47,323 bases of DNA. Origin: Guillardia theta CCMP2712 (lineage: Eukaryota; Protista; Cryptophyta). The notes under the pieces were generated by a model. That model saw only the letters and a list, made by a program, of their open reading frames with translations, searched no databases and was not told where the DNA came from. The stretch is from assembly GCF_000315625.1 (NCBI RefSeq), contig NW_005434453.1, positions 23,414-70,736 of the forward strand, in the 5' to 3' direction. The position numbers were made by a program, and so were the translations under genes. Shown in pieces: positions 1 through 47,323 of the stretch; within the stretch, counting starts at the first letter, position 1, and each line of letters begins with the position of its first letter.

Positions 1-400
1 GGGAGAGGCGGGTCTTGCCGGAGCATGCGCGGCTATGGCGGCGTCGGGCGTCGGCGTCCCAGCGGGGCTGGATATCAGCAGGGGAGGAGACGGGGGGAAG
101 GAGGGGGGGAGGGGAGGGGGCAGTCGACGGGCTGTCGACGGGGAGGGCGAGGAGGTCGAGGAAGGCGGCGTCAGCGTCGTCCATGTCAGGGAAGAGCAGA
201 GGCTGGAGGTCGTCGGGAAGGGAGGCAGAAGGATGGAGAGTGGGGAGAGCAGGGTCGCAGGGGAGGAGGGAGTTGTAGCGGAGGCCGAGGGCTTCAGAAG
301 GAGTTGCAAAGGGATGGAAGGGGTAAGTTGGATCATATTGAGGTTCCAAGGTGGAAGAATCAGTGTCTGTAAGAGAGAATGGTAGGAACAATGTCATCAT
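1..400 (-). CDS. HTH-domain family protein, copy 1 (3' end runs off the window)
   Basis: ATG at 400 opens MMTLFLPFS...LQPLLFPDMDDADAAFLDLLALPVDSPSTAPSP...PRWDADARRRHSRACSGKTRL. The core matches copies 2-4; the N-terminus differs. Confidence 0.6.
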   Translation of the reverse strand, partial: MMTLFLPFSLTDTDSSTLEPQYDPTYPFHPFATPSEALGLRYNSLLPCDPALPTLHPSASLPDDLQPLLFPDMDDADAAFLDLLALPVDSPSTAPSPPPLLPPVSSPADIQPRWDADARRRHSRACSGKTRLS

Positions 401-1780
401 TGAAGAGGGAATGGAGATGAAGACAGCAAAGAAATTTTGGATTCGAAGACTTGTCTGAATTTGCAGATCAGGATGAGAGGGAAACAATTGTTTCACGGAA
501 GTGAATGTTTCCGAAGCAAGTGCAGAGGCAGGAGCAGAGTGAATGTAGCAATGAGTGGGACTAGAGCAGGAGGAGTGACTGCCAAGTGGTGTGGGGAAGG
601 TGAGTAGTGGAGGATGAAGCAGGAGGAGGAGGAGGAGGGGTAAGGGTCAATGCCACGAGTTGAAAGGAGATTCTTTTAAAATGGAGATTGTAGGGTGGGC
701 CAGGTTTACTTCGGACCTCTACCCCTACCCCCTACACTGACTGCTTTTTAGAGGAACCCCCTTGGATGAATAAATTGTTTTTTTTTGTTTTTTTTGGTAC
801 TTTTGATATTCCCCACCTGCTCGTCCCCTACCCCTAAGGTCAGAGTTTTCCTATGTTGAGCTATAGTGCAAGAAGGCTCCCCCCACAGCACCGGATGTCA
901 CAATTCTAATTTTCAAACATTCCCCCAGAACAAAGGACCATCTTCCCCCGAACCCTGCGCACCCTTCCAAGGCCTTCAACGGCCATTTTCCGTGTACAGA
1001 GACGAAATCGTGTCTTTTCGGATCCTCCTATAGGGTGCTCAGTGCCTACAATTCACTCACCAAAGATAAGTTCATACGAGTTGGGCGAGTGTCCGATCGC
1101 TCAGTGACTCCCGCCTTCACCCGGAATAGCCCGGCCCGGGCCCGGCGCCCGGCGCCGCGCCCGGGAGCCGGAAAACCGTGAAATACTGAACTCACAAAGT
1201 AAAGTGACGGAAATAGACAAAAACTGTAGAGCCTCGGAGTACCGCAGTCGGACAAAGAAGGGGTCCTCTTTTCCTTGTGACGAGGAGGGGTCCTGGCCTG
1301 TTGAGGAAAGTTGAAGCGGGGGAACGAGGGCCGAAGTTACCGTTACAAGCACGTGGAGCGGCTGACTGACTCTCCGTGCGAAGAGTCGACCCATTGATAG
1401 CCAAGGTTGGGGCTGATTGCGATAATTTTTTTTCTCGAGATTTTTTTTTCGCAATCAACACTTTTTTTATGCACCGATCGAGACACTACCCGTCATTGAA
1501 AGGGGAAAGCATCGGGACGGGTGGAGACTGAACAATGTTCAAGAAAAAAAAAGATAACACATGGAAACAACCAAGTACCGGACAGGCAGAAAAGTAACGG
1601 ATTCCAGGGGGTGGGGGTGGCGGTAAGAAGTACACCCTTTTCTTGCGATGTTTCGTTGTCCTTGTCGACAGACACGATTTCAGCAGCCCTCCCCCTCCTG
1701 TCCCTAGCCTCTCCCTTCTCTCGTTGAGCTCCTTGTGCCCTATCCTTGTGCACTCTACTTCTGCTCCTCCCCCTACTTCC

Positions 1781-2464
1781 ATGGCCTTCCTTGTCTCCGA
1801 CCTCCTCCCCATCGGCTTCTCCGACGACCTCGACCCCTACTCCCACTGCCCCTTCCTCCGCCTCCCCCTCCCTCCCGCAAGCTCCGGCACAAACTGCGAA
1901 TGTGGATTACACCTTAACCCCCTGATCCCCTGCTACCTCTGCTCTTCTCTCCCTCCCCTGCTCTTCCCTGGCATGGACGACGCTGACGCCGCCTTCCTCG
2001 ACCTCCTCGCCCTCCCCGTCGACAGCCCGTCGACTGCCCCATCCCCTTCCCCCCTCCTTTCCCCCGTCTCCTCCCCTGCTGATATCCAGCCTCGCTGGGA
2101 CGCCGACGCCCGACGCCGCCACAGCCGCGCATGCTCCGGCAAGACCCGCCTCTCCCCCCGGGACAAGCTCGACATCATCAGCCTCTACTACCTGTCCGAC
2201 GTCTCGCCGCTGAGCAGCCGGAGGGCGGTACACCAGTGGGACCTGGCGGTGAGGTACGGGAAGAGCCGGGCGGCGATCAGCAAGCTGCTGAAGCCGGAGT
2301 ACGCGAGGAAGGTGGTAACGTCGGGAGAGGGGGGGAAGGTGAAGAACAAGGCGAAGATCCTGCGGAGGATCAAGGAGGAGGAGGCAAGCAAGAGGGAGCA
2401 GGGAGGGGAGGGAGGGAGAGGCAGGCAGGAGGAGCGGGCAGCAGGAGGACGTCAGCATGTGTGA
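1781..2464 (+). CDS. Small CENP-B-N/psq-like helix-turn-helix protein, copy 2
   Basis: In-frame ATG at 1781 within ORF 1643..2464. RLSPRDKLDIISLYY...HQWDLAVRYGKSRAAISKLLK resembles the CENP-B N-terminal/psq HTH pattern. No transposase catalytic domain follows. Confidence 0.6.
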   Translation: MAFLVSDLLPIGFSDDLDPYSHCPFLRLPLPPASSGTNCECGLHLNPLIPCYLCSSLPPLLFPGMDDADAAFLDLLALPVDSPSTAPSPSPLLSPVSSPADIQPRWDADARRRHSRACSGKTRLSPRDKLDIISLYYLSDVSPLSSRRAVHQWDLAVRYGKSRAAISKLLKPEYARKVVTSGEGGKVKNKAKILRRIKEEEASKREQGGEGGRGRQEERAAGGRQHV

Positions 2465-2599
2465 CGGAGACACAGTGGCAGGACTGGGGACTATTTGTGT
2501 GTGAGTTTTTGTTGATTTGGAATGAAGGAGAGAAGCCTGGGACGATGTCCGAGACTGGCTGCTGCATGCGGAGTTGTGGGGGAAGGGGGAGAGTGTAGA

Positions 2600-3427
2600 T
2601 GCGACAGACTGACTGAGAGACTGAAGTACATGTCCAGACTTGCTGCTGCCTCGACTCCGCCACTAATATCAGAGTCGCTGGTGTACCTCTTGACCCCTAC
2701 ACTCCCAGTACTGCACTAATCTGTATGACTCCGACGGCAGCAATCAGAACGCGACTCGGAAGTATCTCAAGCCTGAGGGCCGCTGGGTCTTGCAGTACTG
2801 CCTTGCTCCCTGCTTCCCTCGCTCCCACCCCTGCCTCCTTTCCTTCTTTCCCCTGCTCCCGCCCAGCTGGCTGCACCTTGCATCTATCCCTGACTGTTTC
2901 AACTGGACTACTTTCGTTTGAGTGAGGACAACACCGTTGGAATCGCAGTCAAGAGCTTGCCTGCGAGATCAGTGAGGGAGGCTTGATGCGCAAACTCTGA
3001 TGCCCAACAGGGGTTGTACTCCAGAGGTCTAGTAGCCGTTAGGACCCTTGCTGCCCTTGTGGCTGGAAGAGAAGACCATACTTCTCTTGCTGCCCACTCC
3101 TGCTGAATAAGATTCCTTCCTGCGGGGGCTTGAGCTCGCCTTGGCAGAGCTCTGATAGAATCTTTGACGAGCGGCTGTTTGTAGAGTCCTACTGTTACCT
3201 ACCTAGTCCTACCTGTGGTTGAGGGGTCCGCACTGCTGTAACGCCGCGAGTCTCAGCCCCCGCCGCGTACTGAAGAGAGCGGCCTAGCACAGCGAGCTCA
3301 CCTCAGACTGGACCTACCCAAGGCCCGGTAAGGGACGTGCCAGACCAGTGTGTGTTGGCTTGCCAGGGGGGTCACCGGGTGTGCCAAGTTGTTGTGTGAG
3401 AATAAAGAGAGATAGATCTCCTTCGCA
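2600..3427. mobile_element. LTR-like element (possible solo LTR); left boundary uncertain
   Basis: TGCGA...TCGCA termini and AATAAA near the 3' end. 3294-3318 recurs at 7273-7297 and 3389-3422 recurs at 9748-9781. No target-site duplication found. Confidence 0.35.
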
Positions 3428-4368
3428 CTGCTGCCAGTAGCTTAGCCTTGATCGTCAACTTTGCAAAATCATGCAAACGACTGTTCATACTAGACGGCCT
3501 TAGTAGCAAGGAGCACTAGCCCTAGTCCTTCCCTCCGCACCGTCCTGTCGGCGGACGATTGGATCTTCAGGGGGCCGCAATGTGGACTCTTCAACGGCGC
3601 TGCAGTGCCGCCATCGGCGCACCGTCACTGATACCGTGACAGTGACGGCGGCCGGGCCGCAGGGGATGCCCGGGCGGGGGTCGTCCACTAGGGCATGAAC
3701 TAGGATCAGAGGTGATTCCGAAGTTGAAACGAGGAAGCGACTGAAATAGAGAAACTTGAAACCAACTTATCAGTGGACTCCCGGGGGTCAACCGTCTCAA
3801 CGGCCTCGCTGTGCCTCTAGGGGTCATATGAAGGTAGTTCGGAGGGGTGGTGAAGGATCCGTTACGCAGTTTGCTGACAAGGTTTTTTTTTTACATCAAC
3901 ATTTTTTTTCCACCCACCCACTGCCCCTCAGAGTCGGTGACACATCCGGTACCACCCGTACTCGCTTGGGAGTGGGATAGGTCAACAGCCAGGTGGGGGT
4001 AGTGTGTGATCCTTGTATGGAGGGGTTCAGATCTGATAGGGGTGGAAGGATTCAACTTATCCTGAAGTACCCACCTGTGGTGTAAATAATTCCTAAACAC
4101 AGGGGGTGGAGGGTAGCACGAAGTGGTTAAAAAATCCCTGGCCCACGTCCTCACGCTCGCCTCCTCCTCCTCCACCACCACCAGAACCTCCTCCTCCTCC
4201 TCATCCACTTGACCGCTATCCTCCTCCTCTTCCACCACCACCACCTCCTCCTCTTCCTGTGCTGTTCTCTGCTTTCCTTCCATCTGCTTGTTCCCTCCTT
4301 TCCTTGCTTCTGCTATCCTGCGGCAGTTCAGTTCTCTGTTCACTTGTCCTCTCTCACTGCCCTCTTCC

Positions 4369-5070
4369 ATGGCCTTCCTTGTCTCCGACCTTCTCCCCGT
4401 CAGCTTCTCCGACGACCTCGACCCCTACTCCCACTGCCCCTTCCTCCGCCTCCCCCTCCCTCCCGCAAGCCCCGGTGAATGCTGTGGCTGCAGCTTCCAG
4501 CTCTGCTCCTCCCCCCCCTGCGCCCTCTGGCCTGGTTTCGATCCTGTCTTCCCTGCCCCCTCCCTGACCGACGACGTCCAGCCTCTCGCCCTTCCCGTCG
4601 ACAGCCCGTCGACTGCCCCCTCCCCTCCCCCCCTCCTTCCCCCCGTCTCCTCCCCTGCTGATATCCAGCCCCGCTGGGACGCCGACGCCCGACGCCGCCA
4701 TAGCCGCGCATGCTCCGGCAAGACCCGCCTCTCCCCCCGGGACAAGCTCGACATCATCAGCCTCTACTACCTGTCCGACGTCTCGCCGCTGAGCAGCCGG
4801 AGGGCGGTACACCAGTGGGACCTGGCGGTGAGGTACGGGAAGAGCCGGGCGGCGATCAGCAAGCTGCTGAAGCCGGAGTACGCGAGGAAGGTGGTAACGT
4901 CGGGAGAGGGGGGGAAGGTGCAGAACAAGGCGAAGATCCTGGAGAGGATCAAGGAGGAGGAGGCAAGCAAGAGGGAGCAGGGAGGGGAAGGAGGGAGAGA
5001 GGCGGGAGGATGGGGGGAGAGTAGAGCAAGAGTGACGGTCATGGGTACAGGATATCGTAGGAGTTTGTGA
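4369..5070 (+). CDS. HTH-domain family protein, copy 3
   Basis: ATG 4369 (MAFLVSDLLPVSFSDDLDPYSHCPF). The HTH core is near-identical to copy 2; the Cys/Pro-rich middle segment differs. Confidence 0.6.
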   Translation: MAFLVSDLLPVSFSDDLDPYSHCPFLRLPLPPASPGECCGCSFQLCSSPPCALWPGFDPVFPAPSLTDDVQPLALPVDSPSTAPSPPPLLPPVSSPADIQPRWDADARRRHSRACSGKTRLSPRDKLDIISLYYLSDVSPLSSRRAVHQWDLAVRYGKSRAAISKLLKPEYARKVVTSGEGGKVQNKAKILERIKEEEASKREQGGEGGREAGGWGESRARVTVMGTGYRRSL

Positions 5071-6067
5071 ACCATTTGTTGATTTGGAATGAAGGAGAGA
5101 AGCCTGGGACAATGTCCGAGACTGGCTGCTGTGTGCAGAGGTCTGGGGGAAGCACTTGTGATAGCAAGGCTGACAGGTTTCGGGAGGGAGAGCTTTTAGA
5201 TACCAGCAGTTACTCTGAGACAAGTACAAGTCAGTAAGTTATTTCAAAAGTATGTAGTATGACAGCAGGACTGTAGAAGTGAAGCAAGTTGGGCCGAGGC
5301 TGCTGTCAGACTCTTCTCAGTAGTGTCTGCCTCAGGACGGTTGAAGGATCCGCCGGGCCGATCAGTTCCGGACTGTCAAAGTGGCGGACACGTGCGGCCA
5401 GCCCTTCCAGTCACAATCAACTTGCTAAGCTTCTAAGTGACTGATAGATTTGAGTGGCTGACCAACACACTGACCTTCCTTCCATAGCATATTCACTTGA
5501 CAAGCTCATGATATCTCGCAGGATTCTTGCGGAGCTCCACTCGCTCTGCACCAAGAGGTCACAGTCCGATAGCGCATTATCAGAGAGCAGCTAAGCATGC
5601 AAGACCAGGAGGGAATACGATTGCTTCTTGTTACTTTACTCAAAGCTCCTTCTTTCTTCAGTCAGTGCCCTTTCTTTCTTCAGTCCCTCGGTCTTGTTGG
5701 TTGGAGTTTTCGACAGAATTTTCAGAACTTCAGAAGCTGGTATTTCTTGAGATGACTGCAGACATGCTTCTCGATTGTCTACACTTTTTCCGCTCAAAAA
5801 GTCACGATGACACGCTGAAATCATAAGAGATTGCTGGCCTTCTCAAAGGTCAACGTTTCTCACTTGAGATGTGATCCTCTGGTTTCAATATCTCCGAACT
5901 CGAACGTACATGAGAGTATCCAAACAAGGAGAACAAATCTTGCAAATGCTAAAAACGCAGCGGCAGGAGGTCTCATACATTGTCCCAGGCTTCTCTCCTT
6001 CATTCCAAATCAACAAAAACCTCCACTCCAAAATCTACCATGTTGTATGCGTCACACTACTTTCCCT

Positions 6068-6764
6068 TCATTCTCTCACCAGACATGCTTGCTCACGCCT
6101 ATCGTCCCTTCCTTCGCCTTCCTGCCTGACCCTCCCCCTGCCTCCCCCTCCCTGCTCCCTCTTGCTTGCCTCCTCCTCCTTGATCCTCCGCAGGATCTTC
6201 GCCTTGTTCTGCACCTTCCCCCCCTCTCCCGACGTTACCACCTTCCTCGCGTACTCCGGCTTCAGCAGCTTGCTGATCGCCGCCCGGCTCTTCCCGTACC
6301 TCGCCGCCAGGTCCCACTGGTGTACCGCCCTCCGGCTGCTCAGCGGCGAGACGACGTCGGACAGGTAGTAGAGGCTGATGATGTCGAGCTTGTCCCGGGG
6401 GGAGAGGCGGGTCTTGCCGGAGCATGCGCGGCTATGGCGGCGTCGGGCGTCGGCGTCCCAGCGGGGCTGGATATCAGCAGGGGAGGAGGACGGGGGGGGG
6501 GGAGGGGGGGAGGGGGGGGCGAGTCGAGGGGCTGTCAACGGGAAGGGCGAGGAGGTCGAGGAAGGCGGCGTCAGCGTCGTCCATGCCTGAGAGGAGCAGA
6601 GACTGGAGGTCCTTTGTGGGAGGAAAACAGGTCAGTCCAAATTCGCAGCTTGTGCCGGAGCTTGCGGGAGGGAGGGGGAGGTGGAGGAAGGGGCAGTGGG
6701 AGTAGGGGTCGAGGTCGTCGGAGGAGCTGACGGGGAGGAGGTGGTCGCCATGAAGGGAAAGCAT
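6068..6764 (-). pseudogene. HTH-domain family protein, copy 4, frameshifted
   Basis: The N-part (ORF 6474..6764) and the HTH part (ORF 6068..6538) are in different frames, with the break in G-runs at ~6490-6520. This could be a homopolymer sequencing error. Confidence 0.55.
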
Positions 6765-8047
6765 GGAGGAGAAGGGCAGTGGGCAGGGAGGGCAGGGAGG
6801 GCAGTAAAGAGCAGGAACTTATAACAGGACACGCACCACCCCTTCCACCCCCTCGTAAGAGATATCAATCACCGGTAGTAGGAGTCAGTGATCTTTCTTT
6901 TTTTTTTCGACAACTTTCTTTTTTTTCACATTCAACACTTTTTCTTTGTCGACAACATGGCTACCCCTCCATTCCCCTTCATCCACCCACCCTCCTGCCC
7001 ATAGTCAGATCCCCATGAAAATCCGCCATCTGTGACATGTCCCCCACTATTGAAGCCTCCTGTACCCCTCATTCTCGCCCCGAAATGACCGGTACGCCTG
7101 TTACTTCTGAAATCTTTTGTGTTTCAATCGAAAAGAGTACTTTTGGACCGGCTGTTGTGGCTCATACTTATAGCACGGGTCCTAGGGGGCTAGATAGGGG
7201 GAAGCTATAGCGAGGGATGGGGCACATGACTATGGCCATTGGGTCGGGTCTATATCAGAGCCCTAGTAAACAGAGCTCACCTCAGACTGGACCTACCTAA
7301 GTCAAAGGGACAGCTCGCAAGGACTAGGCTCAGCCTTCACTGTCTATCCCTTAAGCGAGTCAGCCAAAAAATAGCCTCTAGTACATCACATGTAAGATTA
7401 AAACGCGGTACATCTATTTACAGCGGTAGATGTAGGATTCCGGGAGTTGCACTTTCACAGGGATAGACCACAATGTGAGGAATGATCAGCCATCAATATC
7501 ATTCGAAACCATGCTGCTCGAGCTTAGAATGGCGTTGAATGTTCCGACTGGGTCCCCCGCTGAACAACATATCGAACATGGACACTTTGTACTTGACATG
7601 CCATGTACATCTTCTACTATCGTCAGCGGGGTCGCGGGTGTTGTATGCAAGATTGCATAGCCAGTGTCTGCACTAAGGTCAGAACCTTCCTGCCTTTTAC
7701 AGACAGTATCACACTGCTCACCACTAACTCATTCTTCAGATGAGGCGATTGTGCCAAGAAGGTCCCGACATCTCCCCTCCGCAGCCGGAGGTCACAGCGC
7801 TGCGTACAGGGATGAAGCCTGATGATGCACGCACATGATACCGGGGCATGTTCCTTTCTCACGCGAGTTTGGTTCAAACCCTACAGACCCTTTGTCTCCT
7901 CCTCCTGCCACACCCGGGGAGGATGATCCGGGTCCGGAAGATCTCGATGACAGTGAGCTTTACACTATCTGTGGGAATCGCAAGAAAACGTGTCGAGGTG
8001 CCCAAGGAAAGGAAAGCAAAGAAGACTGCAACGCGAAGTCATGACGA

Positions 8048-8900
8048 TTGCGAAGAAGCGCAGCAAGAAGAATATGGATATCGAATTGTTTGACAAGGGA
8101 GGAAATAATGATGGTATATCAATGCAAGTATATGCGTGATGTGTTTCTGGGAAACGCTATGACTTTCACAGGGGGAAAGATTATCATCCATGCTATCCCT
8201 AACCTGTCCGAAGCGATCATTCAGGATGTAAGTGATATTTCTAAATGTATCAGCTGCGACGTGGTGGAGAGTTGGCTGCATCTGGTTAAGTGGAGATCTG
8301 ACTGCATCCGGGACACTGGTTGTACCAGGCACATGAAGCCTCGGAACATTGACTTTGTCTCTACTTATTTCTATCCCAATCTGGAGTTGCTACATACCAG
8401 TGGCGCGGCATTGGACACCGTGACTGCGACAGGAGGATATGAAGAGCTTTTGCGTTATTGGAAACGCATGCGCAGAGAGGGGTACATGTTTTATTCCCGC
8501 GTTTAAACCCGGACACTGGTGTTTGTTAATTGCCTACATGGGAGAGAGACGAATTACTTGTACACCAACCACGAGTGACGACCATTTGGGGATGCAGATT
8601 GTATGACCCCAACGGAATGACCGGTATCGGCGTTTTGAACCAGAATAGAAGGTATGTGGAACCTGACAACCAACGGAAAAGTACATGGCTTACGACCGGG
8701 TTGCCCTGTGTGGGGCATACATGCTTCTGGAAGTACCTACGCGGCAAATGGCAGGCAGAGGATACGTTAGGGAGGACATACGACAAGCAAGTTATGAGAC
8801 AAGGACAGGTACGCTGATGTTGTATATGAGCAGGTGCATCGCTCATGGTATATCAGCAGGTGCCAATGCAGGAAGAAAGTTGCTGCTGGAGAGGGCATCG
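8048..8900 (+). pseudogene. Degraded Ulp1/C48 protease-like frame
   Basis: ISCDVVESWLHLVKWRS...IDFVSTYFYPNL...GGYEELLRYWKR, then RLYDPNG and VPMQEESCC in later frames, follow the motif order of Ulp1-family proteases. Stops and frameshifts are present and the catalytic His is not recognisable. Confidence 0.35.
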
Positions 8901-9340
8901 ACAACTTTGGACAGAAGGACATACCCCTCATGCGACAAGGAATAGCAAAGTTGCTGAGGGAGCAGTTCAAGAGGTTCCGATCAGTCAGTGGTTTCATGAA
9001 GCAAAAGTAGCACAGAGTGACCGGATGGGACTGACAGGTTCGGCGCTGCCCAGGTGGCAGTCGGGCTGGGCGGCCGTTACAGTGCTAAGTTTCCGAGTTC
9101 GGTAATTAGGTCTCGTCAGTGGAGTGACGGAAGCTCAGCGTTGAAGGAAGAAGCACTCGCTGCCGTGCCCCCGCCGCACCTCCGCGTCGGTCGAGCAGCG
9201 CATCGACGACCAGCGCGGGACGTTCCGCTCCAGGAAGTCCCTGACCGTGCGGCTGCGCAGGGCGGAGTCGCCGACGGGCACGCCGAAGTGGAACGCCTGC
9301 AGGAGTCAGGCATCTATCAGCAGTAGCTACTGCAGTTACT

Positions 9341-9790
9341 ATGGCGCCTGATCGACACGATCCTTGTACTTGGCGTCAAGCGCTGCTCTCTCCTGACCGT
9401 GATTCTTGGCAACAAGCAGAGTGTGAATCTGCTGTAAAGGACCCCTCTGGAGGTCGTCGTTGCAGGAACCGTCTACCCGTGGTGGCCTACCAGCTGAAGA
9501 TGACGGATGAGTCTTGTGGAGTACAACCCGTTGGAAGCAGCCTGCTGGCATGCGAGGACGGGGTTCTCTTCCCTGCGAGAGAGCAAGGTTGCCGCTCGAG
9601 GGGCTGACGGGATTTTCAACATCTAAGGAGGAAAGCTTGTCAACTTCCAAGGAGAGATCACCCCTACTTTCCTCAGCCAAGAGACGGGTACTCCTGTCTC
9701 CTTCCTCGCGCGTTTGTGCCACATCAGTGTGTGTTGGTTTGTTTTGTTTGTTGTGTGAGAATAAAGAGAGATAGATCTCCTCCTGTCACA
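9341..9790 (+). mobile_element. Ty1/copia pol fragment followed by an LTR-like end
   Basis: DPCTWRQALLSPDRDSWQQAE resembles the copia pre-RT motif (EPxTxxEALxxxxxxxWxxAM). AATAAA and a TGTCACA end at 9790; 34 nt shared with 3389-3422. Confidence 0.45.
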
Positions 9791-9848
9791 CTGCTTTTCG
9801 CTTAGCAGAGAAATTCCAAAGCAAGTTCTTGTTGAGCTCCGTTGAAGA

Positions 9849-12800
9849 TCAATCCTGTAAAGCCTCGGGATGTGACACCGTGGCCTTGGCCTGAGAAAGG
9901 TACTCCCCCGTCTCCTCCGCCGTCCGCGATGGCGCGGCTCCTGCGTCCTCGTGCGCGTCGACGTCCTCGTCGGGGTGCTGGGCCTGCCCCTTCTCGCTCC
10001 CAGGGCCCCCATGCCCACCGTCCGCGACGTACCTGCTGATCCCTCCAGCTATCCTGACCAGCGTCACAAAGGAGAGGATCCGGCCGATCATCATAGTCTT
10101 CGTGCCTTCCTCTTTGCAGCGGTAGTACTGCATCCAAACGCGCCCCATGCAGTGCGTATAGACGAGGTTCCTCTGCTTCGTCGCCTGCAGGGACGTAAAC
10201 TCCAGCACGCTCTTGGATCCCTCTCCTGCTGCTCGCGTGTACCACCTCACCGTCTGCTCCACAGCGTCTGACAGGCTCATGCTCGAGCCCGAGCAAGGCC
10301 CTATGGAGAGCTCGTGGACGGTGAAGCAGCGGCGGACACAGAGGAGACGCGGCGGATCGACAGCTCCTGCGAGTCGGCGTGTAGGTCAAGCTGTCGTCGC
10401 ACAGGAGCTTGACCACGAGGTCGACGGCAGATACCGTCCTGTCGACGTCAGCCGTGGCCTTGGCGTGAGAAAGGTACTCCCCCGTCTCCTCCGCCGTCCG
10501 CGATGGTGCGGCTCCTGCGTCCTCGTGCGCGTCGACGTCCTCGTCGGGGTGCTGGGCCTGCCCTTCCTCGCTCCCAGGGGCCCCCATGCCCACCGTCCGC
10601 GACGTACCTGCTGATCCCTCCAGCTATCCTGACCAGCTTCACAAAGGAGAGGATCCGGCCGATCATCATAGTCTTCGTGCCTTCCTCTTTGCAGCGGTAG
10701 TACTGCATCCAAACGCGCCCCATGCAGTGCGTATAGACGAGGTTCCTCTGCTTCGTCGCCTGCAGGGACGTAAACTCCAGCACGCTCTTGGATCCCTCTC
10801 CTGCTGCTCGCGTGTACCACCTCACCGTCTGCTCCACAGCGTCTGACAGGCTCATGCTCGAGCCCGAGCAAGGCCCTATGGAGAGCTCGTGGACGGTGAA
10901 GGAGGCGGCGGACACAGAGGAGACGCGGCGGATCGACAGCTCCTGCGAGTCGGCGTGTAGGTCAAAGCTGTCGTCGCACAGGAGCTTGACCACGAGGTCG
11001 ACGGCAGATACCGTCCTGTCGACGTCAGCCGTGGCCTTGGCGTGAGAAAGGTACTCCCCCGTCTCCTCCGCCGTCCGCGATGGCGCGGCTCCTGCGTCCT
11101 CGTGCGCGTCGACGTCCTCGTCGGGGTGCTGGGCCTGCCCCTTCTCGCTCCCAGGGCCCCCATGCCCACCGTCCGCGACGTACCTGCTGATCCCTCCAGC
11201 TATCCTGACCAGCGTCACAAAGGAGGGGGTCGGGCCGATCATCATAGTCTTCGTGCCTTCCTCTTTGCAGCGGTAGTACTGCATCCAAACGCGCCCCATG
11301 CAGTGCGTATAGACGAGGTTCCTCTGCTTCGTCGCCTGCAGGGACGTAAACTCCAGCACGCTCTTGGATCCCTCTCCTGCTGCTCGCGTGTACCACCTCA
11401 CCGTCTGCTCCACAGCGTCTGACAGGCTCATGCTCGAGCCCGAGCAAGGCCCTATGGAGAGCACGTGGACGGTGAAGGAGGCGGCGGACACAGAGGAGAC
11501 GCGGCGGATCGATAGCTCCTGCGAGTCGGCGTGTAGGTCAAAGCTGTCGTCGCACAGGAGCTTGACCACGAGGTCGACGGCAGATACCGTCCTGTCGACG
11601 TCAGCCGTGGCCTTGGCGTGAGAAAGGTACTCCCCCGTCTCCTCCGCCGTCCGCGATGGTGCGGCTCCTGCGTCCTCGTGCGCGTCGACGTCCTCGTCGG
11701 GGTGCTGGGCCTGCCCTTCCTCGCTCCCAGGGCCCCCATGCCCACCATCAGCGACGTACCTGCTGATCCCTCCAGCTATCCTGACCAGCGTCACAAAGGA
11801 GGGGGTCGGGCCGATCATCATAGTCTTCGTGCCTTCCTCTTTGCAGCGGTAGTACTGCATCCAAACGCGCCCCATGCAGTGCGTATAGACGAGGTTCCTC
11901 TGCTTCGTCGCCTGCAGGGACGTAAACTCCAGCACGCTCTTGGATCCCTCTCCTGCTGCTCGCGTGTACCACCTCACCGTCTGCTCCACAGCGTCTGACA
12001 GGCTCATGCTCGAGCCCGAGCAAGGCCCTATGGAGAGCACGTGGACGGTGAAGGAGGCGGCGGACACAGAGGAGACGCGGCGGATCGACAGCTCCTGCGA
12101 GTCGGCGTGTAGGTCAAAGCTGTCGTCGCACAGGAGCTTGACCACGAGGTCGACGGCAGATACCGTCCTGTCGACGTCAGCCGTGGCCTTGGCGTGAGAA
12201 AGGTACTCCCCCGTCTCCTCCGCCGTCCGCGATGGCGCGGCTCCTGCGTCCTCGTGCGCGTCGACGTCCTCGTCGGGGTGCTGGGCCTGCCCCTTTCTCG
12301 CCCCCAGTGCTGTTGTCCCTGATCCATGTGCTCATCCCTCCAGCCTTTCTGATGAGTTTTAGAAGCTCACGTTTATGGCCCACCATTAACTTGTATGTGC
12401 CTTCCTCCTTGCAGCGAAAGCTATCAATCGCAGCCTTCCCCTCAACAAGCGATGCAACGAGCTTCTTTTCTTCCTTAGTCTGCAGGGACGTAAACTCCAG
12501 CACTCTTGTAGATCGCCTTCCTGCTGCTCGCGTGTACCACCTCACCGTCTGCTCCACAGCGTCTGACAGGCTCATGCTCGAGCCCGAGCAAGGCCCTATG
12601 GAGAGCTCGTGGACGGTGAAGGAGGCGGCGGACACAGAGGAGACGCGGCGGATCGACAGCTCCTGCGAGTCGGCGTGTAGGTCAAAGCTGTCGTCGCACA
12701 GGAGCTTGACCACGAGGTCGACGGCAGATACCGTCCTGTCGACGTCAGCCGTGGCCTTGGCGTGAGAAAGGTACTCCCCCGTCTCCTCCGCCGTCCGCGA

Positions 12801-15800
12801 TGGTGCGGCTCCTGCGTCCTCGTGCGCGTCGACGTCCTCGTCGGGGTGCTGGGCCTGCCCTTCCTCGCTCCCAGGGCCCACATGGCCGCTGTCTTTGACG
12901 ATACTGTTATCGTCGACGTCAGCCGTGTCCTCCTTCTTATCTGTAGTTTGTGATGGTGCGGCTCCTGCGTCCTCGTGCGCGTCGACGTCCTCGTCGGGGT
13001 GCTGGGCCTTCTCTTCCTCTCCCCCAGTGCTGTTGTCCCTGATCCCTGTGCTCATCCCTCCAGCCTGTCTGATGAGTCTTAGAAGCTCACGTTTACAGCC
13101 CACCATTAACTTCTTCGTGCCTTCCTCCTTGCAGCAAAACCTAACGATCGCATCCTTCCCCTCAACAAGCGATGCAGCGAGCTTCTTCGTCCACGATGGT
13201 GCGGCTCCTGCGTCCTTGTTCGCGTCGACGTCCTCGTTCGGATGCTGGGCCTGTCCCTTCTCGCTCCCAGGGCCCACATGGCCGCTGTCTTTGACGATAC
13301 TCTCATCGTCGACGTCAGCCGTGTCCTCCTTCTTATCTGTAGTTTGTGATGGTGCGGCTCCTGCGTCCTCGTGCGCGTCGACGTCCTCGTTGGGGTGCTG
13401 GGCCTGCCCCTTCTCGTTCCCAGGGCCCACATGGCCGCTGTCTTTGATGATATCCCCGTCAGTAGAAATTAGCTTGTCGATTTTGTTTCCCCTCTTGAGC
13501 TGTGGAAGGTACTCCTGCGTCTCTTCTATAGTGAGATGGAATTCAGCAGATTTTGGTTTCTTCTTTCCTTCGAATTTTGAAGGCTGGTGAGTGAGAAAGG
13601 ATACAAGCAGCTTTTTCATATCTTGTCTTGTTTTCTCCGGATGGCGCAGGATGGCTCTGCTGATGCATCGTCGGATGCAGTTGATCGCATCGAAATCTTC
13701 CGTGGTGATAAAGTACGGAAGGAGGTCGATTGTTCCTGTCCCAATCTTGAAATAGAACATCTGAGATCCGTCGCTGCTGGCTATCATTGACATCCTGTCT
13801 GCCCTCGGGCTGAACACCAGCTGGAGCAACTTTCCGAAGGGGTTGTTAGGAAGCAAGGTCATCCCTGTCGCTGTCACATTCTGCTCATTCATCGTTCCCA
13901 AGAGGGACATAGCCACAGCTTTATGCTCTACATGCTCTCTGTTGAAATCGGCGACCACAGACAGGGGAGAGCGCCAGTTGGGCCGGACAAGGAACTTCTC
14001 CTCCGCCTTGTTCAAGACATTATTGTCCTTCTCGACATCGACGTCTTCCACCAGCACCTTTTTCTCCTTCTCCAGGAACCACCTGATCGTCGAGTCCGAG
14101 CTCAATCCTCCAAGGGTGGCTGTCTGCGACTCCCTTGTTGCCGTCACTTGCTGAGGGTTGGGAAGCACGAGCTTGCGGCGAGAGCCAAAGTAAACCTGCC
14201 ACAGTAGCTTGACTTCGTAGCTCATGTCCTGTACAAGTTGAGCTGGGATGCTTTGAGAGGAGGATGGCGCAGAAAGGAGATCTTGGTCGTTGCTCAGCTG
14301 TATGACAGCATTGCTCACCCCAACACTCCAATGGTTGACAACCTTGATGTCAAGCACCTTCAGCAGGGATTCGATGCAATCGCTGTTGTTCAGCTCAGGT
14401 GGAACTTTGTAGAGCATTACAGAACATTCGTTGTCAAAACCTGACCTGGCAATCTCAGAGTTTTTCTTGTCCATTTTCAACCCCTTGATGAACAACTGCG
14501 AGCAGCTGCCCACCAGGACAAACCTTAGAGTATCATCCGTTGCCTGAAAGAGGGAGCTCAGGGTGGACGGCTGACAACGCTTCCTCGACATGATTGCGCC
14601 GCGCAGCAGGTGGAGCTTGTCGAGCGAGTCGTCCCTCAGCCCCTCCAGTTGCGCAAAGTGATCCTCGAACCTCCGACAAAGATCCAGCGCAAGAGTTTCC
14701 ATCTGCCTCAGCCTCGTCAAGCTCAGCCCCAGCTTGGAGGCATCATTTGAGCCTCGCTTTGAGATTATCCACCTCTTGTAGGCCTCCAGGTACATGATCG
14801 GCTCGGACAGCTTCCCCATGTCCAGCTCAGCTCGACTCCTAAAATTGCGAGCAAGCTCCTTGAGGAAGCATGCTTTGTCCTTCACAAAGAGAGAGGAGGG
14901 CATGGCAAAAATGTCCTGGACTGAGAGCGCAGAGGCCATCACGATGGCTTCGGGGAGGCAGGAGCAGGTTATGCCCAGCACGAGCAGCTTAACAAGCACA
15001 AGATCAACAGGGAGTTCAGAGGCAAGTACTCCCAGCTGGGTAACAGGTGAAGTCTCTTCTTCGCGGATTAAAGCGCCAACCTTGAAGAGCTCTTTGATTG
15101 CGAGCTCAAAGCGAGCTGGAGGAGGAGGAGTAAGGGACTGCTGAAGCAGAGCTGAAGGCCTGCCAAACTTCTTGAGGAGGATCTTGACCTTGAGGATGGT
15201 TTTCTCGAGCGGAAGGCGAGAAATCTCTGCTTCTGCAAACGGGAGCATGACATTGTCGTGAAAGTGCCGGGGAACGAGATGGAAGACGAAGCCGGGCGCA
15301 ACTCTTCCTGCTCTCCCCTGTCGCTGCTTAGCAGAAGACTGCGAGCACCATGCCCCGAGCAGTGCCGGCATGTTCCTTTTCTCGTCGAAGTGGATTTCCC
15401 TGAGAGGAGGAGTAAAGAGTAGAACGAGCAAGAACACAAAAATTTGATGAAAGGGAGAAGGGTATGACCATGACTGAGACTGAGGATAGGGAAAGCAGAA
15501 CAACAGGATACGCAAGACTACAGCAAAGCATGAAGCATGAAAAGCAGCAACAGCAGAACAGGGACGTTGATGATGGATCGTTTGATGATGACGATGACGA
15601 TGACGATGACGAGGAAGATGATGACGATGATGATGATGATGATGAGGAGGAGGAGGAGGAGGAGGAGGAGGAGAAAGAGGAAAGAGGAATCAATATGATG
15701 ATCAGATAATATGGGACAATATGACTACTTGCTCAGGCATGAGTCAATGACGTAGAGGACATCGGGGATGGTGATGGAGCTCTCAGCGATGTTGGTTGAG

Positions 15801-16980
15801 AGGATCAGCTTGCAGTGTCCAGCCGTTGCTGGAAGAATCGCTGCTTCCTGTTGTTCGCGGGAGACCAACGAGTGTAGGACGAGGATCTGGAGAGGGGAGC
15901 TCAAGGAGCTACTTCTGATATCTTCCTGCAAGGATTCAATATCGCCGATGCCGGGAAGGAAGACCAGAATGCAGATGTCGGGCTTGACAATCTTTGCAAG
16001 CAGATTGATTATGAGGGTGCAGGAGTCTTTGTTCAACTGCATCAAAAACAAATATAAGGAGATAAGGAAGAAAAGGGTGCAGCTTTCATCACAATCTTTC
16101 TCACCTCAGGTTTCAGCTTGTTTCCCTGATTTTCTTTGTTTTGAATCTTGAACTGTCCCAAGAGATTATTGAGATTCTTGTCATTCATAAAGGATCTGTG
16201 AAAATTCTTCCACTCGTCCAGGAAATAAACATCAACGTGGTATCTCTTCGCTCCAACGAAGATTGTATCCCTGACCTTCTCGCCAACAGGGGTGAAAAAC
16301 TGGCTGAAGAGGTTGGCTTGTAGGGTTGCAGACATGATGATCAGCTTTGTGCTTGACTTACTGTTCTCCATCAGCTTCTTGATCAGCAGGTTCAGGAGAT
16401 CAGAGTCCATTCCTCGTTCATGCACCTCATCTAAGACGACATGGGAACTCTTGAAGAAGGTTTTAGGGTTATGGTAGAGCTTGTGAAGCAAGTATCCTAT
16501 CGTCACGAAAGTGACCTGAGTCTCCATGGACACAACGTGATCTCCTTGACCAATACGATAGCCAATAGTTTTTCCAATCTTCTCGTTGTTTTGACTCGCA
16601 ACCCTTCTCGCAAGCGCCACAGCCGCAAGCCTTCGTGGTTGTGATACAATAACGTTGACCCTCTGTCGTCTTGCCCTGGCATCATCGAGGATGAATTGAG
16701 GGACCATCGAGCTCTTGCCACATCCTGTTTCTCCTTGGATGCATGTGACTGTGTTGCTGTTGATCTCCTGAAGAATCTTTTCTTTGAACTGCAAGATAGG
16801 AAGAGATGTGTCTGCAGGCTGCTGCTCCATATTGAGATGAGTTGTGTTGCTGTCGTACATTTCTTCCTGACTGTCTTCGTCAAAGATGTCGTTGGTAGTT
16901 GCTGTTTTGAAATTCAAATCATTTCGTCCATTAGAGGCAGAATCGTCAGAATTGAGACAAGATTGATCCAACAAGTTCAA
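9849..16980 (-). CDS. DEAH/RHA-family RNA helicase (Spindle-E/TDRD9-like) with HA2 region and long repetitive C-terminus; multi-exon, tail frameshifted
   Basis: Motifs GETGCGKS, QPRRLAA, DEVHE, MSAT, VFLPG, STNIAESSITIPDV and QRQGRAGR are spread over ORFs 16042..16980, 15725..16051 and 12177..15515, separated by intron-like gaps (GT-AG ends checked for the ~15400-15728 intron). Confidence 0.9.
9878..13440. repeat. Tandem ~576-bp (192-aa) coding repeat, ~5-6 units plus shorter sub-repeats
   Basis: CCGTGGCCTTGGC(G/C)TGAGAAAGG recurs at ~9878, 10452, 11029, 11605, 12181 and 12749. Peptide ...QAQHPDEDVDAHEDAGAAPS...VKLLCDDSFDLHADSQELSIRR... is repeated. Confidence 0.95.
15583..15672. repeat. (GAT/GAC)n-(GAG)n microsatellite inside a helicase intron
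   Basis: Trinucleotide runs between the DSCLSK exon (donor ~15728) and the EIHFDEK exon (acceptor ~15400). Confidence 0.8.
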
Positions 16981-17051
16981 AATAACGAAGAAGAAAACAA
17001 AGATATTGACATGCAGTATCTATCTATCTGAACATAAAATCATGAAGTTAC

Positions 17052-20000
17052 CTGTTTCAATCATGTGGATATCGTTGGAGAATTGGAAGTCTTCTTTGAA
17101 GATGTTTGACACGGCATCGAAAAACACATCAATCTCATCATGCTGTATTTGCTTCAGCAGGCTGTCAAGATATCCGCTGCTCGACTGGTCTTGAGAAACA
17201 AGATGTAGAAACAGTCTGAAGTATGATGGTCAACACAGTTTCAATCTTCAATGTTCATCATCTCATCCACCACCACCACAACCACAACCACAACCACCAC
17301 CTGCAGAACACATCATGATTCAACCTTGCACTGAATATTTTGCTTGGTTCCGGAAATAGGTGTGCGATATCAAGAAGCTCAGCCAGGTAAAGTACTTCAT
17401 GGACAACATTCTGGAAGAGGTGCACAACTTGGACTGTAGCAAAGCTAAAAGAAAGGCAAGAGTGAGAGAAGAGCAGAAAAAAGGTTTTGAGGTGCAAGAA
17501 GCAAGATGATTTAAACATTGATTGTGTCAAATGTCAACCTGGGAACAGCGATTGGAAGCTTGTCGAAATCAAGTTCAAAACAACACAACAATACGCAAGC
17601 CTTCAGTGTGTGGTAATGCCAGAATGTACAATGAAATTGCCCCCCGTTCAATCTTGAAGGAAAAACTCATGTTTGCTTCAGGCATATCAAATCAACAAGC
17701 TGGACCTGTGAGTTGCTAGGAGAATGAGCAAAGCGCGAAAGATCAGCCCAATGGGTTTGAGTGCGATGGCATAGACTTTTCCTTCAACCTTCCCATCATC
17801 TCACATCAGAGAATACATAGACAAGATCGTCATGGAATAACCTGGACATCGACGGCGCTTTGGAGGGAGAGGAGAGGGTCGTGAGAGGAGAAGGAATCCA
17901 TATCTATTTTAGGCATCTGAGGGTGGAAGTGTCAATGCTGTGATTGGCACAAGTGAACATCTCCCACAGTCAGCAGAGACTCATTGGCAAGGCTGTGAAT
18001 CAGGAGATGCATCGCGTCTAATCTTTCTTCTTCATGCTTTGCACGCAGATCGAGGAGATCGGTGGTGCCCAGCAACATCTGAGTTGGAAGACGAGATAGC
18101 ATCAGACCGAGGTATCAAATTGAGCCGATCTGTACCGGCAGCATTGTCTTGTCCCATGTTTGAATCCGCCTTTCGTCCAGCAAAGAACCGTTTCGAAAAA
18201 ACTCAGTGACATAGTTGAAATCTTTGTGCGAGGAAGGTGAGCCGATAAGAGAAAACATCGCCTGAACACCACAACCGTACCCGTAAGAGTCAAGAACAAT
18301 ATGATTGACCTTCATTCTCATGCTCCTGTTCTTGCTCTTGCTGCCTTGCCTCTGCCTTTGCCTCTGCTCCATTTCCTTTTTATTTTAGTATCTTGCCTCT
18401 TCTCCGTGAATTGCAGCTTATCTGTCTCCCATCCTCTGGTTCTTTTTCACCTGAGTTGCCATCCTCCTATCAACCCATCCTCTCTCCTACTTCGCATCCT
18501 TTTTCTCCTACTGATATTGTTGATGATGCCCTTGTCACTGCTGCGGCAGCAGCTGCTGCTTCTACTGCTGTATCTGCTCTTGCTGATGTATCAGCTCCTG
18601 CTGCTGCTATTGCAGTTGCTACGGCAGCTTATAATTATCATCATTATCTGACCTTTCGCAGAGGGAGAGTGACGTTATTGATGCTTGTAGCATCTTGATC
18701 TTCGGAAGGATGATTTAAAGGATTTCTTGGGAGCAGTTTGCAGTAAAAGATTCTGAAAACAAAAAACAAACGTCACAACAAACCGCAATAACATCATACT
18801 TCAATCACGCCTGTGTAAGTAAACTGCCAAACTCCATGATGGGATGTGACATGATTGCACATTTTCTTTGATGAATTTGTGATATTCATCTACTTCGTCT
18901 TCTGGTTGAGTCTCCTCAACAATTTCGTAGAAACCTCTACATTCTTGAAAACAGATTTCAATTTCTGGATCTTTCTGCTTCAACTGATAACAAGTGAATC
19001 AGGAAAATGGGATGAGCTGAAGTGTGAAGAGGAAGTGAAGTAGAGCGATATAGTATCTCTCACTTGTATGAAGCCTGGATGACCAAATAGAGTTGTTTCG
19101 CCGAGCTGATTTAACCATTTAGCCACCATTTCATCGAAACTTTTTCCCTGTAAAATCATCGTTATTGATGCAATTTCGGTCTCCATCATCATCATCATCA
19201 CTGACATCCTGTCCATGACAACAATTAACATCACCACCAACGTCATGGTCATCCCCTCTTCTCTTCCATCACTTCTTCAAAGAATGCCAGGAGGATCTCA
19301 TACCCTTTTGTTGCCGAAGGGAATGCCAAGTATTCTTTGTATATCATACCTATCATAGTGGTCACCGTCAGTTTCAGAATGTTCCCTCAAACCAAATCTT
19401 ACTTCTGAAGTATTTCTCTCGTTATGTCATTTCCACAAAGAGCAGCAAATTCCCAAAGCCTAGCAATCAATGGGAAAAGTATGAGAAATTATGCTCACTG
19501 TGCAAAATCAACAACCGATCATGCTTTAGTTTGAAAAATGAGGCGAACTTTTTAGACGTGAAAACCCGAGCAAACAACTGGAATTCAAAGCTTGTGAGAT
19601 GACGAAGAGACCAGCGTGAAGGACCACCATGTTGTCCTTTATTTCAAGGAAGCTGAATGGCGCGTATTGAATGCCAGGCATCAGATAAAAATCAGAATCG
19701 TTGGCAACCACGAAAGTAGTCGTCGCTGACGATCGACACATCTTGCAAATGTCGATGTCTGCTTCAATCAGGCTTGTCCGAACATGCACGTTCAGTTTCT
19801 TCAGAGTGATGACAGTCTGAATTCTTGCAAGGCATGGCAATTGCCAGCCTTGTTGCAACACCTCCTATCGAATATGATCAAACGCTGAGTCATTCTTCGA
19901 GGGACCATTCGACCTCATCTAGAGATTCGGGGTCTTCATTTTTCTGTATGCATGAGATGATCTTGTCCATGTTCTCACTCCTGTCTGCAAACCTGCGAAC

Positions 20001-20583
20001 GAGAGGGAAGTGTTAATGGGGTAAGCAGAGTATCGAGAGCAGGAGATAAGACAACCGTTTCTCGTGCTCAGATTTCTTCTTTTGTAGCCCCTCACTTCCC
20101 CGAGCCGGATCCAAAACCACTACGATATCCACTTCGCATGTCTGCATGTCCTTGATGAACTTTTCCAATTCTGCAGACAAAAGCGGTGAGAAACAATCAT
20201 GAATTCATCTACAGGACCAGCAGCAAACATCTTGTATTCGCCTCCCAGGAGCCAATGCCATGTAACATCAAGCTCTGTCAGGTCACAAATCACCTATTGC
20301 ATCAGAAATACTTAAAGAATCACTTTGAAAGATGTGGAATATGAGAAACATCCCATCGATGATAATGATAGGCCTCCTCTCCCCCTGCCAGTTTCATTAT
20401 TTGCTCTAGAGATATCAACATGAACATCATTTCACCTTGGTAACCCGCTCTCTCGACATGATGGTGATGCTGTGTCAGATGTCAGTCATTCTAGGCTTCT
20501 AGAACTCTTCCTTCACACTTCACTGCATCCGCAAGCTCGTTGGCCTGAGACGAACACAGCGAGTGCAGCCCCCGAATCCCCAT
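17052..20583 (-). CDS. Asteroid/FAM120-like XPG-type PIN-domain protein, many short introns; probably the 5' half of the helicase gene
   Basis: MGIRGLHS start at 20583; IIIIDG (~20360); WLLGGEY (~20250); EADIDI...VVANDSDF (19690-19770). The late segment VHLFQNVVHEVLYLAELLDIAHLFPEPSKIFSARL resembles the Asteroid-family C-terminal helix. Confidence 0.75.
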
Positions 20584-20979
20584 TGCGCTGCCAGCTATTG
20601 CAGCTAGGTAGTCACTAGTCCCAAAATGAAAGTGTGCTGTCTTGAGATTTTAGGCATCAGATTAAAAACCAAGTGTTAATTTGAATATGAGAACTAATTG
20701 AATCAAATATAGACCCAAAATATCAATATAGCCCCCAAATATATTTGCATCGAGCCCCAGGAGCAGACATACCCTTTCATTCTTCGGCGTTCCTTCCCTT
20801 GGCCTTTCCTTTTAGTGTAAGTAGGTTAGAAGCGCGAGACTGCCCTTTGCTGTCTCTATTTGTTTCGCCGAGGCGGATGCTTTCTTTCTATGGTCTTTCG
20901 GTTATGGCTCTATGCTCATACGGGCCCGCCTCAGGACGCATCAGATTGTTCTGAGGCGGGCCAACTGACCCCAGGAGAG

Positions 20980-22200
20980 TCTATATGCAAATCCAGTCCA
21001 TCCAGAGATCTGTCCCATATCGGCATTAGGAATGCACTTGCTTTGCTGTTTACCAGATGAACTGTTCCTGATCGCAATATGCAGGTTCTTTCAAAAATAA
21101 AGATGCCACCGAATCAATCAGCAGCCCCGAGTGAGTCGGTGACACTGACAAGACCGCGGGAAGGCACTGATGATGATCATAATGGGATGGATGCAGTTCA
21201 GACTGCAGTCACTGCAGTCACTGCCAGAGGATCCTGGAAGTCACTCTATCAGGAAGGGGGCAGCAACTTATTTTTTTGTATCGAGCAGTGCAGTTTTCAA
21301 CACGAATCTACGATATGAAGCAGCAGGTGATGCATTTGTTGGACGCACTAAGAAGCTTACGAGTCTGGGTCAGGAATGGTCACAAGTGCGATTGGGATGT
21401 TACCAATGTGCATGAATGGAGTTGCGGAGTTTGCACTCGCATCCGTCACGTAATGTACCATGCAGACTTCCTCTGAAAGAATTTGCTATGTCAACAATGA
21501 CAAGGTTGTTGCGTCCCTAGAAAAACTACAAAGAGAAGTTCTGGAGTTCAATCAATCTAGGGGCAACCAGGCATTGGCAGAAGGAATTTCGGAGAGGCGA
21601 AAAGTTGGTTTCATACCAAATGAGTCTGGACAATCAGCAAAGGACTTCTTTCGGCAAGGCTTGCTAGAGAATCGAGATGAGTTGGAAGCTATGATACGGG
21701 AGGTGATTATGGAGACGGGAGGGGAAGCAAGTGGATCACAGAGAGATGTTCAGCAAAGGGACCCCGAGGCTTCAGGTCAGAGTGTTGTTGAGTCTGGTCG
21801 CAGGAGTGAGGGGAGCACCGTAATACCGGCAGACACTGTTGGAGCGAATGAGAGCAGAGACCCGGGTGGTTCTATTGATGAAGCAGTTGGGGCAAGCGCG
21901 TCGGCTCTGGAACAAGTACTTTTGACAGAAGAGCTGGAAACTCCATTATCGGCATGGAATTTGTGGTTCTGTGGAAACGAGAAAAAACAAATTCCCCCTT
22001 TGAGAAATGTTAGTTGAAGCCTGGACAAAGCAATACAAATCGTGAAGTTTTTCGTGAAATGTTTTGAGCAGGCAAGGATGCAGACGAAATGGATACAGAC
22101 ATAAGGAAATTTGAAGAGTTAAAAAGACATTCGTGAAGAAGTTGAGGAAAAAATTCAAGAAGAACTCAAGCGCATCTGCAGCAAGTCGTTGAGAATAGTC
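20980..22200 (+). mobile_element. Crypton-like (tyrosine recombinase) DNA transposon relic
   Basis: Broken frames give LYANPVHPEICPISALG (~20981), GSHSIRKGAATY (~21236), YEAAGDAFVGR (~21313) and TPLSAWNLWFCG...IPPLR (~21940), matching the motif series of CryptonS-type elements as I recall them. Confidence 0.7.
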
Positions 22201-22538
22201 AGGATGATGTTTTCTTTGAACTTGAAATAAAAGTACTTGAATACGTTGAACAATTGTCGATATTCAGCCATGAAGGATTGTCGATATTTCGGCCATGATC
22301 ATGGAAGTCAGTGCATTGTTTCCTGAATAACTTTGTGAATTGCTTCGATCAAACATCCCCCATGTTATGCATTATTTGGTTTGTCATATTTTGCTTCCAT
22401 CGCCGACGTGTTGATTTACTGAAGATTAACACAAGACGACCTTGACGATTTTCAAGGTCGTTTTCAAGATAAACCAACAAAACGAGGTGACTCCGTGATC
22501 CTGCAAGGTGACTGCTAGAATGCATAACATCTTGAGCT

Positions 22539-23717
22539 CTAGATGACATCGAATCTCATCGGCATCTTGAATTGCTGCAGGTGAGCAATGGCCACTTGAA
22601 AATGAGCTCCCTTGGTGACAACAACGGTGTCACCATCTGCATCACTTACATACGAAGATCATCACTTCTCGTGCTCATTGCCAATGCCAAGCGTTCTACC
22701 TGTAAGTAATCTTCATCGTCTGAAGATCCTTCGGTCCCGCCAAAGTCTACTTAACACGACAGCAGTCATGACTTGATGCTTCGGATAATGCTGGACACGA
22801 ACCTTGATTTCAGCCAGAAGGTCTTGATAAGAAGAGACCACAGTCCTCTTGATATCCGATCCAAAAGCGATCTTCACAGGCGTCTCTGAATTCAATTCCC
22901 CCCTCTCCTTGCGTTCCCTCTCCCCCTTCTCCTTGCGCTCCTTCCCCCCTCTCCTTGCGCTCCTTCTCTTGCTTCTCCTTGCGCTCCTTCTCTTGCTTCT
23001 CCTTGTGCTCCTTCTCCCCCTTCTCCTTGCGCTCCTTCTCTTCCTTCTCCTTGCGCTCCTTCTCTTGCTTCTCCTTGCGCTCCTTCTCTTCCTTCTCCTT
23101 GCGCTCCTTCTCTTCCTTCTCCTTGCGCTCCTTCTCTTCCTTCTCCTTGCGCTCCTTCTCTTCCTTCTCCTTGCGCTCCTTCTCCTCTGTCTCCTTGCGT
23201 TGCATCTCTTGCAGCCGTTTCTTGCAATGTCTGCAACCGCACTACCAACAGCACACGTCACAACAGATTCACTCGCATCACTCAAACCAATCATACACCT
23301 CGTCATAGTTACCCCATCCTTGAGCTTTGCAGCACTGAGTCAACCAATCCAATCAATACAAATATCATCTCTACAGACCATGCGCTTTGAAACATGATCG
23401 ATGACTTACATTCTGTGAGTTTCCCAGTGCATAATGTAATCAAAACAAGGTCAGATCAGCAGGAAGATATGTGATGGTGTCAATCTCTTACGCAGCACTA
23501 GTAGATCCATACCAGATGTTGCCATCCGTTGATCAAGACATACCAGAAAAAGCAAAATGAATGTCACTCCCTACCAACCGCATGTTTCAATCGAGATATT
23601 ACTTACATACTATCCAGTTCCATCACACCAGTCCATCCGAGCGAAAACAAAACAATCCCAAGATTACATGTCAGCCATATCGTCCCCTGACCGCATTTCA
23701 GCATCGTCACTTGCCCG
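22539..23717 (-). pseudogene. Gene A: microexon-encoded Cys-rich N-terminus + K/E coiled coil + PB1 domain; 5'-truncated, one frameshift
   Basis: Exons 23715-17 (R), 23607-09 (Y), 23492-97 (CC), 23410-12 (N), 23299-23334 (CCKAQGWGNYDE), then from 23241 CGCRHCKKRLQEMQRKE.... The spliced C-terminus PVKIAFGSDIKRTVVSSYQDLLAEIKTLAGPKDLQTMKITYSDADGDTVVVT...MRFDVI* has the PB1 basic Lys and acidic OPCA motif. Frameshift near 22950. Confidence 0.7.
22900..23195. repeat. 24-bp coding tandem repeat (KEKEEKER)n
   Basis: CTTCTCCTTGCGCTCCTTCTCTTC units; charged coiled-coil or single-alpha-helix-like peptide. Confidence 0.9.
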
Positions 23718-23775
23718 CTATACCGCACCATCCACAGTACATCCGAGCAAATACCGACACATACACAAAAGAATC
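23335..23775 (-). other. Microexon/intron array 1 (truncated)
   Basis: AG|CGG|GCAAGT, AG|TAT|GTAAGT, AG|TGCTGC|GTAAG, AG|AAT|GTAAGT. Confidence 0.7.
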
Positions 23776-24448
23776 AAACGAGGGTGAGAGAGCGAAGGGT
23801 GTTTGAGGTGGTACATACAATCATGTTGGAGCAGCTTATTGGAAGGTAGGTAGGGTCTGGATTGACAGAGGTGGGAGATGTAGTAGGGGGTAGGGTGGGC
23901 ACCTGCTGGCTGAATTAACGGAAGGGGTCAATTGATTGAGGTGGTCAAACTTTCGAAGACTCTCCTGGCTGGAAAGCGAAAATGCTGTTCTGCTCTTGTC
24001 ATCAGGCGATATCAGCGATCGCGGCTTGCTCCTGCTCCTTGGGTCAGCCACCCTGCTCTTCGACTTCATCCCATCCCCCCAACCCGTCCTCCTGCCATCG
24101 CCATGCTCCTCCTTCCTCTTGCCCGGGTCACTCCCCCCCCATCCCTACTCCCTCCTGCTCCCTGGGATGGTTTGGCCTGCGTTGTTCAGTTTTCCACCAT
24201 CCCCGATCTCGCTGGAGGTGAAGTTGTCCTCGTGCAGGAGTGGTGACAGGACCTTCGGCATCAAGTCCATCCGCAGGTCCTCGAGCCTTAGGATGTGACG
24301 ATGACGATGAGCAGCAGGAAGAGGACCGGCTGGCTCTCGCAGCACATCCGGTGGGTAGGCTTCAAGGACCTGACACTGCAGTGGTGGCAGGCTACGGTAG
24401 GGAGCAGTGGTTGGACACTGGGATAGCCTAACGTCATCACTCAGTGAT

Positions 24449-25205
24449 TGTTAGTTTCGATCCTCCTGACTGGTTGTTACCACCCGGTAAGCCTTGAGGC
24501 TTGGGGGACGTGTATCATCTCCCCTTGGAGCAGCAAGGTGAAGCTGCTAGCAATCTCTTTGGTGCCATTGCTGATGTCTGTAAGATCGCTGCTTAAGTTC
24601 TTCTCTGACTACAACCACTGTGACTACCGTCTACAACGATTCTTCATGGATCACAGCAGCTGCTTCAACCTGTCCACTTGTCCGAACTGCAACTTGAGCA
24701 TCTGCAAACCCGCCTCAGTGTCTCGGTGTAAGGTCTCAGCAGGGCAGTGATTTACTATCATTACAGTATTGGCATGTCTGTTCGACTGCCACTCCTTTGT
24801 AGTACCTCATCTGATGTTTCTGCTGGTGCGGAGCACAGCGAGACACTGATATGCAAAGGTGGTCGTTAGGGTCCATGTAGACCCTTCCGACTATCCTGAG
24901 AGTTGTCCTGAGGACCAGAGGACAACATCACTGACAGCCGGCAGTGATGGGGATGTCCGGCCTGAAGCACCTCATCGAACGAGGATGGTGGAGTCCAGGC
25001 TTATGTAGAGGAGACGAGCTGGCGGTAGTATCAGTGGAGACGGTGTATCAACAGCCGAACAAAGGTCTCCTCAACAGAACGTGTGGAGCGACTCGCTCGT
25101 ATTCAGATATGACATTGTTTTCGCACACTGGCTCGTTGTTTTCTTGACGAGATCACTTCCCGTCTCAACACTCTCTAGGGGGAGAGAGAGGAGGCGATCC
25201 TAACA
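24449..25205. mobile_element. Possible LTR-retroelement remnant upstream of truncated gene A
   Basis: TGTTAG...CTAACA inverted termini. No TSD and no recognisable protein motif. Confidence 0.25.
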
Positions 25206-26279
25206 TTTTCTCCCCTCCCTTCCCTTTTCAGTCGAGCAAAGTAAGGCAAGGATATCTAGTTGTATATTTGTTGACACAATGTTGATGTTTCAGGAACATC
25301 ACAAGCATGTTTCAGGAACATCACAAGCATATTTCTTCACTTGAATTCAGTCAAACAAGTTTGAAATAGCGTTGTTCTGAACATGCAATGGATAGTCCAT
25401 GTCTTCATCGGCTACAGCATGCGCACCTCATATCTCCTTGAGGACCTTGTTCACATTCGCTCGCTCTTGCGCCTCAAATCTAGGCTGCCTTGACGCCTGG
25501 GAAGGAAGAGCAGGGGTAGATAATGTCTGACATTCGCCAGCCTGTGTCCCTGCCGTCAGCCGCAACCTCCGCAACATTCTTATCATGGTCTGTTGTGACC
25601 TTGTCGGGTTCCAACAGGCTTGAACCAGTGGCTGTTCTTGCGAGGCAATTTCTCGATCCCTACATCTCTGCAAGCCTTCTTGTTCTGCGAGGACCTCAGC
25701 TCACAATCTCACAGATAGAAATCAAAATGTGCCCACCAACTGTTTCGCGACTCAAGACAGCGGATGATGAAACATCTCCGAGATCAAATCAATGGTAAGC
25801 AAGACGAGATTTGACTTGTTTGAGTCCTGACAAACTTTCTTGCGAGGATGTATGATTGTGTGCGCATGATCACGACGAGCTAGGCCTTTGAGCGAAAGGG
25901 TTTTATCCGAAGATTCCATGTTCTTTGTAGCAACTTGCTACTCATTACACCGGGTAATGAGTAGGACCAAGGAGTAGGACCAAGGTGGGGCGTAACCTCC
26001 GAGGAGGACATTAGACTGAGGCTTTGTAAGGAACGATGGAAAGGCGACATGGAGGAGCGATGATTTGGCGTGATCGTTCTTCCACAAGTGTTTATGAAGC
26101 AGTTATAGAAGCTCAAGCGCTTCCTGTCGTTCTTCTCGCTACGAAACAGATGGAGAGATTTGCAAGCATTCGTCTGTTTGATTCTTTCTCTCTCTGACGT
26201 CCTGTTTGAGTGACATCCATGGCTCATTGGCAACATTTGCTACTGTCCACGAAATCGGGTATTCGCGACAAGCATAAGC

Positions 26280-29200
26280 TTACACTCGACGGAACTCCAC
26301 CAGCAACTCAGGGTATGTCTGTCGGCGATCGTAGACGATGAACTCCCTGTACTTTTCCAAGCACGCTGAAGGATGCGTATCCTGTGTCACCCCAATCACT
26401 GAGTCATGCAGGCGGTCGCTGCCCGGCATTACTGGTGGTCGCCTCGCGTTGTTCATCGCTTGCAGGGCCTCGTAAGGCGTTCCCAGCACAGCTCGCACCA
26501 CAAACATACGACAGATCCCGCGGCTGTCTGGCGTGCAGTACTCGTCGCTCTTGCTCGAGTTCTCAGCTAGGTAGATCCCAGCTCCAAACAAGCCTCCTAG
26601 ACTGCAGACCCGCTCGTCAAGCCCAGCCTTCAAGATAACATCCGCCATGTCGTGTTTGGTGCCATGAAACAGAAACACCTCGTTGCTGGTCTTGTCCTGT
26701 AGGAGCGATCTCTTCATCCAATCGCTATAAGTGCGTACCTCTGTCTTGGGATGTCGTTCGCCCTGTAGCATCATAAGGTAGCCTATAACCTTTCGCTGTA
26801 GGGCATATGCCGACCACAACTCCGAGTGCTCTATACGGAAGACGCGCTCAACCTTGTAGCCTTTATGCTTCAATCCCAAGTTGTCTCTTCCTTGGCCGAT
26901 GTACTGCGGTTTACATGTTGATGTCAACAGCTCTTGTATTCTATCCTTCCACTCGCTCGTTACGTCGACTTTGATGTTTGTGCCAGCAGAGCTTGCTAGA
27001 CCCTGCCAATAGCGGGGAGGTGTAAACACGGCACAACCGTACGCAAGAAGCAGCTTCTCTGTCTCTAAATCTCTCGCTTTCTGCTCAAGTACGGCCTCTT
27101 GCTTGCTCAAGGTCGTCAGCTCCGACTGCACCTGACGCTTTTGTTCCTTCAGAAGCCGCTCTTGTGTGCTGAGCTCTGCCTTCTCCTTCGGGAGTTGCTC
27201 CTTCCTCAGGTTGAAGTGGTATTCCAGTTTCCTTCCTTGAGAGGTGAATGCTCGCTGCTGCTCCACTAGCTGCCTCTCCTCAGACTGCACGTGCTCCATG
27301 CGCTGCTTTATGTCTCTCTCCCTCTCTGCTAGTTCCTCTTGTCTCCTCATGAGCAGCGCAAGCTGTCGATCATGCTCTTCTCGCATGGCAGTGCGCTCCT
27401 TCTCGAGATGTTCGCGCTCGAGTATCATGGCATGACTGAAGTATCGATGTGTGAGAGCTTCGGCTGATGAAAGTCTCTTGCTCGGAACAGGATCGAGAAG
27501 TCTAGCAACAAGATCCTTCGCCTCGCCTTGAAGCCCAGCAAGCAAAGCCATGACGTCGTCACGATGAGTCGGTCTTATCGGAGCTTCTGTCAAGACCTCA
27601 AGCATCACCAAGCCAAACGAGTACATGTCTGATTTGTGCGAGACTTTCATCTTGCCTGTGGAAGGGTTGGTGAGCTCCGGAGCCATGTAGTTCAGCGTGC
27701 CCACGGCAAGAGCAGTGGTCACTGTAGCTGCCAACTCCCTCGCCCGGTCCTCCTGCTCCTTGGACACGTCGAAGTCTGCAATCTGCGGCTCTGCATGCTC
27801 GTCCTTGGAAGTCATCAAGATGTTTGCGGGCTTGATGTCGCAGTGGATGATCCGATTCTGACGCAGGTGCTCGAGCCCCTGCAGCACCTGCATGAGCACC
27901 CTGTGCTTCTGCTGCTCGCTCGGGTCCACATCCTGCATCCACCTACAAAGCGTTCCTCCGACAAGGAAAGGCATCTTCAGGTATCCCTTCATGACCATCG
28001 TGCGAAGCTCGATCTTCTCCTCAATAAAGGCGCTGATCAGCTTCACAATGCAAGGGTGCTCCAGGCGACGCAACATGCTTGCTTCACGTAGGAAATGTTT
28101 TCTGCCGCTCTGACAGACGGTAAGGTTGTACTCCTTGATGACATATTCCTGGCTCCCTTGACTGACGAGGATGACATTATGTCGGGCCCCCATCTGACCA
28201 ACTTGCGACAGACGATCAACGACTGTGAAAATGTCGAGCTTTTCATGCCCGATCAAAACATCACTGTCACCCGCGCCAGCCCCAGGATCTAGCTCTTCCT
28301 TCAACTCCTTCATGTATTCTGGATAGTGACAGACCACACTCCAGAGTCTTTCCTCCAACCTCTCAAGCTCCCTGGTACTTGCCATGAGCTTCACTCTGAC
28401 CACATCCGTCTTGTCCTCGATCTCCTGGCACGCCAGCTTCTTTCTCTTGCTCTTCTCAAAGTCAGATCTAAGATCATACAGCTCGTCTTCCAGATTCTCA
28501 ATTGCTTGCTTGAGCTCTGCCCGGGTGTCCATCAAACGTCGCGGGTCTTCCATACTCTGAAATGTCTTACTGTATCTTTCCAATCCTTTGACGTTTGATA
28601 TCGCACCCAGTTCAAACAACACAGTTTGTGCCCATGACAAAGCCTCTTTTTGGATTGAAAGTAAAGAGCTGAGGGGAAACGATTCGATCAAAGTCGTGTC
28701 TATCAACACCTCCTCCTCAGACACAAACGCGGCTTCAAGAGCCATGTGCGTCTCCGGAAGCACATCTTCCAGCTTGTTCTTGTCACCAATGCTCAACACA
28801 CTAACGCTTCCATCCAGCAAGCAAGACAGCTGACGAAGACTATCAGCATATCGGCTTGCGATCTTCACCCTCTCCTCCCTTGCCGATGCCAATTTCCCAT
28901 TTACCATCTCAACCCAAGCTGACACCATTGATTTTGTTTCGTTCAGCTGATACTGAAGATCATCTGTAGACAAACAGAACGGAGCTGCAGCTTTCGACCC
29001 CCTCGTATCAAGATCACAGCAGCGTAAAACTGCCTCCACGTCTGTGACAAACCTTTCCAACACTTGCTTGTACTCCAATAGGCGGGCCCGACAACCACCT
29101 TCGAGTGCAGCAACGAGCTCGTTGGATGCCTGAATCAGTGCAATCCTCGTCTCGTTCCGTCTGTTTATGCTCTCACTCTCTTGCCTGGCTCTCTGCATCA

Positions 29201-31544
29201 ACTCAGCTTGCTTGGAATCAAGCTCATCCTGCAATGACCGCACTTGACTCCAAGCCTGCTGCATACGCATGTACGCTTCGTGACCCTCGCTGCTGAATAT
29301 TTCCGTCAACTCAACCAGCAATCTGAGCGCGTCCTCTCCTGAGGCGAGCTCTTGGCTGCATATCTTCTCCGTCAGGTCGTGCAGCGACAACATCGCACGA
29401 CCATGCAGGCCCAACGACGACCCATGCCGCATGGCGACCTTGACCGCAGATCGAAGAGTGCTGCACTTGTTCATGTTTTCAGAGCGCTCCCTCTCCCGCT
29501 CATCTCTTTCCTTTTGCTCCTGCTCCTCCTGGTGTCTGGCTTGTGTGGCCTGCTCTTCTCGTTTGAGCCGTTCCTTGCAATGGCTGCATCCATACTAGCA
29601 ACATCATCCGTCAGTCGCATCAAAGACACACTTCAAGCACCTCATCGTATGCCGACCATCCTCTGGACTTGGAGCACTAAAAACCGAAGTCAATCGCCAT
29701 ATTCAGCAAAAGAGCCATCGCTCGCAATCTGCTCAGCTTACATTCTGTCATTGTTGTTTTCACCAGCAATGAAAACCAACGCAAACACAAAGTCAGGAGA
29801 GCATCAAAGAGAGTGAATAGGAAAGTCTTACACAGCACTGATGGAAAAAATAGATGTTTGAACCACAGTCATAGGATAACGCAAGACATATGTCAGTTCC
29901 TATGTCCCCTGACCGTATCTTTCATGTTTGTTACTTACATACTATCCAGCCACATTCACGACCCATGTGATGGTAATCCGAAAGAAAGACAAAACTCGTC
30001 AGTCCCTATGAACCCCTGACCGCATCTTTCATCATCGTTACTCACATGCTATCAAGCCCCATTCACGACCCGACCGATGACAAACCGAAAGAGTTGCAAA
30101 ACCAAATTTCAGCCATCGTTCCCTGACCACACCTTTCATGTTTGTTACTTACAAGCTTTCCAGCCCCATTCGTAGCCAATCCGACGATCCACAAAATTGC
30201 AAGGAACATGTCAGTCCCTATCGATCCCTGACCGCATTTTTCAATCAAGATACTCACAATCTATCCAGCCCCATTTTGTTTCACCGGGTGAAAACAAAAC
30301 ACACAAAAAGTAGATGTCAGCCATATCGTTCCCTGAGAGCATGGTACATATTTCGTCACTTACCCACTATCCAGCATCATCGACAGTCCATCCGAGAAAT
30401 AACCGATAAGATTTGCAAAATGAAATGTCAGCCAATCGTCTTCTGATCGCATCATTGAAAATGCTACTCACTCCCTATCCAGATAATCGTTTCAAATCCC
30501 GGCAAGTAACCGATGGGAGTGATTTCGTTTTCGATAAAACACGTCAGCCAATCGTCCACTCAGCACATCATATGATATGAAAAAACACTTACTCCCTTCG
30601 AAGACAGATTCCATCCAAACAAGCCAGGAAAGAGTAGCAATTGCAAATCAAATGTCAGCCAACCGTCCCTTGAGGGAATGATCGGCTTCACCGGGCAAAA
30701 CTTTGCTTCGCCAATGTGTTCTTCCTCCTTGTAAATACAATTCTTGCAGGTGCCATCTTCATCAAGATGGAAGGTCTACATGATTCGTCAGTCTTGTCGT
30801 TCCCTGATGTTTCATTATTGTTACTTACATTCTATCCAGCCACATTCATGACCCGTCCGATGAAGCACTCACAGAATTTCGATGAAAAACCCACAGATTT
30901 GCGGAAAACACGTCAGCCAAACATCCCATGACCGCATCCTTCATGATTTGTAACTCACCGTCTATTCAGTCCAATCAATGACCCATCCGATGACAAAACC
31001 GAAAAATACACCAACATTGTCAGTCAGCAAATCGTTCTTTGACCGCATTTCCATGATTGTTGCTTACCAGCTGTCCAGTCCAATCAACAGCAGATCCGAT
31101 GAAAAAACCGAAAAATGCACGAAATTCGTTAGTCCTATGGATCACTCAAGGAATGATCGGTTTTACGGGGCAAAACTTCGCTTCGCCAATGTGTTCTTCC
31201 TCCTTGTAAATACAATTCTTGCAGGTGCCATCTTCATCAAGATGGAAGGTCTACATGATTCGTCAGCCCGATCGTCCTCAAACAAGATGATTGCGAATAC
31301 TACTCACTGCCTATTCAGACAATTGTTTCCAATCCCAGCAAGCAACCGATGGGAGTGATTTTCGTTTCGAAACAAGGAAAAACATGTCAGCCAACCAACC
31401 GTCCCCTGATCGCATCTTTCATCATCCTCACTTACATTCTATCCAGCCCCATACATATCCCAACCGACGTGAACAGACCGAAAAATTCACGAAGAATGTA
31501 AGTCCCTATCGTCCCCTGACTGCATTCTTCAATCAAGATACCGC
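26280..31544 (-). CDS. Gene B: zinc-finger/microexon N-terminus + coiled coil + Ser/Thr kinase + coiled coil + PARP-family ADP-ribosyltransferase
   Basis: Main exon 26280..29594 has VIKEY, HCDIKPANIL, DFD and GTLNYMAPE (kinase) and LFHGT, GIYLAENSSKSDEY and REFIVY (PARP H-Y-E). Upstream exon 29641-29676 (CSKSRGWSAYDE) and the microexons splice in frame. Start codon not located. Confidence 0.85.
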
Positions 31545-31630
31545 CTGTAAGCCGCATAGGCATAGTGATGTCAGCAAAAGCTGTCCCTCAAGACTTACTC
31601 ATCTTACGCATCTGCTGCTGTCTTCGGTAC
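29677..31630 (-). other. Microexon/intron array 2 (14 single-codon exons, one 6-nt exon, two 84-nt zinc-finger exons)
   Basis: Each ~100-120-nt unit reads (Y/A)AG|NNN|GTRAG on the minus strand (one GTATC donor), usually with a CTGAC branch site. ZnF exons at 31167-31250 and 30692-30775. Confidence 0.8.
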
Positions 31631-32500
31631 CGGGGCAGACCTCGATCTAAAGCATCTCCAGTAAGAGGGTAATCAATCCAACACTGATGTGGTGTGATGA
31701 GGGACTAAAATGAAGGAGCAAGTGAGGACGTGCAGGAGGAAAGTCAGCATATCCATCACACATGCAGGTCAAGCAAACAAGCATCGCATCGCTTATGCTC
31801 CCTTGCCTTGCAGTCTTGACAGTTCCTCGGCATGACGGGACAGCGGAGGAAAGGCTGTTTTTTTGACCCGCAGGGAGGTGAGCAGGGGGTGGACAGGGCT
31901 CAGAGCAGGGGGTCCAGATCTGGTCCAGATGGAGTCGGGGTCGATGTGGCTCCACCAGCTATCGTGGTTACACACAAGTCTAGCATTCTTGGTGACAAAC
32001 GGGTTGAAAGGGGGCGGCTGAGTAAAACATGATGGGGACTCTAATGCCGGGCCGTCAACCTCCGGGGCCCGGGGAGCCACCTGGGGACCATCGACGCAAG
32101 TCGAGAGTCGATCTCTTAGCCCCTCGTTGACTCCTTGCCCTCATTCAAGAGAGGCCGAATCTCCTCCTCCGGCGGCGGATCTGCCGGAGCTCTTCCTGGA
32201 TGGTGATGAACTCTGAACCTCAAGGAGACGATGACATCCTGCGTGGGGGAGCAGGAGCAGGAAAGCAGGAGGCGATGGAGAGCCGGAGAAGTTGATTTAG
32301 GAAGAAGAAGCAAATCAGAGAGAAGAGACAGCGAAGGCCGGGCGGAAGCAGCTGGATACAGGACGCGGCTGATATGGTAGCGGCCATCACCAACTTGACG
32401 AGATTTGATTCATATGGGGCCCTCAGTTTGACCTGATACTTTGTTGAACACGGTCTGCTTCTGCCTCCTGACCTTGTTCCTTGCCCTGCACGTGAGCCAA

Positions 32501-33810
32501 CTCAAGCACGTCAGAGTCGACCTCTGCTCGAGCACGTCAGAGTCGTCCTCTGCTCGAGCACATCAGAGTCGTCCTCTGCTCGAGCACATCAGAGTCGACC
32601 TCTGCTCGAGCACATCAGAGTCGACCTCTGCTCGAGCACATCAGAGTCGTCCTCTGCTCGAGCACATCAGAGTCGTCCTCTGCTCAAGCACGTCAGAGTC
32701 GTCCTCTGCTCGAGCACATCAGAGTCGACCTCTGCTCGAGCACATCAGAGTCGTCCTCTGCTCAAGCACGTCAGAGTCGTCCTCTGCTCAAGCACGTCAG
32801 AGTCGTCCTCTGCTCGAGCACATCAGAGTCGTCCTCTGCTCAAGCACGTCAGAGTCGTCCTCTGCTCGAGCACATCAGAGTCGACCTCTGCTCGAGCACA
32901 TCAGAGTCGTCCTCTGCTCAAGCACGTCAGAGTCGTCCTCTGCTCAAGCACGTCAGAGTCGTCCTCTGCTCGAGCACATCAGAGTCGACCTCTGCTCGAG
33001 CACATCAGAGTCGACCTCTGCTCGAGCACATCAGAGTCGTCCTCTGCTCGAGCACATCAGAGTCGTCCTCTGCTCAAGCACGTCAGAGTCGTCCTCTGCT
33101 CGAGCACATCAGAGTCGACCTCTGCTCGAGCACATCAGAGTCGTCCTCTGCTCAAGCACGTCAGAGTCGTCCTCTGCTCAAGCACATCAGAGTCGTCCTC
33201 TGCTCGAGCACATCAGAGTCGTCCTCTGCTCAAGCACGTCAGAGTCGTCCTCTGCTCGAGCACATCAGAGTCGACCTCTGCTCGAGCACATCAGAGTCGT
33301 CCTCTGCTCAAGCACGTCAGAGTCGTCCTCTGCTCAAGCACGTCAGAGTCGTCCTCTGCTCGAGCACATCAGAGTCGACCTCTGCTCAAGCACATCAGAG
33401 TCGTCCTCTGCTCGAGCACATCAGAGTCGACCTCTGCTCAAGCACATCAGAGTCGACCTCTGCTCAAGCACATCAGAGTCGACCTCTGCTCAAGCACATC
33501 AGAGTCGACCTCTGCTCAAGCACATCAGAGTCGTCCTCTGCTCGAGCACATCAGAGTCGTCCTCTGCTCGAGCACATCAGAGTCGACCTCTGCTCGAGCA
33601 CATCAGAGTCGACCTCTGCTCGAGCACATCAGAGTCGTCCTCTGCTCGAGCACATCAGAGTCGACCTCTGCTCAAGCACATCAGAGTCGACCTCTGCTCA
33701 AGCACATCAGAGTCGTCCTCTGCTCAAGCACATCAGAGTCGACCTCTGCTCAAGCACATCAGAGTCGACCTCTGCTCAAGCACATCAGAGTCGACCTCTG
33801 CTCAAGCACA
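32501..33810. repeat. 26-bp minisatellite, ~50 units
   Basis: Unit CAGAGTCG(A/T)CCTCTGCTC(G/A)AGCAC(A/G)T. Stop-free on the + strand, producing ORF 32441..33898. Confidence 0.95.
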
Positions 33811-33898
33811 GTCAGCCAGCTGCTGTAACTTGTTCGACGATTGCGATTCGAGAGCCTTAGTTGCACCACCTGAGCCCATTGTGCATCCGAATGGTTAG

Positions 33899-34078
33899 TG
33901 TTACGAAGTGGATCGTATCTTAGCACGTCGTGGGAAAGGTCGTCGTGTGCAATACTTGATCAGATGGAAAGGTTATGATAATACTGCGTCTGATTCTTGG
34001 TTGTCATTCCGTGAATCGAAGACGCCATTTCTTCGTCAATTGATGCGTGAGTTTAATTTGACTAATTCTAATTCCTGA
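33899..34078 (+). pseudogene. Chromodomain (probably a chromovirus/retroelement integrase tail)
   Basis: CYEVDRILARRGKGRRVQYLIRWKGYDNTASDSWLSFRE... is a canonical chromodomain pattern. It is in frame with ORF 32441..33898 across a single TAG and is missing from the ORF track. Confidence 0.8.
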
Positions 34079-34302
34079 TGCAGCGAAGTTCATCGAGATG
34101 TTTCTCAGATGATGCGCTTGGGAGCGTAATGATAGGAGTTGCTTGAGCGGTCACGTATACTTCAGTCACCTAGCTTTTTTTTATCCTGTCGATTTGGTCA
34201 TAAATCTATCCTAACATTCTATACGTTCGGCGAGCGCGGTTGTGTTGAGGTTCCTGTTTGCTTGCTTAACACAAGTTCGACAGTTGGTTCAAGTTCACAG
34301 AG

Positions 34303-37300
34303 TCAAGCTAGATCATCAGGGTTGTCAATGCCTGAACGTATCTTTGACTGCAGCAGGCTGATACGGTCAAGAATGCTGTTGAGCAGGTCCTTTTGCAGAT
34401 GTAACGACCTGAGAAACGGGTGCTCCACTGGCTCCACGCATGTCAAGGCCATGTCAACCGCTACCTCATGAAATACGACGCCTCCCCGGTAAACCCTCGC
34501 CTGCACTGCTGCCACCAGCGCCTCCAGCCCTGACACATGCAAACCACCACGGTCCTTCTCTTGCTGCTGTTGCTCTTGCTGCTCCCTCTTTGCTTGAACC
34601 TCCAAGGGCTTTGAGAATGACGCGAGATACGTCCAGTCGACCTTGACCTTGTTGGCAGCTTCACTTGTCTCCTTCTCTAGCTCCGCAATTCTCTTCCACC
34701 AGTCTTCACCCCCCTTGTCGCCCTTCCAGCCTGACTCTGACTCCAAGTCCTTTGAGTCTCGACTTGCTTCATACAGCACCGGCACCAGCACAGGTATGAT
34801 GTACTTCCCTGCCTCACACGCCCGAGCAAACTCTCTCCTGCAGTTGCCGCTCTTGACGTACTTGTCGCTCATAAAGACTACAAACACCTCGCAGCGAGAC
34901 ACCCCGAGCTCCATCTTCTGCATGTGATCTTCCCCGGGGTTGATCCCTCCCTCCACGTCGAACCAGCACTGCAGGCTTGTCTGCTCCTCGATCCGCCGCT
35001 TCACCTCCCTCACCATCTTCTGCGTCGAGTTGTCGTGCCCCCACTGGTAGCTCAAGAACACCTGCGGCGGCGTGACGTCCAGCACGTCCATCTCCCTCTG
35101 ACATCCGTCGCAGTAAATCTTAGCCGTCAGGTCGCGAGCGAGCATGCTCAAGCACTTGGGTCGGCTGAAGAAGTGCGGGACTCTCTTGTCCTTCAAGCAA
35201 GACGGACACGGGGAGCTCGAGCCATTGAACGCCAGCACCTCCTCCACGGTTGTCGTATGACCCCTTGTGCAAGTGATTGCTTTGATCATGATCTTGTGTT
35301 TGATGACATCTTCCTGCTCCAGCTCTTGCTGCATGTCTGTCATACCCTTCCTTTCTTTATCTAGCGCTGCCTTGATCTCCGACCGATCAAACCTGCCCAC
35401 GGCTCGATCGCCTTGGGAGGCAGGTTGAGACTCAGACCTATCATGCAAACAAGCTTGGCACAGAAGCTCGTTCTGACTGGTGACCTCGTACAAGTCTTCG
35501 AAGCTTCCTCGTCCCTGATGCAGCTTCTTGATGATGCCGTCATACAACGTTCGCATCGAGCCTTGATCATTCTCCTTGTACTGATGGAAGATCCGGTATC
35601 GCTCCATCCCTTGTATCTCCTGCGGCCACCACTCGTTGAACCTGTTCGTCAGCTTGATCTGCTTGTCGTAGTAGTCTGTCAATACGACGGGGATGATAAT
35701 TGCTTCGCTCGCTGTCAATCTGTTCCATAACTTGCTGAAGCTACTTTCTCCTTGAATGGGTCCCTGCTCATCAACACACTCTGTCGATATACACAAGATG
35801 TTCACGAGACATTCATCACCAGCACCTCCACGTTCGTCACATGGATGTGTCTGGCAAGTAAGACCTAGAGGGAGGTTCTCCGCCTTGTAAAGCTTCTTCA
35901 CCTTTCTTTCAATATCCAGCCCACATGCTCTTGACCTCTCTCCTTGCGTGAAGATCCCTATTTGCACGGCCTCTTTGCCTGAGCTCTCCTTGTCGCTTCT
36001 CCTTCGCTTCATCCCCGGGAAGAACGCCTCCAGTTGCTTCAAGTCCTCTTGCAAGTTCTCGATCTGCTGCCTCGTCGACGCATCAGCTCTCAGCACGTGC
36101 TTGTCATTGTCTTCCCGCCAGCTCACCAGCAGCGTCCGGCCCCAGCCCTTCATCACCGCCATAGAGCCGCTGCAGTCTACCTCAAAGTGTCGAGCAGCGC
36201 ACAGCACGACCAGCCTGTCGATGAAGCCTGCGGGGAAAATGTTGTACTCGCACTCGACAGATGCGCACAGCGACTGCTTGTCCTTGTCCGTCACTGCTCG
36301 CTTGTGCTCATGCGTGAACGACGGGATGATGCCGGGACACAGCAGCTCTCTGCTCTTGTTGTCTGTATCCTTCAAGTCCTTCATCCCCTCGCCCAGGAAG
36401 TGCGCCAGATCGCAGCCTCGCAGCAGAGCCACCGCCTCCTGCACCTCCACATGGCTCTTGATGAAGCCTACCTCTTCTGATCTTGATGTCTTGTCTGTCT
36501 TCGCATTGCGCCAGAAGTCGCTGTCTTGCTGGGGCCACAAGTACTCCAACATGTCCTCGTCTATGATACCCAGGTGTAGCAGCTTCTTCGTCTTCTTGGA
36601 CTTGGTCGGGTCCTGCTGGAAGAAGTCGAGCAGGTGCTCCCAGTCATGTCGCATCACGCCCTTGAACACGTCGATCATCCACACGGGATCGATGAAGACC
36701 GTGTCCTCGACGGAGTACTTGCCTAGGTCTCTCTTGCTTTGATCGGCGCTCAGCTCATGACCGAAGTACTTGAGCACGCCCATGTCGTGCAAGAAGCTCG
36801 TCGCCACCTTGTGCTCTTTCTCGCTGACCCCTGACTCTCTCAACATCTCCTTGTACTCCTCTACCTTGACGTACGAGACAGACCCTGACTTTCGCTTCTC
36901 CACAGCCTCTCTCAGTCTCAGATAAGGTCTAGGGATTCTTTCCTCCCACCACAGCAGCTCTTTTGCAGTCTTGCACACAGATCGCCGCAGCTCCTTCACC
37001 CCCTGTCCCTCAAGACAGTTCACCCGGAAGCTCTCGCCTCCGTTGATGACGTGCAACGGCAGGATATGCAAATCTTCATCCTCTGCCATCTTCTTCAGCT
37101 CCTCTTCCACACATGCCTTCACCTCCTCACACTGATCCGTCACCTCGCTCTCCCCGACAAGATCGATGTGCGTTGCTACGAGCAACACGCTCGATCCCGG
37201 CACTCGCGCTTGCGTAGCTCGCAGCCATGTAGCGATCATCATCTTCAGCTCCTCCATGCTCTGCTTGTCTCGCTTCCCCCTCACGTTCCACACCAGCAGG

Positions 37301-40300
37301 TACAAGGCCCGCCTCACGATGAAGTACTGGTTCGTCTTGGCGTAGATCTGCTGCCCCCCGAAGTCCATCACGTCACACGTCAGCCCGTCAGCGTCCTCAG
37401 GCTCCCACTCGTGCAGGTCTATCCCGATCGTCCTCCTGTCTACCTCGATCTTGTCCGCCTTGTCCTTGTCTGACCTCAGAGCTCTCAGCACGCTCGTCTT
37501 GCCTGCCTCTCCGTTGCCTATGAGGATCAGGTTGATCCGCTTGTTCGCCTCGCTGTCTCTCTTGACGCTCTGCAGGTACGTGAAAGCAGCTGCCCCTCCC
37601 TGACTGGCGATCTCAGGGGGAGGCAGCTGCAGCCTGACGCAGCTCTCACACTTGACCTCCTGCAGGCTAGACTCCATGCTGCACAGCTCGTCCAAGGGAA
37701 AGTGGGAGAGGCTGGGGTTACCGGACACGTCGATGACTTTGAAAGCAACGCCGAGCTTGGAGATCCATCGAGGCAGGCTCTTCATCCTCAGATCTCGTAT
37801 CACATATCGTTTCATCCCATCTGTCCGCAAAGACATGTTGAGCGTGCCCGTCTTGCTGTCGTAGCAGCTCCCGAGCTCTCCGCCCGACAGGAGCTGCTTC
37901 ACCTCTTCGACAGCAGAGCTATCCATCTCTTGCATCCCGAAGATGTAGTGGCACTTGACTAGGTCCAGTCTCTCGGCAAACGGCTTCATCACGTTGTTAG
38001 CGTATTTGCGGAACTTCTCGATCTTGGCGATGGCGTCCTGCCTACTGGGTCTTGACGATACAAGATCTTGCTCAAGGTTGTGCACGCAGGAACGTCGATC
38101 CTTGCAGTGCTGGCACATGATTATTTGCCTTTCATCTTCAGGTTTGCCGTCGAAGTAGCAAACGCAGCACTAGAAAAAAGATCAGCCGCAACCCAGACCA
38201 TGCCAGCAAAGACCCGAATGGCAAAATACATGTCAGCCAATCATTCTCTGAGCACATCATATGATATGACACTTACTCCCTATGAAGAACGAAACAAGGA
38301 AAAACCAGGAATTTTGAAAAACAAATTCAGTCCAATCATCCCCTGACCGCATGTTTTATGACTCGTAGCTTACCAGCTGTCAAGCCCAATCAACATCCCA
38401 TCCGATGAATATACCGAAAAATACACGGAAATCGTCAGCCAGCCAATCGTTCGGAATGACCGCATCTTTTATGATTTGTCACTTACCCACTAGCCAGTCC
38501 AATGAACATCCCATCCGATACAAAAACCGTAACATACACGAAAATCGTCAGCCAGCCAATTTTCCCCTTATCCAATCTTTCATCATTGTTACTTACATCC
38601 TATCCAGCCCAATCAACATCCCATCCGACGAATAATCGAGAAAAACACAAAATTATGTCAGCCAATCGCCCCATGAATATGACCGCAAATTTCATATTCT
38701 TCACTTACTTGCTATGCAGCCCCATTCCGTCCATCCGAGCAATAACCGGTAAGATTTGCAAAATACTTGTCAGCTCAATCATTCCCGACCACATCATTCA
38801 TTTGTTACTCACTCCCTATCCAGCCCATTAAAAAACAAACAAGCCATCCGACGACAGAACCGAAAAATGAACAAAAACAGTGAGCCAATCGTCCCCTTAG
38901 CGAATGATCGGCTTTACCGGGCAAATCGCTTTGTCGATGTGATCATCTTTGTTACAGCCACACCATTCGCAGTTGTCATTGTCGTCCGGATCGAAGGTCT
39001 ATATGATTTGTCAGTCCGATCTTCCCCTGATCACATGTTTCATCAATTGTAACTTACCAGCTGTCCAGCCCAATCAACATCCCATCCGATGCAAAAACCG
39101 AAAATACACGAAAATTGTAAGCTAATCGTTCCATGACCGCATCTTTCATGATAGTTACTTACATACTATCCGGCCCAATCAACAGTCGGTGAATAACCGA
39201 GAAAAACAACAACACAAAATTTTGTCAGGCAATCGTCCCATGCATATTTTATCATCCTCACTTACCCCCTATCAAGCCCCATTCACAATCCAGCCGATAC
39301 AAAGACCAAAAAACGCAAATCCACATGTGAGCCAATCTTTCCCGATATTTGAAGATGGTTACTTACATCCTGTGCAAGCCCCAATCGTAGCAAATCCGAT
39401 GAGAACCCGATAAAATCACAAGGTACACGTCAAATCCCTATCGTCCCCTGACCGCATCTTTCATTATTGTTACTTACATTCTATTCAGCCACATTCATGA
39501 CCCATCCGATGAGACACCACAAAAGTGCAAAGAACACGTCAGCCATATCGTCCCCTGACCGCATTTCATCATCGTTACTTACCCGCTATACCGCCCCATC
39601 CACAGCACATTCGAGCAAATACCGACACATACACAAAATAAATGTCAGTCCAATCATCCCCTTCCTGACCGCACCTTTCATCATCGTTACTTACCCGCTA
39701 TACCGCCCCATCCACAGTACATTCGAGCAAATACCGACACATACACAAAATGATTGTCAGTCCAATCATCCCCTTACCGCATGTTTTATGACTCGTAGCT
39801 TACCAGCTATCAAGCCCAATCAACATCCCATCCGATGAAAATACCGAAAAATGAACGAAAATCGTCAGCAAGCCAATACCGCATCTTTTACGATTTGTGA
39901 CTTACCCGCTATTCAGCCTCATTCACAACCCAGCCGATGAACACCCACAAGATTTGCAAAGCTACATGTCAGTTCAATCATTATCTGAGCGAACGGATGC
40001 TTACGTAGCAGAACTTTCTATCTGTGAGGTGCTCTTGTTCAAGCTTCGAACAGGTCGCACACCGTCCTTGGGCTCCAGCTTTGAAGGTAGCCTGTTGTAG
40101 AATATTAACCCAATTGTTCCCTGACCGCATCTTTCATCATTGTTACTTACATCCTATCCAGCCCAATCAATAACCCATCGGATGATAAACCGAAAAATGC
40201 ACGAAAATCGTAAGCCAGTCAGTCGTCCCCTGACCGCATCCTTCATGATCGTGACTTACCAGCTGTCAAGCCCAATCAATGACCCATCCGATGAAAAACC

Positions 40301-40756
40301 GAGAAAAATACACCAATATTGTCAGCCAGCAAATCGATCCCTGACCGCATCATATGGTATGACACTTACTGCCTATGAAGACAGATTCCATCAAAACAAG
40401 CCAAGAAAGAGTAGCAATTGCAAAGCAAATGTCAGCCAACCATCCCCTGACCGCATCTTTCATGATTGGTCACTTACATCCTATCCAGTCCAGTCAACAA
40501 CCCATTCGATGAGAAAACCGAAAAATATACGAAAAATGTCGGTCAATCGTTCCTTGATGTCAGCATCGTTGCAAATGTTACTCACTCCCTATCCAGACCA
40601 TTGTTTCCAATCCCAGCAACAAAACGATGGAAGTTGAGAAAAGAAAGCACGTCAGCCAGCGAATTGTCCCGATGATAAACCCAAAAAATTACAAAGAGCA
40701 TGTCAGTCTAATCGTTCACTGAACGAGCATATGCTGCACAGACTGATGCTTACCGC
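34303..40756 (-). CDS. Gene C: zinc-finger/microexon N-terminus + LRR + Roc GTPase + COR + CxxC region + TIR (Roco-TIR)
   Basis: Main exon 34303..38169 starts CCVCYFDG.... It has a few LRRs (IDVSGNPSLSHFP), GNGEAGKTS, RRTIGID, DFGGQ, ATHID, COR (FLHDMGVL, IDPVW) and TIR (VFLSYQW, CWFD, FVVFMSDKYVKSGNCRREF, IIPV). Microexons splice in frame. Start uncertain. Confidence 0.9.
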
Positions 40757-40863
40757 CTTCCGAATAACATCATCGCAATTCATGGCAGAGCGTAAAACAC
40801 ACAAAGTCAGATGACGCCTACTAGAAGCTACTCAAATTACGCATCTCGTGCTGTCGTCGGTAC
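38170..40863 (-). other. Microexon/intron array 3 (21 single-codon exons, two zinc-finger exons)
   Basis: Same unit as arrays 1 and 2. ZnF exons at 40005-40091 and 38918-38998. Confidence 0.8.
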
Positions 40864-41197
40864 CTTTATTGACCACGATCTGGAGAAACACAAGTAAGGA
40901 GGTCAAGAAAAGTGTTGGGAGGAAGCGAAGGAGCCGCCAAGAAAGGAGTTGAATGATGGAAGGAACAGATGCGGGGGAGCAAAGCAAACATCTCCATCAT
41001 CAAGCATGTAACTGAAGGTAACAGCATCTCATCCCAGCTGCTCCTTGCCTTGCAATGAAGGCAGTACTTCAGCATCGCTGTCGGCTTCAGAGGACTTATC
41101 GGGCAGTTATCGGGCAGTTATCGGGCAGTTATCGGCAGTTATCGGGTTGATCACTGGGCGGACCACCAGCTATCGCGGTTACGTACAGCGATACGTA

Positions 41198-41881
41198 ATG
41201 GCGGTCATAGCGGAGCTCGAGGTCAGGGAGCTGAAGTTGGAGATGAGGAGGTTGGAGAGCAGCATGGTGGAGGAGGCAGCCCAGCTAGCAGCTGCTGCCT
41301 TCCTCTCCTCCCCCTTCTACCGATGGATCTTCTCGGAGAAGCAGAGTGAGCAGATTGCGTTCTGCTTACAATGGCTGTTCGAAAGAAACTTCGTGGCGTA
41401 TGTGGAGCAAGGAGCGGGGGTATGCACCTTCTGTGGGGGAGAAATGGTGTCTTTCTTTGTGCTGCTGGAGGGAGATTCCTCCTCTCTCTCACTGTGGGAC
41501 ATGATCAGGCTGGGATTGTACTCCATGCCGTTCAATGTGGGTTTTGGGCCAACGATGAAAATGTTGCGGGTGAAAGGATGGGTAGAGGACAGGTTGGAGA
41601 AGACGATGCAAGATCATGGTATCAAGAAGGAAACCTGGTCGCTGCAGAGAGTGGTGGTCAAGCCCGGATGGCAAGGGAAGGGGTTAGGGTCCGCCTGTTT
41701 GTCGCACATGCTCAATACGGCAGGACCGAGCGAGCACGGGGTGATCTTGACAACGCAGGAGGAGCCCAACGTTCGTTTCTATGAGCGGCTGGGGTTTGAG
41801 ACGATTGATGATGCTGTTTTCGAGTACGAGGGGGAGCGGATGCCATCGTGGACCATGTGGAAGCGACCGCAAGCGTTGTAG
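41198..41881 (+). CDS. GNAT-family N-acetyltransferase
   Basis: VVVKPGWQGKGLGS (acetyl-CoA motif A) and NVRFYERLGF (motif B). Intronless; the start could instead be 41243 or 41264. Confidence 0.85.
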   Translation: MAVIAELEVRELKLEMRRLESSMVEEAAQLAAAAFLSSPFYRWIFSEKQSEQIAFCLQWLFERNFVAYVEQGAGVCTFCGGEMVSFFVLLEGDSSSLSLWDMIRLGLYSMPFNVGFGPTMKMLRVKGWVEDRLEKTMQDHGIKKETWSLQRVVVKPGWQGKGLGSACLSHMLNTAGPSEHGVILTTQEEPNVRFYERLGFETIDDAVFEYEGERMPSWTMWKRPQAL

Positions 41882-42183
41882 GGGGATGAGGAGGAGCGGG
41901 CTAGGGTCGGCATGTTGATTTGAGTTTTACGAGATGAAGAGAAGTAAACTTGTCAGCGTCAAGTATGGAGAGTTGCAAAGAGTTGGGCGTGTTGAAGAGG
42001 AGGTGGACGCTGAGATGAAGCGAGGGAGACGAGATCTAGGCAAGAGGAGGACGAGGAGGCAGGAGGAAAGGAAGGCGGAGAGCGAGGAGGAGAGGAGAGA
42101 AGAGAAGGAGAGTGGAAGAAATCGAGTATGAGAGGACACAGGAGGATAACGACAAAGGTGCGGGGAGAGCGAGTTTCGTTGTT

Positions 42184-43662
42184 CTACGCAACATGAACCT
42201 GAATGCCATTAGGCATCGTAGTGACGTTGGAGGGGGGCTGGTCGACGGCTGGAGCTGGGGTGGGAGCTGGGAGGGGAGCTGGGGTCTGCTGAAAGTTCCC
42301 AGGGGTCTGCACGAAGGCAGCTGCCTTTCCTCCGTACTGCTCCGGGAGGGGAGCTGGGAAACTCCTCTGCTGGGCAGAGATCCGGTTCATAATCGATGCC
42401 GTGACCAGCAGAACAGCCAGGAAGGTGATGGCAGTGAAAACCTAAGGGAGGGAAGTCAAGAAGGCGGAAGGAGGGAGAAGGAAAGCAGGAGAGCATGGAG
42501 GGGGAGGGTTAGGGAGGATGGAGGCCGAAAGTGGACCGTAGAGGGGAGGATGGAGGAAGAGAAAAGGGAGAGAGGAAGAACAGAGTGCAGGAGGAGGGAG
42601 GGGAGGAGGAGCAAGAGAAGAGGAGGGGTAAAGGGAAGAGGGAACAAGAGTAGGGAAGGAGAAAGGAAGAACCAGTTCAAGGAGATTGTTGCAGCAGGGG
42701 AGCGAAGGAGGGGAGCAGGTGTAAGAGTAGAGGAGGGACAGGGATCAGCAAGAGGAGAGTTGAAGTAGAGAAGGAGTGAGTTGTAGGTACCGCAATGGCG
42801 ATGAGAGCACGGGAGCCAACGTCGACCGCGGGCTGCTTGATCTCCTTGGACGTCCAGGACACCCACTCGTTGCTGATGCAGGTCTGTCTATGTCCCTTGT
42901 TGTCGGTGGCGGTACATCGCTCCTGCCCGTCCCTGAAGTACAGGCGTCAGATGAGGAGGAGGGATCAGGACGAGCTGGAGGAGGACGACCAGGGAGGGGA
43001 GACAGAGGAAGAGCAAGAGGAGGAAAACAGAGTAGGAGGAGAACGAGAAGAGAAACAGGATGAGGTAGAGGAGGGAGGAGGATCAGGACGAAAGAGAGAA
43101 AAGCAGTAGCAGCAACAAGAAAGAAAGGAAAAGGAGAAGCGGGGGAGCAGGAGGCACGAGCGAAGAGGAGTAGACTTCGTGAGGAATGAGCGAGCGGGTT
43201 CAGTACAAGCAAATCTTGCAGTCGGGGGGACAGAGCAAGAGCAAGTGGAGGAAAACAGAGCAGGAGGAGAGCGAGAAGAGAAACAGGAAGAGGTAGAGGA
43301 GGGAGGAGGATCAGGAGGCTCATTAAGGAGCAGGAGGAGCAAAAGAAAAAGATGGAGCAGGAGACATATTTCGGAAGGGGAGGAGGAGATCCGTACAAGC
43401 AAATCTTGCAGTCGGTCTGGGTGCAGTGGCCGGTGTAGTCGATAGGAGGGGAGACGAAGTGGAAGGAGAACGACTCTTCCTCGTGCCTGAACTCCCCAGT
43501 AGTTGAACAACTTCCATCAGCCTGCGGGTAAATCCAACCACAGTTATCATCATGCCTCCTATGCGTCCTCTTCAAAGCATGTCCTCTGCGTCTGTCTCCT
43601 TCCTCAGTCAACTTCTACTCCTCCTTCTGTCTTTTCCCCAGCTAACGTCTCCTCTTCCATCG

Positions 43663-43738
<76 letters not shown>

Positions 43739-45584
43739 TCCCTTGTCGGCATACCTGCACTTCCAACTTGATATCTCCACATAGTTGTGAGGTCGTGCAG
43801 CCGTAACGGGCCGCTGTGACAAGGCAGTCAACACACGCCGGCCTGCACAGCCAGCTCAGTATCAGCTGGACTTCAGCTCAGGACGTACTGGCAGTAGGCT
43901 GATGTGCTTAGACCCCACGACGGAGGCTGGTACGCCTCGTACTGCTGGGCATTGACCGACGGTGCATCGCATTGGTAGCCATCGGTGATAGCAGGAGGAG
44001 GAGGAGGAGGAGGAGACGGTGGAGGAGGAGTAGGTGCGGCAGTGCAGAGCTTGCACTGTCCTTGCGCAGTGTCGCTGGAACAACCTTGCAAGCAAGTCAA
44101 AATCCAGCAAAACATATGCCTGCCTTTTCCCTCCTCGTCCTCGTCCTCGTCCTCTTCCTCCTTCACCCTCCCACACTGCTCCACTTTCCCCTCCGACCTC
44201 ATTCCCAACCCTGCACCCTACCTCCGGAGTTTGCGACACATTCTTTGCAGCTGGCAAGGCATCTGCAGTAGGTCTTCTCATCGCTCCTCTGCGGCCCCCC
44301 GGGAGCCTTCGAGCAGGAGAGTCAAAGGCGCAGGGAACGTTTCCTAGCTCACCGTGCAAGTATCCTTGCTGAAAGTTACTCCGAAAATCTGTGTAGGGGG
44401 CTGGCAAGCTCCCTCGCAGCTCCTGTAGTCGACTGAACACTGCCTTGTAGCTTCATTGAAGCCATCATTCGCCTGTACGAGGCCAGGTCAACACATACTG
44501 CACATCTTCTCTTCCTTTTCCTCCGCCTCCTCCTCCTCACCTCGCAGCAGAAACGATCAGTCTGATTCATGCAGAGACCGTCACGGTACAGGCACGATGG
44601 GCACACAGAGGTATTTCTCACGATCACATACTGCAAGAAACCTTCAGATCAAGCCGGGAAAGAGCTCTTGGAGCAGAGCTGAGAACTCAGGTGGAGATGA
44701 TGCTGGGGACATTCAATCATGCACAGGTAGCATCACCGGCACGCAGGTAGCTGGGGTGTTGTACAGATTGCGGGTGGACACGGCGCTAGAGTGCTGCTGA
44801 ACTTTGTTGACAAGGAGCATGGGGTACGCGTTGACTGAGCTGAGATCCACAACTTTGAGGAACGCTGGAGCCCAAGAGTTTACTCGGCCACAGTACCTGT
44901 CTGAGGATTCGAGAAGGGTCAGGTCGCCATGGCATGCGGAAGCTACATCCTCATCCTACCTTCTGCCTCCTTGGGCCATCCCAACGGAGTCCCTCGGTTC
45001 TCCTGGTAAGTGACGTTGTTGGGGTCGTCCGTATTGGCAACTTGAACTGAAGTGAAGACATGCTCTTGGTAAGCGCTCTTGTCAAGGGAGGTGTCGCAGT
45101 TGGACTTGGGAAGGTCGTAGCTCTTGCACTTGGAGCGGAGGGGGAGGCCCTCGAACTGCTTCGCATACACCATCATCCTGAGCTTCCTTCCGGGGGTGAG
45201 GCCAGTGCCGGTGTTGTTGGACGTCAGGTTGTAGGGGATAACAACAGGGTTCTTGTTGTCGATGCCGCAGTACTCGTTGACGCCGCAGTCGCAGTCGGAG
45301 ATGCACTGCACGCAGAGACCGAACTTGCGCGGCCTTGTCTCATCCGCTGGCTTGCTCCATCCTCGTGACTGAGTGTTGAACTTGTACGTGTTGTCAGTGA
45401 AGAAGTACTGGCAGTAGGGAGCTTCTTCTGAGCGGCATTCCTCGGCCGAGTAGCAGAGCTGGCCGTAGTCAGCAGCGAGAGCGTTGTGGGAGAGGAGGAG
45501 GAGGAGGAGGAGGACGGAGAGAGGAGGGAGGGGGGGGGGGGAGAGGAAGCGAAGGGCAGGAAGGGAAAACCGGGGACCCGCCAT
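42184..45584 (-). CDS. Cys-rich secreted/type I membrane protein, multi-exon, function unknown
   Basis: Signal peptide (VLLLLLLLSHNALA) and CVQCISDCDCGVNEYCG, with further Cys-rich exon-like segments at ~44540, 43870 and 43400. Hydrophobic segment near 42800/42420 and a Pro/Gln-rich tail ending at 42184. Exon boundaries only partly resolved. Confidence 0.6.
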
Positions 45585-46189
45585 GGAGCTCCCCAGTCAG
45601 TGACTTGCAGGAGGCTGTGCTATGACTATGGGTACTTACGACCATGAAATTGGTGGTAAGGGTACTTCCATTCTGGCTTTCAAAAGTCGACAATGGGGAG
45701 GGTAGGGGTACCACTCTTGTCCGAGGGTGGGGGTACCGTAGTACAGAAATTCACAGAGGGTCCCGGATGATTTCAGTCAAACAGACCGGTATCATTCCAA
45801 GAGGATCCAAAATTTGGTGGGTGGGGGTGAGTAGGGGTGAGGAATCACTCCATACAGCGGGGGGTTGCGATTTTTAACGGTCACTTTCCTGCAAGGAGGG
45901 GTAAGGATTCAGGAGAGACGGGGTAGGGTCACCATTGGCACAAAAAGAGGTAAAATGGAGGGGTACCAAAATGGTAATTGCAGGGGTACACTGATCAGGG
46001 AGGGTGGAAAGAGGGTGGGTGGTGCTGAGTACAATTTAAAAAGCAGGTCAGGCGTGTGGGCCATTTTTGGTTATGGGCCTCTGAATGTGTACCGCACATG
46101 TTGGGAGACCATTTGGATTCCTAGGAGACCGCGCATGTTGGACGACCTGAAACTCTGTCCATGTCCGAGCTCTGTCCGAGCTGGGATCC

Positions 46190-46334
46190 TGCGCTTTCCC
46201 CTCCTCCTCCTCTTCCTCCTTCTCCTTCTCCACCACCACCACCTCCTCCTCCACCTCCTCCTCCTCCACCACCATCAACCACCAACCACCACCTGATCTG
46301 CTCCTGCTCCTGCTCCCCTTCCCCTCCCCCTCCT

Positions 46335-46365
<31 letters not shown>

Positions 46366-47323
46366 ACCACCACCACCTCCTCTCCTCCTCCTGTTCCCTA
46401 CTTCTCCTTCAACTCCTCTTCCCCTCCCTACTCTCTCATCCCTCCTCCTCCTCACTCTCCTCCCCCCATCCCTACTCCTTCACCTCCTCCCATCCTTACT
46501 CTTCCTCAACCTCACTCTCACCCTCCTCCCATCCTCACTTCTCCTCGCCCTCTGTTCCTCCTGGCCCATTTGCTTCAGTAGTCTTCATCATAAGCATGAG
46601 CATCGCCAACTTCATCGCCACCTTCCCTTCTCTCGCCCCTCCCAAGCTGAGCCCTGTCTTGCTGATTTGTCCACATGTCTTCTCAAATGCATCATTGAAA
46701 TTTTTCTTTCAGAAGAAAGGGAGGAGCTCTGAAGCGAGGAGGAGGAGGAGAGGGAGGAGGATGAGGAGGAGGTGACCGCAAGGAAAGGCCTGCATTCCAT
46801 CGGAAAGAATGAGGCGAGGAGATAAAGGAGGAGGAGAAGGAAGATCAGAGCGAATAGTGGGTGGCAAGGGAAACGGAGGCCAGAATGGCAGCAGGAGTGG
46901 CAGCAATGAACGAGGCGCAGTTGGGCGAGCAGTAGCAGGAGCAGGAGCAGGAGGAGCAGGAGGAGCAGGAGGAGCAGGAGCAGGATGTAGTGGAGATGGA
47001 ACAGGCGAAGAATTCAGCTGTGCTCAAGGGGTGCAAGCAACTGTTGCAATAGGAGGAAGAGCAGCACAGGCAGGAGCAGCAGCAGCAAGATCAGAAGCAG
47101 CAGAAGCAGGAGGAGGAGCAGGATCAGCAGCAGCGGCAGCAGCAGAAGCAGGAGGAGGAGGAGCAGAAAGTTCAGATGGGCTCGCCATGGAGCAAGGAAA
47201 TGCGATTCTTGAATGGGCTGGTACTGGAGAGTCAACACTTCCGATGGAGATAGAGCTGGATGCTCAGAGGTGATTGAAATGATGATGATGAAGAGACGAT
47301 GATGATGATGGAGATGAAGATGG
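46190..47323. repeat. Low-complexity CT/GA and GCAGGA tracts, probably introns of an unresolved gene
   Basis: (CCT)n, (CTCCTG)n and (GGAGCA)n runs interleaved with short ordinary-complexity segments. Confidence 0.5.

Follow-up and report, generated by a model that had tools for sequence, protein, structure and literature searches.

Can exons of a single codon serve as regular coding units, and what would they encode? The question is raised by the terminal 47.3 kb of scaffold JH993185 from Guillardia theta CCMP2712, which is the whole stretch of DNA analysed here and is referred to as the window. Three genes, A, B and C, lie on its minus strand and share a common 5′ architecture, i.e., tandem units of ~105–112 nt, each made of a near-identical intron and a 3-nt exon. 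A count of the pattern YAG-NNN-GTRAGY over the whole window returned 33 matches on the minus strand and one on the plus strand, and a donor site falls exactly 3 nt after a cassette-type acceptor in 46 cases but 9 nt after it in none. The arrays consist of tandem symmetric exons with lengths in multiples of 3 nt; up to ~20 one-codon exons are closed off by three small exons in a row, of 6, 3 and 36 nt, and the introns between them are short (46–110 nt) and mostly copies of one cassette. In genes A and B, and in the related gene B2 described below, the small exons have AG/GT flanks at all sites, save for a GC donor after one exon of gene A, and the introns end in AG-free tails of 28–80 nt. A full-text literature search found no paper on Guillardia micro-exons, single-codon exon arrays or the cysteine module that the last exons of these arrays encode.

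The terminal exons can be followed codon by codon (all coordinates are on the minus strand). In gene A, a putative one-codon exon CGG (Arg; 23717–23715, in the context AG-CGG-GCAAGT) is followed by TAT (Tyr; 23609–23607), the 6-nt exon TGCTGC (Cys-Cys; 23497–23492), AAT (Asn; 23412–23410) and the 36-nt exon CCKAQGWGNYDE (23334–23299), which encodes C.K..GW..YDE and contains five hypervariable codons. The introns from TAT onwards measure 109 nt (Y-CC, 23606–23498), 79 nt (CC-N, predicted, GTAAGA...CACAG, 23491–23413), 75 nt (N-36, 23409–23335) and 57 nt (last intron, 23298–23242), and lead to a main exon (23241–22803) whose translation opens with CGCRHCKKR, continues through a 30-nt repeat, (KEKEEKERKE)n, and reaches the start of a PB1-like segment; this 3′ part has no Pfam match. 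Gene B repeats the series with CAT (30048–30046), TAT (29941–29939), TGCTGT (29837–29832), AAT (29744–29742) and the 36-nt exon CSKSRGWSAYDE (29676–29641), all read from the sequence with AG/GT flanks. Its main exon (29594–26283) begins with YGCSHCKER and encodes a protein kinase and a PARP domain (Pfam Pkinase, 9e-39; PARP, 4.7e-20). A start codon for gene B could be placed at neither of two donors near 31600, and a 39-nt exon suggests that the gene continues further upstream. In gene C, which is identical to GUITHDRAFT_121310 (100% identity), the main exon (38169–34306) itself starts with CCVC-x14-CQHCK and continues into Roc, COR-A/B and TIR_2 domains (Pfam). A preliminary description of the locus had listed these triplets and peptides, exon sizes of 3, 3, 6, 3 and 36 nt common to A and B, and a CCVC...CQHCK element inside the large exon of gene C; all of these are present on the minus strand, the last at the very start of its exon.

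RNA contigs from three runs (X1, X2 and X3) were compared over one stretch, 23150–24450, which covers gene A and avoids the 30-nt repeat. Of five terminal introns in gene A, three (Y-CC, N-36 and the last intron) match RNA joints to the base and have GT..AG ends, and six predicted splice sites are thereby confirmed exactly. The joint 23497/23607, found in X1 (depth 180) and X2, establishes the donor of TAT and the acceptor of TGCTGC; the joint 23334/23410, also in X1 and X2, establishes the donor of AAT; and both splice sites of the 36-nt exon are supported. Spliced and retained forms of the last intron are both seen (depth 62.9 for the spliced joint vs 161 for the retaining contig in X1), and it is kept in ~70% of gene A RNA and in about half of the RNA of a paralogue, P, which is known from RNA only, was not found in the window or the compared loci, and has an RNA depth 5–25 times that of gene A. 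The 5′ end of the gene A transcript differs from the predicted series. Its observed first exon (24281–23903; X1 record 4 and X2 record 8, joint 23685/23902) is non-coding in the frame of the cysteines, and the splice from this exon lands 3′ of CGG, so that this codon, with its GC donor, is skipped and absent from all RNA contigs; the Arg/His exon that had been proposed as common to A and B is thus unsupported for its gene A member. The acceptor of TAT itself was not seen either, and in the RNA this codon forms the end of an 80-nt exon (23686–23607).

The CC-N intron behaves differently from its neighbors. It is kept in all four contigs that cover it, for gene A in X1 (record 4) and X2 (record 8) and for P in X1 and X3, even where introns Y-CC and N-36 have already been removed, and CC joined directly to N was seen in no read or contig, although the aligner cannot place 3-nt exons. 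In X1, the main exon of gene A has a depth of ~225, the upstream contig that retains CC-N 180, and the form with N-36 unspliced ~52; the latter two together approximate the depth of the whole gene, which implies that fully spliced gene A RNA is rare in this run. For P, ~12% of the main-exon depth is found in the contig retaining CC-N, and the rest does not align to this window. The retained interval nevertheless carries the marks of an intron, i.e., GTAAGA or GTAAGT donors, a CTGAC element 43–48 nt 5′ of the acceptor in A and B, and an AG-free tail of 70 nt in A and 80 nt in B, and its retention introduces an in-frame stop in both genes (TGA in A). The P contig reads ..gatag-GGG-AAA-TAT-TGCTGC, where GGG-AAA-TAT is most simply read as three one-codon exons already joined, since 3-nt exons outnumber 9-nt exons 46 to 0 after cassette acceptors. 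In the forms seen, the intron 3′ of each 3-nt exon is gone while the intron 5′ of the same exon is still there. In plants, the introns that flank micro-exons, the upstream one especially, are preferentially detained and spliced after polyadenylation (PMC8831610). The partly spliced G. theta forms fit this order, which supports stepwise splicing and does not prove that it is completed.

That the arrays are translated, and are not repeat debris, is argued mainly from selection on the protein that their last exons encode. Taken by themselves, genes A and B provide weak evidence: 11 of the 12 bases in Y, CC and N are identical (p ~0.02 at the intron identity of ~0.6 in a gapped alignment), and the 36-nt exons, with 22 of 36 bases in common, are no more alike than introns. 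It takes additional paralogues to make the case strong. One of these, B2 (L004), is a second kinase-PARP gene of G. theta on scaffold JH992993, reached through the sequence cluster to which a transcript-derived homologue belongs. Its terminal exons are CGG, TGTTGT, AAT, a 36-nt exon CLKISGWPDYDE and a main exon opening with DGCELCKQRR, so that the sizes 6, 3 and 36 nt are unchanged across A, B and B2, while the Cys-Cys exon reads TGCTGC, TGCTGT and TGTTGT, respectively. The introns show nothing of this constancy. Strong divergence of the 3′-most introns, claimed at the outset, is borne out for A and B, where three introns are 55–57% identical compared with 50 ± 3% for shuffled sequences (splice sites trimmed), and the identity of B2 introns to those of A and B (0.41–0.56) is that of shuffles (0.45–0.51). 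Intron lengths in A, B and B2 are 79, 87 and 87 nt (CC-N), 75, 65 and 61 nt (N-36) and 57, 46 and 55 nt (last), with differences that are not multiples of three.

The four paralogues A, P, B and B2 have 15 of 27 residues in common (CCNC.K..GW..YDE.GC..CK.R), including an Asn whose codon, AAT, is the same in all of them. Third positions vary in 8 of the 15 codons for these invariant residues, and every difference there is synonymous; the remaining 12 codons vary at 21 of their 24 first and second positions. The triplets therefore do not drift as introns do, and both the exon sizes and the encoded residues are under purifying selection, as the preliminary description had supposed when it placed selection at the protein level and the exons in phase 0. 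Given exon sizes that are kept while the introns have diverged to randomness, the micro-exons of the cysteine module are almost certainly translated. The tyrosine codon does not belong to this constant core, to which it had been assigned: its counterpart is Arg in B2, and it is absent in the related cryptophyte Hanusia phi, where Ser stands at the aligned position in both proteins.

Two transcript-derived kinase-PARP proteins of Hanusia phi contain a homologous segment, ECHCAKKCGWSDYNTDACSECK / SECHCAKKCGWSDYNTDACSECKIRF in P0007 and FHCAKYDGWTDYDQYACGHCR / SAFHCAKYDGWTDYDQYACGHCRARL in P0038, which runs in frame into the kinase-PARP part, and the alignment of both with gene B begins at the first residues of the gene B main exon. 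A Hanusia transcript contig from the gene of P0038 (L003) reads ..ccatag followed by TATGCATGC.., i.e., it keeps an intron at the junction that is occupied by the last intron in A, B and B2. The module is thus coding in the sister genus, and the intron position is common to both. In the Roc-COR-TIR paralogues (gene C, L001 and L002) the main exon is the next one after the last one-codon exon and opens with CCxC-x13/14-CQHCK, and the module is uninterrupted in this subfamily. Wider searches contributed little: a protein homologue search with the N-terminal region of gene B gave no match, with candidates swamped by low-complexity words; a search of protein representatives with residues 1–200 of P0007 returned only P0007 itself and one 94-residue fragment that is not on record as a gene; and a pattern scan of JGI metagenome contigs with the 36-nt exon matched six unrelated sequences, probably of bacterial origin, and no transcript from a cryptophyte.

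We propose, with a probability of roughly two in three, that the stretch is the constant end of a micro-exon-encoded N-terminal region in a receptor-like family of G. theta, with stepwise splicing, a zinc knuckle, and gene A as a decaying duplicate. The effector parts of this family would be PB1-like, kinase-PARP and Roc-COR-TIR. A module of ~27 residues, with the consensus CC-N-C.K..GW..YDE-.GC..CK.R in the PB1 and kinase-PARP subfamilies, would be encoded by the 6-nt, 3-nt and 36-nt exons together with the opening codons of the main exon, and every intron between them is in phase 0. The small exons would be joined stepwise, with downstream introns removed first and the intron 5′ of a 3-nt exon last (detained). 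Four Cys/His ligands would bind zinc, and the resulting knuckle, capping a long helix that starts at CxxC, may hold the variable residues contributed by the upstream one-codon exons and by the five hypervariable codons of the 36-nt exon. Gene A would be a weakly productive or decaying duplicate of the more highly expressed P.

The part of this proposal that concerns gene A can be weighed on its own. In the observed 5′ exon a stop lies four codons before the junction, and an AUG in the module frame is not reached until the main exon. Furthermore, the frame of the cysteines, which is that of the KEKE repeat, and the frame of the PB1-like segment are one base apart at a G6 run (22956–22935), either through an assembly error or through a real frameshift. 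The retained CC-N intron, the unsupported CGG, the missing AUG and the frame break together indicate that this copy may not be productive, and it is possibly a poorly spliced and defective one. That gene A is a pseudogene or otherwise non-productive duplicate of P, and that its micro-exon codons still match solely because the duplication is recent, is an alternative that is compatible with the family-level explanation and that we hold tentatively. Its flanks differ from those of P at only 11 of 145 positions (~92% identity over the 88-nt CC-N unit and the last intron), P is the more abundant RNA by the factor given above, the acceptor used in gene A lies inside a cassette intron (23687), CC-N is kept in ~80% or more of its RNA, and simple GT-AG introns do not connect the PB1-like 3′ exons in frame. 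However, a run of five G instead of six would restore the frame, an alternative first exon (ATGATT/gtatgt, 23824–23819) would give M-I-R-Y-CC-N in frame, and the module frame of gene A has neither a stop nor a frameshift of its own. The claim of real translation has to be divided: for the family it stands on B, B2, P and Hanusia, and for the gene A copy, from which it was partly drawn, it is not supported.

The comparison of A with P points to a further property of the module. The 36-nt exons differ at 10 of 36 positions, affecting five codons and always non-synonymously, against the low divergence of the flanks (Fisher p = 0.002). The nominally constant module therefore holds hypervariable positions, C-x-K-x-x-GW-x-x-YDE, like those encoded by the upstream one-codon exons. 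That this receptor-like family diversifies one codon at a time, even within the constant module, is a more speculative extension that we consider rather unlikely as it stands.

What the module is was approached by comparing nine sequences (A, P, B, B2, C, L001, L002, P0007 and P0038). Numbered relative to GW, C(−5), C(+8) and C(+11) are invariant and are accompanied by C(−7) or H(−6), which gives a core common to all members of [C/H]xC-x13/14-CxxC-K/R. The metal-binding anchor CCxC-x13/14-CxxC that had been put forward is kept in this [C/H] form, and neither the first Cys of CC nor the His of CxHC is conserved; in Hanusia the former is Glu or Ala, and C(−7) is Phe in P0038. Pfam, up to an E value of 10, gave no match for the module (with the L001 and L002 segments left out), a PDB sequence search gave chance-level matches only, and Foldseek with a model of the module gave nothing at E 0.001 or better. 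The AlphaFold2 model of the gene C module, built on a four-row alignment, has pLDDT values of 62–82 and places CxxC at the opening of a long helix; the Hanusia module (pLDDT 47–57) is too uncertain for use. The pattern fits a Cys4 or Cys3His zinc knuckle, and metal binding is a reasonable inference from the cysteine pattern. As in Cys4/Cys3His zinc knuckles and treble-clef-like fingers, there are two ligand pairs 13–14 residues apart, a CxxC at the start of a predicted helix (AlphaFold2) and a Trp in the loop. RanBP2-type fingers follow W-x-C-x2-4-C-x3-N-x6-C-x2-C, in which Trp and Cys come in another order than in the module, and the module has no Pfam or PDB sequence match.

A cysteine cluster of this kind could alternatively be a site of S-acylation (palmitoylation) or redox chemistry through which the protein is anchored in a membrane. 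CCxC and CCxCC clusters beside basic residues resemble known acylation motifs, and no zinc-finger family matched the module. The pairing [C/H]xC...CxxC, however, is kept at fixed spacing in all nine sequences, the first Cys of CC (in both Hanusia proteins) and C(−7) (in P0038) are replaced, and CxxC...H...C units are encoded by neighboring exons in these genes; we regard a lipid-modified or redox-active cluster as improbable.

Public annotation bears on the remaining alternative. A reconstruction with its start at ATG 23432 in the CC-N intron, an acceptor 11 nt inside the main exon and its end at the frame-0 stop matches exactly the span and the 159 residues of the gene called at gene A, so that the public model, judged by this reconstruction and not by a read-out of the model, probably starts inside the CC-N intron. 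Gene B is represented by only two fragments, of 214 and 339 residues. The public gene models miss the cysteine module entirely. As a reading for the family, the ORF from ATG 23432 (MHWETHR...) was rejected: the purine-rich repeat is open in three frames, and B, B2 and Hanusia use the frame of the cysteines. That the 6-nt and 3-nt elements are not separate exons at all, but the ends of a real 88-nt exon (CC, interval and N) acting as a leader or poison stop ahead of a protein that begins at ATG 23432 or at the main-exon Met, would account for the retention of the interval in every contig of gene A and P across three runs, for the agreement with the 159-residue model and for the lack of an upstream in-frame AUG in gene A, but is unlikely, given that the interval differs by 8 nt in length between A and B/B2 and is no more alike than shuffles are, in contrast to the protein-level invariance of the 6 and 3 nt on either side, that C-H-C is contiguous and in frame in Hanusia mRNAs, that the module frame of gene B is that of its kinase-PARP ORF, and that the absence of fully spliced reads is uninformative with an aligner blind to 3-nt exons.

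The closest known systems to the micro-exon family proposed here are the schistosome micro-exon genes (MEGs) and plant micro-exons with detained introns, and the module is a new, unannotated domain. Algal parallels may exist as well: Zambounis et al. in 2012 reportedly described exon-modular candidate immune receptors of brown algae, of the LRR-ROCO and NB-ARC-TPR types. As in the brown-algal LRR-ROCO proteins, an algal Roco-type GTPase family here carries a variable recognition part made from repeated exon units; the brown-algal unit, however, is reportedly a whole LRR or TPR exon, whereas in G. theta it is a single codon, and the array is followed by a constant cysteine module. Schistosoma MEGs contain very short symmetric exons of 3–81 bp (PMC10526429). 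Runs of such exons build a variable protein region in both systems, and the frame is kept whichever exon is used. The G. theta exons, in contrast, are mostly exactly one codon long, their introns (46–110 nt, mostly copies of one cassette) are not the long introns of MEGs, and their products carry intracellular signalling domains (PB1-like, kinase-PARP and Roc-COR-TIR), whereas those of MEGs are secreted; moreover, the cysteine module is a constant part, unlike the variable region of MEG products. Coding micro-exons of plants (1–15 nt; PMC8831610) are similar in that size and phase are conserved, annotation misses them, and their upstream introns are spliced late and often retained, but they occur singly or in pairs in housekeeping domains, whereas in G. 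theta three small exons end a one-codon array.

Whereas one- and two-codon exons are normally no more than isolated curiosities, a gene family is regularly built from them here. The partly spliced RNAs offer a handle on how the spliceosome processes 3-nt exons, and the slow, stepwise splicing of exons this small might serve as a regulatory gate. If diversification does proceed codon by codon, this would suggest that recognition diversity in a unicellular alga is made either by extreme positive selection or by a targeted process (codon-scale conversion or hypermutation, for example). The new cysteine-rich domain links a hypervariable N-terminus to immune-type effectors (TIR, PARP, kinase and Roc) in a cryptophyte.

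None of the 53 one-codon exons in the window arrays and in L001 and L002, two G. theta Roc-COR-TIR paralogues of gene C, is a stop codon (~2.5 expected, p ~0.08), and the entropy of these exons is near-maximal at codon positions 1 (1.95 bits) and 2 (1.88 bits). The splice sites that adjoin these high-entropy exons are invariant. The cassette introns, which are near-identical and repeat in tandem with the 3-nt exons, carry the motif CAGGGGACGATATGG at a position ~25–30 nt inside the intron (window 23675–23689 and 39543–39557, minus strand), and the consensus of the cassettes also preserves ATGCGGTCAGGGGA around this motif. In gene A, the CAG of CAGGGGACGATATGG serves as 3' splice site for the first exon, and splicing to it generates an 80-nt exon composed of intron-cassette sequence.

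The main exon of gene A contains ~10 copies of a 30-nt repeat encoding KEKEEKERKE (window 22890–23190, minus strand), and a frame change is located at a G6 run (window 22935–22956, minus strand), where the frame of the repeat and that of the PB1-like continuation differ by a one-base shift; removal of one G from the run would retain a single frame. The PB1-like 3' exons (VKIAFGSDIKR..., ...DGDTVVVTKGAHFQVAIAH...; window 22540–22803, minus strand) are absent from all public gene models, and no single-frame joining of them was found using simple GT-AG introns. RNA contigs from three G. theta sequencing runs contain 163 additional letters at window 24281/24282, which is the exact end of the gene A RNA contig, and display 6 mismatches in the 128 nt that follow the insert. 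Either the contigs stem from a related copy of the repeat at another site, or they differ from the assembly by an indel.

Gene B encodes at least 1104 aa, including kinase and PARP, within one exon (window 26283–29594, minus strand; L011 19236–21044). In the public annotation this gene appears only as two disconnected pieces, one of 214 aa and the other of 339 aa, and the protein search returned no full-length model. Further upstream on the minus strand, two near-identical 84-nt exons (TFHLDEDGTCKNCIYKEEEHIGEAKFCP; window 31167–31250 and 30692–30775), each with a CxxC...H...C pattern, are interspersed among the one-codon exons of gene B, and the array is preceded by a 39-nt phase-0 exon with the sequence IEVCPGTEDSSRC (window 31608–31646). 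For the donors near 31600 no in-phase ATG could be placed, so gene B begins further upstream or has an unusual start.

In the Hanusia phi transcript contig L003 (positions 1–100), the last intron is retained ahead of YACGHC over a length of 92 nt or more; in the EukProt protein P0038, a transcript-derived kinase-PARP protein from the same gene, this intron is spliced out. Retention of the last intron seems to be common to both genera, Guillardia and Hanusia.

Follow-up and report, generated by a model that had tools for sequence, protein, structure and literature searches.

Single-codon cassettes carried by homologous introns have been exchanged between genes of a receptor-type family in Guillardia theta

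In a Guillardia theta gene family of receptor or death-domain type, with at least 20 members and a common Cys-rich N-terminal module, cassettes made of a single codon between two half introns have undergone copying, loss, and exchange among genes that lie on different scaffolds. Recombination thereby changes the protein one residue at a time. The relationships among these sequences are probably best explained by germline recombination or gene conversion between homologous introns. The window analyzed here is a stretch of 47,323 nucleotides with three such genes, all on the minus strand and all with the common module; they encode a coiled-coil fragment (gene 1), a kinase-PARP protein (gene 2), and a ROC-COR-TIR protein (gene 3, the only window gene with ROC-COR). 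Across the family the effectors differ by gene and comprise ROC-COR-TIR, kinase-PARP, caspase, and kinase-RING.

In the N-terminal module, two short exons are accompanied by Cys/His-rich exons of 81-87 nt, with 3-nt exons standing in runs between them. Ordinary exons encode the conserved Cys/His segments, and the linkers or loops are coded one residue per exon. The module is Cys/His-rich without a Pfam match, and no LRR was found in it. Every unit of an array is an intron of about 105 nt (GTAAGT...YAG) adjoining an exon of exactly 3 nt, on the minus strand, and the array introns between the 3-nt exons are all mutually homologous. At 21 loci, 200 of about 222 intron starts followed a phase-0 exon of exactly 3 nt, each an exon in its own right with constant length and phase. 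None of these 200 exons was a stop codon, compared to 13.5 expected (P about 9e-7). Any gene predictor that overlooks 3-nt exons will get the N-termini of these genes wrong.

Gene 3 opens with ATG plus eight codons (exon 1, 41049-41075; M-x3-C-x2-C-K) and a GC-AG intron. This exon was placed by an alignment of 11 paralogous 5' modules, and the spliced model is open from here. Exon 2 (13 codons, 40841-40879) is supported by the model, a conserved 3' splice site, and an RNA-type contig joint at 40840/40841 that marks its 3' boundary. The array (38277-40756, from the model and splice joints) has 21 single-codon exons, coding A G D A L D / R L R R N D G Y L / G Q D W L G, and two Cys/His exons (40005-40091 and 38918-38998). 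The last exon (34306-38169) encodes ROC, COR-A/B, and TIR domains (Pfam, blastn) and was 93-95% identical by blastn to five paralogues on other scaffolds. Splice joints of single-codon exons in gene 3 were seen only in the RNA-type run X6, and in none of the DNA runs. They follow the order of the codons in the array and connect the second Cys/His exon with CTG and TAT; GGG, through GAT, with AAT; CTG, through CGG, with the first Cys/His exon; and this exon in turn, through GAT, CTG, GCA, GAT, GGA, and GCG, with exon 2.

The gene 2 array (29742-31544) comprises 14 single-codon exons, one 6-nt exon, and two Cys/His exons (31167-31250 and 30692-30775). It is preceded by exon 1 (31807-31833) and exon 2 (31608-31646), both placed by the model, and followed by a last exon with protein kinase and PARP catalytic domains (26283-29594; Pfam, model). 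Like the gene 3 model, that of gene 2 is open from its ATG, here into the kinase-PARP ORF. In gene 1, the modeled array is short (23173-23717): CGG, TAT, a 6-nt CC exon, AAT, and a 36-nt exon lead into the coiled-coil ORF. It is 5'-truncated relative to the paralogue on scaffold C269; family homology ends at 23773, and a 5' module was not found for this gene.

A preliminary description of the window, made from its letters, had listed recurring unit subtypes in the three arrays. All six of these matches were real in local alignments, with 80-97% identity over 66-130 bp. They are well above chance, because random cassette pairs had a median identity of 69% and a 95th percentile of 80%. The gene 1 CGG cassette (23660-23773), a "B" type common to gene 3 and five other loci, was 91% identical to 39530-39641 over 114 bp (blastn: 93% over 105 bp) and 87% identical to 39642-39750. 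Within gene 3, the CGG cassette is tandemly duplicated at 39554-39775, giving two Arg codons (TRF period 112, 2.0 copies, 95%; 97% over 100 bp). The CTG cassette at 39757-39877 is a dispersed copy of 38327-38447, 1.4 kb apart in the same array (94.2% over 121 bp; a starred clade in the tree). The GCA cassette of gene 3 (40327-40450) is related to the GGA cassette of gene 2 (30545-30673), both in the tree and at 84.6% identity over 130 bp, and the unit noted near 30470, 31305, and 40585 recurred at 80-85% over 66-109 bp. The Cys/His exon of gene 2, a zinc-finger exon in the same description, is duplicated together with its edges (30675-30791 vs. 31150-31266, 96.6% over 117 bp), and the two peptides are identical. 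The exon deletion suspected near 40665 corresponds to a fused intron of 165 nt (40589-40753). Half-intron HMM hits resolved it into a 5' half and a 3' half with, between them, the initial 20 nt of a further 3' half and the tail of a further 5' half; two introns have been joined and about 56 nt with one codon lost. In an X6 contig, GCG was spliced directly to GGA across this intron.

Cassettes group by type rather than by gene. In a flanks-only tree of all 200 cassettes, the array label required 138 changes compared to 160 ± 3.2 when shuffled (minimum possible 21), and the codon label 113 compared to 159 ± 2.6. For the 32 window cassettes, the gene label was no better than shuffled (10 vs. 10.3 changes, P = 0.54) and the codon label was better (20 vs. 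24.05, P = 0.004), in trees that were built on 106 nt and are weakly resolved. The window tree contained four starred clades of cassette type, three of which mix genes. The proposal that units are reshuffled among the three genes stood in part. Cassettes are indeed common to genes with different effectors, but recent exchange among these three was not supported: their shared cassettes are older (85-93% identical), and order differences between them can be explained by insertion and duplication.

More recent events were apparent genome-wide. To count as a patch, a stretch had to be 96% identical or more and both its flanks had to lie below 80%. There were 48 of them, 38 between loci, with a median length of 104 bp, and 46 of the 48 contained exactly one codon. 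They start at intron position +18 to +58 and end at +12 to +48, which places the junctions in the conserved 5' portion of each intron. Among inter-locus patches of 100 bp or more, ten were 100% identical. Around near-identical patches of a single unit, identity was about 60-70%. Within single arrays, adjacent cassettes have their nearest relatives at different loci. The freshest exchanges of the window genes are with scaffold C308. An AAT cassette of gene 3 (39438-39564; 127 bp, with 84 nt of the upstream and 40 nt of the downstream intron) is 100% identical to positions 3831-3957 of L002, the C308 caspase gene, with flanks at 61-62%. In gene 2, a block of four cassettes, GGA GGA TGG ATT (30242-30673, 430 bp), is 96-98% identical to L002 3962-4389; identity is 57-80% beyond one end, and the sequence beyond the other end is non-homologous. 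L002 is therefore a mosaic in which 127 bp identical to gene 3 adjoin 430 bp resembling gene 2. Donor and recipient are not separable with certainty from the present sequences, and any direction assigned to these transfers is tentative. Short tracts of near identity in diverged paralogues, mosaic genes, and conflicting phylogenies of adjacent segments are the marks of interlocus gene conversion in the MHC and in antigen gene families. The G. theta arrays show all of these, and their tracts between non-allelic loci drop abruptly to background. They differ in that tracts come in units of one intron-codon-intron period, the driving homology is intronic, and the payload is a single codon.

It could be argued that the arrays descend vertically from a long ancestral array through local tandem duplication, deletion, and point divergence, and that cassettes resemble each other as positional orthologues. 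Collinearity of gene 2 with L002 extends for about 790 bp, the first GCG and last GGA cassettes stay with the conserved flanks, and insertions suffice to reconcile the order in which genes 2 and 3 carry their shared types. Descent alone is nevertheless very unlikely. It does not accommodate 100% identical tracts of 105-158 bp in surroundings that are 55-70% identical, nor the abrupt drop within an intron from 97-100% to 57-80% identity between gene 2 and L002, and the window cassettes do not cluster by gene. In addition, loci L003 and L015 have three patches in common (98.7-100%) in reversed order, and cassette order is not conserved genome-wide (concordance 0.54-0.62). Around the gene 3 array, the flanks of the paralogues are conserved on the 3' side (93-95%, 2.7 kb) and the 5' side (88-91%, 0.4 kb), and the arrays between them are non-collinear, with lengths of 0.8 to 2.4 kb. 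Most cassettes of gene 3 are unique, with about 70-78% identity to anything else, indicating that exchange is sporadic.

The arrays are repetitive and the C308 scaffold is small (23 kb), so reads mis-joined in repeats might have produced chimeric arrays. This we consider scarcely credible, given that units differ by 20-30%, patches are shorter than a Sanger read, and the gene 2/C308 block is 96-98% and not 100% identical. Contigs from an independent 2021 run matched 38349-40748 with three small differences and reproduced the junctions of the 127-bp patch in gene 3 as well as those in C308. The gene 3 context of this patch was confirmed in DNA contigs (X1 record 4, X2 record 13), and the C308 context by a loose end of X1 at 39564.

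Many patches measure almost exactly one period, with equal start and end phase, and cluster A, a single cassette type, is present at 12 loci in 37 copies. Both features would suit a mobile element of about 108 bp (3' intron part, codon, 5' intron part) that inserts by a transposition-like or reverse-splicing route and creates a new 3-nt exon each time. Such a cassette is unlikely. Patch ends are spread over about 40 nt and are not sharp, some tracts span two to four units, and the L002 patch lies in register with the CTT cassette of gene 2, replacing its counterpart instead of being inserted. No significant fold, consensus structure, or terminal repeat was found in the array introns, in which short target-site duplications would be masked by the periodic homology. 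Introner elements, the mobile introns of Micromonas, Aureococcus, and dinoflagellates, likewise form families of near-identical short introns in one genome; they are scattered in unrelated genes and add an intron without an exon. The G. theta units, in contrast, are tandem, confined to one protein module, and each accompanied by a codon. When three unit queries were searched against the genome, every match lay in the arrays of this family and none in unrelated genes, and introner-like spread was rejected.

Could the arrays be diversified somatically, by a programmed conversion of cassettes during vegetative growth that yields clonal receptor variants, as in lamprey VLR or chicken Ig? Transfers that are very recent (100% identical), immune- or death-type effector domains, and a conserved intron block at the junctions would fit, as would one low-depth X2 contig that lacks one CGG unit (a 112-bp skip). 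We regard this as highly improbable. The skip is ambiguous and can be explained by collapse of the 95% identical tandem repeat, with 42 shared letters at the joint, and X1 and X2 otherwise match the reference array. Each array examined belonged to a complete gene that has a 5' module and an effector ORF of its own, and silent or promoter-less donor banks were not encountered. The two DNA data sets in which array order was compared are probably of the same strain and show the reference order, in contigs that drop rare variants; two metagenome scans yielded no second strain or haplotype.

Under germline exchange between homologous introns, the introns would supply long stretches of homology, above all the block at +19 to +50, and for this reason arrays could recombine both in register, within one gene, and at ectopic sites, between different genes. 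The unit of exchange would run from about +20 to +45 of one intron, through the single codon, to about +15 to +48 of the next, i.e., one period. Unequal exchange or replication slippage may add or delete cassettes, as in the CGG-CGG duplication and the fused 165-nt intron, and short-tract gene conversion may overwrite one to four cassettes with those of another array. The tracts of 127 and 430 bp common with C308, the dispersed CTG copy, and the gene 1 CGG cassette are candidates for the latter. Since all units are spliced and have 3 nt between their splice sites, each event alters the protein by gain, loss, or replacement of whole residues, and the reading frame is kept. The earlier suggestion that exchange between introns edits the protein by whole codons is upheld by one-unit patches, non-conserved order, and spliced 3-nt units; evidence for a dedicated or somatic "diversifier" was not found. 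Selection for variable loops may keep the arrangement.

Exchange does not account for all of the variation. Outside cluster A, the codon travels with young cassette copies: when flank identity was at least 95%, it was shared in 26 of 30 pairs (cluster A excluded). Codons nevertheless diverge about ten times faster than their own flanks, and between cassettes with flanks at least 90% identical the codon difference was about 0.5 per nt. Cassette exchange explains neither this divergence nor the difference between TAT and ACC in a context of about 93% identity. The ordinary exons 1 and 2 also diverge 3-6 times as much as their introns. From this rapid divergence it follows that the contribution of cassette shuffling is at most equal to that of substitution driven by diversifying selection, or of very short conversion tracts. 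Codon turnover much faster than that of the flanks, likewise in the variable codons of exons 1 and 2, would thus be superimposed on exchange.

The closest known parallel, already drawn in the preliminary description, is LRR-exon shuffling in the ROCO genes of brown algae (Zambounis et al. 2012, as cited in PMC11378527; Teng et al. 2024, PMC11378527). According to the account available there, these too are candidate immune receptors with a ROC-COR core (here gene 3), a variable N-terminal part made of many exons of constant length and phase, and exons and introns that are duplicated and shuffled within and between genes. The G. theta arrays resemble them in that an exon and its flanking intron are duplicated and exchanged within and between genes, leaving non-collinear arrays. 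In both cases diversifying selection is inferred, and for the algal genes somatic recombination has been proposed, never shown. However, the algal exon is 72 bp and encodes one 23-residue LRR, whereas that of G. theta is 3 bp and encodes one residue. Here the host is a cryptophyte, the repeated homologous part is the intron and not the exon, and a Cys/His-rich module without LRR is also found on kinase-PARP, caspase, and kinase-RING genes. Micro-exon genes of Schistosoma have symmetrical micro-exons of 3-81 bp in multiples of three, runs of which code most of a variable protein thought to act at an immune or arms-race interface (bioRxiv 10.1101/2023.06.21.545858). Unlike those of G. theta, their introns are long (up to 5 kb), variation is ascribed to alternative splicing and not to exchange of cassettes between genes, and runs of twenty 3-nt exons do not figure in the preprint's abstract. 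In the literature searched, we found no description of runs of about twenty 3-nt exons. To our knowledge, the introns of the Schistosoma micro-exon genes are not tandem homologous units, and exon shuffling or gene conversion that diversifies immune-type receptors elsewhere always moves modules tens of residues long.

In G. theta, a single codon is the module exchanged, and the homology that drives exchange resides in the introns. This would give a rationale for the baffling layout of runs of about twenty 3-nt exons, with introns as recombination scaffolds for in-frame editing, one residue per step. A bolder version is that the one-codon-per-exon layout exists for single-residue recombinability, that the +19 to +50 block is a recombination signal, and that conversion among at least 20 arrays is ongoing, possibly mitotic, and creates repertoires of lineages or clones; we consider it a long shot. 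As a young and fast-evolving cryptophyte receptor family with TIR, PARP, caspase, and RING effectors, these genes would be a model for protist innate immunity.

The genome searched comprised 87 Mb in 669 contigs, and the window corresponds to C221:23414-70736. Three genes lie on its minus strand between 23.1 and 41.1 kb. The last exon of gene 3 (34306-38169) encodes ROC, COR and TIR domains, that of gene 2 (26283-29594) encodes protein-kinase and PARP domains, and gene 1 continues into a coiled-coil open reading frame made of a 24-bp repeat. Upstream of the long exon in each gene we found an array of units of about 105 nt (GTAAGT...YAG), and the spacing between adjacent units was exactly 3 nt. 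The models of genes 2 and 3 are open from the ATG via every single-codon exon into the long reading frames. In gene 3, 21 such exons yield the linkers AGDALD, RLRRNDGYL and GQDWLG, separated by Cys/His-rich exons. A Pfam search of the latter matched no family, and "zinc finger" is therefore a mere description of their C-x2-C...H...C pattern. Among 200 three-nucleotide exons from 21 loci, stop codons were absent (0 vs. 13.5 expected, P about 9e-7), as were Cys codons. The 3-nt pieces in the arrays are translated exons.

Four runs were compared with 37900-41000 (3,101 nt): two of DNA type (X1 and X2), contigs of RNA type (X6), and raw RNA reads (X15). Since the depth of X15 was almost nil (6 reads in total over this interval), the splicing evidence comes from the X6 contigs. 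Codon-to-codon joints were present only in X6 and absent from X1 and X2. In gene 3 these contigs joined the second Cys/His exon to CTG and TAT, GGG to GAT and AAT, and CTG to CGG and the first Cys/His exon; they also joined the first Cys/His exon to GAT, CTG, GCA, GAT, GGA, GCG and the upstream exon ending at 40841. That X6 is RNA-derived is our guess, supported by the absence of its joints from X1 and X2. Two joints were left unused and ascribed to paralogues or repeat cross-links, namely 38248 to 40720 in X1/X2 (side of 28 nt) and 38169 to 40033 in X6 (37 foreign letters). A 112-bp skip in X2 (39563 to 39676) was not counted as copy-number variation, as a 95% tandem repeat may have collapsed.

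The introns of about 105 nt in all arrays (e.g. 40154-40259) resemble two related halves of about 50 nt (...GGGGACGATTGGCTGAC and ...GGGATGTTGATTGGGCTGGATAG). The short introns in front of long exons have just the first half, followed by about 12 nt and AG, which makes CTGAC a possible branch point. Folding of intron RNA gave nothing significant (Z-scores -1.7 to +0.85), and alifold gave no consensus. Cassettes, i.e. a codon with half an intron on either side, were called by anchoring on intron 5' halves; a 3'-half HMM missed most loci.

Unit queries matched about 21 genomic places, every one inside such an array, and 20 loci were fetched for comparison. Downstream of the array, ROC-COR-TIR is encoded in gene 3 and in the paralogous loci L003, L009 and L017, and also, by 87-95% DNA identity, in L001, L006, L007, L010 and L011. 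The remaining downstream domains are kinase-PARP (gene 2, L004), caspase (L002, and L008 with an added kinase), kinase-RING (L015) and kinase (L019). In L014 (C261:35500-45000), three cassettes (GCG CCA CTT) together with a longer exon occur as a block three times at 98-99.7% identity, which is a multi-unit tandem duplication.

In eleven aligned paralogous 5' regions, a conserved exon 1 (ATG plus eight codons, M-x3-C-x2-C-Q/K) is followed by a conserved GC-AG intron 1 (CAG/GCAAGG) and a 39-nt exon 2. The ATG at 40842-40844 was rejected as the start of gene 3, being out of frame and leading to a stop; the true start is exon 1, at 41075. An 18-nt motif, CCAGCTATCG[CT]GGTTAC, occurs at 31955-31972 and 41166-41183, about 90-120 nt before the ATG in genes 2 and 3, and its exact form was absent from the 20 other loci. 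Adjoining it upstream of gene 3 is an 11-nt repeat, TTATCGGGCAG, in 4.7 copies (41096-41146). Gene 1 is without family exons 1 and 2, and its homology to the family ends at 23773. At 24210-24409, about 450 bp upstream of gene 1, the sequence is 95-99% identical to one about 2.3 kb upstream of the L002, L004 and L010 gene starts. Gene 1 therefore resembles a deletion remnant or has a new first exon, possibly ATGATT/GTATGT near 23823.

The preliminary description had listed cassette matches within and between the arrays of genes 1-3, and all of these were real, far above the median background of 69%. The exon it considered lost at about 40665 was also borne out: the 165-nt intron 40589-40753 is two fused introns, an RNA-type contig splices across it, and about 56 nt are gone, which must have held a codon. 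Grouping by gene or by cassette type was tested on 200 cassettes (60 nt upstream, codon, 46 nt downstream), with trees built from the intron flanks alone and the codon excluded. On the tree of the 32 window cassettes, the gene label changed 10 times vs. 10.3 in shuffled data (P = 0.54) and the codon label 20 times vs. 24.05 (P = 0.004). Among the clades starred on this tree are two GGA/GCA types common to genes 2 and 3 and a CGG type common to genes 1 and 3. On the 200-cassette tree, array-label changes numbered 138 (shuffled 160 +/- 3.2), where strict per-locus clustering would give about 21, and codon-label changes 113 (shuffled 159 +/- 2.6). Grouping therefore follows cassette type rather than gene, and the strict clustering by locus that would have spoken against the preliminary description was not seen. 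Genes 1-3 do have cassettes in common, but the further claim of reshuffling among them is less well supported: the copies are older (85-93%), and insertion and duplication can account for the different order of the common types (X-h-H in gene 3, X''...h...H-X in gene 2). It is therefore with other scaffolds, rather than among genes 1-3, that exchange is clearest.

Five paralogues share 93-95% identity with the gene 3 body across 2.7 kb, and nine loci share 88-91% with its 5' module (40669-41065); the intervening arrays are non-collinear, with sizes of 0.8 to 2.4 kb. A 127-bp stretch of the gene 3 array (39438-39564), made up of an AAT codon and parts of both adjoining introns (84 nt and 40 nt), is 100% identical in the L002 caspase gene on scaffold C308, with flanks of only 61-62% identity. 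The adjoining 430 bp of L002 match gene 2 at 30242-30673 (four cassettes, 96-98%); outside this block identity is 57-80% on one side and homology stops on the other. Independent contigs (X1 record 4, X2 record 13) back the gene 3 context of the 127-bp patch, and a loose end in X1 at 39564, running into L002-specific sequence, backs its C308 context.

Patches were defined genome-wide by an ungapped X-drop search (at least 96% identity, at least 80 bp, both 80-nt flanks less than 80% identical), which was preferred to blastn with an identity filter because blastn alignments overran into the flanks and missed patches. This yielded 48 patches, 38 of them inter-locus, with a median length of 104 bp; exactly one 3-nt exon was contained in 46/48. 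Patch starts fall between +18 and +58 of one intron and patch ends between +12 and +48 of the next, and this junction zone is the intron's most conserved part. Of the inter-locus patches with a length of 100 bp or more, ten were 100% identical. L003 (ROC-COR-TIR) and L015 (kinase-RING) have three common patches (98.7-100%) on the same strand in fully reversed order. Between arrays, concordance of order was only 0.54-0.62 for reciprocal best cassettes. Taken over all cassettes, this comparison is confounded by the interchangeable members of cluster A, a single cassette type, and it was repeated using reciprocal best hits and leaving cluster A out.

The tract pattern is as expected for homology-driven exchange. 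The copying unit is centred on the codon and one period long, with junctions within the conserved intron block. Tracts span one to four units, and their ends are scattered, not sharp. In L002 a cassette stands in register in place of that of gene 2. As the source of the patches a mobile element fits poorly, and vertical descent with nothing but local duplication fits very poorly. Unequal recombination or slippage probably produced the gained and lost units (for instance the CGG-CGG tandem and the fused intron), and short-tract ectopic gene conversion the replaced ones. For somatic rearrangement of the arrays there was nothing for or against; array order was unchanged in X1 and X2, DNA runs probably of the same strain as the reference. 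Metagenomes were scanned for an exon specific to gene 3 and, separately, for a degenerate block of the intron, and neither was matched.

Cassette exchange does not explain the divergence of the codons, nor that of exons 1 and 2. The difference per site was about 0.5 in the codon vs. about 0.06 beside it. With cluster A excluded, the codon was the same in 26/30 cassette pairs at flank identities of at least 95% and in 8/24 pairs at 90-95%. Within cluster A (37 members) it differs in most pairs at any flank identity. These 37 cassettes, at 12 loci (L001-L015) and none in the window arrays, have near-identical flanks and 13 different codons. Across 350 bp, gene 1 is about 93% identical to its C269 paralogue, yet one exon reads TAT in the former and ACC in the latter. 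Among paralogues the difference per site is 0.28 in exon 1 and 0.15 in exon 2, against 0.05-0.06 in neighbouring introns. Across the 5' module (40841-41075; L001-L015 aligned), exons diverge 3-6 times more than adjoining introns, with invariant Cys codons. The variable residues may be under strong diversifying selection, or conversion may homogenise the introns and selection preserve the codons; very short conversion tracts, hidden by invariant splice-site flanks, are a further possibility.

The window holds other repeats. A tandem repeat of about 576 bp in at least four copies lies at 10253-12548 (minus-strand hits at 10253, 10828, 11404, 11980 and 12548); its first three copies are 98-99% identical, each copy has an AG-ACG-GTRAG site, and a period above 500 kept the repeat out of the TRF output. 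The interval 32501-33815, between genes 2 and 3, holds a 26-bp unit repeated 50.5 times (95% matches) within a 485-aa plus-strand open reading frame.

A literature search covering single-codon exon arrays as well as exon shuffling, micro-exons and introners in Guillardia turned up no account of single-codon exon runs or of their exchange. The nearest analogues are the shuffling of 72-bp LRR exons in brown-algal ROCO genes (PMC11378527) and the Schistosoma micro-exon genes. Since every unit contributes one spliced exon of 3 nt, each event changes the protein by whole residues, as the preliminary description had proposed.

What the first reader, a model, noticed from the sequence alone, without database searches (positions are those of the whole stretch)
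29595..31630. Second single-codon microexon array splices in frame into a kinase-PARP gene
Seen, in transcript order: 31542-44 GCG, 31436-38 AAT, 31308-10 GCA, [31167-31250 TFHLDEDGTCKNCIYKEEEHIGEAKFCP], 31068-70 CTG, 30959-61 ACG, 30829-31 AAT, [30692-30775 same ZnF peptide], 30593-95 GGA, 30472-74 GGA, 30364-66 TGG, 30258-60 ATT, 30153-55 CTT, 30046-48 CAT, 29939-41 TAT, 29832-37 TGCTGT, 29742-44 AAT, 29641-76 CSKSRGWSAYDE, then from 29594 YGCSHCKERLKREEQ..., in frame with ATG 29474. Predicted: ANA-ZnF-LTN-ZnF-GGWILHYCCNCSKSRGWSAYDEYGCSHCKER. The same architecture sits on a completely different effector, which argues for a reusable module.
Basis: partly seen in the sequence, partly recalled or inferred. 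Interest (0 to 1): 0.93.

Follow-up and report, generated by a model that had tools for sequence, protein, structure and literature searches.

The report
One-codon exon array, kinase-PARP gene
In the alga Guillardia theta, a kinase-PARP gene appears to encode part of its cysteine-rich N-terminus one codon per exon; RNA shows such 3-base exons spliced in order in a sister kinase-PARP gene and in the neighbouring gene, but this copy had no RNA coverage.

Summary

I read it as a real chain of fifteen 3-nt exons, one 6-nt exon, two 84-nt CCHC exons and one 36-nt exon.
- exon 1, ATG at 31833, peptide MPRNCQDCK
- exon 2, 31646-31608

Main evidence:
- **No stop codons.** The genome has 212 such triplets and none is a stop; 15.3 were expected (P about 1e-7).
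- **RNA from a sister gene.** A G. theta transcript contig of a paralogous kinase-PARP gene carries 12 one-codon exons plus the 6-nt exon joined in genomic order.
- **RNA from this window.** Contigs from an RNA run join one-codon exons of the other array in this window.
- **Different effectors.** The same module precedes Roc-COR-TIR, kinase-PARP, kinase and kinase-RING genes.

This copy had no RNA coverage, so its own splicing is inferred. The scan had already noted such arrays on other pieces of this genome. I found no paper describing them.

The parts
31807..31833 (-). Inferred exon 1 with the start codon (ATG 31833-31831), peptide MPRNCQDCK. It is followed by GCAAGG, a possible GC 5' splice site. 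An alternative in-frame GT site lies at 31761.
   Evidence: The homologous 27-nt exon 1 (MPVQCSECE) of the C29 paralog is joined to exon 2 in transcript L040.
31608..31646 (-). Inferred exon 2, 39 nt, peptide IEVCPGTEDSSRC, bounded by ttag| and |gtaaga.
   Evidence: The exon is conserved in at least 13 paralogous loci. It is present and spliced in L040 (VYIERGTSDSSKC).
31542..31544 (-). 3-nt exon GCG (Ala), the constant first codon of the arrays. Its 5' splice site here is the weaker GTATCT.
   Evidence: GCG directly follows exon 2 in L040.
31436..31438 (-). 3-nt exon AAT
31308..31310 (-). 3-nt exon GCA
31167..31250 (-). 84-nt phase-0 exon with a CCHC pattern (C-x2-C-x6-H-x6-C), copy 1
   Evidence: There are 12 matches genome-wide (11 examined, in 7 array loci); all 11 keep Cys/His and eight have clear ag|..|gt borders.
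31068..31070 (-). 3-nt exon CTG
30959..30961 (-). 3-nt exon ACG
30829..30831 (-). 3-nt exon AAT
30692..30775 (-). 84-nt CCHC exon, copy 2. It encodes the same peptide as copy 1; the two DNA differences I read by eye are both synonymous.
30593..30595 (-). 3-nt exon GGA (3' splice site gaag)
30472..30474 (-). 3-nt exon GGA
30364..30366 (-). 3-nt exon TGG
30258..30260 (-). 3-nt exon ATT
30153..30155 (-). 3-nt exon CTT (3' splice site aaag)
30046..30048 (-). 3-nt exon CAT
29939..29941 (-). 3-nt exon TAT
29832..29837 (-). 6-nt exon TGCTGT (Cys-Cys), a constant element near the end of the kinase-type arrays
   Evidence: The homologous TGTTGT is spliced onto the chain in L040.
29742..29744 (-). 3-nt exon AAT (Asn), a constant element
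   Evidence: AAT is joined to the 36-nt exon in L040.
29641..29676 (-). 36-nt exon, peptide CSKSRGWSAYDE
   Evidence: The peptide is conserved in 8 paralogs while codon choice differs between copies. The same exon border is seen in transcripts L034 and L040.
26280..29594 (-). Last exon, 1104 codons plus stop. It begins YGCSHCKER and holds a protein kinase domain and a PARP catalytic domain whose HGT / GIY / EFIVYD motifs look like an H-Y-E triad (read by eye).
   Evidence: The only public model found on this contig for this gene is a 214-aa fragment.
39266..39814 (-). Part of the other array in this window (Roc-COR-TIR gene GUITHDRAFT_121310). A contig of run X6 joins the one-codon exons CTG 39806, CGG 39697, CGG 39585 and AAT 39480; its piece spacing implies that GAT 39369 and GGG 39268 are joined too.
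   Evidence: (record 6 and its loose end). The joined form is absent from the genome.

Best explanation
The region 29595-31833 (minus strand) is the 5' part of an intact Guillardia theta kinase-PARP gene. Its cysteine-rich N-terminal module is encoded by very short phase-0 exons:
- exon 1 (27 nt, CxxC)
- exon 2 (39 nt)
- fifteen 3-nt exons and one 6-nt exon, interrupted by two 84-nt CCHC exons
- a 36-nt exon, then the 3.3-kb kinase-PARP exon

All the introns between the exons of the array belong to one repeat family. Its consensus has a GTAAGT 5' site, a CTGAC branch site, and the 3' end GGCTGGATAG.

In front of a 3-nt exon the intron is about 104 nt. Its branch A sits a near-constant 59 nt from the 3' splice site, and an AG-free spacer fills the gap. 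In front of an 84-nt exon the same intron lacks that spacer and the branch A is 12 nt away.

I infer that the spacer stands in for exon length. It keeps the branch site of one intron about 60 nt from the 5' splice site of the next, so both can be recognised despite a 3-nt exon. Each intron is then removed individually by ordinary GT-AG splicing.

The product is a short peptide rich in Tyr, Gly, Leu, Arg, Asp, Asn and Trp. It is framed by constant Cys-bearing ends, ..[KR]C-A at the start and CC-N-C..GW..C..CK at the end. Paralogs differ in both the number and the identity of the codons.

I infer that this is a variable, probably zinc-clamped, recognition segment placed in front of signalling or cell-death type effectors.

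What is shown and what is inferred:
- **Shown:** the anatomy, the frame, the absence of stops, conservation of the spliced motif, and RNA splicing of one-codon exons in a kinase-PARP paralog and in two Roc-COR-TIR arrays.
- **Inferred:** splicing of this copy, the spacing mechanism, zinc binding and a recognition role.
For: **Anatomy and frame.**

**Organism.** The neighbouring ORF is 100% identical to GUITHDRAFT_121310 of G. theta CCMP2712.

**Coding constraint.**
- 232 of 254 chained spacers are 3 nt and 14 are 6 nt.
- None of 212 strictly defined triplets is a stop, against 15.3 expected from position-specific base composition (P = 1.3e-7).
- Counting TAA and TGA only, my arithmetic on the frequencies gives about 9 expected (P about 1e-4).

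**The spliced motif is real.**
- CC|N|C[AS]K..GW..Y[DE].|YGC.HCK is conserved in 8 paralogs, while codon choice differs between copies.
- It is contiguous in the Roc-COR-TIR exon from 38169.
- It is contiguous in Hanusia phi transcript protein P0004.
- It is contiguous in marine contigs L038 and L039.

**Direct RNA evidence.**
- Transcript contig L040 matches contig C29 at 100% over its two longest exon blocks (96% and 93% over two short ones). It reads exon 1 | exon 2 | A Y R W A R N L R E A R | CC | (one retained intron) | N | 36-nt exon | kinase-PARP ORF. In the genome the 14 short exons lie in that same order, 77-198 nt apart.
- Record 5 of run X6 joins nine consecutive triplets of the array in L028.
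- Record 6 of run X6 joins CTG-CGG-CGG-AAT of the other array in this window; its piece spacing (114 nt = intron 108 + 3 + 3) implies GAT-GGG is joined too.
- Neither joined form that I could read exists as DNA in the genome.

**Intron design.**
- The branch A lies a median 59 nt (IQR 57-60) from the 3' splice site in the 150 of 169 microexon introns that have a CTRAY match; the AG-free stretch has a median of 71 nt over all 169.
- The branch A lies 12 nt away before the 84-nt exons.

**Variability.** The codon differs 5-6 times more per site than its 70 nt of flanks, and almost all changes alter the amino acid.

**Reuse.** Arrays precede Roc-COR-TIR, kinase-PARP, kinase and kinase-RING bodies.
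Against: - There is no RNA evidence for this copy. Depth was zero over 28000-29474 in the four runs laid. Only about 6% of the one raw-read run was read, and the others are contig sets.
- X6 is RNA only by the tool's guess. The argument that it holds RNA rests on the joined forms being absent from the genome.
- The first GCG has a weak 5' site (GTATCT).
- Exon 1 would need a GC 5' splice site, or else the GT at 31761.
- Two introns lack a CTRAY branch match.
- The units are related by duplication, so the 212 triplets are not fully independent.
- Zinc binding and a recognition role have no direct support. Pfam and the ESM Atlas gave nothing for the small modules.
Confidence: 0.8

Rival explanations
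1. This copy is a silent or decaying paralog. The array is a relic of a once-spliced module and the gene is no longer made into protein.
For: RNA depth over its kinase-PARP exon was zero in the four runs, while sister arrays are visible in run X6. The first microexon has a weak 5' site, exon 1 lacks a GT at the homologous position, and two introns lack a CTRAY branch match.
Against: The 1104-codon last exon is open and has full kinase and PARP domains above Pfam cut-offs. All 19 reader pieces keep AG/GT borders and none has a stop. The two DNA differences I read by eye between the duplicated 84-nt exons are both synonymous. The RNA sampling was shallow, and the tool itself says a hole proves nothing.
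Confidence: 0.12
2. The triplets are optional cassettes. Because any subset of 3-nt exons keeps the frame, skipping produces many isoforms from one gene, and the fully included chain is only one of them.
For: All array exons are phase 0 and multiples of 3. The splice contexts are near-identical repeats. Partly spliced molecules show that introns are not removed in strict order.
Against: Every joined form I could read includes all the intervening triplets of the genome: nine in L028, four in the other array of this window, and twelve plus the 6-nt exon in C29. No skipped form was seen, but contigs drop rare variants and I could not lay raw reads on those loci.
Confidence: 0.25
3. The array is non-coding: a repeat-filled 5' intron or UTR that is removed as a whole. 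The 3-nt spacing would then be only a by-product of duplicating one unit.
For: The units are clearly tandem duplicates. Public gene models skip the arrays.
Against: None of 212 triplets is a stop, against 15.3 expected. Spacer length is fixed at 3 or 6 nt while intron lengths vary from 87 to 127 nt. The joined triplets are present in RNA-derived contigs. The spliced ends rebuild a conserved motif.
Confidence: 0.03

Closest known systems
Micro-exon genes (MEGs) of Schistosoma mansoni
   Same: The coding sequence is built from runs of very short symmetric exons (3-81 bp according to PMC10526429). The encoded proteins are highly variable, and the exons being multiples of 3 allows in-frame variation.
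   Different: - MEG exons are separated by long, unrelated introns (up to 5 kb) and make up most of a small secreted protein.
- Here nearly all array exons are exactly one codon, and the introns are about 105-nt copies of one repeat family with a fixed distant branch point.
- The array encodes only the N-terminal module of large proteins that carry Roc-COR-TIR or kinase-PARP bodies.
- There is no sequence relationship between the two.
Isolated 3-nt microexons of animals and plants (for example cytohesin-1, PMC6314551; plant microexons, PMC8831610)
   Same: A single codon is recognised as an exon by the ordinary spliceosome, and annotation commonly misses it.
   Different: Those are single exons, or at most small clusters, in otherwise ordinary genes. 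They are not tandem arrays of up to about 20 with dedicated repeat introns.
Recursive splice sites (juxtaposed AG|GTAAGT 'zero-length exons') of long Drosophila and vertebrate introns (from my own knowledge, not tested here)
   Same: A 3' splice site lies directly next to a 5' splice site, and a long region is removed stepwise.
   Different: Here 3 nt are kept at each step and become coding sequence. The introns are short.
Introner / introner-like elements (repeat families of introns in Micromonas, Aureococcus and fungi; from my own knowledge)
   Same: Many introns in one genome share one sequence.
   Different: Introners are dispersed singly in unrelated genes. These copies are tandem, confined to about 25-30 loci of one N-terminal module, and each carries a codon.

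Membership tests
Protein kinase - PARP fusion proteins (Pfam PF00069 + PF00644) | Both domains score above the Pfam gathering cut-offs in one reading frame | tested here: met
   Pkinase scores 133.9 bits (cut-off 31.7) and PARP 72.2 bits (cut-off 26.7) in the ORF 26280-29474. Full-length relatives occur in Hanusia phi and Naegleria.
Protein kinase - PARP fusion proteins (Pfam PF00069 + PF00644) | PARP catalytic H-Y-E triad | tested here: inconclusive
   HGT, GIY and EFIVYD motifs are visible in the C-terminus. I read them by eye and did not align them to a solved PARP.
G. theta one-codon exon arrays (this genome's own family) | Tandem units of about 105 nt, each a GTRAGT..CTGAC..59 nt..YAG intron plus a 3-nt spacer | tested here: met
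G. theta one-codon exon arrays (this genome's own family) | Constant ends: exon 2 ..[KR]C, then GCG, and TGCTGY / AAT / 36-nt exon / YGC.HCK at the 3' end | tested here: met
G. theta one-codon exon arrays (this genome's own family) | The triplets are joined in order in RNA | tested here: inconclusive
   Met for the C29 kinase-PARP paralog, for the array in L028 and for the other array in this window. There was no RNA coverage of this copy.
Schistosoma-type micro-exon genes | Most of the coding sequence lies in short symmetric exons | tested here: not met
   About 320 nt of coding sequence lie in short exons against 3312 nt in one large exon.
Schistosoma-type micro-exon genes | Isoform variation through exon skipping | not testable with these tools
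Contigs show only full inclusion.
Introner elements | Near-identical introns dispersed singly through unrelated genes | tested here: not met
   Most hits of the junction motif fall in tandem clusters, with about eight lone hits. The arrays examined precede genes that share one N-terminal module.
Intron-encoded box C/D snoRNA clusters | Conserved C/D boxes, or a match to an Rfam family | tested here: not met
   No Rfam match at gathering score in the whole window. The ATGATGA-like stretch is not conserved in the intron alignment.

The most novel reading that the evidence does not exclude
The arrays are a diversity-generating device for intracellular immune or cell-death receptors of a unicellular alga. 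A zinc-clamped loop would be written one codon per exon, so that unequal crossing-over between the repeat introns (over evolutionary time) and combinatorial skipping of frame-neutral exons (within a cell) can vary loop length and sequence. The effector stays intact throughout. The intron's 47-nt spacer would be a specific adaptation that makes 3-nt exons spliceable.
Probability: 0.25. Interest if true: 0.95.

Novelty: new variant of a known kind. Interest (0 to 1): 0.85.

Why it matters
- **A limit case for splicing.** Exons of one codon, chained up to about 20 in a row, sit at the lower limit of what a spliceosome must recognise. The fixed 59-nt distance from branch point to 3' splice site suggests a simple, testable rule for how that limit is overcome.
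- **A possible receptor-diversification system.** The arrays sit in front of Roc-COR-TIR and kinase-PARP genes and their codons change much faster than their flanks. This points to an unrecognised way of diversifying receptor-like proteins in a protist.
- **Annotation.** The public G. theta models seen for the array genes examined (P0121-P0123, P0147) miss the arrays. The model for the neighbouring gene starts inside an intron, and this gene has only a 214-aa fragment model. The real N-termini of a whole gene family are therefore absent from protein databases.

Tried and rejected
- **RNA at this locus.** I laid reads on 28000-32490 (4491 letters, within the operators' limit) from one raw RNA run and three contig sets. 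Depth over the kinase-PARP exon was zero. The few pieces that landed were 23-46-nt matches from paralogous arrays. This says nothing about splicing of this copy.
- **N-terminal word search.** A search with the N-terminal 420 residues found nothing, probably because Glu/Lys/Arg-rich words swamped it.
- **Metagenome scan for the spliced junction.** The pattern TGCTGY-AAY-TGY..GGNTGG returned only two marine contigs from another organism, and no G. theta transcript. The tool says records of this genome may be left out.
- **Small Cys modules.** Pfam gave no family for the 28-aa CCHC exon, for the contiguous CC.C..C.HCK module, for the Hanusia N-terminus or for the 44-aa marine ORF. The ESM Atlas gave no usable hit.
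- **snoRNA host-gene idea.** I rejected it.
- **A conserved intron hairpin bringing the branch point near the 3' site.** RNAalifold gave only a 4-bp stem at -0.85 kcal/mol with no covariation.
- **ATG at 31611.** I first read this as a start codon. Paralogs show it is the AGA-TGC end of exon 2.
- **Transcript L034.** It is only 68-73% identical to this genome, so it comes from another cryptophyte. It supports only the 36-nt exon border.
Full report
**Observation.** On the minus strand between 29742 and 31544 there is a tandem series of units about 105 nt long. Each unit ends in ..GGCTGGATAG, then has three bases, then GTRAGT.
- Joined, the pieces give ANA-[28-aa exon]-LTN-[same 28-aa exon]-GGWILHY-CC-N-CSKSRGWSAYDE-YGCSHCKER.., with no stop.
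- The chain stays in frame with a 1104-codon open frame that holds a protein kinase domain and a PARP catalytic domain.
- The junction motif occurs 90 times in the 87-Mb genome against once for the reversed control, in about 25 clusters.
- A longer array (38277-40588) precedes the neighbouring Roc-COR-TIR gene. A short one (about 23707-23410) precedes a third gene.

**Organism.** The Roc-COR-TIR frame is 100% identical to GUITHDRAFT_121310 of Guillardia theta CCMP2712, on a contig of 70,736 nt. Earlier scan notes named the species; this call verifies it.

**Gene model.** Paralogous loci share two exons upstream of the arrays. In this gene they are:
- Exon 2, 31646-31608 (IEVCPGTEDSSRC). The 'ATG' at 31611 is only the AGA-TGC at its end.
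- Exon 1, from ATG 31833 (MPRNCQDCK).

In the paralog on contig C29, exon 1 is also 27 nt (MPVQCSECE|gtgctg), and a transcript shows its junction to exon 2. In the window the homologous position reads GCAAGG. Either a GC 5' site is used there, or the in-frame GT at 31761 is used. I cannot tell which.

The only public model found for this gene is a 214-aa kinase fragment. The public model of the neighbouring gene starts at an ATG inside the last array intron (MYFAIR|CCVC..).

**Are the triplets coding?** I fetched 25 other array loci.
- Of 254 chained spacers, 232 are 3 nt and 14 are 6 nt (all TGCTGY). The few other lengths are 7-15 nt; at least one (13 nt) looks like the end of a longer exon.
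- Among 212 strictly defined triplets there is no TAA, TAG or TGA, against 15.3 expected from position-specific base composition (P = 1.3e-7).
- TAG might be avoided for splicing reasons. Counting only TAA and TGA, about 9 are still expected (my arithmetic on the frequencies; P about 1e-4).
- Intron lengths vary from 87 to 127 nt, while the spacer length does not vary.
- The encoded residues are dominated by Tyr, Gly, Leu, Arg, Asp, Ala, Asn and Trp.

**The spliced ends rebuild a real motif.** In eight paralogs the sequence TGCTGY | AAT | 36-nt exon | next exon encodes CC-N-C[AS]K..GW..Y[DE].-YGC.HCK, while codon choice differs between copies. The same motif is contiguous elsewhere:
- In the Roc-COR-TIR exon that begins at 38169 (CCVCYFDG..MCQHCKDR), upstream of and in frame with its internal ATG.
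- In a Hanusia phi transcript protein, the only full-length representative of this kinase-PARP family. Its N-terminus is MDDTIC-FDRIGSE-CHCAKKCGWSDYNTDACSECK.
- In two marine contigs that encode a 44-aa ORF with ..FCCNCAKAKGWPEFDADACRQCKER.

The 84-nt exon has 12 matches genome-wide; the 11 I examined lie in 7 array loci. All 11 keep C-x2-C-x6-H-x6-C, and eight have clear splice borders.

**RNA.** The gene itself had no coverage. Three other lines show one-codon exons joined in RNA.

(a) *A kinase-PARP paralog on contig C29.* The protein cluster of P0001 contains G. theta models and a 1080-aa product of a JGI transcript contig, L040.
- L040 matches contig C29 at 100% over its two longest exon blocks, and at 96% and 93% over two short ones.
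- Its first 220 nt read ..CSECE|VYIERGTSDSSKC|A Y R W A R N L R E A R|CC|(retained 87-nt intron)|N|CLKISGWPDYDE|DGCELCK.., and then continue into the kinase-PARP frame.
- In the genome the same codons lie in the same order, one every 77-198 nt, each between AG and GT: GCG 208412, TAT 208503, CGG 208604, TGG 208756, GCG 208849, CGG 208943, AAC 209040, CTG 209153, CGA 209253, GAA 209351, GCG 209549, CGG 209651, TGTTGT 209728 and AAT 209821.

(b) *The array in L028.* A loose end of one X6 contig is the reverse complement of TTT-TCG-GAA-CAC-TTC-TCG-TAT-AAA-CCG. These are the nine triplets that follow TGG in that array.

(c) *The other array in this window.* Another X6 contig reads cttgatag|CTG|CGG|CGG|AAT|gtaagtaac... 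A further 114 nt on (intron 108 + GAT + GGG) it continues with gtaagtgagg... That is a partly spliced RNA of the other array in this window.

Neither of the two joined forms I could read exists in the genome, even allowing 2 mismatches.

The partly spliced molecules show that the introns are removed individually and not in strict 5'-to-3' order.

**Intron design.**
- The consensus intron is 104 nt.
- In the 150 of 169 introns between adjacent 3-nt exons that have a CTRAY match, the branch A lies a median 59 nt (IQR 57-60) from the 3' site. The AG-free stretch has a median of 71 nt over all 169.
- Introns in front of the 84-nt exons keep the same 5' half but end 12 nt after the branch A, for a total of 53-57 nt.
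- I infer that the extra spacer keeps the branch site about 60 nt from the next 5' splice site. This would avoid the steric clash that, by established knowledge of mini-exon splicing, makes exons under about 50 nt hard to define. This inference is not tested.
- No Rfam family and no conserved intron fold were found.

**Variability and reuse.**
- Between units whose 70 nt of flanks are at least 90% identical, the codon differs at 0.42 per site against 0.066 for the flanks. Of the differing codons, 69 of 71 change the amino acid. The pairs are not independent, and the flanks include constrained splice signals.
- Paralogous arrays differ in the number and identity of their codons but keep the constant GCG start and CC-N end.
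- The array-bearing module precedes Roc-COR-TIR, kinase-PARP, kinase and kinase-RING bodies.

**Literature.** Five full-text searches found isolated 3-nt microexons in animals and plants and the Schistosoma micro-exon genes. None described tandem one-codon exons, and none linked microexons with Guillardia or cryptophytes.

**Earlier scan notes.** The scan had already noted the same architecture on other pieces of this genome. The evidence cited here is from my own calls.

**Verdict.** Splicing of this particular copy still has to be shown.

Noticed in passing
window 32501-33815: A 26-nt unit is repeated about 50 times at 95% identity, in the spacer between the Roc-COR-TIR gene's 3' end and the kinase-PARP gene's start. 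The period is not a multiple of 3, so it is probably a non-coding minisatellite.
   Followed up: no
window 23150-23710 (minus strand): A third, short array: CGG (followed by GCAAGT), TAT, TGCTGC, AAT, a 36-nt exon (CCKAQGWGNYDE), then CGCRHCKKRLQEMQ.. This runs into a 24-nt coding tandem repeat rich in Glu and Lys (22904-23210). It is the start of a third gene with the same module.
   Followed up: partly
window 38169-38245 (minus strand): The public model GUITHDRAFT_121310 starts MYFAIR at an ATG inside the last array intron and is spliced to CCVC... Two sister models start at the internal MCQHCK. Public proteins therefore lack the array-encoded N-termini.
   Followed up: partly
L038 720-851 and L039 (marine metagenome contigs Ga0209713_10180998 and Ga0115006_10260458): A stand-alone 44-aa ORF carries the contiguous CCNCAKAKGW..C..CKER motif, in an unidentified marine organism. 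The motif therefore exists outside the Guillardia arrays.
   Followed up: partly
window 31801-31806 and 23712-23717; L019 and L024: GCAAG[GT] sits where paralogs have a GT 5' splice site: after exon 1, and after one CGG triplet. These may be GC-AG introns in this family.
   Followed up: partly
window about 40040-40130 (minus strand), array 1: A 13-nt 'spacer' (AAAGTTCTGCTAC) in the chain looks like the end of a second type of CCHC exon (..GSSKFCY|gtaagg), which is also seen in L010, L017 and L027.
   Followed up: no
L034 1-150 (JGI 3300017027 transcript contig from another cryptophyte): This transcript keeps the intron between a ..TDYDQ exon and the YACGHC exon. The 36-nt exon border is therefore shared with a species only about 70% identical in DNA.
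   Followed up: partly

Follow-up and report, generated by a model that had tools for sequence, protein, structure and literature searches.

One-codon exon arrays in the N-terminal module of a Roc-COR-TIR gene of Guillardia theta

Exons of three nucleotides are considered rare and solitary, as well as difficult to splice. At recursive splice sites in long animal introns the exon is reduced further, to zero length: YAG is followed at once by GTAAGT, the intron can be removed stepwise, and nothing is left in the mRNA. The arrays that we describe here, in the cryptophyte Guillardia theta, likewise place a strong donor right after an acceptor. Yet the two are not juxtaposed, as three bases remain in the RNA and are translated in a single-ORF model.

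Annotation often overlooks 3-nt exons, yet genuine ones exist, and single microexons are known in several settings, including neuronal exons of 3–27 nt, a 3-bp exon in Drosophila hth, exons of 3, 18 and 22 bp in human RPS24, and plant exons of ≤15 nt (PMC7392893, PMC12207440, PMC8831610). These animal and plant microexons occur singly or in rows of no more than about three, and the introns beside them are unrelated and usually long. Guillardia, by contrast, has runs of up to 9 exons in GUITHDRAFT_121310 and of 13 at a paralogous locus, with a homologous intron between each pair. Human neural microexons are reported to have a lengthened distance from branch point to acceptor (PMC12871342), a trait that resembles the distal CTGAC and the AG-free tail of the Guillardia introns.

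Runs of very short symmetric exons, whose lengths are multiples of three and which stay in frame in any combination, link GUITHDRAFT_121310 to the micro-exon genes (MEGs) of Schistosoma. MEGs are hard to annotate, as are the Guillardia arrays, and have been tied to protein variation at the host–parasite interface (10.1101/2023.06.21.545858). Their exons, mostly 6–81 bp and most commonly 15 bp, are separated by introns of 0.1–5 kb and account for the greater part of the coding sequence in genes for small secreted proteins. By contrast, the Guillardia exons are exactly 3 nt long and alternate with ~105-nt introns of a single repeated family. Their arrays encode N-terminal parts of large signalling proteins of intracellular type; in GUITHDRAFT_121310 they supply 63 of 4164 coding nt, all in the N-terminal part of a 1387-aa Roc-COR-TIR protein. 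Exon-skipping variants like those of MEGs were absent from the displayed Guillardia joints, which come from contigs that drop rare variants.

Two further systems share single features with the arrays. Introners are near-identical short introns present in many copies in one genome (PMC9860276, PMC12130899), as are the array introns. However, introners lie scattered through many unrelated genes, often with terminal inverted repeats or target-site duplications, whereas the Guillardia family is confined to arrays and has neither signal. Brown-algal ROCO and NB-ARC-TPR candidate immune receptors carry exon-shuffled LRR exons (PMC3341825, PMC11378527); there, too, protist or algal candidates of the ROCO family expand and shuffle a variable region through a repeated, phase-compatible exon–intron cassette. 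That cassette encodes a whole repeat of ~24 residues in an LRR solenoid, whereas the Guillardia cassette encodes one residue of a linker between Cys/His knuckles. Our literature search found no published description of one-codon exon arrays, in agreement with the remark, in the original prediction made from the DNA sequence, that no gene family with long runs of such exons was known.

Gene layout and spliced RNA

The window that we analysed is a 47,323-nt stretch of Guillardia theta contig NW_005434453.1. On its minus strand, the original prediction placed 21 one-codon exons and two larger ones ahead of a Roco ORF. All 21 triplets are there, each with AG before it and GTRAG after it, between 38277 and 40756 and ~105 nt apart (spacing 97–113 nt, with one gap of 168 nt). 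Across the whole window, the minus strand holds 44 such AG-NNN-GTRAG sites, 21 of them in this array and most of the others in a second array at 29742–31438; the plus strand holds 6, and chance predicts ~5.8 per strand. When the triplets are spliced together with the two larger Cys/His exons, two upstream exons and a main exon, a single ORF of 1387 aa results, with its ATG at 41075. This model has 26 exons, 21 of which are 3 nt long and fall into blocks of 6, 9 and 6, and it places 25 of 25 introns in phase 0, bearing out the claim that every exon is phase 0. The array introns measure 84–165 nt and begin with GTAAGT, GTGAGT or GTAAGC. All 21 units thus fall within the definition of microexons, being ≤30 nt long and lying between spliceosomal introns with canonical signals. 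Translation reproduced the predicted peptide and the two larger exons exactly, and the proposed order of triplets and Cys/His exons held, but the true 5' end of the gene had been missed: it consists of a further two coding exons, the first followed by a GC-AG intron.

Coding exon 1 (41049–41075, here and below on the minus strand; start codon 41075–41073) encodes 9 residues with a CxxC and ends in phase 0, as indicated by RNA joint 40879→41049 (runs X1 and X2), the predicted mRNA and ORF continuity. It is followed by intron 1 (40880–41048, 169 nt), the GC-AG intron, whose joint ends read CT..GC on the plus strand, and by coding exon 2 (40841–40879; 39 nt, 13 codons), which has RNA joints on both sides. 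The first block consists of GCG (Ala, 40754–40756), GGA (Gly, 40586–40588), GAT (Asp, 40478–40480), GCA (Ala, 40370–40372), CTG (Leu, 40260–40262) and GAT (Asp, 40151–40153). One fully spliced X1 contig contains this whole block: its joint 40091→40840, with 17 letters in between, leads from exon 2 through GCG-GGA-GAT-GCA-CTG-GAT into the first Cys/His exon. Joint 40372→40840 also supports GCA, and joint 40091→40259, with the letters AT in between in both X1 and X2, supports the adjoining CTG and GAT. The first Cys/His exon (40005–40091; 87 nt, 29 aa, C-x2-C-x6-H-x6-C) has RNA joints at both ends.

In the second block, joint 39807→40005, with the letters CG in between, reveals CGG (Arg, 39906–39908) and the 5' junction of CTG (Leu, 39804–39806), whose downstream intron is retained in that contig. 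Two CGG triplets follow (Arg, 39695–39697 and 39583–39585), predicted from splice signals and ORF continuity, the second in a unit 95% identical to that of the first. Joint 39268→39477, with AT in between, yields AAT-GAT-GGG, that is AAT (Asn, 39478–39480), GAT (Asp, 39367–39369) and GGG (Gly, 39266–39268). Both junctions of this GAT lie in one contig, which includes joint 39267→39366 with CT..AC ends, and the 5' junction of GGG is likewise seen in an RNA contig. Joint 38999→39163, with AG in between, gives TAT (Tyr, 39163–39165), CTG (Leu, 39058–39060, both junctions) and the next exon, the second Cys/His exon (38918–38998; 81 nt, 27 aa, C-x2-C-x6-H-x5-C), which has an RNA joint at its 5' end. 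The third block comprises the predicted triplets GGA (Gly, 38813–38815), CAA (Gln, 38709–38711), GAT (Asp, 38597–38599), TGG (Trp, 38487–38489) and CTG (Leu, 38374–38376), followed by GGA (Gly, 38277–38279), for which X2 has joint 38169→38277 with CT..AC ends and X1 a loose end at 38277 whose letters are those of the main exon.

The joints displayed from contigs of X1, and from one of X2, therefore carry the exact predicted triplets for at least 14 of the 21 exons, 9 of these with both junctions, and support the prediction that one-codon exons are spliced in frame with the Roco ORF. The triplets at 39695, 39583, 38813, 38709, 38597, 38487 and 38374 are sequence predictions that lie outside the displayed joints. 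In records 2, 3 and 5, contigs and predicted mRNA agree without a mismatch over more than 100 nt. We had taken runs X1 and X2 to be RNA as a guess; the joints lack introns, so the runs strongly look like cDNA. Both were read as Logan contigs, from which rare isoforms drop out, and among the displayed joints none lacks a triplet: each holds all that are expected. The variation that we observed in these contigs is intron retention, and partly spliced contigs keep one intron with spliced triplets on either side. We conclude that the triplets are real exons whose splicing is mostly constitutive, follows their order and keeps the frame of the Roc-COR-TIR ORF. Elsewhere, 15 raw reads of run X16 were placed, with no joint among them; the search for transcript-derived fragments entering the array, made with the first 120 aa of the main exon, returned one partial public model, which starts at an internal Met; and the Hanusia phi transcript proteins P0004–P0006 stop short of the array region.

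The main exon (34303–38169; 1288 codons and the stop) starts with a CCxC...CxxCK motif and has Pfam matches to Roc (1.1e-13), COR-A (1.5e-10), COR-B (weak) and TIR_2 (2.2e-16), hence the order of a Roc GTPase followed by COR that defines the ROCO family; its first 200 aa gave nothing useful in a Pfam search. It is 100% identical to the public protein GUITHDRAFT_121310, whose model starts inside the last intron and misses all microexons. Standard aligners cannot place 3-nt exons, and the arrays expose an annotation blind spot: public models of GUITHDRAFT_121310 and its sister genes lack the whole N-terminal module. In this module, the triplet blocks encode the linkers AGDALD, RLRRNDGYL and GQDWLG, rich in G, R, Y, L, N, W and D, between the Cys/His exons. 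The Cys/His patterns are kept across paralogues. We refer to the 81–87 nt exons as putative zinc knuckles by residue pattern alone, because neither they nor their copies in the neighbouring gene match a Pfam model, that of the CCHC-type knuckle included, even at E ≤10.

That neighbour, a kinase-PARP gene, has a similar N-terminal module (29641–31833, minus strand), which in a sequence-based model comprises 14 three-nt exons, one 6-nt exon, two identical 84-nt Cys/His exons and a GC-AG first intron; together with its main exon (26280–29594), the modelled module forms a 1210-aa ORF with Pfam-assigned domains. The GC-AG intron occupies the same position in this model as intron 1 of GUITHDRAFT_121310.

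Array introns and their splice signals

Throughout the Guillardia theta genome, the periodic intron pattern has 153 matches, compared with 4 in a control, and we collected 253 triplets in 21 loci. Not one of the 253 is a stop codon, where positional base frequencies predict ~18, and ~11 stops would still be expected if TAG were left out because AG is avoided. The original prediction held that the triplets are never stops and would have failed had stops occurred at random frequency genome-wide; it stands for the genome, but the 21 triplets of GUITHDRAFT_121310 alone give no significance (P ~0.37 under a uniform model). Exon length is constant at 3, whereas intron length modulo 3 is spread evenly (54/47/47). 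The introns form a family of several subtypes of ~105 nt, with cassettes 90–100% identical, and a motif at the intron head finds 85 of 85 matches inside ~18 array loci, with 1 match in the control. This family is restricted to arrays and absent elsewhere in the genome. The ORFs downstream of arrays encode Roc-COR-TIR, kinase-PARP, kinase-RING and kinase-plus-metacaspase proteins, and the number of units differs between paralogous arrays.

The 5' splice sites are near-perfect, with GTAAGT in 200 of 253 units, and median intron length in the arrays is 105 nt. CTGAC occurs 57–61 nt from the acceptor in 135 units, and in the window's two genes it lies 48–81 nt before microexons, as opposed to 12–16 nt before long exons. 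Intron tails contain 49 AG dinucleotides where 622 are expected, and 210 of the 253 have none. A proximal YTRAY, which may serve as an alternative branch, is present in 67 units. Folding of 12 introns against shuffles gave z scores from +2.0 to −2.0 and no conserved stable structure; because these introns fold no better than their shuffles, no structural aid to splicing is evident. A snoRNA reading of the C-box- and D-box-like words in the intron heads finds no support, as Rfam at E ≤1 returned no RNA family between 28000 and 42000.

These features suggest how exons of a single codon could be recognised. Because the array introns are short, they are probably recognised by intron definition. 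The putative branch site would be the only CTGAC motif, ~58–60 nt ahead of the acceptor, and the T/G-rich tail between the two contains almost no AG, so that the first AG downstream of the branch would serve as the acceptor. Placed this far away, the branch may hold the upstream intron's branch-site complex clear of the donor that begins 3 nt past the acceptor. Introns appear to be removed without strict order, as suggested by the contigs that retain one intron between spliced triplets. The arrays thus offer a natural system for asking how the spliceosome treats an acceptor and a donor three bases apart, and the uniform distal branch motif with its AG-free tail is a directly testable rule.

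Origin of the arrays and alternative explanations

Identity among cassettes spans from one branch block to the next, taking in an intron tail, the codon and the head of the next intron. We propose that the arrays grew by duplication and recombination of this branch-block-to-branch-block cassette, both inside single genes and from one paralogue to another. Adding, losing or swapping a unit would alter the length and sequence of the linker and leave the frame intact, because each unit is phase 0 and carries one codon. The likely role would be that of an evolvable N-terminal linker or recognition region of variable length in signalling proteins of immune or cell-death type, an adaptive role that we infer from gene content and architecture. 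Taken as a whole, an account that combines genuine one-codon exons, the recognition mechanism above, cassette origin and this role seems to us probable, with some room for the alternatives that follow.

One of these would deny that the array is coding at all and treat it as satellite DNA of a 5' UTR or of a single long intron, with translation from an ATG at 38118 in the main exon. Public models of two paralogues do start at the Met equivalent to 38118, and that of GUITHDRAFT_121310 begins inside the last intron. We reject this reading as scarcely credible: the ORF from ATG 41075 is uninterrupted, as is the ORF in the neighbouring gene's model, the Cys/His patterns are conserved across paralogues, the triplets are present in spliced RNA, and stops number 0 in 253, unlike the 28 in 100 of plain metagenome satellites that match the same pattern. 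If the exons are real, they might still diversify the transcript, with single one-codon exons skipped in many combinations and proteins varied residue by residue from one gene. Phase 0 introns would keep any skip in frame, the host genes belong to immune or cell-death types, exon skipping of this kind occurs in Schistosome micro-exon genes, and the Logan contigs near the arrays come in short fragments, as the presence of several isoforms would produce. Against this, every displayed joint holds all expected triplets and the variation observed is intron retention. As contigs cannot show rare isoforms, the absence of skipped joints is a lack of evidence rather than a disproof, and we regard diversification by skipping as improbable.

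Two other readings concern what shaped the arrays. In one, the codon within a near-constant cassette changes much faster than its flanks, through diversifying selection or a directed process. Indeed, where two cassettes are 90–94% identical over ~97 flanking nt, 60% of their triplet sites are different, which makes a 7.5-fold ratio; some pairs whose flanks are 97% identical have changes in every position of the codon; and synonymous changes among the triplets of such pairs are nearly absent. However, the same pattern would arise if splicing constraint or gene conversion kept the flanks alike while selection maintained the particular residue that each codon encodes, and cassette pairs are not independent. 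When we required ≥85% identity of both whole flanking introns, 8 pairs remained, 6 with the same triplet and 2 one base apart; these are too few for a codon rate, and the ratio above is the cassette-based one. Targeted change of the codon thus strikes us as unlikely, if slightly less so than skipping. In the other reading, an introner-like intron multiplied neutrally or selfishly in a tolerant disordered linker, leaving one-codon exons as a by-product without a role. The introns do belong to one ~105-nt sequence family with several subtypes, and the flanks show 4–7 times less divergence than the codon they enclose, as young introns around older codons should. Yet the family is limited to arrays and has not spread across unrelated genes, neither the 3-nt spacing nor phase 0 ever varies, and truly recent duplicates share the same or nearly the same triplet, which fits cassette duplication. 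Nor is there a sign of terminal inverted repeats (5.5 matches out of 20, where the control has 5.4) or of target-site duplication (adjacent triplets identical in 7 of 193 cases, with 10 expected), and the introner survey PMC9860276 does not mention Guillardia. On the array confinement and the two missing signals we reject a transposon origin, and by-product status ranks for us with skipping, as a poor explanation of the arrays. Growth by cassette duplication and recombination remains our preferred reading.

One-codon exons beyond a single gene

In Guillardia theta, 3-nt exons stand in runs, 21 in one gene and several hundred genome-wide, and at least 14 of the 21 are joined in RNA. Because their hosts carry TIR, Roc-COR, PARP, metacaspase, RING and kinase domains, the arrays may mark a fast-evolving recognition or regulatory region in the protist immune or cell-death repertoire. 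We offer a broader idea only tentatively, as possible but not the likelier case: one-codon arrays might be a dedicated, recurrently evolved device for hypervariable peptides in self/non-self or cell-death signalling, in which codons within a constant tail-codon-head cassette are added, removed, exchanged or skipped singly with the frame kept. On this idea the device would have arisen independently in the cryptophyte (Roc-COR-TIR, kinase-PARP, kinase-RING and kinase-metacaspase genes), in Glomeromycotina-like fungi (TKL kinases) and in further uncultured eukaryotes. Similar stop-poor arrays do occur in metagenome contigs, including kinase genes that resemble those of Glomeromycotina fungi, and these matches suggest that the layout is commoner among eukaryotes than noted so far.

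The triplet array and its gene

On the minus strand between 37900 and 41100, the sequence reads as a repeated unit of ~105 nt that ends in (G)GATAG or ACAG, passes through three variable bases and resumes with GTAAGT or GTGAGT. The original prediction took these variable bases to be 21 one-codon exons (triplets, AG|NNN|GTRAG) at 38277-40756. A mechanical scan of the whole window for AG-NNN-GTRAG found 6 sites on the plus strand, about the number expected by chance, and 44 on the minus strand, 21 of them at exactly the predicted coordinates; most of the remaining minus-strand sites belong to another array, at 29742-31438. The observation of the triplets is thus confirmed. Because the units are only 75-95% alike and carry small indels, Tandem Repeats Finder recovers the array as fragments, with periods of 107-113.

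The predicted structure held for the triplets and their frame and was incomplete at the 5' end, where two coding exons lie further upstream on the minus strand: exon 1, running from the ATG at 41075 to 41049, and exon 2 (40879-40841), separated by a 169-nt GC-AG intron. Joined to the 21 triplets, the 87-nt and 81-nt exons encoding putative zinc knuckles (Cys/His exons; 40005-40091 and 38918-38998) and the main exon (34303-38169), they form a single ORF of 1387 amino acids, all 25 introns of which are phase 0. The triplet blocks read AGDALD, RLRRNDGYL and GQDWLG, the very linker peptides that had been proposed, and the main exon encodes Roc, COR-A, a weak COR-B and TIR_2 domains. Its product is 100% identical to that of GUITHDRAFT_121310 (Guillardia theta CCMP2712). 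The first six residues of that public model come from the last intron (38170-38276, minus strand), and two public models of sister genes begin at an internal methionine (MCQHCK), indicating that the annotation lacks the whole N-terminal module, which is unannotated across the gene family.

Contigs from two sequencing runs taken as RNA (X1 and X2) bear directly on splicing. In X1, most introns have little or no depth, and the main exon reaches thousands, a value that mismatches show to be inflated by paralogues. Joints with canonical intron ends carry between them short strings of letters that equal the predicted triplets: 17 letters at 40091->40840, the reverse complement of (G)CG-GGA-GAT-GCA-CTG-GAT; CG at 39807->40005; AT at both 40091->40259 and 39268->39477; and AG at 38999->39163. 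The joint 38169->38277 has CT..AC ends. When each flank-letters-flank string was compared with the predicted mature mRNA, all nine tested joints were contained in it. Contigs 2, 3 and 5 match this locus without a mismatch over more than 100 nt and therefore do not derive from paralogues. Among the joints listed, 14 of the 21 triplets are seen directly in RNA, nine of them with both junctions; those at 39695, 39583, 38813, 38709, 38597, 38487 and 38374 have no joint in this set, and no listed joint lacks an expected triplet. The RNA joints thus bear out the proposal that the triplets are exons spliced in frame with the Roco ORF.

Several contigs retain a single intron (introns 6, 14 and 16, for example) between triplets that are already joined, so that introns appear to be removed without strict order. 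Intron 6 (40263-40369, minus strand) is retained in contigs of both runs with the triplets on either side spliced, at a contig depth in X1 of ~74 versus ~71 for the fully spliced form, which could reflect slow splicing or regulated retention.

Coding signature across the genome

Because 21 stop-free triplets prove nothing alone, we surveyed the whole genome (87.1 Mb, 669 contigs). The strict array pattern matched 49 times, versus 2 in the control, and a two-unit periodic pattern 153 times, versus 4. Chaining the sites at 20 fetched loci yielded 253 triplets, not one of which is a stop codon, where positional base frequencies predict ~18 (P ~7e-9); the claim that the triplets are never stops therefore extends genome-wide. 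NAG triplets are nearly missing (3/253), so the absence of TAG could reflect avoidance of acceptors; even so, ~11 stops would be expected from TAA and TGA. All of these exons are 3 nt long, and intron lengths modulo 3 are evenly spread (54/47/47). Plain metagenome satellites that match the pattern, serving as a negative control, contain stops in 28 of 100 units. Together, the RNA contigs and these statistics support the core interpretation of one-codon exons spliced in frame. Our literature search found no description of arrays of one-codon exons; it returned single 3-nt exons, three consecutive microexons in RPS24, and plant and neuronal microexons, along with related work on schistosome MEGs, introners and brown-algal ROCO exon shuffling.

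The ORFs downstream of arrays encode Roc-COR-TIR proteins at nine loci (GUITHDRAFT_121310 included), kinase-PARP proteins at the neighbouring gene in the window and one locus elsewhere, kinase-RING proteins at two loci and a kinase alone at one; two other loci have a kinase ORF with a metacaspase ORF behind it. Among paralogues, the number of units between the Cys/His exons varies. The neighbouring gene (26280-31833, minus strand), with a kinase and a PARP catalytic domain, shares this N-terminal module and has a predicted ORF of 1210 amino acids. Modelled from sequence by the same rules, its first intron would be of the GC-AG type, and its exons would include 14 of 3 nt, one of 6 nt (Cys-Cys) and an identical pair of 84-nt Cys/His exons. 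A third, short remnant at 23300-23760 (minus strand) copies the 3' part of the module in the order CGG (with a GC donor), TAT, a 6-nt TGCTGC exon, AAT and a 36-nt exon resembling that of the kinase-PARP gene.

Two other repeats occur in the window. Between the two array genes, a 26-nt tandem repeat (32501-33815, plus strand; 50.5 copies, 95% identity) overlaps a 485-aa plus-strand ORF at 32441-33898. At 10251-12548 on the minus strand, the context TGGAGCAG-ACG-GTGAGGTG recurs in five copies with a period of 575-576 nt, in or near ORFs at 9802-12145, forming a long tandem repeat that has no relation to the 105-nt arrays.

Intron anatomy and the origin of the cassettes

In the window's two genes, the position of the last CTRAY (mostly CTGAC) differs with the exon that follows: 48-81 nt from the acceptor (mode 58-59) before 3- or 6-nt exons, and 12-16 nt before long ones. 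Genome-wide, 135 of the 253 units have CTGAC 57-61 nt from the acceptor, and a proximal YTRAY motif is found in only 67. The 55-nt intron tails contain 49 AG dinucleotides versus 622 expected (GA occurs 909 times), and 210 of the 253 lack AG entirely. Folding of 12 introns gave z-scores from +2.0 to -2.0, which does not support a stable hairpin. We propose that these short introns are recognized through intron definition, that a strong donor and a distal branch site would keep spliceosomal assemblies from clashing over a 3-nt exon, and that the acceptor would be the first AG past the branch.

The repeated cassette extends from one branch-site block to the following one and takes in an intron tail, one codon and the head of the next intron. 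Cassettes recur at 90-100% identity with differing codons; site for site, the codon has diverged 4.4-7.5 times as much as the ~97 flanking nucleotides, or 12 times as much with the flank taken as 30 nt on each side. This raised ratio is not proof of hypermutation, since constraint on the flanks or gene conversion would produce the same value, and since pairs with similar introns mostly share their triplet: in the eight pairs whose flanking introns are both at least 85% identical over their whole length, the triplet is shared in six and differs by one base in two. We also considered the introns as dispersed introners and rejected that reading. All 85 matches to the head motif lie inside array loci, and searches of the intron family for terminal inverted repeats and for a target-site-duplication signal found neither; Guillardia goes unmentioned in an introner survey (PMC9860276).

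Arrays in metagenomes

A generic three-unit pattern matched at least 120 metagenome contigs, which fall into several groups. Among the matches listed, 56 are AT-rich array contigs (L025, L046, L075 and L092, for example; 16-27% GC in those examined), with 3 stops versus 16 expected in 459 variable triplets, introns of ~95 nt and AG-poor tails (82 versus 349 expected). All three of the listed AT-rich contigs that have long ORFs encode a TKL-type kinase downstream on the same strand, with its nearest named relatives in Funneliformis and Rhizophagus (52-56% identity). Four more contigs carry further, mutually unrelated intron families around variable 3-nt units: the GC-rich L102 (56% GC), with 26 units over 2.7 kb; L063, GC-rich and similar to L102; L106, another family with variable triplets; and L111, with ~24 units and non-homologous introns of ~60 nt.
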